Shown one piece after another: positions 1 to 51,719 of a stretch of DNA of 51,719 bases. Position 1 is the first letter of the stretch, and each line of letters begins with the position of its first letter. The notes below the pieces were generated by a model. The model worked only from the letters and a program-made list of their open reading frames with translations, did no database searches and was not told where the DNA came from. Both the position numbers and the translations under genes were made by a program. The DNA lies in contig CAUYUJ010000015.1 in NCBI GenBank assembly GCA_963575745.1, forward strand, positions 620,001 through 671,719. Direction: 5' to 3'. This DNA comes from Prorocentrum cordatum. Lineage: Eukaryota.

Positions 1-260
1 GACGACGATGACGATGACGGCGGCAATGCCAATGAGAGCACCGATGCTGATCACGCCGATGACGTCGATGGTGTCCACGTGTAAATGATGAAGGTTGTGG
101 AAGGATTTCGACATGCGCGCGCGGCCGAAGAGCGCGAGTGGCCCGCATGGAATCACTTGAGATGGATCGCGTCCGCCCCCCCAGCACGCGCGCAAGGAAG
201 TTCAAATGATTTCGGCGCGCGCGCGCAGAAGGCCCGCTTGGTTGCATGTGATCCAAATTT
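1..260 (+). repeat. Diverged copy of the dispersed repeat family also present at ~37790-38050
   Basis: Collinear shared blocks GATCACGCCGATGAC, TGATGAAGGTT(G/T)TG, CGACATGCGCGCGCGG and CGCGAGTGGCCCGCATGG at 49-150 and 37838-37939. Confidence 0.75.
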
Positions 261-499
261 TGAAAAGTGCACGGTTACCTTAAGAGTTTGCACGAGCGCG
301 CACCTTTTTTCTTTCAAAAGTCATGTTGCAAAACCACGTGAGGGTTTTGATATCCACGCGATTTTTTGGTTTTTGTTTATGGTTTCCGGCATGGGCGTGC
401 GACGACGCGCAGTGTGGGCAATGTCAAGTCGTTCGCCAGGGATTCGTGTAAATGGATGATTGTTGATGCACGAGGGTGCGCGCATAGTCGCATAGTATG

Positions 500-1599
500 A
501 TTCCTCTCGCTTCGCGGGGTGCACGTCCGGAGCACGTACAGTCACGTCGTCGCGGGGCCTCTTGGGAGCCTTTTGGGGGCCTCCTGGAGGCCGCCTGGGA
601 GTTTCTTTTGGCCTTTTGGGGGTTTCTTTGGGGGCTTTCCCCCCTCCTTCCTTTTCATACACCCTCCCCATTTTCCCTTCCATCGCCGGCTCCAATCATG
701 GGCGCCGCAGTGACCAATTTCCACTTGGTTGGCGCTGCGCCGCAGTTCGCCCAGAGGGGGGAAAATAACATTACACACCAGTCGCTGTGTGGCCTTTGGG
801 GGGTTTGTTGGAGGCTCTTTGGAGGCTTCTGGGGGACTTTTTGGAGGCTTGTTGGGGGCCTCTTGGGGCCTCTTGGGGGCGTCTTGGGCTGTTTTGGGGC
901 GCTGTTGCGCCGTTTCGCCCCCTCGGAGGCTGTCTTGGGGGCCTCTCGCGGTCGCATTGGAGCCCTCTTGTGGTCCTCTTGGGCAGTCTTCGCTGCCTCT
1001 TGGACCGTCTTGGGGGCCTCTTTGGGTCGTTTTGGGGCCCTCTTGGGCCGTCTTGGGGCCCTCTTGGGGTTTTTTTGGGCCGTTTTGGGGCGATTCTGGA
1101 AGCTGCTTGGGCCGTCATGGATTTTTGAAAGCCGAAAAAAAAAAACGAAAACGCTAAAATATTGCAAGAACCATCGGAAAATCCACGATTTCGGCGTCTG
1201 GAGGCGCAGTTATGGGCGTTCTTGGGCCCTGTTGGGCCGTCTTTGGAGCTTTTGGGGCCCTCTTGGGGCCGTTTTGGGGGCCTCATGGGCCCCCGTTGGG
1301 AATATCTGGGGCCGTCTTAGGGCCATCTTGAGGCCCTCTTGGAGCCCCAAGAGGCCCAAGAGGCCGAATTTGCTAATTGTTCATATGTTTTTGCTAGTTT
1401 TTAGGACCCCAGAAGGGGGGGGTCCTCTTGGTCCGGCGGTGTGGCGCAGCTCCCAGGGGGGGGGCAGGGGGGGAAGCATAATAATGTAACACAATACAAT
1501 ATGTTGCAATTATGGAATCTTTGGATACATTGGATACGTTGCATTAAGGCGTTCGCCGAAAAACGCTGCCGCTCAGCACGTCACCTCCGGACGTGGATT
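500..1599. mobile_element. Putative non-autonomous rolling-circle-like element, subfamily A copy 1
   Basis: Left end: ATT (500-502), mini-hairpin CGC-TTC-GCG (508-516), arm CACGTCCGGA (522-531). Central GGCCTCTTGG/GGCCGTCTTGG minisatellite. Right end: hairpin CACGTC-acctccg-GACGTG containing the reverse-complement arm TCCGGACGTG (1586-1595), then ATT (1597-1599). Confidence 0.6.
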
Positions 1600-2712
1600 C
1601 CTCTCGCTTCGCGGGTGTGCACGTCCGGACCACGTACAGTCCAGTTGTTGCGGGGCCTTTTGGGAGCTTCCTTGTGGCCTCTTCGAGGTGTCTTGGGTGG
1701 GGGCCTCTTTGGAGGTGTCTTAGAACCGCTCACGCAGTTAGAATGCACCGTGAACGTGCTGCCTTCAGCCATCGTAGCGAGGATTTCCGCCAAGGTGCGG
1801 GGACGTGGAGACTCGCTCGTCGAGGTTCCAACCTCGGGCTGAGGGGGCGATGAGGACGATGAGGAAGAACAGGAGGGAAAAGACGGGGATAGGAATGAGG
1901 ATGACGACGATGAGGAGGATGAGGAGGGCGATGAGGGAAGCGGCGGCCCCATCTTCCCTCCCAGCGCCGGCTCTACTCATGGGCGCCGCCGTGACCAACT
2001 TCCACGCGACAGGGCGCTTTTGCGTTGTATCGCCCCTTGGAAGATCGTCCTGGGGGGATCCCGCGGCCGCCTTGGGGCTCTCTTGGGGTCCTTCTGGGCC
2101 GTCGAAGGGGCCTCTTGGACCGTCTTGGGGGCCTCTTTGGGCCGTGTTGGGGGCCTCTTGGGCCGTCTTGGGGCCTTCTCGGGGGCTTCTTAGGCCTTCT
2201 GGGAGCCATTCTGCAGGCTGCTTGGGCCGTCACTGGCTTGTCAGAGTCGAGAAAGGCGAGAACGTTAAAATCTTCCCACAACCATACGAACATTTATGAT
2301 TGTGGCTTCTGGAGGCGCTATTGGGGATCCTCTTGGGGCCCTCTTGGGGCGTCTTGGTAGGTTTTTGGGCCCTGTCGGGGCCATGTTGGGCCGTCTTGGG
2401 GCAATTTTGGGTCTCTCTTGGGCCGCCTTGAAACCATCATTCGCCTTCTTGACGCCCCTTGTGGGCTTCGAGGAGGGCCCCGAGGCCCAAATCAATGACT
2501 TCCATGCGTTTTTTTTTGTTTTCACAAAGTACGTGGAAACGGGTCGACGACTCGGCGGCGGCCCTGGGGGGGGATTAAGGGGGGGTGCTTTTCAATGTAT
2601 GAGAATGCGATGTTTTGCAATCGGCCTTCCTTGACGTATCGTGGCTGGGCCCTGGCGTCACACACCCGTCCTGTCGGACTGCCGAGACGCTTCGCTGCAG
2701 TCCGGACGTGGA
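1597..2712. mobile_element. Subfamily A copy 2, head-to-tail with copy 1
   Basis: Starts ATTCCTCTCGCTTCGCGGGTGTGCACGTCCGGA, sharing the single ATT with copy 1. Internal CATGGGCGCCGC(A/C)GTGACCAA(T/C)TTCCAC matches 697-724. Ends at TCCGGACGTGGA (2701-2712). Confidence 0.55.
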
Positions 2713-3560
2713 CCGTCGCATGTGTCATCCTCTCGGTGGCAATTTTGGAGGCAGTGTGGGCCGCCATGCCTCCCTCTTGGGGACATCTTGAGGCCCCTTG
2801 GGGGCCTATTTGGGGCATATTGGGGCCTCTTGGGGGCGTCCTGGCGCCCGTCTATGGGCGCTCTTCCGCCGTTTCGCCCCTTCGGAGACCGTCTCGGGGG
2901 CCTCCCACGGCCGCCTTGGGGCACTCTTGGGATGTTTTTTCGCCGTCCTAGGGGCCTCTTGGACCGTCTTGGGGGTTGCTTTGAGCCGTATTGGGGCCCT
3001 CTCGGGCCGTCTTGGGGCCCTTTGGAGGGCTTCTTGGGGCTTCTTGGGGTGTTTTTGGAGGGTGCTTGGGCAGTCATTGGCTTGTCAGCGTCGAGAAAGG
3101 CGAGAACGCGAACATATTCCCAAAACCATAGGAAAATCTATGATTTTGGCTTCTGGAGGCGCTCTTGGGGGGTCCTCTTTGGACCCTCTGGCGGCGTCTT
3201 GTGAGTTTTTGGGCTCTCTTGGGGCCATCTTGGGTCGTCTTGAGGCCGTTTTGAGACTCTCTTCGGCCGCCTTGAAGCCATCTTGAGCCGTCTTGACGCC
3301 CCTTGTGGGCTCCGAGGAGGGCCCAGAGGCCGAAATCAATGATGTCCATAGGTTTTTGTAGGTTGTTGAGTTAGTGGACGAAAGGGGTCGGCGACTCGGC
3401 GGCGGCCCTGGGGGGGGATTAAGGGGGGAGACATAATAATGTAACACAATACAATATGTGGCAATTATGCAATCATTGGAAACATTGGATACGTTGCATT
3501 AGGGCTTCCGCTCCGCTGCGCGACCTGCCTCCGGCAACACGTCACTTCCGGACGTGGATT
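2713..3560. mobile_element. Subfamily A copy 3 (left end degenerate)
   Basis: Same minisatellite. 3432-3500 matches 1477-1546 (CATAATAATGTAACACAATACAATATG...ACATTGGATACGTTGCATTA). Ends CACGTCACTTCCGGACGTGGATT (3538-3560). Confidence 0.55.
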
Positions 3561-3561
3561 C

Positions 3562-5186
3562 ATTGGCTTACGCCGCACCGCCGACCCCTTGGGGCGGCAG
3601 CAAGAGTGAAAGACAATGACGCGGAACGCGCGCGATCGCTGGGAAATCTTGAGGTTTCGGCCTGTACTACGTAGCGTATGGGGTTAAAGAGGGGCCCTTT
3701 TGTAGGGGATTGCTTTAAAGTTTTTCGTGGACTTATCTGAGTCTCTTGGGGCCTTCACGGGGCCTGTCCCAGGCCTCCATTACCACCTCCTGGATAGGCT
3801 CGGGGATCGTTGAGACCCAGCTGAGGTTGCGTCCCGCCAGAAGTTCGAGAGTGGATCCAGCTGTGTCGACGAGGAGCTCCCTGAAGGCCCAGACGGGGCG
3901 GAGAGCGCCCAAGAACTAGGAGTCTCATGCCTCGAACCTGGATCCACCCCGTGTTCCTTCCTTTGCGAAGTGGTGGCGCCTGCCAGGGAGGTCGTTCCTC
4001 ATCCCGGATTTTCGGCGGTGGTCCCCGGCACCGACAACGGTTCTTGGAGGGTGAATTCGAGGAGATGCTTCGGGTGGTCGAAAGACCACGAAAATATGTG
4101 AGACATCGGCGGCGGCGACGTCACGTTCTTTATTTTGTTCCCTTTTCCTCTTCCTGTTCCTCCTCCTCGTCCTTCTCCTTTTCTTCTTCTCGATCGAGGT
4201 AGATGATCGCACCAGTTCATATATATGTATATATATGTGTATATATACGTGTGTATATGTATGTATACATATACATAAACATATACATACATGCGTGCAT
4301 GCATGCATACATCCATCCATACATACATACATACATACATGCATATGTACATATGTACATATGTACCTGGTATGTACATTTGTATATGTATATATAATGG
4401 CCTTCGGCCCATCCCGCCACCGCGCTTTGGTTGGCGGCCTGAGATCCTTGGTGCCTGGGCTGCGGGTTAGAAGTTACATGCCTCAAGTGGTAATTGGGGG
4501 TACTTTTGAGTTTCTTGGCGGCCTCTTGGAGCCTCTTGGGGTCCTCTTGGGGCCTCTTGGGGGGCCTCGTGGGGGCCCCATGGGTCCTGTTGAGCGCCTG
4601 TTGGGCACCGCTGGGGCCGTTTTGGAGCGGACGGTTCGGATTGTTGATTCAGGCTCCTCCTCTTGGGCCCCGCTTCGGGCCGTCTTGGGGCACTTTTGAG
4701 CCGTCTTGGGAGCCTCTTGGGCCGGTTTGGGAGCCTCTTGGGCCGTTTCGAGCGCCTCTTGGGAACCTGTCGGGCCGTTTGGGGGCAGTCTTGGGGGGCT
4801 CCGGGGCCGTCTTCAACGCCGCGAAGGCCGAAAAAACGTGCATCATAAAAATGTAAGAAGTTCTCCTACTAGGAATTTGTCAACTTTGGGGCCCCTCTTG
4901 GGGATGCTCTTGGAGGTTTCCTGGGCCGCTTGGAAGGTTTCTGGGGCCGTCTTGGGGCCATCCTGGGCGTCGGGGCCTTCTTGGACCGTCTTGGTGGCCT
5001 CTTGGGCGGCCCCAGAAGCTGTCGTGGACTTCAAGAACGAGCCCAGGAAGGGCCTGACCCCCCAGGTGAGCTCTGGCTGGACGGCCCTCCCCCCCTCCAA
5101 ATCGACCGGACTTGGCTCCAGGGGAGAGGGGTTTGGGGAAGGGGAAGCATCTCACACGCCGATGATCCCCAAGGGGTCGGCGGATT
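3562..5186. mobile_element. Putative rolling-circle-like element, subfamily B (17-bp perfect asymmetric inverted repeat)
   Basis: Left end: ATT (3562-3564), hairpin GGC-TTAC-GCC, arm CCGCCGACCCCTTGGGG (3578-3594). The exact reverse complement CCCCAAGGGGTCGGCGG (5167-5183) sits within hairpin CGCCGA...TCGGCG and is followed by ATT (5184-5186). Contains the CTCTTGG minisatellite at ~4510-5010. Confidence 0.6.
4219..4396. repeat. AT-rich (TA)/(TACA)/(TATG) microsatellite
   Basis: Direct inspection. Confidence 0.9.
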
Positions 5187-5546
5187 TGACGAGGGCGACG
5201 GGGCTGGGTCGATACAGGCTTGGCTGGGATGATACAAGTTCATATTCAGAATGAACGAGGGGGGAGATCAGTTGTAAATTTCACATTCGCAGAGGGGGGA
5301 AATAAAACCAGGCGGGATATATTTTATTTCCGTAAGGGGAGAATCTACGTCGAGCAATGTATGTGACGAGGCCGCGAAGGGGCGGCGGCGGCGACGACAT
5401 AGCCGCCAGACCGCTACCCAGGCCCAGACGACGGGCGGCGACGGGGCGGCGACGGCGAGTACGGAACCGCCTGACCGCAAGACCGGTCCAGTTCCTCAGA
5501 AGAGAAATAAGAGCCCCATGAGCGCAAGCATGGTTCTGGAAATCGG

Positions 5547-5551
5547 TATAT

Positions 5552-5598
<47 letters not shown>

Positions 5599-5635
5599 TG
5601 TATATGTATAGATATACATATATGTGTATATGCAT
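5547..5635. repeat. (TATACA)n microsatellite
   Basis: Direct inspection. Confidence 0.9.
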
Positions 5636-5934
5636 GTGTCTGCTTATATGTACGCATACAGACATGCATGAGTTCAAAACGTGTTACAAACGCAGCCGCG
5701 CCTTCCTATTTGAAAAGTGTAGCCTTCCAAAAGCTATGCTGGGGCCGAAGGCTGAACTCCTCGGCGGCTCGCCCAGCGGAGGCCGCCGACGGCGAGCACG
5801 ACAAGCCCTGGGGCCGCTGGGTCGCGGGCGGAAGCTGGCCAGCGGCGAAGGCTGGCGGCGGGGAGGAGCCGCCCCCCGCGCCGCGCGCGGAGAGCGGATC
5901 GGCGGGCGCGCTGGGCGGCGCCATCCCGCCAAAG

Positions 5935-6828
5935 AGGCGGAGGAGGCGGAGGAGAAGGAGGAGGAGGAGGAGGGGGTGGGGGGCGGAGGAGGAGGAGGAG
6001 GAGGAGGAGGAGGAGGAGGAGGAGGAGGAGGAGGAGGAGGGGGTCGCCCGCGGGGGATCAGCTGCTCGGGTCGCTTCGGAGTGGTGCCAGCTTCCAAATT
6101 GAGGGGAAGGGGACTCCACAGCGGGCGGCAGAGGCAGAGGGGCGGCAGAGGGCGGGCGGCAGAAGCCGACGGCGTGGAGGAGCCGCTTCCCTCGCCACAC
6201 CTGGGGGCGGGTCGGCGGGCGCGCTGGGTGGCGCGTGCCCCGGCCGTCCGTGGGGGGTCGAAGTTCGAGTTGCGAGCGCTTCGGCGCGACGAGGGGCTGC
6301 TGTCCCTTCTCGGCCTCCGGAGGCCCCCAGAGGGCCCCCCAAACGATTCGGGAGGAGAGGCCAGTTTCTGAGAAGCGGCCGGGGGTGCGAAAGAAGCACG
6401 ACGCCAGCCCGTGGGCCCGTTCCGGCCTGGGCGCGAAGCGCGGCCGGGCGCAGGAGGAGCGGTGGGGACGCCCTCGCCGCGCTTCGGCGCGCGCCAGGCG
6501 GCGGGTGCGCCAGGCGTGCGCAATGGGCCCAGGGCCCCATGCAAGCCCTTCCGCGGCGGCGCGCGGGGGGAATCCTTCCAAGAGTCCTCTTGCAGAACGG
6601 GGGGCCCTGAGGGAAAGGGCCCGTGAAAATCTGGACCGTTTTCGGCCTCCCAGGGACTTTGCTCGCCCCCGAGGCCATTCGAAGACGACTCGAGAAGAGG
6701 GGGATCAGGAGCACCGGCAACAGCAGGGGCAGGAAAAAGATCATAAGGGGGTGGAGGAAGGAAGGAGGAAGAGGATGAGGAGGAGGAGGAGGAGGAGGAG
6801 GCGGAGGAGGAGGAGGGGGAGGAGGGAG

Positions 6829-6914
<86 letters not shown>

Positions 6915-7176
6915 CCAGGAGCCGCCGGTTGAGCGGACGCTGGCCGCCAAGCAGACCGCGGCGGGGGCTCCGCGGCAGCCCGCGTGCCCGCCACCGCCGC
7001 ACCTGCTGAGGAAGGACGCGACGGCCGTGCGGCGCCCGAGAGAGCGCCGAGCGTCGTGTCGCCGCCGCCGCCGCGGCCGCCGCCAACGCGGCAGCCATGG
7101 CGGCTCCTCCTCCTCCTCCTCCTCCTCCTCCTCCTCCTCCTCCTCCTCCTCCTCCTCCACCTCCTCCTCCTCCTCC
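5935..7176. repeat. Trinucleotide tracts: (GGA)n ~5935-6040 and ~6770-6830, (GAC)n ~6830-6912, (TCC)n ~7104-7176
   Basis: Direct inspection. These tracts generate the spurious poly-R/E/D/S ORFs. Confidence 0.9.
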
Positions 7177-7198
7177 ACCGTAGCCAATTTGGCTCAAG
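7177..7198 (+). other. Dinoflagellate spliced-leader (DinoSL) sequence, near-perfect copy
   Basis: ACCGTAGCCAATTTGGCTCAAG vs canonical DCCGTAGCCATTTTGGCTCAAG: 21/22 identical (A at 7187). Followed by GT (7199-7200). Confidence 0.9.
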
Positions 7199-7419
7199 GT
7201 GATGTTTTCCCCAGGGGAGAGAGCGGATACCGCTAGTCCGCGGAAGACAGGACTTCCTGAAGTCTGGCAGGACCTTCTTCATTCGCACCCTGCGATCGGG
7301 GCGGTGGGTAAACGGAGGCGTTTCCTGTTCCTGCCGCCCCGAGCGCTCAGAGACCCACGCGCGCTGAAGAATGCTGCGATGGACGGGAGCCCTTGTGGTC
7401 ATGCACGGCGTGTTGGCAG

Positions 7420-7434
7420 CAACTTTGGCTCGAG
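7420..7434 (+). other. Relict spliced leader
   Basis: CAACTTTGGCTCGAG vs CCATTTTGGCTCAAG (12/15), preceded by AG, 30 bp upstream of ATG 7464. Confidence 0.55.
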
Positions 7435-7463
7435 CAGGAGTGCAGCCTCCGACGGAGAGCGCG

Positions 7464-8655
7464 ATGCCTCTCGCAGTGTCGAGTGGGCCCTCCGGCGGCG
7501 TCGACAACGTGAACGTGACCGACGTGCTGCCGCGTGCTCCGCTGGAAGTCTGGCGCGGGGGGCCCGCGATCGCCTCCAGGAGAGGGACCCCTGGAGCCAG
7601 GGCAGCGGGTGCAGCGGAGGGCGTGGCGGCGCTTCGGGTGCAGCCGCCAACCAGACCGCCGCGCGGGCGCCCATCGGGCCTGTGGCGACCACGCCCCCTG
7701 CAGCTGGACACGCGGCTGCTGCCCCCGCCTTCATCGCGCCGCCAGGAGCCATCCAGACCGATCCAGGTGTGGCAGCCATCTCGGCGGCGGCTGGGTTCCC
7801 TGAGAGTGTCGCGACTGCCCTCTCGCAGACCATCACGGCCGCCACGAACAGCCTCAATGCGACGACGGCGGCGGCGCACCAGCACATGGCGGCGGCCACC
7901 ACGACACATGCCCAGGAGTGCACGGCGAGGTTTGCGGTCGCGGACGCGGACGCGGCGCGCATGCGGGAGCGGCAGGACCAGCTGGAGGCCTCGAGTGCGG
8001 AGCTGCGGGCCAAGGTCGAAGGCATCGCGGTGGCGCTCGAGCAAGCAGAGGCGCAGGTCCCGCTCTTCCAGGCTGCGCGACAGGAGATGTGGGATAGACC
8101 TGCGGCCCCGAACTTTTCCAGATCCAGGTGGAGTCAGGAGTCACAGGGGAGGAGGTCATCAGTGGCCTCGAGGAGCGGCTCGCGGCGGCGTATGTGGGTG
8201 CTGGGCAATATGCGTTGCACTCGCTGCCCTCAGGGCGCACCTACGTGCTGGTGCTCACGGGCGGCGTGGTTGGCTATGAGATGGCGAAGCGTCTCGTCGG
8301 CCAGCCGCGTGCCCCTGGAGGCTGGCGCAGCCTCACGGCGGGCGGGCGCAAGATGTTCATCAATGTCGACAAGTCGAAGCGCACGCAGCGGGTCGAGCTC
8401 CACGCGAAGCGCCTGGCCCAGGCGCCGGCAGAGGTGGCGGGCTCTCCCGAGGGATGGTGGCCCAACAAGATGCGCGCGGAGGTTAGATTCGATCACGAGC
8501 CTGTTGCCAGTGTCTTGGTCGCCGAGGAGGACACCACGACGCTGCTCCGCTGGTCCAACCAGATGGTAGCGAAGCTGGGCTTGGACAAGGCCAAGGTGCA
8601 GGAAGTGTTTGATAGGATGGTTGCGGCCCCGCGAGAGGTGGAGCGGTGCCCCTAA
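7464..8655 (+). pseudogene. LINE ORF1-like protein (coiled coil + RRM/CTD-like), frameshifted
   Basis: Heptad-rich segment ARMRERQDQLEASSAELRAKVEGIAVALEQAE, frameshift near 8115, then globular segment ...GGRKMFINVDKSKRTQRVELHAKRL..., stop at 8653-8655, 15 bp before the ORF2 ATG. Confidence 0.6.
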
Positions 8656-8670
8656 CACTTGTTCTGCGCG

Positions 8671-11600
8671 ATGGCGCCCTTAGCAGTACCAGCACACGGA
8701 AGTTTCGGACAGCGAGATTTGTTTCGTCGCCGACGAAAGTTTGTTATTTTGAGATCGCACATGGCGAAGCAGTACATTATCACGGTGCAGGAGACGCATG
8801 GTGCCGCTGTCGCGCTCGAATCATTCGTGAGCGCGCAGTCGCACCGATACACAGTCCACCTCTCTGCCCTCCGAACGGGGCGCGGTGGTGGAGTTGCAAG
8901 TCTCGTGCCCTCGCCCGAACCACAGGAATGGGCGATGGTGCACCCTTCGCGGCACCCTTCCTCGACGTGCACCGAGCTGGTCCCTGGGCGAGTGCTAATG
9001 GTGATGATCAGCGTGGCGGTCCGACGTCCTGGAACGGTTGCTCACTTGCCTGCGGCCAGCGATGACTGCCGCGTCGCATCACATTCATCAATGCTCATAC
9101 TTTCAATCCGTCAGCAAATGACAAAGTGGCGGTTGCTGAAGCACGGCGCAGCGCGACGCGGCGGGCCCGCAGGCGCGCGCATCAGGAGCTGCGCGTGGCG
9201 GCGGGCGACTTCAACCTGCCAGTGGGGGGCCGCCGCTACTACAGAGTACCGACCACGGCGGCGTTGCGCTCGCCGGTTCGGGGCCACCAGGCGAGGTCGT
9301 TCCGGCGCGACCTGTCCGACGAAGGCGTGGAGATCAACGGGAAGGAGTCCACGCACTACGACAGGCATTCGGACTGCGCCTCCACGCTGGATAGAGTCTT
9401 CTTCATTAGCCTTCCGCGAGATGCCTGCCCGAGCCTGAGGGCAGCGCGAACGGTCGACACCGACCCCGCTACCCCCCCCCCCCCCCCCCTTGCGCAGGCT
9501 GAGTGGCCACGGCGTGGCAGGCCTTGCGCGGGGGCTTCGTCGGGCGAGGCCGATGGCTGAGCGGAAGATTCCCACGTTGATCTTCTCGGCTCCGCTGCGC
9601 CCGTAGCACATCTAGGGGATTCACGCGGCCGAGCGAGAACTCCTCCACGCGCGTGGCGATGATGGTGGTATTCATGAGGAATGGGCCGCAGCGAAGCGGG
9701 CAAAGGTCTCGGCGGCGAAGGCCGCGAGGAACCGCATGCTTGCGCTTCCTGACCTGCAGTCACTACCAGAGGGTGCGGAGCTCAACGCGATGATCATGCG
9801 TTCGGCGGCTAGAGTTACATGGTTGAACGACGCCACTACGGCGCGCATGCCGCTGAAGACCTTTCCCCCGGCGCGGCACCGCATCCGCGTGCAGGACGGC
9901 AGAGCGGAGGCTGTCGACGCCCACGTCTGCGGGGAGGCCGCGCGGACCTCCGCGGGGCACATGTTGGATGAACGACGGCAAGAGGCAGCTCGGCGCGCCC
10001 GACGCGCGCTTGCGGCGGCGCAGAAGCTGGAGGGCGACTACAGGAAGCGGAAGCAGGGGGGCATCCTGAAGAAGGCCCAGCTGCGGCTCCGCAAGCATCC
10101 TGTCTGGCAGCTCAATGGGGCCAAGGTGCGCGCGGAGGCGAGGGGGGGGGGGGGGCTACGGCGACGGGCGCCCCAGTCCTCGGGTCGCCCACTTGGGCGC
10201 CCCTGAGACGCACACGCATTCCTCTCCGTACGCGGCGAAAGATGATGATGCCACGTTGAATGCAGCGCGCGAGTACTGGGGCCCTGTCTTCACAGAACAG
10301 GACATCGACGATGACGCGGCCACAGCGCACATCGAGCGACGGCTCGCTCCTGCCAGTCGCCGCGAGGACTTCGCCCTCAGCGAAGAGGATCTCATGCGCG
10401 CGGCGAGGCATGGTCGAGACCCTTCTCCTGGGCCTAACAGATTGCCGCATGCCGATCGGGCGAGGACGCCCGCGGCGGTCACCCGTCTCTCTCGGCTCTG
10501 CCAGGATGCGCTCGCGGGGCTGGGCCCCCCTGACGGCTTCAACCACGTGCTACTGGTGCTGGTTCCGAAGAGTGGCGAGGCCTTCTGCGCTTCAGAGGTC
10601 ATTCGTCGCCCTGGGGCGCCGCGGCCGCTCATGCCGCTCAACGCGGACAAGCAGCTGATCGCGACAGCGGTCAACCATGAACTGGCGGCAGTGGCGCATC
10701 GGGAGGCAGGGGCGGCCCAGCGCGGATTCGCCCGAAGCAGGTCTTTCATCCCGAACATCATCCACCTTGACTTGATGGCCCGTGCATCAGTGGCATCTGC
10801 GAGACGGGAGGAGGTCATCGCGCGCCGCCCACCTTCGATGCGAAGGCCGCCTTCCCCGGCGCCAACAGGCGCTGGATGATAGTGACCTTGGACAAGTGCG
10901 GCTTATGCGAGGCCACAGCGACCCTGGCCACGGCCACAACCGACCAGCAGGCGGCGCGGCCCAGGGTCGGCGACGACTCGAGGGAGGCCTTCGCGGTTAC
11001 GGCGGGGACTGCTCAGGGATGCCCGATGTCAGGCTCGCTGTGGGCCCTGCTCTTTTCCCCCTCCCTTGAGCACCTGGCTTTTGTGCTGGACATGCCGCGG
11101 CGCGGAGAGTCCTGGAAGATCGAGCGACCTACTGCGTTGCGCAAGGGTGGCGTCAAGGGCTTTGCTGATGGCGCGGGGATCGCGATCCGCGACCTCGCCT
11201 CGTTGTCGCCGATCGGGTCGGTCTTCAGGGCGATGGCGGCCTTCGCGCGCATGGAGCTCACCTTGGCCAAGTGCCACTCGGTGCCGCTCTGGGCGCCGGT
11301 CTCGGAGGCCCTTACCATCATGGTCAAGGGCTCCTTGGAAGCCGCGGCGAACGGCCGGCCGGCCATCGAAATCACCTCCATGGCCAAGTTGTTGGGTTGC
11401 CGGCTGGGCCCTGGAGCGGACCTCAGCAGGCAGCGGCAAGAGCCTGCTGCCAAGTTCGCCGCGAGGGCACGCGCCTTGGGTGCTTCAGCATTATCCAACG
11501 ACGCGCTGACCCAGGCATGCAAGTGTCTGGCGGTGCCGCGACTCCTCTACGTCCGCATGCCCCCCCCGCTGCCCGACGAGGTGCTGGGCCGCGAGCTGGA

Positions 11601-12040
11601 CCTGATACACGTGCTGCTGCGGGTGCCGCCGAAGGCCTTCAGGAATGACTGCCTCCTTTCCATAGGCAGCAGCCTGGGCCTCACAGCACCACCTTCGATG
11701 CTCGCCTCGACGGCTGCGGCGACGATGCGGGCCGCGCGCAAGATGCAGCAGGAGTGGAGGGGTCTGCTCGAGAGCGTAGAGGGGTACTTCATGATTGCGT
11801 GCGGCTCGGCGCAAATGGCACTGTCGGACCTCCCGCAGTCCCCCTCCACTCCGAGCTGGCGGTGCGACCGTCGAGGCTCTGCGTGGCGCCTGCGAGACGC
11901 GCTCGAGGGCAAGGCGCCGCACTGTCGGCCCAGGCACCGCGAGCGGGCGGAGGCGACCCTGAAGGAGGCGACGCGGACGACGCAGGAAGCAGAAGCTGCG
12001 TGGCGGGCAAAGCCACGGGATGAGGATGAGCGCAGGAAAA
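8671..12040 (+). pseudogene. LINE ORF2: apurinic-like endonuclease + reverse transcriptase, disrupted
   Basis: EN motifs: IITVQETH (~8776-8799), GGVASLV, PGRVLMV, AGDFN (~9201-9215), TLDRVF (~9384-9400). RT motifs: PSPGPN, LVPKSG, RPLMPLNADKQLI, QRGFARSR, FDAKAAFP (~10835), QGCPMS (~11014), FADG at the YADD position (11161-11172), KLLG (~11386). Confidence 0.9.
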
Positions 12041-12078
12041 AAACGCTTCTCTTTCCAGTCCTCCTTTCGCTCCTTTCT

Positions 12079-12248
<170 letters not shown>

Positions 12249-12839
12249 TGTTGTCCCATCACGTTCAGGAAACGCCTCGTTGCGTGGGGGGTAGAAACTC
12301 CCCCCCACCAGCGCGCTTAGCCACGCTGGACGGCTTTGAAGCACGCCCTGCTGACTAAAGGGAGGGGGGCGAGGTGCGCGGCGATCGAAGTCCTCACTGG
12401 AGCGTGGCCCACAGCGGCCAGCATGCATGCATCCGCATTCGCTCGGCCCCACGTAAGTTTGGTTGCCAGGAGGGAACAGACTCGATGGCACATTATCTCA
12501 GATGTCGTCACCCTTGGTGGGCGGTCTGCTACCCTAGCGAATTGTGTTATAGTTCTGTCCAAATGACGCATCACTCCTCGACCCCCGACGACGCGCTCGA
12601 TCGGTCGGTATTGAGACTCAGCCTGACGCACAAATTGTACTGCATGGTAGGTGACCCCCCTTAGGAGCGACGTTTGCTCCCCCTCCACCTCCCCATCCTT
12701 ATCATTCTCCTTATCCTCCTGGTCCATCCCCTTCCTTCCTATGTAATTTCTCTGCGTCTTATTCCGAAACGGGTCGGCAAGGCGACCAGGCGTTTCGCTG
12801 GAGTTTCCCTCGCCATTCATGATCCTGAAGTTGAGCATT

Positions 12840-13670
12840 TGCAACAGCTTCACTGATGGAGGGCGGGCCGTTTTCAAAATGTGGCCCCCAGTTTACCGCC
12901 GCGCAAATTCGCTTTAAAAGTGCGCGGAAGCATAACGGATGGAGGGCGGGCCGTTTTCAAAATGTCGCGCTCGCCGCAGCGCCCCCGCACATTATTTTTA
13001 AAAGTGCGCTGGAGCTTCCCGGGTTGAGTTCTGGCCGCTTTCGCAATGTGGCTCTCGCGCTGGCGCCGCGCAAGTTTATTCAATTAGTGGTTAAGAGCTT
13101 CGAGGATGGAGGGCGGTTCGTTTTTCACAGTGCTGGTCTCGCCTGGGCCCCGCGCGCATTCTTCTAAGAGTTTGCAAGATCTTAACGGGTGAAGGGCGGT
13201 TCCTTCTGAAAATGCTGCTTTCGCTTAAGCGCCGCGCGCATTTGTTCGAAAAATGCAGCCGCTTCAAGGATGGAGGGCGGGCCGTTTTCAAAATGGGGTT
13301 CCCGCCCTAGCACCGCGTGCACTCGCTTCAAAAATAGTAGGCCGCATCTTCACGGAAAGACGGCGGGTCGTTTTCAAACTGCGGCATTCGCTCTAGCGCC
13401 GCGAAAGCTCGATTTTAAGTGCGCAAGAGTCTCACACATGCATGGCGGACAGTTTTCCAGATGTGGCTCTGGCTTGGCGCCGCGCGCATTCGTTCAAACA
13501 GATTACAGCAGCTCCAAGGGTTCGTATCAACGGCGTCGCCTAAGTGGTGTTTCGGCACGGTTTCGGATCGCCAGGGTGCAACAGTCACGTTGACCTGCGA
13601 TGTCGAAGTCCCACGAGTGGCGCTGTGGCACGACACCCCAGGAATGGTGCTTTGGCACGGTTGAAAATAT
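12840..13670 (+). repeat. Interspersed element built from ~8 diverged 83-bp tandem units plus a second subrepeat
   Basis: GATGGAGGGCGG...TTTTCAAAATGTGGC...GCGCCGCGC recurs at 12855, 12938, 13105 and 13269 (period ~83). Related copies at ~13920-14358, ~17230-17720, ~31680-31970 and ~34270-34530. Confidence 0.85.
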
Positions 13671-14360
13671 TCAGGCGGTTGTCTTCTAACGCAACACCTC
13701 CCGCCGAAAGAACTCACGCTTGCTGGGGCCCATGAAAATTGAACTTGGAGGGAAGGTTTACTGCGACATCGTCGATGAAATTTACATTGGCCCTCATCAT
13801 CCATTCCTTCTCCTTCTAAGTAACTCCTTCCTGTCGCTCCCCGAGGCCAGTCTCATGGGCGGGCCTGGCGTTTCCCCGGAGACTTCCTCGCCGCACATGA
13901 GCCTGAAGCTTAAAACTAGCACCGCTTTCACGGATTGGGGCGTTCGGTTCGTGCGCTAGCGCTGCCCACTTCGGCTCCAAGAAATTGGAGGAATTTCACG
14001 GATTGAGGACTGGTCGTTTCCAAAATGCGATTCTCGCCTCAGCGCCGCGCACATCCGTCCTAATAGATGCAAAGCGTCACGGACGGAAGGCGGGTCGATT
14101 TCAAAATGTGGCTCTCGCATTGGCGCCGCGCACATTCATCAAACCAAAATGCAAATTTCAAGAGCTTTACAAATCGAGGGCGGCTGGTTCTCAAGATCGG
14201 GTTTTCGGCGAAACGCCGCGCTTTTTCGTCTCATGAGTTCGCAACAGCCTCGAATCATGGTGAACGTTCCAGAAATCACATGTTGGCATCATGTCGGGTC
14301 GCAAGGTCACAACGGTTCCGTTGGTTCGCGGCGTTGAAGCCCCAAGCATGGTTTTCTGGC

Positions 14361-14398
14361 TGGCTCAAGCTGTTCTGGCTCGAGCTGTTCTGGCCGAG
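14361..14398 (+). other. Three tandem relict spliced leaders
   Basis: TGGCTCAAG + CTGTTCTGGCTCGAG + CTGTTCTGGCCGAG. The middle unit matches the 15-nt relic CCATTTTGGCTCAAG at 11/15, with all differences transitions. Confidence 0.65.
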
Positions 14399-14479
14399 CT
14401 ATCTCCCCACTCTCTGCCCCCCTTCTTATATTCATTTTTCTGCCGCTCACGCAGCCCAGCCTCGCGCATAGCATGGGAG

Positions 14480-15778
14480 ATGAACGACGCCAGCGCGCGG
14501 CTCCAGGTGGCGATCGATGCCGCGGTAGCGGGCGCGCTCCGAGCTCAGCAACAACCGCAGCGGCCACTGCGTCTGCGGCCGAGCAGGGCGCCCGAGCTCT
14601 GGCTGCTCCCCAGTGCGCCAGCGCCCTCGGCGCTCCCGGCGCTGGAGGCGGACAGCCTGGCACCCTCCCCGGTGCCCCTGGAGCTAGCGGCCGGGAGCCC
14701 GACGCGGTCTCTGGCAAGGAAGCGGGAGCCGCTTGACATGCCCTCGCGCCCACCAGAACGCTCGACACCGCCGAGGAGCAGGAACCCGAGCAGGCGGGTC
14801 TGGGCATGTGCGAGGAACCCGAGCTGGCGGGGCTCGCCCGCGCCCGCAACACCTGAAGTGACCATCCCAGCCGGCCATCCCAGCCACGGCGGTGGCGCCG
14901 CCCGCTGGGGCCATCACGGCGCTGCCGCGCTGGCAGCGCTTGGCTGCTTCGCGGGAGGCGCCAGAGTCAGACCCGCGCATCGCGCGCACCCCGCCGCGGA
15001 GGGGGCGCCCCCGCACACACCGGTCGCCGAACCCTGGCTTGAGGAGGCGTTTTGGAACGCCCCCGTCGCCCAGCCCTCTCCGCGAGGCGCGCCGGCTGCG
15101 AGCGGCGCGGCGACGGGCCGCCACGAAGAGCAAGAAGCCTCAGCGGGCCCACTTCATTTTCGGCTTGACGGGAGCGAGGAGGACAGCGATGAGGATTGCC
15201 CGTCTGTTGCCGAGACGCCAGACGCGCTGGCGGCCTGGTGGCATGGCTTCTTGCTTGGGCCTCTGATGATCGCTGCCTCGGCGCCCCAAGCGCGGTGCAT
15301 GGCGGCCGCGCTCAGCGCCGCCGCGGCGTCCGAGCCCGCGTCCGCGCTCAGCGAGTGCTCGAGTCCAGCTCCTGGGGGCATCGTCATATCGGATTCGGAC
15401 CTGGAGTGCGACGTCAGGCCCAGACCCCAGAGCTCGCAGGACGACTTCGACTCTCAGGCTGATGACGGCGACACCCAGGCCGGCGACGTCGACGTCGACT
15501 CTCAGGATGTTCGCCACAAGGAGGTCGCGCCGACGGACAAGGAGGTCGCGCCGATGGACATCGACGACGCCCTCCGCGACGCCCTTCTTGGCGCCCTTCC
15601 CGACGCCCACGACGCCCTTCCCCGCGTCGCCCTTCCCGACGCCCTCGACGCCCTTTCCGACGGCGCCCTTCCCGACGCCCCCCTACAACCCCTTGCGGCC
15701 CCTTGCGGCGCCCTCCCCGACGCCCCCGACGCCCCTCCCCACGGCGCCCTGCCCGACGCCCACGTCGCCCTCGCCTGA
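14480..15778 (+). CDS. Hypothetical Ala/Pro/Asp-rich protein, probable retrocopy (may be pseudogenised; coding-like sequence continues to ~16320)
   Basis: Intronless ORF from ATG 14480, 81 bp after the SL relics. Acidic patches and (DALP)n repeats; no recognisable domain. Confidence 0.4.
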   Translation: MNDASARLQVAIDAAVAGALRAQQQPQRPLRLRPSRAPELWLLPSAPAPSALPALEADSLAPSPVPLELAAGSPTRSLARKREPLDMPSRPPERSTPPRSRNPSRRVWACARNPSWRGSPAPATPEVTIPAGHPSHGGGAARWGHHGAAALAALGCFAGGARVRPAHRAHPAAEGAPPHTPVAEPWLEEAFWNAPVAQPSPRGAPAASGAATGRHEEQEASAGPLHFRLDGSEEDSDEDCPSVAETPDALAAWWHGFLLGPLMIAASAPQARCMAAALSAAAASEPASALSECSSPAPGGIVISDSDLECDVRPRPQSSQDDFDSQADDGDTQAGDVDVDSQDVRHKEVAPTDKEVAPMDIDDALRDALLGALPDAHDALPRVALPDALDALSDGALPDAPLQPLAAPCGALPDAPDAPPHGALPDAHVALA

Positions 15779-18700
15779 GCAGGGCGCAAGGACGGCGAGC
15801 GGCTCTCGTCTACGCAGGGCGACGGTGTCGCCGCCGAGGCAGCCGCGGCCCTGGCCGACGCTCTACCCGACGCCGCGGACGCCGCTGCGCGCCCCGTTAG
15901 TACGGCATCGGCCGGGGCATCGACGCCGCCCACGTCGCAATCGCCGGACAGCATGGAGTACATCAAGGCGCCGGCGAAGGTCAAGGCATGGCCCGAGGAA
16001 GGCGCAGCGGCTGCCGACATCTTTCGGCGCTCGCAGCATGCAGCGGACCGCCTCCAGCGTCGGGGAGCGGATCGCCGGGGCCGCCTCCTGGCGCGGCAGG
16101 GCGCTGCGCACGCGGCGGCCGCGGCGCGCGCGCGCGGCAGGGGGGCCTGGCCTAGCCCCCTGAGCTCCCGGCGCGCCCGCTGGCATTGTCTCCATCGTTT
16201 TCGCCCCCACGGCAGCCGCGGCGGCGTCGTCCCCGGCGCCGGGCGGGATCGGCGCGCTCGTGGAGCTCGTTCTCGCACTCTGCTTCATGGAGTGCTACAT
16301 TCACAATATCTTCGCAGGAGGCTCGCTCTCCTTGGCCCCATCGCTTTGTGGCCCTGCTCGTTCTCTGAGGCTCGCTCGCCGAGGCCCGCGACGCAGGCCG
16401 CCCCTTCGTCGCCGAGGCCCTCTCTCTGAGGCTCGCGAACAAGGCGCCCACCGGATGAGAATATCCGCGCCGTTCTCGGGTGCGCATGTTTCAGTTCGTT
16501 AGCGATCAACCGCTGTTGCGACAGTCTCGTGGTCGCGTTCCAGCGCGGCCCGCGCCGCCGCGACAGTTTCGGCGCGCATCCCCCTCCCCCGCCGCTGCGT
16601 TACGACGGGCGTTTGCGAATTATCTCTCCCAGTTTTGTCTGCTCTTCCTTCCCCCTTCCCCCCCCTCCCCCTCGGCCAGGGTTCGGGTTTTTTGCCCCCG
16701 CGGCACCCCGCCCCCGCATGCAGCATTTTGCCCGACCCAGGGGGCTCGGCCGGACAAGGTCGACGCACGCGTTGCGGCGCGCTTGGGGGCGACAACTGTG
16801 CAGTTCTCAATTCGCCCCTGGTCTTCACGCCGCGGTTGAATTGTCTCGCGGCGCGGTGGCCACCGCGCCGCGGGTGTTCTCGCGGCCGCGCCCCCCCCCC
16901 CCCCCCATAAAATAAATGCGCAGGCCGCCAAGACGCAGCAGTAGCGGTGGTTCGAAGCGCTGAAGTTCCATGAATAATGTTTCGGCATAGTTCGGAATTT
17001 TCAAACGGCTGTCTCCCAGCGGGACACGCGCATCAGTGACTGCGATTTCTTGTAGAGGCCCACGAAGAGGGAGCTTGCAGGGAGGGCGCATTGGAATATG
17101 GTTGATGAGCACTGGGTTTACACTAGTCCCCCTCCTCCTCCTCGCCCAGCCCCCCCCTTCTAAATAATCCCCCCCCGTCGCGCTCCGAGGCCAGTCGGAA
17201 GGGCTGGCCGGGCGTTGCGCCGGAGATTTCTTCGCCAATCATGAGCACCTTCACAGATGGAGTCGCCGCCAACACGCGGCCCTCGCCTTGGCGCCGCGCA
17301 CTTCCGCTTTAACAAACGGCAGAAAACTCCGCCGATTAAGGACAGGTCGCGCCCAAAATGTGGCTCCTGCCCTAGCACCGCGCACATTCATTCTAAGCAG
17401 TTAGCGCATTTTCCAGGGCTCTCATGGCGAGCGTTCCACGCGTGGCACTTTGGCACGGCACACCTAGTTCGATTTCGCCCGGCGTTGGAGCCATTCGCCC
17501 ATTGGGGATCTGGACCCCATGGATTCCGTCAACGACGTTTACGCACCCAGACGACACGCAGTGGAACCCAGTCTCACCCCGCCCCCTGATTGCCCATGCC
17601 CGTACTGGGAAGGCGCCCCCCGCCGAGCTGGGGGCCCGTGCACCACCAGTTACAGAATGATTCAATGTTCGCAAGTCACTGGCGTTTGAATTTTGGGCGC
17701 AGCGATAGGCCCCCCGTTTTCGACTGGCAGCCTGTAGGCACAGGCCGCCCAATGCATGTTCACCGCTTCAAGGGTTGCACGTCCAGATTCATCGAGAGCT
17801 TTGAAAAAAAGGAGCCTCATCGCGGATCCACAAGCCGCATGGGTTCTTCTTTTACAAGGGCCATCTCACGAGCTGAGGGGCCACCTAGGGGGACCTGCAA
17901 ACCGACATAAGGGCGCGATTCTGGCGTTTTGGCTCAAAATGACCGCCTTCGGCCCACGCCAGGGCGCACCCGCATGCACATTGCATGCGCTGAGAAGTGG
18001 GGCATTGTGACGACGCCCATTGTCCGCTGCACTTCTCTCCGCCAGGATGGCGCTGACCCTGACGGGCAGGCCGAGCGCGCGTCTCATGTCGAGCGCAACC
18101 TCCAGACCCTTGGCGCCGACACAAAGATGGGCGCCTTCTTCGGCAAGGAGGCCGCCTGGGAGATGGCCAACAGTTTGATCGACGACGCTCCGCGCGCCTC
18201 GGCCTTGGAAAAAGACGAGTCCATTATGTTCCTGGACGTTGCTGCGAGGCTTTCGGACCCTGCCGATTGACGGGCCACGGCGGCCCCCGGGGCGAGCCAC
18301 GTGCAGCGGGTCGAAGAGAAGTGGAAGAGCAAACCAGACTTGCCGCATAAGCAAATCAAAGATCAGCCCCCCCCCCTCTGAAGTCGAAGCTGAAGGGCGC
18401 GGCGGCAGAACCGCGTGCGATTCTCAGTCTGCGCTGGGAGGCCAGGGCCGTGACTGGAACAGGACATGGAAGGATTGCGCCGATTTTGCGGGGGATATCA
18501 GGCAATGACGTGGCCAGCTACAGTAGGCATCCATCGAGCTGCCTTCGCCTTCTGCTTCCACGCAGCGGCCCGAATCAGCCCCCAGCATCACGTCTACCAG
18601 CCAAGCCGCGGGGCGAGACCCCATCGGCCCTCGGGGCACGCAACGGCCACCAGGCATCGGTCGCAGAGAGCTGCTGGATCTTCTCAGCGCCATCGGGGCC

Positions 18701-19179
18701 GCAGAATATGCCGAGGAGGGGGGTGGGGGGGGGGCTGCTTCTGGCGCGCGGAAGGGGGCGAGGGGGGGCGGGGGCGGGCGCGCATCCGCGGGGCAGAGGA
18801 AAGGGCGAAGGAGGGGCGCGCGCGACCAGGAGGGGGGGGCCAAAGACGAGGCAGCGAATCCCCCCCCCCTGCCGGAGGAAAGGAGAAGGGAGAGGGCGGC
18901 GGCGGCAGCTTCCGGAGCGCGCATGGGGGGGCGAGGAGGGCGGCAAAGGGAGGGGGAGGCACGCGAAAAGAATGGGAAGATGGGGGGGGATCGGGCAGGA
19001 AGGGCCCCGGGGGGGCGGGCTGAAAGGGGGGGGGTCCGCCTCTCGGGGGCGCTCCACGAGCGCGCCCTCCTCCGCGCCCCCCGCGCGCGGGCGTTCTTCC
19101 GACCCCAGTGGGCGACGCGGCCTGCCGCGCAGAAGGTGCGACAGCCAGGGTCATCGGAGATGCGGCCACAGCGCCCCCC

Positions 19180-19820
19180 ATTGCCTATCGGTCATTTCAG
19201 GAAGCTTGGGCCAGTCATTCCCGGCAGGACCGGGCCGGTTGCCAGCGAGGATGCAACCGATGAAGAATTGGCGGCGCAGCTGAAAGAGTTGGGCGCCCAT
19301 GCCGCGCGCGCGGCGACGGCCGGAGACCCGGGCCTCGACGCCGCCAGCGCCCGCGGACGACGCGGGCCCAAGTTCCCCCCCGGGATGCGAATGGCACGCG
19401 CGCAATGGCCAAGTTCAAAAGTCGAGGAGGACACGTGGCAGTCATCAAATTGCAAGGGGGGCCCTGGGCCATTGGCGCACTGTCTCCCGCGACACGCGGC
19501 CGCAGAGCTGCCGGGGTCCCGCCCGTGACCGCGCGGCGGCTCAGACGCCAGGCTGCCGTTGACATCGCAGGCCGCTGGCGCGGCCAGCGCCCCCTGTCTG
19601 TCCTTCAAGAAATGCCGAGGGGCGCCGATCCAGGCGCGGCTCTACAGCGGCAAGTCATCACAAAATGGATAAGCTCATGGATCAGATTGCCGAGCCACCC
19701 CGAAGATTCGGCGGGCTCGGCCCCGCGCGTGGCCCAAGCCCATGGCGCCGGCCAAGATCAGTTGGGCTGGAATCACAGGGCCATCGGCCGCCACTCAGGC
19801 CATCCTGCCCTAGGGAGGAC
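19180..19820 (+). pseudogene. Non-LTR retrotransposon remnant (RT C-terminal/thumb region)
   Basis: Motif order GDPGLDAASARGRR, G..P..ARRLRRQAA, ADP...ITKWISSW, SWAGITGPSAATQAIL resembles the post-RT region of LINE ORF2. Frameshifted; recognised by eye only. Confidence 0.5.
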
Positions 19821-21249
19821 GGGGCCCCGTCGCAGCGGACGCGCGGCGTCGCCAGTGACCTTGCGGAGTTGAGGATTAGATATTCCCCGCGGCGGACAGC
19901 TCCATGTTCTACGATACCGCCGCGAGCGACTACGACGAGTCGCCGGCGGAATTCAGCGCAGACGTCGCTCGCGAAGGACGGGCAGCGGCCCGCCGCCGCC
20001 CGCGCGGCGGCGCTCCCAGGCACGGCGCCGACATGCAGATGATACAAAATGAATTGGATTTCTTCGACGCGGGGCGCAGAGGGGCGATCTCGAGCGGACA
20101 GCGGCCTCGAGATCGCTAAGTCGAGTCACGACGCAACGCCGACCCAAGCTGTCTGCGGCGCAAGAATTGCCGCGAGGCGCCGCATCACCGATTGGGGGCG
20201 CGAGAAGATCGATCGCGCAAGGCCCACTCATCGACGGATTGTCCAACGCGCGAGATCCTCGCGGGCGCCGGCTTCGACCTCGGCCCGTCTTCCGCGGGGT
20301 CCCGTCTGCGTCCGGCGCTGCGCCCTGTCCCCGGGGGCGCCCGGGCTGTTGGCGGGCCTTTCCTCTGGGGGCCTTGCTCTCTCAAGGACCTCTCCTTCTT
20401 TTCTGGAGACCAGCCTGTCTCTTTGTTCCGGGGCGCGCCTGGAGGTCAGGCGCCCCTCGCCGTCGCGGACGCCGCCGCGGAGCGGCTGTCGTCATTGTTC
20501 TGCGATTCTGGAGACCCCGCCCTGGGCCAGTCGCGGTCGCCTAGGCGCGGTCTCGCTGCTGCCCCCCCGGGCCAGTTCCAAATTGCTCCGCGGCCTGAAC
20601 TTTCAGCCTTGACACCCGCTATAGAGCTTGCCCAAGGCCCTGTCGCCCGCGCCCGCGATTGCAGGCCCGTCGTCGACGGGCAAAGGCCGCGCCGCCCCTG
20701 GCCCCCCTGCGGCCGAAACGCTGACCTTTGAGTTAGATTTCTTTTCGCGATTGAACAGCAGCGCCCAGGGGGCGCTGACCTCCTTTGGGCGCCGCCCCAT
20801 TTGGAGGACGACCTCGCCGCCGCGCCCTCCCAGAGCTTCCTCTCGCACGGCAGCGCGGCTGCTGATGTCTGGGGGCGGGCGGCTCGGAGGGGGCGGGGCC
20901 CCCTGCTGCGCGGCTTACTCCGTTAACAGATTGCGCCGATTGCGCGACCCCCCTCTCCGTCGCCGCGCGAGAGCTGCCGCAGCGAACGCCGTGGAGGCGG
21001 CTCCGCGGGGCGAGGTTTGCGCCCGTGAGATCCGCCGCAAACCCAAGTCAAGCGCAATGCGATCACGTTTCGCTCGCACGTGATCCGCTCTGCTGCCTCG
21101 CCACGCGCGCTGGCCACCCCTGGGGCGCGGGCCGCGAACGCACCCGACCCATCGCAGGCCCCTCCCCCAGTGCACCCCAGGCTTGCGGGCGGCAGCCCCC
21201 GGGCTCTGGAGGGGCCTGCCGAGGTCGGAGGCTCGCCCCTGCACCCCGC

Positions 21250-24200
21250 CCACACCTTGCACGAGTGGGCCTTGCAGTGGATTAAGTTACGCAGCGCTTG
21301 TGGTCCCACGGCCACGGTGGATGGTCGGCAGCTCACTCGCCCTTGCACCAAAGCCGCAAAGAAGGGCTTGGTTCATCTTGGACGTCTCAAGACTGGCAAG
21401 CACCCTTCCTACAGAGGACCTCCAAAGGTGGCTGCGGAAGTACAGCGCGTCGTTTTGGCGAACTTTTCAGCGGAGGCCCTCGGGGCCAAGAGCGCTCCCG
21501 CACTCCTCCGCACCAGCGCCCGCGATCCCCCCCCCCCCCCCATGCGTTGCCGACGCCTTGCCAGCGCCGAGGAAACCGCGCCTCGGGGGCTGGCGCCCCA
21601 TCCTTGAGCTCCACGGCTGACGCCCCCCTTCGGCGACGCTTCTGGCCCGCGGCGTTCGGGCCAGCGCGGGCCCGATGGGGACGCGCGCTCCGTTGTCAGC
21701 GTTGTATCCCAGGCCACGGCGACAGGCATCGCGGTTCCCGGCGGAAGAATCGACGCCTTGGCTGGGCGCCCTGGGAACGGGGTGTTCGTTGGTGTCGAGG
21801 CCGGCTGGGGAGGGGGCGGCGCTTCGGCCAGCGCGGCGCGCGACCGCCCTGCCCGCCGCCCGACGACCACAACCCCGACGCCCAGGACGGCCCTTGGCGC
21901 GAAAGGGGCGGGATGACCTCAACGCACTTCGTGGAGGTGACGAAGAGGAGAGGAGTACAGGTCGATATACGTGCTCCGCGCCAGCACGCTCGCTTCGTCG
22001 AGCGGCGCGGGGCCATGCCGCGACGAGCACGTCACGCCGCGGAAGAGAAGCTAGAGCGCGAAGGCATCACGGTGAACTTCGACTCCATGCTAGCGCATGC
22101 CATCTTTGCCGGCAGCAGCCTCACTCACGTGGGCGGCGCTACGCCACGCAACGTCGTCTTCGGACGCCAGCCGCCCACGCTGCCACCACTCGAAGCAGAC
22201 GAGCAGCGTGGGGCATCCAGCGACTGCGTCGCTGGCGCCGAGCCTCCTGCTGGTGGGGAAGTGCAGCTCAGCCGACTGCAGTGGCGCATCCGAGAGATAG
22301 CCCTGCAACGCACGATCGAAGCCGCATCGATCGCACGCGTCAACCGCGCCCCCGGGACCCGCACCACCGAGTCTGGGGAGGGCTGCTTCAACGTGGGCGA
22401 CCAGGCGGAGATGCACGGGCCGCCAAGCACCAAGGACGCGCCAGGCTTGGCGGGCCGTGGAACAGTCATGTCTGTAGACCTGGCTCGAGGCAAGTTCACG
22501 GCCATGTGCTGCGAGCCGAGATGGTCTGCAGGCTGCAGGACGCCTGGGCTTTCATCGGTGCCGTCTTCGGCGAGATGGGCACCGGCATGGTGCGAGCATG
22601 CTTGGCCTGGGACCGCGCGGAGGACTACCTGGAGCACATGGCGCCAGGCTCTGGGGCCAGGACCTTCAGCCAATGGGTGGACACCACGGGCGCGCAGCTC
22701 ACCGAGCAGGCACAACAACGCCCAAACTTCCTCGAAGCCTTGCGCCATCTTTCCCACAGATGCTTCCAGCTACCAGACGTTCGCGCTGCACGATTCAGTC
22801 GCGGTCAGAAATATGCGGGTACGTGGCAAGACTGCACTCGCAGCTTGGCCATCTGGTGGTTCCCTCGGAACATTTTTTGACGTCCGGCAGATCCACCTCA
22901 ACGGCGCCACGTTCGACACCCACCAGCTCACCGGCGAGCACAGGAAAGAAGCTCGCATCATCCAGTTCATCTTGGGCGAGGAGCCGTTACTGACAACGGA
23001 CGCCGGACAGGGACTGGACGGAACGTTCGACGGTTGCGCCATCGACGTCCCCGAGGACACCGCCATCACCACTGAAGGCGGATCACCGTCAGCGCTGTCG
23101 GCTATACCAGAGGAGACCGGCAGCGATTTCTCTGGCCACATCCACCAGGTGACGTCGGCAACTTGGCGCCAAGTCGAGTGGACAGAAGAGATTGCCCAGG
23201 AGCTGGCGGCGCTGGAGAACGCCGACAGCCAGCATAAGATCTCCGCTGCTGTCGAGCACGCCGCGCCCGACCTGGGCCCTAGGCCACGCGAGCGGCCCCG
23301 GCACCTCGAGACGCAGCATCAGCGCCAGAGCATCCCCGCGCAGTGCCACCATTACTTGCGCGGGGCCTCCTTGGGCGACTACGCCACGCAAGAGGAAGAA
23401 GACGCTGCGGGTAGACAAGTGGAGTTGCATGTGGATCCAGGAGCGCGCGAACTACTCCTGAGCTTCAACGAGGCTGCGTCCAGCGACTGCGGCGCCAGCG
23501 CTCCTCGAACTGCTGCGCGCGGCGACTGCGTCGTCGGCGCATCTCAGACAGCTGCGCTTGACATCTACGCCGCCGCCAAGACCGAGGTCATCAAGCGCGA
23601 CACTAACCTTCTGTCCGACGAGGAAGTGTCACAGCTGTCGGAGGAGGTCGCAGCCGCCATCCTCGAGGAGCTCACCATCTGGGTCAAGTACAACTGTTTC
23701 GAGAGGCGGCCGCTCGAAGGCGCCCGAAAATCAACGGGCCCCAGACGTGTCTTCAAATTGAAGCACCGGAAGGGATCAGACGGCAAGACTGTCAGGATCG
23801 CCCAGTGCCGCCCGGCTTTGAATGGCTCCCGCGACATGGGCGCCGTAGCCCCGGAGACGTTCGCTCGGACAGCGAAGCAGACGTCTAAGCGCTCATGATC
23901 CGCAGGGGCGGCGCGTCGCCCCGACCGGGCGCGCGTCGCCGCTGACGTCGAGAAGGCAAACCTGCAGGGGATGACTGCGCAGGGATGCGGGAGCAAGGCG
24001 GAGCAGCTCGAATGGTGAACTTCGCCCTGCCACACGGCAGCGCAGCCATCCTCATGGAGGTGCCCGGCCACGAGAGCTTCGACGAGCGGACCGAGTGCCT
24101 GCGCTGCATCAAGCCGGGCACAAACTGCAAGGATGCGCCCAGAGCTTTCTCCATGAAGCTCGCCTGGGCCCCGCGCTCACCTGAACGCAACACCAAACCT

Positions 24201-25349
24201 ACCAGGTGGGTCTTGGAGCTCGAGGTCAAGCACGCGACGTCCGGCTGCTGCGCTGCCTGCCGGCGTCTCGGAGCCAGCGATCACGTCGCCCGAGCACGTT
24301 GGCGACTTGAAGATTCCCGGGCGAAAGGAGCACGTCGACCGGCTAATCAGCCACGTAGAGCTTCTTCGGCAAAATGAAAGGTGATTCAGACGACTTCACC
24401 CTCTGCGGACTGCACCAGCACCAGAGCGCCGACGGGACCTTGACGCTCGACCACGGCGAGTACATCGACGCACGGATACCGATCAGACACGTCGACTTGG
24501 TCAAGGCCAAGGCTGACGAGCCGGCCGGAGGTCAGCTTCCCGACCTCTTTGTCTCCCTCCTGGGAGCAGCGGCCTACGCCCTGCTCACCTAACACCACGT
24601 CGCAGCGTACATCATCGCCCTGCCGAGAGCAAAGAACAAGCTGCTCATGCGACGCCCCACGCAGCTCAACTCAGTTGTTCTGGCGACATTGAAGACCAAG
24701 TCACGCATCACATTTCCATTAACGGAGTCCGCCTGGTGACTCAGCGCGCACAGCGACGGGTCTTTCGAGTGGGAGGAGGAGTCAGGATACGGCGTGATGA
24801 GAGCCGTATACACGCGTCTCGGCAAGTGCCGCCGCACCGGCAAAGGACGGCGTGAGCCGATCGCACAAGCTCGCGTGCCGATCCTCATTCGGCTCAGAGC
24901 TGCTTGCAGCATGTGGCGCAGCACACGGTCTGCAAGCACACCTCCTCACGCTGCACGAGACGACGCACGGCCCCGCCTCGGCCGAGGAGATCAGGAGGCC
25001 GAGGGGGGAAGGAGGCCACGCGGCCCCTGCCGACCTCGTCATAGGCGGCACGTCCGTCTTCAGCGCCCTGCTCACGGACCCAGTCCGGCCCCCGTCCGAG
25101 AACAGCATGGTTGGGCACTTGCGGTGGTTAGCCGACCAGCTGCGCACCATGCAGATCGATAACTTGCACTGGTGCGATACTCGAGACACGCGCGCCGACC
25201 CCATGACCACGGGCAGCATGGGCCGAGAGTTAATTATCAGCGCAATGTGCTGCCAGACTAGCCATGACCACACCACGGTCAAGTTCAGCGACGAGGAGCT
25301 GAAGAAGGCCCCCCCGAGCTCGCGGCATAGCCCACTCGCGCAGAAATAA
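21250..25349 (+). mobile_element. Decayed Ty1/copia LTR-retrotransposon pol (integrase-RT-RNase H)
   Basis: Integrase core: HARFVERRG (~21985-22010), GATPRNVVFGRQP (~22135-22175). RT: AAILEELTIWVKYNCF (~23650), DVEKANLQG (23944-23970), CIKPGTNCKDAPRAF (~24105-24150), HVDRL (24331, YVDD position), FTLCGL...LDHGEYI. RNase H: HSDGSF (24749), WCDTRDTRADPMT (~25170-25210). INT before RT is the copia order. LTRs not found. Confidence 0.88.
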
Positions 25350-27125
25350 GGACATCATTCTTACGACTGCGACCCGAGATCTCACGGAGGCGGAAAGCAG
25401 ATGTACTACATCGACGGGCGAGATCGATGAGTAGAGCATTCTAGTGAGCGGGCTCACCTAAACTGTGCCCGGGTAGACAGCAGACCTTCAGCAGGCTTTT
25501 TATAATCTCGCGTCCTGTCAGGTGGGGGGAGAGATTGGCCTGTTTTGGCTAGCCCCACGGACTCTGACGGGAGTACTTCCATCCCTTCCACTGGCGCCGT
25601 AAAATGTTTCTGTGGTTGGCGTCTTGGGGGGCCAATGTGTCCTGTGGGATGGAGTGACGGCCGTCAACCCAGGGACGCGTCGAACACAGGTGAACCTGTC
25701 CCCTTGCAGCTAGGCAACTTATTACGCAGGGGGCGGTTAGTAGAGCCCTCCTGTTGTGCTGAACTTTCTGCAGGCACGACGGACTTGTTCGAACACCAGA
25801 CTCGACTTGTAATTCCTTGTCCAGCGCCCTGTTTCTCACTTTTGCTGGCCCGCTGCACTGATGCGGCGCAATGCCTGATCATTGCACCGCGCCTGCCTTT
25901 GACATTTTGCCCTGGACCATCATACGCTGCATTCCTTTTACCGAAGACAACGTTTCTTTTCTTGCATCTAGTATTAGGTGGGAGTGCACACCGGCCCCAC
26001 TCTCCAGCTGTGGCAGTAATGTCTCTTGCGCAATGGGAACAAGGGTGAGAGAGGGCGAGGCCCGCTTGATCATCATCGTGCACCTCCCACTTCCTTCTTC
26101 TCTTCTTTCTCCTTCTCACATTCGTCTCCTCCTTTTCTCTCGGAGGAGAGCCCGTTGAGACAGCGGCGGTTCTCCCGCGTGGCCCGACTCCGCTCAAAAT
26201 ACGTCCCCAAACCGCTCCCGGGGCCCATCCTGGCCCGTCTCTCCAGGCGGTTCCAGCCGTGGCAGAGAGGAAAAACGCTTGGAAGGGAAAGGGGTGCCGC
26301 TGTCTCGACTAGCTCCCCTCCTACCGCCCCCCCCGTGTGGCGAGCATCTCCTGCCTCTGGAAGCGCCCAGATGTCTTCTCCTCGCCAACGGTCGCCCGGG
26401 GGGCGAGGGCGCCAGGTGCCGTTTGCCTGCTGGAGACAGTGTCTCGTGTCTCTGAAAAGGAGGAGGAGGAGGGAGGAGGAGGAGGAGGAGGAGGGAGGAG
26501 GAGGAGGAGGAGGAGGAAGTTGGCAGAGACGGAGCTGGTGGTGAGGTGGCCTGGGGGGAATTGTTCTGGAATGCCCGAGTCCCTACACGAGTTTTGCCGA
26601 AGTCAAATCCCGGAGGGGTGTTTTCTGGCGTGACGTTGAAGGCCCCGTTCAGGTGCAGAAGATGACCTAGCCTTGCGAACCCAGAACTCGATGAAAGCAG
26701 TGGGCCGCTGGCCGCCAGGGTATAAGACCTTGCCAGATAACCAAGCGTGTGCTCATTGATTTCGTTGAATTGTCTAGTCGTTTCCCTCGCCGTGCTTCGT
26801 TCGAGGAGCTCGCGGTGAATTCCCGAAGAGGAGGAGGAGGAGGAGGAGGAAGAGGAGGAGGAGGAGGAGGAGGAGATGCAGGATGGAGGAGGAGGAGAAG
26901 GAGGAGGAGGAGGACGAGCACGAGGACGAGGAGGAGGAGGCCTTCCTCATCTTGGCAGGACTCCGACCCCGGTCTCCTGGAGGACCAGTGGCAGCCGCGG
27001 ACCCCGTCACCCCCCCGCCCCTGGCGGCGGCACGCAGAGGAGCTCGGGGGCCAGAGCCTGTCTCGCATAGGGCGGTTGTTCTTTCTTGCGGCTTCGCCGT
27101 CCTCGTCGCGGGGTCGCGGATAGTG

Positions 27126-27331
27126 TTCAAACGACGCGAAGATCGGGACAAAATCGGATCGGGATAACTCGAAGTCTCTGTGAATCGGCGGGTTTGGAGG
27201 ATGTATTGGGCGCCGCGGCCGCTCCAGAGCGTTCCGGAACGCTCTGAGAGCGCTCCGGAACGCTCTGGAACGATTTATCCCGATCCTAGCCTTGTTTTAA
27301 ATGTTTTTTGTCCCCCCCGAATTGTCTTGAA
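27126..27331. mobile_element. MITE-like nested inverted-repeat structure
   Basis: GGGACAAAA (27145-27153) / TTTTGTCCC (27306-27314); GGATCGGGATAA (27156-27167) / TTATCCCGATCC (27275-27286); internal 22-bp perfect palindrome CAGAGCGTTCCGGAACGCTCTG (27225-27246). Confidence 0.5.
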
Positions 27332-27399
27332 GGTCAGTCGACCAGGGGTTTGCGAGCGGGCGGCAGGGCGCAGCCTCGCTCATTCATGGGTGGCCATTG

Positions 27400-27800
27400 G
27401 CGTCGGGACCGTCGGCGTAGAAGGCGCGCTTGAAAATGTGCCCGAGCACGTTCACGCCGTACTCCTTCGGCAAGACCCATCATCTCTATGGGTGTCCGCC
27501 TGGGGCGGCGACGTCTCAAAGGGCGGATCCCGTAGATGTCGTGCTCGTCGAAGCCGCGAATCGACGAGGGGCCGAAGATCCCCGGACTGTGCGATGTTTT
27601 CAGTCTGGGCGTTTCTCATCCCGTAGAGGACAGCAAGTAGTAGACACTCTCCTTCTCTTCCAAACTCAAAGTTGGCACGCCCGGAGAAGAATGCGGTCGA
27701 AGTGCAACTCGTCCAACCCACCACCAACATTGATGATTGGGGGGGGCATTGACAGATGATTGTGGCATGAGTGTTCGCGAATTGCTTCCAAGGCCCGTCT
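27400..27800 (-). pseudogene. Possible LINE ORF2 C-terminal zinc-knuckle remnant
   Basis: Minus frame RILLRACQL*VWKRRRVSTTCCPLRDEKRPD*KHRTV resembles a decayed W..R...C-P-x-C...H motif. Weak. Confidence 0.28.
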
Positions 27801-29159
27801 GTCTCGGTCCGCAGGCCCGTTGTGGGGCCCCGGGCAGTCAGAAGCGGATCCAGCATGACAAGCTGCCCCCGGGGAGGGGTCGGGATGGTTCGGGGCCACG
27901 GGCTGAGAAGAGAAAGCGCCTCGCTGGATGCCTGAGGTCGAAGGTCGAGGATCTAGGCTTCTATACCTTCGATTCGGGGGGAGTCCAAGGAGGAGCCACA
28001 GGACGGGCCAGCACCCGCCCTTAGAGGGAGGGCCGCGAGCTCTCTCTCCCAGCGATGCCGATGAACGTCGCAAGAACCGACCCCACCCAGAAGGCGCACG
28101 GCTGTAACTACAGTATGTCCGACCGGTTGGTGCGCCGTTGGAGCCCTACGCGCCGCCACGCTGGTCCCGGGCAGGCTGTGCTGCCCGGCGGAGGGGGGAA
28201 ATCAGGGGAGAAGCACGCAGACGACGACGAACGCGCAAACGTTTATACTCGGTGAGGCCTCTGGGCAAGTGCCCTCGTCGCCACGGGGTGCCCAAGGAAG
28301 CCTCCAAGGGACCGGAGGTGGGTAGTCGCGGGGTCTCGGATCCTGGCTGAACCAAAAGAGCTAGACGGGCGGCTACTCCTCGATTTCGGCTGCTCCGGTC
28401 GCCATGCTCGAGGCTCCAGAGCTGTCCAAGAACGAAATGGGGAAAAAGGGCCGTCCCCGGGGAAGGGATAAAGAGCCCTGGGGGACCACGTCACCTAAAA
28501 TATCGTGCGACGCTGCTCCTCCTTGTCCCTTTCCGTCCAATCCTCGTCGTTCTCCCCCTGAGGCCTCGTCTGTTTGGGCTTCCCGCCTAGGCGTGGGCGG
28601 CTGTCGTGGCACAGACACCTTTCGCAATGCTACTCTCCAGATCTTCGTGCGCACCTCGCACCACTGTATGGTTTTGCGGTGAATATGTTAAAGCATTCCA
28701 TGCCCGCAGTGTAGTTCACTTTGGTTCATCGGATGTGTCACTTCGTCCTTCACTTTTTCCTCCTATCCCCATTTGCTGGCGATCCTCGATTCGTCTTCCC
28801 TGTCGGGCTCTTTGCGGGACCAGGGCGTGTAGCTGTAGCATACAGCAGATGCGAGATGATGGATCGGCTGATGGAACAGATGAAAATCGTTTCTGGCCGT
28901 CTCTGCGCTAGAAGCAAGGCAAGCAGCGGTGACCAACAAAGAGCGAGTCTGGGTCCGATCCAAGACGTCAGTACGGGTTTCGGCCTCCTGGACTTTTCAC
29001 AGAGTTGCCTTGGATACCGGCCTTCAAATTCATGCGCAACGACTCGCATTGGAGCGGGAGGCGCGACTCTGGCGCTCGTGGTTGCCGCTGGCCCACCACC
29101 CCTGCACAGTGCCCCAAAGCAACAGCACGACGTCTCGCATGGTCACCCACTGCGGAAGG

Positions 29160-30720
29160 TCAGGGAAGAAGGAAGTGAGCGAAGGGGAGGAAGGGACGAT
29201 TAAAGGGAGAGAAGGGAGAAGAAAAGACGAGAAGGAGGGAGAAGGAACGGAAAGGTAACGGAAGGGAAGGGACGAGAAAATGGAGGGAAGGGAGGGAGGG
29301 AGGAGGAATGGACGAGCAAAGGGAGGAGGAGGAATGAAGAGAAGGGAGGGAAAACCATGACAGGGGAGAGAGGAAAGAGCAGCAGAACGAGGCGGGAGAG
29401 GAGCAGCCTGAGGGGGAACGAGAAAATGAGAGAGAGAGAGAAGAAAAGTAAGAGAGAGAGAGAGAGAGCGAAGAGGAAGAGGACGACGAAGAGGAAGATG
29501 AGAGAGGAGGTACTAACAGGAGGAGGAAGAGGGTGGAGGGTGGAGGAGAAGAATGAGGAGGGAGCAACAGGGAGAGCAGGAGAAAAAAGGGGGAGGAGGA
29601 GGAAGAGAGAAGAGGGAGGGAGGGGAGCAAGGGGGGCAGACGAGGGAGGAGGAACATGATGGAGAGGGGAAGATAGGGACGAAAGGAGGCAGGAGGATTT
29701 CTCTGTGCCCGTCTTGACATGTCCTACTCTACACGTGCAGCGCACCAGTTGGATCCCCCCAGGGGGCAACGGCCCCTCGCGGGCGGGGGGGGCTGCGTCA
29801 GCAACGACCTTGAAGCAACCAGCCCGAGCCTGAGGAGGAGGACGGAGGACAGAGAGAGAGAGAGAGGAGGAGGAGACGGAGGAGGAGGAGCCTGAGGAGG
29901 AGGAGGAGGAGGAGAAGAGGAGGAGGAGGAGAGGAGGAGGACGGAGGACGGAGGACAGAGAGAGAGGGAGTGAGAGGAGCTCCCACCCGAGCTCCAGACC
30001 TCGTGTGCGCGCCACCTCGCCTCACGGGTCTGGCGCCGACGGCCCGCGGACGGCACGCGATGAGGAGCAGCGGCAGGAGAGTGGGAGTGGAGAGGGGGCG
30101 GGAGGAGAAACGGAAGGCGAAGAGAAGATAGAGGAGGGAGAAAGGAGAAGGAAGAGGGAGGAGGGAGGGGAGGAGGAAGGAGGAGGAAGGAGGAGGAAGG
30201 AGGAGGAAGGAGGAGGGAGGAGGAGGGAGGAGGAGGAGCAGGAAGGAGGAGAACGGGACAAGGAGGAGGAGGAGGAGGACGATGACGACGACGACGACAA
30301 CGACGAGGATGAAAGGGGATGAGAGACAAGGTGGTAACGACGATGAAGGATGGAGAACGGAGGCGGAGGGGGGAAGGAGGAGAACACGCGAGGAGGAAGA
30401 TGGAGGAGAGTGAGAGAGGAAAGGAGGGGGGAGGAGGAGGAGGCGGAGGCGGATGCGGAGGACAGAGGAGGAGAAGACGGAGAAGTAGGAAGAAGAGAAG
30501 GAGGAGGTGAAGAAGGAGGAGGAGGGATGGGAGGAGGAGAAGGAGAAGGAGGATTCGAGGATGTAGGGAGGGAGGGCGGGAGGGGGATGTTTGGGGGACT
30601 TGGGCGTTCGCCACAGCAGAGTTTGCCCGGCCGACGCCTTAGCATGCAGATGACAAGAGCGTCAATACGTGAGAGATGACGGGGAAAGGGAGGAGGGGGG
30701 GGAGGAGAGGGCAGGGTTGA
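29160..30720. repeat. Polypurine (GGA/GAA/GA) low-complexity region
   Basis: Plus strand is almost entirely A/G over most of ~1.5 kb. Confidence 0.9.
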
Positions 30721-32252
30721 CATCTCCGAAGTCTTCAGAGATTCCCGAACGTCCCAGGAGGTCTTTGGGGTCTCCAGAGGTCCTGGAGGCCTCCCGAAGT
30801 CTCACACGCCTTTGGGAAGTGGGGAGGGACAGGATGAAGAAGGAGGAGTCGGAAGGGGAGCGGAGGAGAAGGAGGAGGAGGAGGAGGAGGAAGAAGAAGA
30901 AGAAGAGGAGGCGCGTGAGCGTGAGCTGGAGCTGGAGCTTCCCCCACCCTCGCACGACGCGCCAGGAGCGCTCGGCGGCGGCGTCGGCGAAGCTAGCGGG
31001 CACTAGGTGTGCGCCCGGGGCCGACGGCCGCAGCGGAAAGAGCGCCTCGATCCCTGGGGCCCCGTCGTCACGGGTGTCGTCCTCGTCGGCGATCGGGGGT
31101 CGAGGTTCCAGAGCCGACGTTCTTACATGCCGTGGGGCTCTTTGGGCGGCCTCTCGGGGCACACGTCGTGGGCACGGCCAGATTCGCCTCGAAGCGCTGG
31201 CCGAGCGCGCCCCAGGAAGCGTCTGGAGTTCGTCGTCGCCGCCGCTTGTGATGCCGCTGTCCTTGTCGTCGTCGTCGTTCTAGCCGTCGCTCTCCACTTC
31301 CGCGTCGTCGTCATCTCCCTCTTCGTCGGCGGACTCGAGCTCGCCAGAATGCCCACATAGGGGTCAACAGCCTCTTCGTCTGATTATCAGCAGCATCATC
31401 ATCACCACCCGATTCCTCGCCTCCATTCTTGCATTCCTTCGTCCCCTGCCTGCCTCCTCGTCCTCCGCTTTTTCCCCTGCTCGCACCGCATCCGCGCCTA
31501 CGGACTGCTCGCCGCGCGCGGTGGCAGCGCCGACTGGCGGGGTCGGCGCAGGCGGCGCGCAAGGGACCCGCGAGCCATCCTTTCCTGTTACTTCTAGACA
31601 GGTCCTCCCTGTCGCACCCCGAGGCGGTAGGGCGGGCCGGGCGTTCCGCTTGCGACTTCCTCACCGCTCACGATTCTGAGCTGAAGACTTGCACCAGTTT
31701 CACGCATGGCGGGCGGGCTGTTTTCACAAGGCGGCTCTTGCATTAGCGCCGTGCACACGCGTTTTAAACAGTTCTTAGAACTTAAAGGATGGAGGGCGGG
31801 TGGTTTTCAAAACGTGGCTCTCGCCCTAGCGCCGCGCGCATTCGCTTGAAAGGTTCGCAAGATCTTCAAGGATGGATTTCTGGCTGTTTTCAACATGCTG
31901 CTTTCGCGCAGCGCCGCGCACACTCGTCTTTTAACAAGCAGACCTTCACGGATGGGGGGCGGTTTACAAAACAACAAAAAAAGCAAAGCAACCTAACAGC
32001 GATGTGTATAAGCATATCTGGAAGCATTCCCCTTAAGATTCAGGTGAGAATCCAGTTGTAGAATTCTGCTGCTCTCGCAGTCGCAGCCGCATTCGCAATG
32101 ACAGTCGCAGTGGCAACCAACGGCCTTAGGATCCAATGGAATCCAAAGGATTCCTATGGATTCCTAACGCATCCTGAGGCATCCTTAGGAATCCATAGGA
32201 ATACATAATAATATTAAGGATTCCTGGGGAATCCTAAAGATTCGAAGGATTC

Positions 32253-33323
32253 GCCTGCCTCGGCCTCAGCCTCAGCCTGCCTCAGCCTCAGCCTGCCTCA
32301 GCCTCAGCCTCAGCCTCAGCCTGTCTCAGCCTCAGCCTGCCTCGGCATCAGCCTCAGCCTCAGCCTCAGCCTGCCTCGGCTTGCCTCGGCCTCAGCCTCA
32401 GCCTGCCTCAGCCTCAGCCTCAGCCTGCTTCAGCCTCAGCCTCAGCCTGCCTCAGCCTCAGCCTGCATCAGCCTCAGCCTCACCCTACCTCAGCCGCAGC
32501 TTGCCTCAGCCTCAGCCACAGCCTCAGCCTCAGCCTCAGCCTGCCTCAGCTTCAGCCTCAGCCTCACCTGCCTCGGCTTGCCTCAGCCTCAGCCTCAGCC
32601 TCAGCCTCAGCCTCAGCCTCAGCCTCAGCCTCAGCCTCAGCCTCAGCCTCAGCCTGCCTCGGCTTGCCTCAGCCTGCCTCAGCCTCAGCCTGCATCAGCC
32701 TCAGCCTCAGCCTGCCTCAGCCGCAGCTTGCCTCAGCCTCAGCCTCAGCCTCAGCCTGCCTCAGCCTCAGCCTCAGCCTGCCTCGGCTTGCCTCAGCCTC
32801 AGCCTCAGCCTGCCTCGGCCTCAGCCTCAGCCTCAGCCTGCCTCAGCCTCAGCCTCAGCCTCTCAGCCTCAGCCTGCCTCAGCCTCAGCCTCAGCCAGCC
32901 TGCCTCAGCCTCAGCCTGCCTCAGCCTCAGCCTCAGCCTGCCTCAGCCTCAGCCTGCCTCAGCCTCAGCCTCAGCCTGCAGCCTCAGCCTGCCCTCAGCC
33001 TCAGCCTCAGCCCTCAGCCTCAGCCTCAGCCTCCCTCAGCCTCAGCCTCAGCCTGCCTCAGCCTCAGCCTGCCTCAGCCTCAGCCTCAGCCTCCTCAGCC
33101 TCAGCCTCAGCCTGCCTCAGCCTCAGCCTCAGCCTCAGTCTCAGCTTGCCTCAGCCTCAGCCTCAACTTCAGCCTGCCTCGGCTTCAGCTTGCGTCAGCC
33201 TCAGCCTCAGCCTGCCTCAGCCTCAGCATGCCTCAGCCTCAGCCTCAGCCTGCCTAGGCGTGCCTCAGCCTCAGCCTCAGCCTGCCTCGGCCTCAGCTTG
33301 CCTCGGCCTCAGCCTGCCTCAGC
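32253..33323. repeat. Compound (CCTCAG)n/(CCTG) microsatellite, ~1.07 kb
   Basis: Direct inspection. Confidence 0.95.
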
Positions 33324-33325
33324 TC

Positions 33326-34095
33326 GGGCATTCAAAATGTGGCCTGGGAATGGTGTTCTGGGAACAAGAGAATCACGAAGTGGCCCACAGGTGGCTCCGG
33401 GCAATCCAAATATGGTACAGGAATGGTGTTCTGGGAACACGAAGAACACGAAGTGGCTTACAGTTGGCTCCGGGCATTTAAAATGTGGCCTGGGAATGGT
33501 GTTTTGGGAACACGAAGAACACGAAGTGGCTTACAGTTGGTTCCGGGCACTCAAAATGTGGCCTGGGAATTTTGTTATGGGAAGACGAAGAACACGAAGT
33601 GGCTAACAGTTTGTTCCGGGCATTCAAAATGTGGCCTGGGAATGGTGTTCTGGGAACAAGAAAATCACGAAGTGGCTTACAGCTGGTTCCGGGCATTCAG
33701 AATGTGGCCTGGGAATGGTGTTCTGGGAACACGAAGAACACGAAGTGGCCTACAGTTGGCTCCGGGCATCCAAAATGTGGCCTGGGAATGGTGTTCTGGG
33801 AACACGAAGAACACGAAGTGGTTTACAGTTGGCTCCGGGCATTCAAAATGTGGCCTGGGGGTAGCTCCTGGGACGACGAAGAGCACGAAGTGGCTTACAG
33901 TTGGCTCCGAGCATTCAAAATGTGGCCTGGGAATGGTGTTCTGGGAACGCGAAGAACACGAAGTGGCTTACAGCTGGTTCCGGGCATTCAAAATGTGGCC
34001 TGGGAATGGTGTTCTGGGAACACGAAGAACACGAAGTGGCTTACAGTTGGTTCCGGGCATTCAAAATGTGGCCTGGGAGTGGTGTTCTGGGAATG
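33326..34095 (+). repeat. 73-bp tandem array, ~10.5 homogeneous copies
   Basis: Unit GGGCATTCAAAATGTGGCCTGGGAATGGTGTTCTGGGAACACGAAGAACACGAAGTGGCTTACAGTTGGCTCC starts at 33326, 33399, 33472 and onward. Confidence 0.95.
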
Positions 34096-37000
34096 GATTC
34101 CTAAGGATTTCTACAAATTCATCCGGATTCCTGAGGATTCCTGGGGCTGCACTTTTGTCCGGATCTGTCCGGATCCCGCCCAGACCCCCTTGGGGCGTCA
34201 AGATGCTTTCTTTTGAGTCCACTAGAAACCTACCAGCAAAAGTTGTTAGGTAACCAAAAAAAACGATCCCGCACTGGGCACACTCGCTTTAAAAGTGTAC
34301 AAGATTTCACGGATGGAGGGCGGGTGGTTTTCAAAATGTGGTTTTCGTTCGAGCGCCGCGCGCACTCGTCTCTAAGAATCCACATCAGCTTCAGGGATTG
34401 TTACAGTTGGCGTCCCAGGGGGAATGTTCTGGCACGACTGTCAGGGCGCAACAGTTGCGTTGATTCGCGGCGTTGCAATCCCAGGGAATGTGTTCCAGTA
34501 CGGTTCAGGATTTGCAAGTGGTTGTTTTCCAACGGGGCATTCCTTTTAGTGACAGTGAATTGTTGTAGGGACCTATGACGAGGAAATGTGGAGGAAGTTT
34601 TATTGCAACAGCTTTGATGAGTCTTGAGTTTACACGGGTCTTCCTCCTTCTCCTCTTTGTCTTCCTCGCCCACCTTTCCAATCATTTACAGTTTCCTTTT
34701 TCTAAATCCCATTACTCGTCGCCAGTACACTTGCATTTCGCCCTTTTGGCAACATCTAATATTTGGCCCGCGCCTCCAGCGCAAGGCTGCTGACATTCAG
34801 GGCATCAAAAAGGTGATTCGTCGTGCGTGCTATTCCCAATTGGAACGTTTTCGGCCATTCCGATGGGAAGTCTCTCTTCAGCGTTTGCCACGGAAATGCC
34901 CTTCCACAACTGCTCGCTAAAAAGTGCTACGTCCTTGGACCGCTTCACAACGTGAATAATGACACGTTGCATGTGCAGTTCCCGTTTGGAACGTATTCGG
35001 CTGGTCCGACTGGATATATCGTTCTGGCGGTTGCCAGGCTATCGACACCATTTACAATTACAAGATATGAATATGATCCCCCCTTTCTCTCCACTGATAC
35101 AGTCTTGTGCGGGCCCCCCCGCCCGCATGTTGTCTTCCCCAAAGACTTTACAAGTTGGTGTTGTGTCACTCTGGCCGTCTTATGTTTGTCAAAAACGATG
35201 TTTCCGCAGCGGTTGTGGCAGCGTTTCAGAATTGGTGCTCGGCTCCCGAAGGTCTGTGTGCTCGCGCCCCCCAGCGCGGACCAAATTTCTGGATACGAGG
35301 CGTTTTTCGTTGTTGCCGTCGCCCTCCTTGTCATCCTTCGTGTATCTTCGGTCCTCCTGATCCTGCTGCTCCTCCTTTCCTCCGTCTTCCGCATGATCCT
35401 GATCATCCGCCCTTCCTTGTCCAGCGCACTAAGTCCCACTTTATGATTGCGTAATATGAGAAGCCCACGCCTTCGGACATAGAAGAGTTCAGTACAATGA
35501 GAAGGGGGGCGTGAGACGGGTAGAAAGTCAGATCTGGCGCGCGTGCGCCTTTCTTAGCAAGTACACTCTCTTCTCTTCTCTCGTCCAAGAGTTGGCCCGC
35601 GCCTCCATCGTGTGGTTTTCGTTGCATACGGTTGTTCACATGTGTCATTTCTGTGAGATGTCGTGCGCGCGTTTTCCACGGAAACGATTTCGGCCGGTCC
35701 CAATAGCGAATTCGATTTGGCGTTTGCCGCAATGTTGCCCGTGTGCAGGCAGACAGTAAGAATTCCAACGCCCTCTCTCAACTGTCGACATCCAATATCT
35801 GGTCCAGTCTCTTGCGAATTGCTTGTTCCATTCTGGAATTCGAGCGATTACACGTCGCGTGTTTTTGTCCAGTCGGAAAGTATTCGGTCGCTCCGATATT
35901 ATACCGCCCTCGCCGTAGTGCCAGCCACTCTGGCCCTTTGCTCTTCTTCGTCATCCGCCATAGTCGTCATCCTGCGCCTGCTTCACTCTCCAATTTCACG
36001 CTTCCCCGGCTGCACGCCTCCAGAGACGAGCTCAGGGGTTCAGGCTTGCTACATCGAGTTCCGCTTTCGTGCGGGAGAAAATCAGCTCTTCTGGAGGGCT
36101 GTGGGAGTCGGCTGGGTTTCCTGGGGGTCTCCAGGAGTCCCTGGAGATCTTCGAGGGTTTCCAGAAGCCTCTAGAGGTCCGAAGAGGGCCAAAGCTGACC
36201 AGAAAGTTCGATCCTCGAACCTCGATGCTCCTCCTTCTATCCTTTCCCCACCCGGCTGCCCAGCGCGCGCGCAGACCAGCGACGAGAACGTCAGCACCCA
36301 CTTCCATCCGTATCTTTTTTGCGTTTCCCCCTCGTTTTTCTTGTCCCTCCATTCCCATCCGAAAAGAATGGAACCAGGAGTGATTCCAGAAGCTACTCCA
36401 AACATGCTTGCTGTCTGTTGGATCGATTACCAAGCTTTCCACGGAGTTACTCCAGAGGAAATATACCCCAGAGAGATATTCGGGCCGGCTTCCTCCTAAA
36501 TGTTTCTCCAGGATTTATCCGGGGTAAGGTTGGTACCAGTTCCGCTTCGTCTATATCAGTTCAATTATAATAATGGTGTTATTATTCGTAATGGTAATAG
36601 TAATAAGAATAATAATATTGATAGAATAACAACAATAAAAAATGATACGAATGATAATAATGCAGCGCTCCGGGGAGCGCCCGCATCCTCCGCAACCCGC
36701 AGTATAATCCTAGAGGTAATATGGCAACTTGTTCTTGTTTTCGGAGGCCTCCCCGCAGCTTGGAAGCGCTTCTTGGAGGCATCTCGGACGCATCTTGTGC
36801 CATTCCGCAGAGGCTCTTCGAGCCACAACTGCCCGCGCATCAACTCTGGACTAGATTCACCCCGCCGCGGGCGCTGGGGCGGCAAACCACAGAAACAGAA
36901 GAAGGACACGAAGCGGCGCGCACCCTCGAGCCCTCCCACCCACGGCTTCATTTCGAAGTGAATTCGCCCCGCCGCGGGCGCCAAGGCGGAGTGAAAATAA

Positions 37001-37299
37001 ACCGAGAAGGGACCGAAAACGGAAAGGATTGCAAAAACCGAAGGAAGAACGGGGCCGAAAACAAAAGGCGCGCGCGCGACGACATGCGCGCGCGTATGTC
37101 GCCCCTTTCATGTGCAAGGGATTTGTTTAATATGATGGCCGTTGATAAACAAGGGCGCGTCCGTGGTATTTTCGGCAGCAGATGGCGGAGGGGTCGATAC
37201 CAGTTGGGCCGAGAGTTCATATCTACGGTAGACGATGGGGCAGACCCATGTGCACATTGCAATACAAACAGGCGGGCGGGTAATCCCGGGGCCGGGGGG

Positions 37300-40200
37300 G
37301 GGCGGGGGTAGATCCTAATTCAGTTCGAGAAACATGTGGTGCAATATACGTGGAGAAATAGACGTGATGCAATATACGCGGTGCAGTTTGCGAGGCGAAA
37401 TGACTGCAGTGCAATATATGGTGTGCGATGTTTGTTGTGCAATCTGTGTGGAGCAATCAATAGTGCGCAACTAATTGTAAAAACTTGGACTTGTCAATTC
37501 CACTGCTCGCACAATCATCCCACCCACCCACCCACCCGTAACTTGGTTTGCAAAACCCTTGCGGCGGGGATCGCGATGAGTGTTCGGCGTTGGCTCGTGC
37601 ATCGTTGCGGCCGCGCATGCTCGCGCGCACGGCGGCCAGCTAGTTTGGCGCGGCCGACGCGGCCGCGTCGGCGCTGACCGCTGGGCACCTCCCAGCGGGC
37701 ACCTCAGTGCGAGTCGTTGACTCGGGCGCGCAGTGTACCGTGGCGACGCCGCCAACGGTACACACGATAATGAAAATGGCGATGATGGCGGCGATGATGG
37801 TGGTGACGACGGCAAAGCCAAGGACGGCGCCGATGTTGATCACGCCGATGACAATGACGGGCTCTTCGCGTCTGTGATGAAGGTTTTGAAAGGAGTTCGA
37901 CATGCGCGCGCGGACGACGCTCGCGAGTGGCCCGCATGGTATTATCTGGCAGGGGTCGCGCCCCCCGCCTCCCCCAGCACGAGCGCAATGGCGTTGGAAT
38001 GGTTCCAACATGCGGCGCGAGAAGCCAGTTTGATCACATCCCACGAATAGGTCGAGATGAACGATGGTGATTATACATCTGTATATACACACATACATAC
38101 AAACGAAAGAAACACCAAAAATAAAAAAGCTGCGAGTGTCCGCACATGTATATGTACATGTGTATAAGTGTGTATTGAAACGGGCGTGAGCAGGGGGAAC
38201 AACCAACAGGACACTCAGTTTTGACATGCCCACGAAACCTAAAGTTGTTGCAGGGTTGCATCATTCGCGCGCGACGACGCGCGCGCGTGCATGCTGCCCT
38301 GCGTCTGCAAGGGATTCTTGCGACAGCACGCGCGCGAGGGCGCTCGAACGATTTCGGCATGCGCGCGAGAGACGCATGTTTGGCAGCATTGGGGGACGTG
38401 TTGAAAACATGTTTCCAGAAGTCCCAGGAGCGCGACCCCATGTTGTTTTGAACGTTCGGGACATTCGATTATGGAATGTCTATACACAAAACAAGTGTTG
38501 GATGATTTCGGCATGCGCGCGTGGCGGCGCGCGCGGTGCACTTCTTGTTGTCTTCGTGCAAGGGAAGTTTGCAAACTGTGACTGTCGATAAACTAGTGCG
38601 CGCGCATTCTCTGTCTTGCCGAGGATGAGGGATGTCGATAAGGGATTGCCTGGGATGGTACGACATCAAATACAGGATGGACGAGTGTGCAAAATCATAT
38701 ACGGAACACCTATACTTCCGAAAAGGTGTACCGTTAAGCCCGAGGGGGGTCAGTCCCAATATTTTTGGAACAGCAATATATGCGGTGCAGCCGATGAGGT
38801 GTAAACTATGTGGTGCAATTAATGTCTGTTCGCAGTGAGTTGTCCACTCCATTGCTCGCGCAAACATCCCACCCACCCACCCGCAACTTGGCGTGCCAAA
38901 TCTCTTAAGACCGTGACGGTGGGTACCAAATGGCACTTGGCAACGACAGCGACGCCGACGACGACAGCGACAACGACGACGACGACGCCGCCGACAACGA
39001 CTACGACGACACCGACGACGTCTCAAACGACTCCGACGACGCCGACAACGACGACGACGACGACGACACCGACGACGACGACGCCGACGACGACGACGAC
39101 GACGACGACGATGACAACGACGCCGACGATGACGACGCCGACGACGACAACGACGACACCGACGACGACGTCGACGACGACGCCGACGCTGACGACGACG
39201 ACGACGACGTCGACGACGACGACGGCGACGACGACGACGCCGACGTCGACGACGACGAAGACGACGACGACGCCGACGCCGACGCCGACGACGACGACGA
39301 AGACGACGACGACGTCGCCAACGAAGACGACGACGAGGGAGGAGGGAGGACGACGACGGCGACAACGACGACAACGACGACAACGACGACGGAGGAGGGA
39401 GGACAACGACGACGCGAACGGCGAAGAAGGAGGAAGGACGGCGACGCCGACGACGACAACGACGAGGGAGGGGGGAAGACGACGACGACGACGACGACAA
39501 CGACGACGGCGACGACGATGACGACGACGACGGCGACGAAATAGGAGGGACGACGACGGGACGCCGACGACGGGCGACGACGACGACGAGCGAGGAGGAG
39601 GAAGGACGACCACGGCGACAACGACGATGGAAACGACCACGACGCCAAAGAGGACGACGACGACGAACACGAGGAAAGACAGAGGACGACCTAGGCGACG
39701 ACGACGACGACGACGACGACGCGGGAGGAGGGAGGACGGCGACGACGACGACGTTGACGACGACGCAAGAGGGCGCGCGCGCACGCTTTTGTTGAAAATC
39801 CGTGGTGCGAAACCTTGTGTTTTTGTAGGTTGTTTGGACACACGATGTTGAAATCCTTCCGAAGCCGATGGGTTTTGAAGGATTCCGGCATACGCGCGCG
39901 ACGACGCGCGCGTCTGCAAGTCGTTTCATTTTTTGCAGAGGACTCTCGCGACGGCACACGCGCAAGGGCGTTGGACAGATTTCGACATGCGCGCGCGCGA
40001 AGCCCGTTTGGTAGCATTGTGTGAAAATCTTGAAAAACCGATGGTTTTTTAAAGATTTTGCAAGAGTTCGCGCGTAAGTTGTTTTTGCAAATCAGTGTTG
40101 CGAAACCAAGTGTTTTTGTATGTTTCTTGGAAACTCGATTGCGAAATCCTTCCGGCACCGAAAGTTTTTGGAGGATTCCGGCATGCGCGCGCGACGACGC

Positions 40201-42256
40201 GCGCGTGCATACTTTGTCCCATGTTTGCAAGGGACTCGTGAAAAAGGGCCATGTTAAAACACAGGGGGAGCGATACTGGAACCCCTGGGATAGTGTAAAT
40301 TCATATTTGAGATTGACACGTGGTCAGAATCATATATGATTTACATACCCGAAAGAGGGGGGTAACACTGGGGGGGGTAGAGTCTATTCTCTTTTAAGAA
40401 AGGAGAATCAATCACTTGCTCCATTTGAAGCTGTCCTCTCCACTGCTAGTGCAAACATCCCAGCCACCCACCCGCAACTTGGTCGCAAGACCTCTTAAGA
40501 CCGTGACGGTGGATACCAAACGGCACTTGGCAACGACACCGACGCCGACCACGACAGCGACAACGACGACGACGACGACGATGCGCCGACAACGACTACG
40601 ACGACACCGACGACGTCTCCAACGACTTCGACGACGACGACAACGACGACGACGACACCGACGACGACGACGACGACGACGCCGACGCTGACGACGACGA
40701 CGACGATGACAACGCCGACGACGACGACGCCGCCGACGACGACGACGACGACGCCGACGACGCCGACGACGACGACGACGACGACGATGACAACGACGAC
40801 GACGACCACGACGAGGACGACGACGACGACGACAACGACAACGACGTCGCCAACGAAGACGACGACGACGAGGGAGGAGGGAGGACGACGACGGCGACGA
40901 CGACAACGACGAGGGAGGAGGGAAGACGACGACGACGACGATGACGGCGACGAAATAGAAGGGACAACGACGAAACGCCGACGAAGACGACGAGGGAGGA
41001 AGGACGACCACGGCGACAACGACGACGGAAACGACGACGACGCCAAGACGACGATCACGACGACGAGGAAAGACCGAGGACGACGACGGCGACGACGACG
41101 ACGCAAGAGCGCGCGCGCACGCTCTTGTTGAAAACCCGTGTTGCGAAACCTTATGTTTTTGTATGTTTTGGACACGCGATTTTGAAATCTTGCCGAAAAC
41201 GAAGGTTTTTGAAGGATTCCAGCATGCGCGCGCGACGACGCGCGCGTCTGCACTTCGTTTTTTCTCTTGCAGAGGATTCTCGCGACGGCCCGCGCGCGAG
41301 GGCGTTCGAATGATTTCGACATGCTCACGCGCGAAGCCCGTTTGGTAGCATTCATCCAAAATATTGAAAACCATATGGTTTTCTGAAGATGTCGCAAGAG
41401 CGCGCGCGTAAGCTTTTTTAGAAAATCAGTGTTGCGAGTGCATGTGTTTTTGCACGTTTGTTGGGAACCGATTTTGAAATCCTTCCGAAGCCGAAGGTTC
41501 TTGAAGGATTTCGGCATGCGCGCGCGACGACGCGCGCGTGTGCACCTCGTCCCGTTTTTTGCGAGGGATTCTTGAACATTGATGATTCCTGATACATGAG
41601 AGCGCGCGCATGTTTGTGTTGCAGAGGATGGCGGGGGGGAACGATACCGGTTTGGTTGGGATTGTACGAACTCATATTTAGGATGGACGAGTGTGCAGAA
41701 TAAATATGAAACCACAATACCCCCGGGGGGATCGTTAATTCCAGGGGGGGGCGAGTCCATTCTTTTTTTGGAAAAGTGAACCTACATGGCGCAATGTATG
41801 CGGTGCAACGTATGCGGTACAATGCCTTTTGCGCAGAGCAATGCCAAGCAATGCGATGGCAAAGCAGCGCGGTTACAATGCAATGTAAGCAGGGCAATGC
41901 GGCGCAAGGCGATACAATGCGACGCGAGGGGATGCAAAACAGTGCAAAGCAACGAGGCGGCGACGGTGAGGCGACGGCGACTACGGAGCTGCCAGACCTC
42001 CACGCATGCCCAAAGGACAGGCTGCGACGTGGCGGCGACAGCGACAGCATAGCCGCCAGACCGACCTTCAGGCCCAGACGCTGGGCGGGGACGAAAGTGC
42101 GACGAGTTGGCGACGGTTATTACATATCCGTCAGACCGACCTTCGGGGCCAGTTCCGTCCTCACGTGCAATCACTGCTTTGAAAACAACTAAGAAACCCT
42201 AAGTGCAAGCACTGTTCCCCAATCAGAGCTTCCCTCTGTAGGGGTCCTGGCGGATT
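37300..42256 (+). repeat. Diverged tandem array of a ~1.4-1.6 kb module with (GAC)n tracts and CG-rich palindromes
   Basis: 38841-38990 aligns with 40432-40580 (CTCTTAAGACCGTGACGGTGG...GGCACTTGGCAACGACA); a third partial copy lies at ~37490-37560. Recurrent GCATGCGCGCGCGACGACGCGCGCGT. Confidence 0.85.
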
Positions 42257-42319
42257 CATATGGTTAGGTGAGGTTTGTCACAGATTTCCGCGGCCCGCCC
42301 AGGTGCCCGGGTGCACTGT

Positions 42320-42625
42320 AGCATTATAGCCTTATGGTACTATGGCACTATAGCCATATATCTTTATAGCTTCATATATGCCTATGGCCCTGTAGCTCTA
42401 TCGCCCCATAGCCCTACAGCCCTCTAGACCTACAGCCCCATAGCCCGAAAGATTCATAGCCTTATAGTCCCAGAGCCCCATAGCCTTGTAGCCCTACAGC
42501 CCTATAGCCCTATGGCCATATAGCCCTATAGACCTATGGTCCTGTTGCCCTACATCCCTATAGTTCCATAGCCCTATAGCCCCATCGCCCTATAGCCCAA
42601 TAGCACCATAGCCCTATAGCCCTAA
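42320..42625. repeat. Degenerate 8-bp (CCCTATAG)n minisatellite
   Basis: Direct inspection. Confidence 0.85.
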
Positions 42626-42691
42626 AAAGACTTTGACTGGGGTTTTTCTCCTGTATCATCTGAGGAATTATATGTCCCCACCCCGTCCCAT

Positions 42692-43958
42692 ATTCTTTAC
42701 GCTTCGCGTATCCCCACCAGTCCATCTCAAAACAGCAACTCCTGCGAAGCATGTCGACAGTCGTTTTTCAGGCGTGTGTCCGCTTCCCCCCGCATATCTC
42801 CCCTGTTCCTCCTTCCTCCCGCCTCCTTGTACATCCTCCTTGTGGTGGGAGCGGGAGAAGGACGAGGCGGAGGAGGAGGGAGAGAAAGCGCTCCTCGTGG
42901 TTTGAGTCGTTTGGGGTTTCTCGTCCTGGTGTGAGTCGTTCGGGCCCTTCTTCCTGGTGTGAGTCGTTCGGGCTCTTCGTGGTGTGAGTCGTTCGGGCTC
43001 TTCGTCCTGGTGTGAGTCGTTCGGGCTTCTCGTGGTGTGAGTTGTTCGGGCCCCTCGTCCTGGTGTGAGTCGTTCGGGCCCCTCCTCCTGGTGTGACTCG
43101 TTCGGGCTCCTCGTGGTGTGAGTCGTTCGGGGCCCTCGTCGTGGTGTGAGTCGTTCGGGCTCCTCGTGGTGTGAGTCGTTCGGGCGCCTCGTCCTGGTGT
43201 GAGTCGTTCGGGCCCCTCCTTCTGGTGTGAGTCGTTCGGGCTCTTCGTGGTGTGAGTCGTTCGGGCCCCTCGTCCTGGTGTGAGTCGTTCGGGCTCCTCG
43301 TTGCGTGAGGCGTTCGGGCACCTCGTCCTGGTGCAAGTCGTTCGGGCCCCTCGTAGTAGGAGTAGTAGTAGTAGTCGTAGTAGTAGTAGATGTTTTTGGG
43401 GGCCTCTTGGAGGCCTTTTGGGGCGTCTTCGGGGCCTCTTGGCGGCCCCAGGGGCTTCTAGGAGCGTCTTGGGTGCCTTGGGGGAGCCTCTTCGGGCCTC
43501 TTGGGAGCCTCTTGGAGGCCGTTTGGGGCGTCTTGGGGGCTTCTTGGCGGCTCCAGGGGCTTCCAGGAGCGTCTTGGGTGCCTCGGGGGAGCCTCTTGGG
43601 GCCTCTTGGGGGCCTCTTGGGGGCATCTTGGGGGCCTCTTGGAGGCCTCTTGGGGCCTCTTTGGGCTCTTTGGGAGGGGTCTGGGAGGAATCTTGGGGCC
43701 ATCTGTCGGGCGATCGATCACATATGGGGCGAGCACTTTTCTCCCCCCCCCGTCGGGGCCAGAATCCTCGTGAGGGGTGTCGAATTTTAGCCCTCCCAGG
43801 AGTCGAAAAAGACCCCTCCAACGACCCGCGGAACGCCCTCTCCAGGCCCAGGGGGAGGGGGTAGGGCGAGGGGTAAACCCCTCCCCGAAGGGGAAGAAGG
43901 GGGGTTGAGAACAGAGAGAGCTCGCTAAACCACTCACGCCCAAAGGGCTGGTGGGATT
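42692..43958. mobile_element. Putative rolling-circle-like element, subfamily C
   Basis: Left end: ATT (42692-42694), perfect mini-hairpin TACGC-TTC-GCGTA (42698-42710), arm CCCACCAGTCC (42713-42723). Right end: hairpin ACCA..GCCC-AAA-GGGC-TGGT with arm GGGCTGGTGGG (43945-43955, 10/11 complementary), then ATT (43956-43958). Contains the GGCCTCTTGG minisatellite at ~43395-43700. Confidence 0.6.
42893..43353. repeat. 25/28-bp minisatellite (TGGTGTGAGTCGTTCGGGC + 6-9 nt), ~17 units
   Basis: Constant 19-bp core followed by short, mutually similar variable tails. Confidence 0.9.
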
Positions 43959-44039
43959 AACTTAACATGTCTGGCATGACCTTATAACATATCGTACAGG
44001 TTTCCCTTAGCGTTTCTTATGTTACTCGAGTGGTCTCCA

Positions 44040-44720
44040 ATCGTCCTCTTCCGCGAGGCCTCTTTGGGCTTGAGGCCTCGTTGGGCCTTGAGGCCCAGAG
44101 AGGCCTTACGGACGCCCAAAGGGGCTTCACGGAACCCGCACGAGAGCCCCAGGAGGCCGCACGGTCGCCCCACGGAGGCCCAGAAAGGTTTTACGGAGGC
44201 GGCGCGAAGGCACAAAAAGGCTTCCAGAGGCTTCACGGAGGCCGCAAGCAAAGATTTCACGGAGGTCGCGGAAGTCTCACGTCACAGAGGCCCACGGGGG
44301 TATCGCCAAGGTGGAGGCCCAAAAAGTTGCCACGGAGGTTCCACGGAGGCCAAGCAAGGCCGAGAAGTTCCCGAGAGCCTTCTGAGAAGCTTCTTCTTCT
44401 TCTCGCAAGCCGAGAGGGTCCTCGGTGGTTTCCGAGAGGCGTCTCGCAAGCGTCTTTCGGTGGCTTCACGACAAGTACTTGAGTCTTCTGAGAAGCTTCG
44501 GGGGCCGCTTCTCGCAGGCTTCTGGTGGGCTTTTCAAAAGTTATCCATAAGCTGCTGGAAGGCTTCTCAGAGGCTTTTCAGTAGCGTCCCGGAGGCTTCT
44601 CAGAGCCTTCCTGAGGAAATTTCTGGGAAGCTCCTCTGGGAGGCCATTGCGAAGCTTCTCGGCGGCCTCACAGGCAGGCTCCCAGTTCTCCAACTTTTGA
44701 CAGGCCTCTGAGCCCCTCAG
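44040..44720. repeat. Degenerate ~11-bp minisatellite (TTCACGGAGGC / GAGGCTTCTC)
   Basis: Direct inspection. Confidence 0.7.
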
Positions 44721-45433
44721 AACTTCACAGGAAGCTACCGGAGCCAGCCGCGCCCGTGCATTCGCTCCCGAGTACATTCGTGGGTCCCACGGCGGCCCGA
44801 GCTTGCCTTGCCCGTGCACGGAGTCCAGATGAAGTTTCTTGCACCCTGGGGTCGTCCGCCCTCCCCCCCCCGAGCGCAAATTGATTTTTGGGATAGCTGG
44901 CCCAACCACTTCCGCCGCGAATTAATGCCGCAGTCAATCCGCATAGCATTAAAGCCAACCCGCGTAGTAAGGATGGGCAACTTTCCCAAGGGTACCCTTG
45001 CATCCTTGCCTTCTCGGCCCACCCTTGGCCGCTTTCATTGGCCGCGGCCCGCTCGAAAAGCTTCGAAATGGGCGTCCAAGGCCCTTGCATCCTTATCGCG
45101 CATCCTTACTGTGCGGGTTGACTGTAATTCCGGAACTATTGCAGTGGAAGGTTGGCACCAGTTCCAGCGCGAAACGGATTAGTTCTGGAGCAAGTTCTCG
45201 CGGCATGGAAGGAGAGCCGGCCTTCCTCTAAATTCATTCGGTGTAAATTCATTTCCAGGTGGCAATGGGCGCCAACCTTGCGACGCATTAGCTCTGGGGG
45301 AAGTTTAAAGATTATGTTTTGGTCTAAGCAGCCGCTTCCGTCTTCCTCCTCTCCCTTGTCCGGTTCTTCCTTTCTCCGCCCTCCCTCCTCATTTTGGTCG
45401 CCCCCTTTGCCCGTCCCCCCCCCTGCCCGGGCG

Positions 45434-46933
45434 ATGCTGCACGCCGCCGCTCCGGCGACCCCTCCAGGCTGCTTGACCGCGGCCGCTTGCGCGGCCGCGG
45501 CGCCAGCGGAGCGTGCAGCACCAGCGGCAGCGGCGAGTCAGCTGCCGGCGCGGCGGGTGCTAACGGTGACCGCCGCCTCTGCGGCGGCCCCCCCCCGCCC
45601 GAGCGAGCCGCCGTGCGCTGCAGCCGCGGCGTCGGCGGCCGCGTCAGCCACGAGCCCGCTGCTGGCGCGGCCGATGCTGACCGTGACCAGGTCCCGCTCC
45701 GCCCCGCCGTGCCGCCCCGCGCGGCGCAGCACCGCGCCAGTGCAGGTACTGGTGGCGCCTTCGCCGCGGCGCCCTGCCGCCGTCGCCGTGGCCGGCGGCT
45801 TCCGCACGCCGGCGCACCCGTTGGTGGCGTCTGGGCGTTTTTTGCCAGCCGCCGCGGCGCAGGCGCCTACGGAGGTGGCGGCGGCGGCGGCGCCCACGTC
45901 CTGGTCGCCGGCTGCACCCGCCACGCCGCTGACCGCCCGCGCCGGCGGCATCTGCCGCCGCTCGTCGGCGCCCGTCGGCGACCAGGAGGCGGCCGCACCC
46001 GCCACGCCGCTGACTGACCGCGCTGGCGGAGTCTGCCGCCGCCTGTCGGCGCCCGCGGCGCCGCGGCGTGTGGCGCAGGGGCCGCCGCCGCAGGCCCTCG
46101 GGCTCGCGCTTGCTCCGCCGCCCTCAGGCCCAGCGCCGGCACAGCCAGGGGCCGCTTGCCTGCCGGACGCCCAGCGGCTGGTGGAGGAGGCGCGCGCGAA
46201 GCTCGCGCAAGCCGCTGCCCCAGCTGCTCGTCTGATGTCGTCGACCTCGGTCCACGAAGCGGCGCGGTTGCCCTGCCCCTCCCTGGAGCAGCTCTGCCCC
46301 CCCGCAGGCGGCGTCGCAGCCGGGGTGAGCGGTGAGGGCCAGGTTGCTTCGCCAGTGCCCGCTGCGGCAGCCCGCGTGGACGAGATCCTGGACGCGTTTT
46401 CCGCGCTCCAGCGGCACTCCGCCCAGCAGCAGGCCGAGCAGCGGGCAGCGGTGGACGGCGTCGCCGCGCAGTGGGAGCAGAGATTCGGGTACGTCATCGA
46501 GTGCCTCATGGCCACGACGAACGCGGCCACTATCATGAACCAACGCATGGCCAAGTTCCTGCGGCTCGGCGGGGTCCTCGAAGGCGTGGTGAGCCAGCTG
46601 GACGCAGACACTACGGCGCTCGGGGGCCGGGTCTCGTCCCTGGAGGCCGACACCCGCCGCTTGGCCGACGATCTCGCCGCCCTACGTGCGGGAGCCGCCC
46701 CTGGGCCGCACGGCGAGCTTCCCAGCGCCAGCGCGCCCGCTGGCGTCGGGCTGGAGAGGATCGAGGCGTCGCTGCAGGCCGTGAGCGCGGAGGTCGAGAG
46801 GCTGTCCTGGGAACTCTGCCAGGAGAGCGCCGAGCGCAGCCAGCTAGCGTGCGAGCTGCAGCACCACGTGGCCGCCACGGCCGACTGGCGGGTGAGCCTA
46901 GAGAGCTCGGACCGCGGTGTCGTGGCGGAGCAG
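45434..46933 (+). CDS. Hypothetical protein, exon 1 (Ala/Pro-rich N-terminus, coiled-coil C-terminus); ~545 aa when spliced
   Basis: Open frame from ATG 45434. Heptad pattern (LEGVVSQLDADTTALGGRVSSLEADTRRLADDL; LERIEASLQAVSAEVERL). Ends at CAG|GT. Weak SL-like TTTTGGTCTAAG at 45317-45328 upstream. Confidence 0.6.
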
Positions 46934-46952
46934 GTCGTCGAAGAAGAAGAAG

Positions 46953-46987
<35 letters not shown>

Positions 46988-47084
46988 ATATGAGCCAACA
47001 TCTTCGGAGGTCCGCACGGATTCCTTGGATGTTCCGCGCGGACCCACGAAAGTCATGGTTAAATTTCGTTGTTTGTTCTTCCAG
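46934..47084 (+). other. 151-bp phase-0 GT-AG intron with CAG|GTC direct repeat at both junctions
   Basis: GAG CAG|GTCGTCGAAGAAG...TTGTTTGTTCTTCCAG|GTC AGC CGG. Removal restores the frame and removes the stop at 46991-46993. Pyrimidine tract before AG. Confidence 0.7.
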
Positions 47085-47222
47085 GTCAGCCGGGTGCACG
47101 CCAGGGTGGCGTGCGTAGAGCAGGATAATGCTGCTTGCAGGGCGAGGCTCGACGAAGAGTTCGCTCGGATAAGGTGCCTCCTGCAGGAGCCCGCGCTGAG
47201 GGGAAGGGAGGGGGGAGCGTGA
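47085..47222 (+). CDS. Hypothetical protein, exon 2
   Basis: VSRVHARVACVEQDNAACRARLDEEFARIRCLLQEPALRGREGGA* continues the coiled coil in frame. Confidence 0.6.
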   Translation, partial: VSRVHARVACVEQDNAACRARLDEEFARIRCLLQEPALRGREGGA

Positions 47223-48603
47223 GGGGCATCCAGTGAAGGGCAGGCGAGGGAGGGGCGTGGGAAAGGGGAGGGAGTCGGAGAGAGTGCACCGATTCGAACA
47301 TATTCTGTTCAGGCCCGCGGGATGCAAGCTCCCGCCAGTCCAACCTCGAAAGGCGGGAGGTGCCGCTTGTGAGAGGCAGGGGTGGGAGGACTAGTCTCCC
47401 CCCTGGCGCGGCTTGTGAGCACCCCGACTGGACAGCAAAAACGGGGCGTGGTGATAAGGGCGAGGCTTACCCCTTCTGCACGCCCGCCGACAGAAAGACG
47501 CCGGCTGTACACGCGCTTTGGCCAATGTGATACGGCGACCAGGGCAATGACGGCGCCACCTTGGGGCATCCCCCGCGGCGGCCCAGAAAAAGGGCAACGG
47601 AACAAGTGCCAGCTGTTCGCGGAGAGAGGAGGCGCTAGCAATGTTGTGCCGCGCGTTGAGCAGCAAAGTATGCCTGGAGGCTTCCTTGGAAGGACGCCCC
47701 AAGAGAAGCAGCAGGTCGGACAGCTTGCCGAAGGCCATCACAGGCAGCCTGTGTTCGGTGGAACCTGTCTTTCAGCAGGGCATACTGTTCCAAGACGTGT
47801 TGAAGAGAGTGGGCTAGGTGATTGGCCCGCTGCTGGAGCGCGCTGGCGCTAGCGATGAGGACCGTTTCGCGATCACCCTCTGGTTGTCGTCTGGCCGCTG
47901 AGAGGTGCTGCGTAAAGGGTTGCCTTCGGTTTGCTGGGTCCCCGTCCCACAGGGGCCTGTTCCGTCGTCGGTCGCTGGCCGTTCAGTGCTTCCCGCACCC
48001 TGGTTGGAGGAGGAGGTGACCTGGTGGTGATGGAGACTGGTAGTGGCGGCCTGAACCTGTTGACCGCGGGCGGCTTGCACCTGACCGTTGGAGAGGTCTG
48101 GTTGGCAGGCGTCGTGGTGATCGTCGTGATCGCTGTGCCCGTCATTGCCGTGACTCTGGGACGGGGAAGCATCGTGTCCTTCACCTATGTTCGAGGAGGC
48201 GCCTTGCCCCAGCGGGTCCTGCTCCTCGCCGTCGGAATCGTCGGGCCGGTCACCGAAGTAGTCGGGTCGTGGCAGGCCGTCGAGATGAGCGGGGCCGCCT
48301 TGTGAGCTTGGTGGCTCGTGCCCGCCCTGGCCAATGGTGAGAGGGAGGGGGTGGCAGAGAGCGAGGGGGTAGGGGAGGGAGAGAGGGCGGTAGGAGGAGG
48401 AGGAGGAGGACGAGGAGAGGAAGAGGGCGTGGACTCTCCCCCCCCTCCACATCAAAACTTCGCTTCTCCATTGTTCCTCCCCCTCCTGCCTCCACCCCTC
48501 CATCATCATCCCGCTCCCTCCCTCCCTCCCTCCCTCCGTCCCTCTCTCTCTCTCTCTCTCTTTCTCTCCCTCTCTCTCTATCTCTGTCTCTCTCTCTCTC
48601 TCT

Positions 48604-48635
<32 letters not shown>

Positions 48636-49064
48636 TTCTGGGCTCTCCACCGCCCCCCTTACTTCTCTCATACATTTTCCCTCCCTCCCTCGTCATTACC
48701 GCCATTAATGCTCCGCAATGCTTGCATCATGGCTGGCATGCAGATCGCACCATGCCGTGACCGCAGACAGCGCCATGACATACCTGCAGTTTACAAGTCG
48801 CCCCTGCTTCCGCACGCATCGTCTCCGCTTCCCTTCATAGCGGGAGGTCGGAGATTGCGTTGTCCAGGCCATGGTGTGCCACGCAGGAGGTGCATCCTCC
48901 AAGCATCGGCACCGGCAGGGGAGGAGGGAGCAGCACGAGAAGATCAGGAGGGAGGAAGGAGCAGAAGGAGAAAGAGTTGGGGAAGGAATGAGAAGAAGGA
49001 GAACGTCACCATCATAATCGTAATCATCACCACCACCACCATCATCATCCCCACCCCACCCACC

Positions 49065-50340
49065 CCACCCCCAGAATCCTCCCCACGTGTGCCCCTCCTC
49101 TCTCCCTTCTCCTCCTCCTCCTCCTCCTCCTCCTCATCCTCATCCTCATCCTCATCCTCATCCTCATCCTCATCCTCATCCTCATCCTCCTCCCCCTCCT
49201 CCTCCTCCTCCTCCTCCTCCTCCTCCTCCTCCTCCTCCTCCTCCTCCTCCTCTTTCTCCTCCGCCTCCTCCTCCCCTCTTCTCCTCCTCCTCCTCCTCCT
49301 CCTCCTCCTCCTCCTCCTCTCCTCCTCCTCCTCCTCCTCCTCCTCCTCCTCCTCCTCCTCCTCCTCCTCCTCCTCCTCCTCCTCCTCCTCCTCCTCCTCC
49401 TCCTCCTCCTCCTCCTCCTGGTTCTGGTTCTGGTTGAGGCGCACCCAAGTGGGGCGCGTTGGTGCCGAAGCCCCGGGCAAAGGGCAGGCATACGCAGTCC
49501 CGAGTAGGGCGCTGGCAGTGGGGCAAGTGCCCGGCGCGCGTGCCCGCTCCCAGGGGGGCCGGGTGTCGCTTCATGCGAGACAGTTGTAGGGGCCCCCTGG
49601 GAGCCGCGCCTGCCACGTCGCCACCCCCAGAATCCTCCCCACGTGTGCCCCTCCTCTCTCCCTTCTCCTCCTCCTCCTCATCCTACTGCCTCCTCCTCCC
49701 CCTCCTCCTCCTCCTCCTCCTCCTCCTCCCCTACCTCCTCCTCCCTCTCCCTCCTCCTCCTCCTCCTCCTCCTCCTCCTCCTCCTCCTCCTTCTCTTTCT
49801 CTTTTCTCATTTCTCCGCCTCCTCCTCCACCTCCTCCTCCTCCTCCTCCTCTTCCTCCTCCTCCTCCTCCTCCTCCTATCGCTTAACCTCCTCTCCCTCC
49901 TCCTCCTCCTCCTCTCCTCCTCCTCCTCTTCCTCCTCCTCCTCCTCCTCCTCCTCCCCTCCTCCTCCTCCTCCTCCTTATCCTCCTCCTCCTCCACCTCT
50001 CTCCTCCTCCCCTCCTCCTCCCCTCCTCCTCCTCCTCCTCCTCTCCTCCTCCTCTTTCTCCTCTCCTCCTCTCTCCTCCTCCTCGCTCCTCCTCCTCCTC
50101 CTCCTCCTCCTCCTCCTCCTCCTCCTTATCCGCCTCCTCCTCCTCCTACCTCCTCCTCCTCCTCCTCCTCTTTCCCTCTCCACCTCCTCCTCCTCCTCCT
50201 CCTCCTCTCCTCCTCCTCCTCCTCCTCCTCCTCCTCCTCCTCCTCCTCCTCCTCCTCTCTCCTCCTCCTTCTCCTCCTTCTCCTCCTCTTCCTCCTCCTC
50301 CCCCTCCTCCTCTTCCTCCTCCTCCTCCTCCTCCTCCTCA
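49065..50340. repeat. Two (TCC)n tracts, each headed by the same ~59-bp sequence
   Basis: CCACCCCCAGAATCCTCCCCACGTGTGCCCCTCCTCTCTCCCTTCTCC... at 49065 and 49621. Confidence 0.85.
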
Positions 50341-51719
50341 CGTGCCGCGTCTCTGGGCGGGGTACCAGTGGCAGGGGGCGGGCACGCCAGATTCTGAGAC
50401 CACGCGTGCGCTGACTTGCGCTTTACGGGAGGATTCGCAGTTACCCGCGGCCGCCGACCTCGCCAGCGACCTGATGCTTGAAGCCTCATCACTGGCGGCG
50501 CTGGACGCCGCCGCGCCGCTGCGCCTGGCGGCAGTCCTGCATGCCGATGATCCTGTCCTGCTGTCCTCCACCAGGGGAGGAGCGCAAATCGCGCAGAACA
50601 CGCTAGCGGAATGGGCCTTCACCTACAAGGCCTCTCCTCACACCAAGCCCTCCAAACACGCAGTGGTTGTCCACGGATCACCTTCTGCCAGGAGGGCGGG
50701 GGCAGCCGCCGTGCCCCTCACCCTGCCCCTCAAGGGAGGAACTCCTGTCAGGCTGGGTTTCAAAAGCGCACACCAGTGGCTCGGACTGATGTGGCCAGGA
50801 GACCTCGACCTCGAACGGATCATGGACGCCCGGCTGGGCGCGGCGTCTGCGCAGTGTGCATCTGGTAGGGCACGTCACCGCGGGGGTCGTGCCGTTCGCC
50901 GTCGCAGCCCACATCTTCGAGTCCCAGGTCGAAGGTGCGCTCCGATTCGGCCGGTGGCTCTGCGCGGTGGCTGAGGGGGCGCCGGGCAAACTGCAACAAA
51001 ACTACAGTGCCTGGGCGCGCGCTTTCCTGGGCGCCCCGCCCTGGCGTCGTCCGGGTCTGGCTCTCTCGGAATTGGGATGGTCGCTCTCTGGGCCAGCCAG
51101 GGCCGCGTGCGAGGTCGCAACCAGGCGCGCTGGCCTCTAGAGGCTTCAAGAAGATGATTTATACAGGCGCATTTTCCTGCGAGCTCACGGCACGGGGGGG
51201 CGATCCTGGGCACAGCGGTCGCTCGCTCTACTCGAGCACTGGTCCATTCCTGATTGGCCTGCATGGGAGGCCGCGCGCAGCGGTCAGTCCCTGCGCCAGT
51301 ACAAAACATTCGTGCGAGCTCACTTGGCTGAACGCTGCGAGGCGGAGCTGAGGCAGACGCTGAGCCTCCAAACGAGGCCGCTCCCGGTCCTCAGATTTGG
51401 GCCGGTCCCCAGGCAGGATCTTGCGCGGGCTCTGAAACAAGAGCTACCATTTGATGTGCTATTGGGTCAGCGCTCGCTGAGCAGGATACGAGGGCGGCTT
51501 GTGGCCTTCAGCCACTGTTCTGGCAATGTCTCTACGGCGCGGAGGCAGTCCTGCGTAATGTGCGGCATGCAGACCCTGAGCCCCACGTTCCACGTCCTCG
51601 GGCTGCGCTCTCGCACGGAGCTCCCCCGTCGCGCCTTCTGGGAGACCCGTGGAGGCCCAGCCCCCTCCTCAGCGGAGGCGGCGGCTGCAGCGATCCCCTC
51701 TGCAGGCCCGACGGATGCA
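50339..51719 (+). pseudogene. Non-LTR retrotransposon ORF2 3' half (RT YADD region, thumb, zinc knuckle), decayed; runs off the window
   Basis: VLHADDPVLLSS...QNTLAEW (~50535-50615), HQWLG (KYLG position), ALRFG...AFLGAPPW...ALSELGWSL, CVMCGMQTLSPTFHVL (~51552-51600). Frameshifts and stops present. Confidence 0.85.

What the first reader, a model, noticed from the sequence alone, without database searches (positions are those of the whole stretch)
500..5186. Family of non-coding elements with a conserved terminal grammar and co-varying asymmetric inverted repeats (candidate dinoflagellate rolling-circle transposons)
Seen in sequence: elements 500-1599, 3562-5186 and 42692-43958 all read ATT - tiny hairpin (CGC-TTC-GCG, GGC-TTAC-GCC, TACGC-TTC-GCGTA) - arm X ~15-22 bp from the end ... 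GGCCTCTTGG minisatellite ... larger hairpin containing revcomp(X) - ATT. Copies 1597-2712 and 2713-3560 each keep one intact end. Arm X is unrelated between subfamilies (CACGTCCGGA; CCGCCGACCCCTTGGGG, 17/17; CCCACCAGTCC, 10/11) but matches its own partner, so structure rather than sequence is conserved. On the minus strand the mini-hairpins have GAA/GTAA loops, the very stable ssDNA GNA-type hairpin. Established knowledge: Helitron2/Helentron and DINE-1-like elements have one inverted repeat at a terminus folded into a hairpin, the other subterminal and followed by a short hairpin, internal tandem repeats and no long TSD. Inference: these are non-autonomous HUH-mobilised elements read on the minus strand, with arm identity possibly specifying the subfamily and its transposase.
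Basis: partly seen in the sequence, partly recalled or inferred. Interest (0 to 1): 0.82.

Follow-up and report, generated by a model that had tools for sequence, protein, structure and literature searches.

The report
Non-coding Helitron2-like transposons, stacked head-to-tail
These repeats are gene-less passenger copies of a rolling-circle (Helitron2-type) jumping element in a GC-rich marine microbe; the kind is already known, and what stands out here is unusually clear paired-end structure and copies stacked head to tail.

Summary
Five non-coding copies lie at 500-1599, 1597-2712, 2713-3560, about 3559-5186 and 42692-43958. They share one layout: ATT, a short tail, a mini-hairpin, arm X, a GGCCTCTTGG minisatellite, a hairpin holding revcomp(X), then ATT. 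The arms differ between the three subfamilies but match within a copy (10/10, 17/17, 10/11).

Read on the minus strand, every testable structural criterion published for Helitron2 is met. The 5' arm lies 1-2 nt from the end and sits inside a 5' hairpin. The 3' arm lies 19-22 nt from the end, just before a 3' hairpin.

All four mini-hairpins fit the ultra-stable GCGNAGC/GCGNNAGC motif on the minus strand only. Two paralogous loci lack the 4.7-kb block E1-E4. Five metagenome copies all show head-to-tail junctions. One diverged family shares only a 68-bp joined-end core.

Not shown: any RepHel transposase (134 frames scanned, none found), the exact nick position (ambiguous within 3 nt, so a 3-bp ATT duplication is not excluded) and the host taxon ("dinoflagellate" is unverified).

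Verdict: new members of a known kind, of moderate interest.

The parts
501..1597 (-). E1, full copy of subfamily 1 (TTC...GGA on +; 5'-TCC...GAA-3' on the inferred sense strand)
   Evidence: Both ends are intact and the arms are 10/10. The left flank is unique host-like sequence.
1598..2712 (-). E2, diverged copy of subfamily 1, head-to-tail with E1
   Evidence: Its left end is 85% identical to E1 over 92 bp. Arms lie at 1620-1629 and 2701-2710. The right end GGACGTGGA is followed by CCGTCG, not TT.
2713..3558 (-). E3, truncated copy of subfamily 1 that lacks the mini-hairpin end
   Evidence: Homology to E1 starts at about E1 position 776. The right end is intact (3538-3558).
3559..5184 (-). 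E4, subfamily 2, 17/17 arms, directly abutting E3
   Evidence: The start at 3559 rather than 3562 is my inference from the shared TTC start.
42693..43956 (-). E5, subfamily 3, solitary copy with unique flanks
   Evidence: Arms are 10/11.
508..516 (-). 3' mini-hairpin of E1 (minus strand CGCGAAGCG; GCGNAGC type). The equivalents are 1605-1613 (E2), 3565-3574 (E4, GGCGTAAGCC, GCGNNAGC type) and 42698-42710 (E5).
   Evidence: The hairpin appears in the minimum-energy fold of all 4 ends. The motif consensus comes from the start of the abstract of PMC13037366.
522..531 (-). 3'-ATIR of E1 (arm X). The equivalents are 1620-1629 (E2), 3578-3594 (E4) and 42713-42723 (E5). They lie 19-22 nt from the inferred 3' end.
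1577..1597 (-). 5' terminal module of E1: the 5'-ATIR (1586-1595) inside hairpin CACGTC/GACGTG. The equivalents are 3538-3558 (E3), 2665-2712 (E2, different hairpin partner), 5157-5184 (E4) and 43930-43956 (E5).
855..1091 (+). G/T-rich 10-11-bp minisatellite (GGCCTCTTGG type). Similar blocks lie at 2065-2184, 4513-4795 and 43396-43698.
   Evidence: periods 11, 21, 43, 53, so not codon-like; the exact 10-mer occurs only inside the elements; 16 G-quadruplex motifs on +, 0 on -.
41530..41720 (+). Paralogous empty site 1, which lacks the E1-E4 block
38521..38700 (+). Paralogous empty site 2

Best explanation
The five repeats are non-autonomous rolling-circle transposons of the Helitron2/Helentron (HINE/DINE-1-like) type. 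Their sense strand is the window's minus strand.

Layout on that strand:
- Each element begins (T)CC with a 10-17-nt arm, the 5'-ATIR, which also forms a 5' hairpin.
- It carries C-rich minisatellite blocks.
- It ends with the complementary arm (3'-ATIR), a very stable GCG(N)NAGC mini-hairpin and a 5-7-nt purine tail ending GAA.

Inferred mechanism, by analogy with Helitrons and with Bao and Jurka's proposal:
1. A RepHel (HUH-Y2 nuclease plus Pif1-like helicase) encoded elsewhere nicks at the 5' boundary.
2. It peels off the minus strand 5'->3'.
3. When the 3' arm emerges it pairs with the 5' arm, and the mini-hairpin positions the second cut.
4. The ends are joined as ...GAA|TCC... into a single-stranded circle.
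5. The circle integrates at an AAT/ATT site without a long duplication.

Because only pairing of the arms is needed, the arms drift and co-vary between subfamilies, while the tail, mini-hairpin and junction stay conserved. Both new junctions again read A|TTC / GGA|TT. Later insertions, even of another subfamily, can therefore land exactly at an existing end and build head-to-tail arrays.

Shown here: the anatomy, the covariation, the conserved termini, the insertion relative to paralogs and the head-to-tail stacking. Inferred: the enzyme, the strand transferred, the circle and the exact nick.
For: 1) Structural criteria of Helitron2 (PMC3627910, passages) are all met on the minus strand.
- The 5'-ATIR should be 0-2 bp from the 5' end. 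Here it is 1-2 nt.
- The 3'-ATIR should be about 20-30 bp from the 3' end, just upstream of a hairpin. Here it is 21, 22, 19 and 20 nt.
- A 5' hairpin should involve the 5'-ATIR. One is present in E1/E3, E2, E4 and E5, with four unrelated stem sequences. It is in the minimum-energy fold of 4 of the 5 ends and in the centroid of the fifth.

2) Arms are unrelated between subfamilies but match within copies: 10/10, 10/10, 17/17 and 10/11. The strict grammar is expected 0.1 times per window.

3) All four mini-hairpins fit GCGNAGC or GCGNNAGC on the minus strand only. That is the consensus of the 'extraordinarily stable mini-hairpin' (start of the abstract of PMC13037366).

4) Mobility.
- The flanks 400-499 plus 5187-5290 align colinearly to 41530-41720 and 38521-38700, which lack the 4.7-kb block.
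- E5 is solitary with unique flanks.

5) Termini are conserved while interiors are swapped. Metagenome contig L024 shares with the L020, L021, L023 and L025 contigs only a 68-bp joined-end core at 91% identity.

6) Head-to-tail stacking.
- 5 of the 5 true metagenome left ends are preceded by a right end, and L024 holds a second junction.
- In the window E1|E2 are head-to-tail, and E3|E4, which belong to different subfamilies, abut with no spacer under the TTC...GGA parse.
- Tandem insertions of Helitrons and Helitron2 are reported (PMC5148889, passages).

7) Internal tandem repeats are typical of HINEs (PMC4067079, passages; start of the abstract of PMC7492417).

8) The metagenome copies are 91-95% identical to each other, and adjacent units reach 97%. 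They are distinct copies that have diverged little from one another.
Against: - No RepHel or other HUH protein was found. None of 13 plus 121 translated frames reached a Pfam cut-off. The genome is not held, so no autonomous partner with the same ends could be sought.
- ATT stands at both ends of all three subfamilies, which also fits a 3-bp target duplication. The paralog alignments do not tell 0 from 1 ATT at the empty site (scores 20 vs 19 and 16 vs 15).
- Hairpin energies are not significant on their own and are alike on both strands. For the minus strand, z ranges from +0.82 to -2.17; 7 to 163 of 200 shuffles fold as well.
- There are only three independent families in the window, and E5's arm match alone is within chance.
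- The ends lack the T-runs described for Helentrons and FoHeli elements, and lack CTRR.
- E4's arm (17 nt) is longer than the published 8-15 nt.
- The E2/E3 joint, a truncated copy fused to an intact arm end, is not explained by simple insertion.
Confidence: 0.72

Rival explanations
1. The elements move through single-stranded DNA or a circle but are driven by something other than a Helitron RepHel. Candidates are a Y1 HUH enzyme of IS200/IS605 type, a plasmid- or virus-type Rep, or a tyrosine recombinase acting on the joined-end site (arm' - ATT - mini-hairpin - arm).
For: - There are subterminal hairpins at both ends, a fixed short sequence (ATT) at both junctions, and strictly head-to-tail stacking.
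- The joined ends would fold as a 10-17-bp stem capped by a 16-25-nt loop that carries the cut site and a mini-hairpin, much like a replication-origin stem-loop (sequence).
- There is no CTRR end and there are no T-runs.
- No RepHel was found.
Against: - The exact asymmetric layout is the published hallmark of Helitron2: arm at the very 5' end, and arm plus hairpin 19-22 nt from the 3' end.
- From my own knowledge, not from a call: IS200/IS605 ends use 4-nt guide pairings rather than 10-17-nt arms, and tyrosine-recombinase cores have 6-8-bp spacers, not 19-25.
- No such protein is in the window.
Confidence: 0.14
2. They are MITE-like passengers of a cut-and-paste DDE transposon that makes a 3-bp ATT target duplication.
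For: - ATT flanks both ends of E1 (the outer block), E4 and E5.
- One ATT at the reconstructed empty site is as good as none.
Against: - The inverted repeat is terminal at one end only. At the other end it lies 19-22 nt inside, in all three subfamilies.
- The terminal 19-22 nt of the left end have no inverted partner.
- All junctions are head-to-tail (7 of 7 seen) and all five window copies share one orientation.
- E2's right end is followed by CC, not TT.
Confidence: 0.08
3. It is simply a 1.05-1.2-kb satellite that spreads by unequal crossing-over, and the 'ends' are internal features of the monomer.
For: - 5 of 5 metagenome left ends and 1 of 2 window left ends of subfamily 1 lie in tandem junctions.
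- Adjacent units in L020 are 97% identical.
Against: - E1's left end, E4's right end and both ends of E5 meet unrelated sequence exactly at the ATT.
- The paralogs lack the block.
- A different subfamily (E4) sits head-to-tail with E3.
- L024 shares only the 68-bp end core.
Confidence: 0.05

Closest known systems
Helitron2 group of Helitrons and its non-autonomous members (Bao and Jurka 2013, PMC3627910; e.g. Helitron-1N1_CRe)
   Same: - Short asymmetric terminal inverted repeats.
- A 5' arm at the very end that forms a 5' hairpin.
- A 3' arm about 20 nt inside, directly before a 3' hairpin.
- Compensatory changes that keep the arms paired.
- No long target duplication.
- Small non-coding derivatives.
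   Different: - No RepHel partner is known here.
- The ends read (T)CC...GAA with an AAT/ATT at both junctions, rather than T-rich targets (TTTT|T/C in Chlamydomonas).
- One arm is 17 nt (8-15 published).
- The 3' hairpin is the minimal GCG(N)NAGC mini-hairpin.
Helentron-derived HINEs / DINE-1 (Thomas et al. 2014, PMC4067079) and oyster Helentron-borne satellite-like repeats (PMC7492417)
   Same: - Subterminal inverted repeats.
- A short 3' stem-loop.
- Central tandem repeats that fill much of the element.
- Families defined by their arms.
- Tandem insertions reported.
   Different: - No runs of T at the boundaries.
- The TT target is not demonstrated.
- The host is a marine protist, not an animal.
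- Whether the driver carries the endonuclease domain is unknown.
FoHeli Helitron2 elements of Fusarium and relatives (PMC5148889)
   Same: - ATIRs with hairpins.
- Joined-end (circle) products.
- One copy inserted 2 bp from another's 5' end, and three copies in tandem in Metarhizium.
   Different: - The fungal 3' ends finish in ATTTT.
- Those elements are autonomous and 6-7 kb long.
Canonical Helitron1
   Same: - A 5' TC start and insertion at A|T are both possible readings here.
- A 3' hairpin close to the end.
- No target duplication.
   Different: - The 3' end is NGAA, not CTRR.
- Helitron1 lacks the paired arms and the 5' hairpin.
Helitron2-like RepHel reported in the dinoflagellate Symbiodinium microadriaticum (PMC8788227, passages)
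   Same: It shows that this clade of transposase exists in at least one marine alveolate, which makes it a plausible kind of driver.
   Different: No link to this window was tested, and the window's taxon is unknown.

Membership tests
Helitron2 (structural definition of Bao and Jurka 2013) | 5'-ATIR 0-2 bp from the 5' end | tested here: met
   On the minus strand the arms end 2, 2, 2, 1 and 1 nt from the inferred 5' end in E1, E2, E3, E4 and E5. The boundary is uncertain by up to 3 nt.
Helitron2 (structural definition of Bao and Jurka 2013) | 3'-ATIR about 20-30 bp from the 3' end, immediately upstream of a hairpin | tested here: met
   The distances are 21, 22, 19 and 20 nt in E1, E2, E4 and E5. 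The mini-hairpin follows after 2-6 nt.
Helitron2 (structural definition of Bao and Jurka 2013) | 5' terminal hairpin that involves part or all of the 5'-ATIR | tested here: met
   It is in the minimum-energy fold for E3, E2, E4 and E5 and in the centroid for E1. The stems differ in sequence between subfamilies. Energy z-scores alone are weak (+0.82 to -2.17).
Helitron2 (structural definition of Bao and Jurka 2013) | ATIR length 8-15 bp | tested here: inconclusive
   The arms are 10-11, 11 and 17 nt. E4 exceeds the published range.
Helitron2 / Helentron | Insertion at T|T or T|C without target duplication | tested here: inconclusive
   The shared AAT makes the cut ambiguous within 3 nt. Readings A|T and T|C/A both fit. 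Two paralogous empty sites do not tell 0 from 1 ATT. The targets are as summarised in PMC13085455.
Helitron2 / Helentron | Autonomous partner with the same ends that encodes a RepHel of that clade | not testable with these tools
   No genome is held. Within the window, none of the 13 plus 121 frames reached a Pfam cut-off.
Helentron-derived HINE / DINE-1 | Runs of 2-5 T at the element boundaries | tested here: not met
   The ends read TTC...GGA on + and TCC...GAA on -. There is no T-run beyond TT.
Helentron-derived HINE / DINE-1 | Central tandem repeats and a 3' stem-loop | tested here: met
   Tandem Repeats Finder finds periods of 11, 21, 43 and 53 inside all copies. The mini-hairpins are shown.
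Canonical Helitron1 | 5'-TC and 3'-CTRR termini | tested here: not met
   A 5' TCC is possible, but the 3' ends are GGAA, TGAA and AGAA.
DDE transposon / MITE | Inverted repeats terminal at both ends | tested here: not met
   The left 19-22 nt have no inverted partner, and the repeat is terminal at the right end only.
Plain satellite DNA | Copies only in arrays, with no precise ends against unrelated DNA | tested here: not met
   E5 is solitary. The E1 and E4 outer ends are precise, and the paralogs lack the block.

The most novel reading that the evidence does not exclude
These are not passengers of an ordinary Helitron2. They belong to an undescribed lineage of single-strand/circle transposons of marine protists, either a new RepHel class like the one just reported for Paramecium or a non-RepHel HUH enzyme.

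In this reading the joined ends form an origin-like stem (the two arms) capped by a loop that carries the conserved cut site GGA|TTC and an ultra-stable GCG(N)NAGC mini-hairpin.

Every insertion recreates two copies of its own target. Unrelated subfamilies therefore stack head-to-tail and seed kilobase-unit satellite arrays.
Probability: 0.15. Interest if true: 0.7.

Novelty: new member of a known kind. Interest (0 to 1): 0.35.

Why it matters
- It classifies an abundant, otherwise unclassifiable repeat of a GC-rich marine eukaryote. Related copies turn up in several marine metagenome contigs.
- It predicts that the host carries, or once carried, a Helitron2/Helentron-type transposase.
- The three subfamilies are a clean natural experiment. 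The arms change freely but stay complementary, while the tail, mini-hairpin and junction stay fixed. This supports the published idea that arm pairing, not arm sequence, marks the end of rolling-circle transfer.
- The strand-specific GCG(N)NAGC mini-hairpin gives a sequence-only way to tell which strand moves.
- The head-to-tail stacking of different subfamilies shows one route from a transposon to satellite-like arrays.
- None of this changes the known picture of Helitrons.

Tried and rejected
- Whole-genome search: no genome is held for this window.
Polymorphic empty sites therefore remain untested.
- Sequencing-run search: 10 runs hold part of the stretch, the best share being 0.25. They are coded names and marine metagenomes. 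None was laid, so I draw no habitat or strain conclusion.
- Collection scans.
  - The degenerate 17-mer in viral contigs gave 18 loci (L001-L018). I took these for chance without inspecting them.
  - Of the 7 loci from the metagenome scan, 2 (L019, L022) are chance matches in long contigs and were dropped.
  - The right-end 22-mer gave 0 hits in genome contigs and 0 in viral contigs.
  - Left-end patterns of the three subfamilies gave 0 hits in viral contigs.
- Rfam: 0 families at gathering score.
- Taxon.
  - Frame 21286-23895 has one unnamed homologue, P0001 (48% identity over 76% of the query).
  - The cluster look-up could not be made because the database was off.
  - The protein atlas gave no usable hit.
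  - No Pfam family reached its cut-off.
- Hairpin energies as evidence: rejected. They are not better than shuffles and are equal on both strands.
- A 'degenerate left end' for E3: rejected. The local score was 27 and 10 of 300 shuffles did as well. The real homology is to E1's interior from about position 776.
- Using E2's GGA|CC joint to fix the boundary: weakened, because ACC may belong to E3.
- Earlier notes of this scan: nothing for this genome or sequence. The word 'Helitron' matched 17 findings; the 8 shown all concern other genomes and do not bear on this one.
- Literature: searches for Helitron with dinoflagellate (34 papers, 15 listed) and for Helitron with Emiliania huxleyi (5 papers) listed no description of these elements. 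The HELIANO paper has none of the terms dinoflagellate, Symbiodinium, haptophyt, Emiliania, Alveolata or tandem. Repbase could not be consulted, so prior annotation there is not excluded.

Full report
WHAT IS THERE

The window is GC-rich (51-71% in 2-kb steps) and full of simple repeats. No Pfam family reached its cut-off in 13 plus 121 translated frames, and there are no Rfam matches. No genome is held for it.

Four left ends have ATT, a 3-5-nt spacer, a mini-hairpin, a 2-6-nt spacer and an arm X. The mini-hairpins are CGC-TTC-GCG (twice), GGC-TTAC-GCC and TACGC-TTC-GCGTA. Four right ends have revcomp(X) inside a larger hairpin, followed by (G)ATT. The arms are CACGTCCGGA (10/10 in E1 and in E2), CCGCCGACCCCTTGGGG (17/17, E4) and CCCACCAGTCC (10/11, E5).

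E1, E2 and E3 are homologous at 72-85% identity. E4 and E5 share with them only the minisatellite architecture and the short terminal module. The exact word GGCCTCTTGG occurs 17 times on the + strand, all inside the five elements, and twice on the - strand, both in E1. The repeat periods are 11, 21, 43 and 53, which are not codon-like.

IS IT MORE THAN CHANCE?

- A strict scan for the whole grammar with exact 10-mer arms finds 5 left/right pairs on the + strand, which is two independent families. It finds none on the - strand and none in the reversed or complement-only sequence.
- 200 Markov-1 simulated windows give a mean of 0.1 pairs. 20 of 200 have one pair and none has more.
- E5 is found only with 8-mers, where chance gives 1.66 pairs per window, and one other, probably chance, pair also appears. 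Its arm match alone proves nothing.
- E5 is supported by its 17-nt left end. The pattern ATTCYTYWCGCTTCGCG matches only E1, E2 and E5, with 0 expected in 100 shuffles. E5 is also supported by the element-specific minisatellite.
- A relaxed scan did not discriminate: 11 and 2 hits against 1-7 in each of 10 simulations.
- Folding energies are weak evidence. The expected hairpins appear in the minimum-energy or centroid folds. On the minus strand z runs from +0.82 to -2.17; 7 to 163 of 200 shuffles fold as well, and the two strands score alike.
- The case for structure therefore rests on position and covariation, not on energy.

BOUNDARIES

All four left ends read A|TTC (500-503, 1597-1600, 3558-3561, 42692-42695). 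All five right ends read GGA, followed by TT in four cases and by CC in E2. I therefore favour units TTC...GGA on the + strand:
- E1 501-1597
- E2 1598-2712
- E3 about 2713-3558
- E4 3559-5184
- E5 42693-43956

Under this parse E3 and E4, which belong to different subfamilies, abut with no spacer.

Because AAT/ATT stands at both junctions, the cut can be slid by up to 3 nt. A|T with a 5' TC, T|C/A, or a 3-bp ATT duplication all give the same empty site.

E3 is truncated. Its homology to E1 starts at about E1 position 776. My first idea of a degenerate left end was not supported (10 of 300 shuffles scored as well). The ACC at the E2/E3 joint may belong to either copy, so that joint does not fix the boundary.

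MOBILITY

- The sequence left of E1 (90-485) and right of E4 (5210-5267, 5366-5477) has paralogs at 41201-41611, 41642-41699 and 41952-42063, and another at 38634-38685.
- The joined flanks align colinearly across the junction to 41530-41720 and to 38521-38700. The 4.7-kb block E1-E4 is therefore an insertion relative to both paralogs.
- Reconstructions with 0 or 1 ATT score almost alike (20 vs 19, 16 vs 15), and 2 ATT is worse (14, 10).
- E5 is solitary. Its left flank has no other match in the window and its right flank only one short local repeat.

COPIES ELSEWHERE

One metagenome scan with a left-end pattern gave 7 loci. Two are chance matches in long contigs and five are true relatives: L020, L021, L023, L024 and L025.

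- In all five, the left end is directly preceded by a right end (...TCCGGACGTGGATTCCTCTCGC...).
- L024 holds a second junction, about 1.04-1.06 kb from the first.
- The four similar contigs are 91-95% identical to each other, so they are distinct copies. Adjacent units are 97% identical in L020 and 85% in L024.
- L024 shares with the others only a 68-bp core across the joined ends (91% identity). The rest does not align apart from the minisatellite.
- Conserved ends around unrelated interiors are what a transposase-recognised terminus looks like, and not what a satellite monomer looks like.
- Scans of prokaryote genome contigs and of viral contigs found nothing.

WHAT IT IS

Bao and Jurka (PMC3627910, passages) define Helitron2 by four features:
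- short asymmetric terminal inverted repeats
- a 5' arm 0-2 bp from the 5' end that forms a 5' hairpin
- a 3' arm about 20-30 bp from the 3' end, directly upstream of the 3' hairpin
- a 5' T

They also report compensatory changes that keep the arms paired, and they propose that arm pairing marks the end of rolling-circle transfer.

On the window's minus strand the elements fit feature by feature:
- The 5' arm lies 1-2 nt from the end.
- A 5' hairpin contains that arm, with four unrelated stem sequences: E1/E3, E2, E4 and E5.
- The 3' arm lies 19-22 nt from the end and is followed by the mini-hairpin and a 5-7-nt tail.

Thomas et al. (PMC4067079, passages and section 11) describe the same plan for Helentron-derived HINE/DINE-1 elements. 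It includes central tandem repeats and families defined by their arms.

Tandem and near-end insertions are reported for Helitrons and for Helitron2 elements (PMC5148889, passages).

A Helitron2-like RepHel has been reported from one dinoflagellate (PMC8788227, passages). I could not link it to this window.

STRAND

On the minus strand the four mini-hairpins read GCGAAGC (three) and GCGTAAGC (one). They fit the GCGNAGC/GCGNNAGC consensus of the 'extraordinarily stable mini-hairpin' (start of the abstract of PMC13037366). On the plus strand they do not fit it.

The consensus words are common in this GC-rich window, with 36 and 40 sites on the minus strand. The argument is therefore their fixed position 5-7 nt from the end in all subfamilies, including E4, whose loop differs in length.

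MECHANISM (INFERRED)

1. A RepHel encoded elsewhere nicks at the 5' boundary of the minus strand and unwinds 5'->3'.
2. The 3' arm pairs with the 5' arm, and the mini-hairpin sets the second cut.
3. The ends join as GAA|TCC.
4. The circle integrates at an AAT/ATT site.

Both new junctions regenerate the site. This would explain why copies, even of another subfamily (E4 next to E3), sit exactly end to end.

The adjacent window copies are only 72-85% alike, and E2's arm-end hairpin differs from that of E1 and E3. This argues for successive insertions rather than one concatemer or a recent unequal crossover. The 97% identity of adjacent units in L020 leaves room for the latter in other arrays.

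WHAT IS NOT SHOWN

- The enzyme, the circle and the exact nick.
- The absence of a 3-bp duplication.
- The taxon.
It is untested, and the shared tail, mini-hairpin and junction hexamer make a common enzyme at least as likely.

NOVELTY

The architecture, the covariation of the arms, the internal repeats and the tandem insertions are all in print for Helitron2/Helentron elements. My literature searches listed no description of these particular elements (term search). Repbase could not be checked.

I rate this a new member of a known kind. The strand-specific ultra-stable mini-hairpin and the mixed-subfamily head-to-tail junction are modest points of interest.

Noticed in passing
window 501-5184 and 42693-43956 (+ strand): G-quadruplex motifs (four runs of 3 or more G with loops of 1-7 nt) number 16 on the + strand of the five elements and 0 on their - strand. 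The other 45.8 kb hold 14 on + and 19 on -. The G-rich strand is always the complement of the inferred transferred strand. Metagenome copy L024 has none on that strand. Helitron helicases are Pif1-like, so a link is conceivable but untested.
   Followed up: partly
window 1-499, 5187-5540, 37792-38700, 39954-42063: A segment is present in three diverged copies (65-77% identity). It is associated with long CGA/GAC-repeat open frames (38469-39965 and 40495-41760, minus strand). One copy is the one interrupted by the E1-E4 block.
   Followed up: partly
window 12840-14236, 17319-17398, 31690-31923, 34297-34376: A dispersed and locally tandem repeat of about 83 bp (GGATGGAGGGCGGGCCGTTTTCAAAATGTGGC...GCGCCGCGC...), 13 copies at 60-78% identity to the reference copy. 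Its nature is unknown.
   Followed up: no
window 32257-34093: About 193 copies of the hexamer GCCTCA are followed directly by 10.5 copies of a 73-bp repeat.
   Followed up: no
window 42325-42624: An 8-bp minisatellite (TATAGCCC, about 37 copies) ends 68 bp before the left end of E5.
   Followed up: no
window 42890-43354 (inside E5): E5 carries its own 53-bp (28+25) tandem repeat and a GTA run in addition to the shared minisatellite.
   Followed up: no
window 1690-1946 (inside E2): A stretch specific to E2, absent from E1 and E3, holds a GAT/GAG-rich tract. That tract resembles, on the opposite strand, the CCT-repeat region at 49100-50340 (70-75% identity, low complexity). It may be a captured fragment or mere simple-repeat likeness.
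   Followed up: no
window 2689-2695: The arm-end hairpin of E2 holds a second copy of the mini-hairpin word (GCGAAGC on the minus strand) in its loop.
   Followed up: no
window 21286-23895 (+): An 870-aa open frame with normal amino-acid complexity has one unnamed metagenome homologue (P0001; 48% identity over 76% of the query, E 3.5e-161). It is probably a real gene of unknown function.
   Followed up: partly
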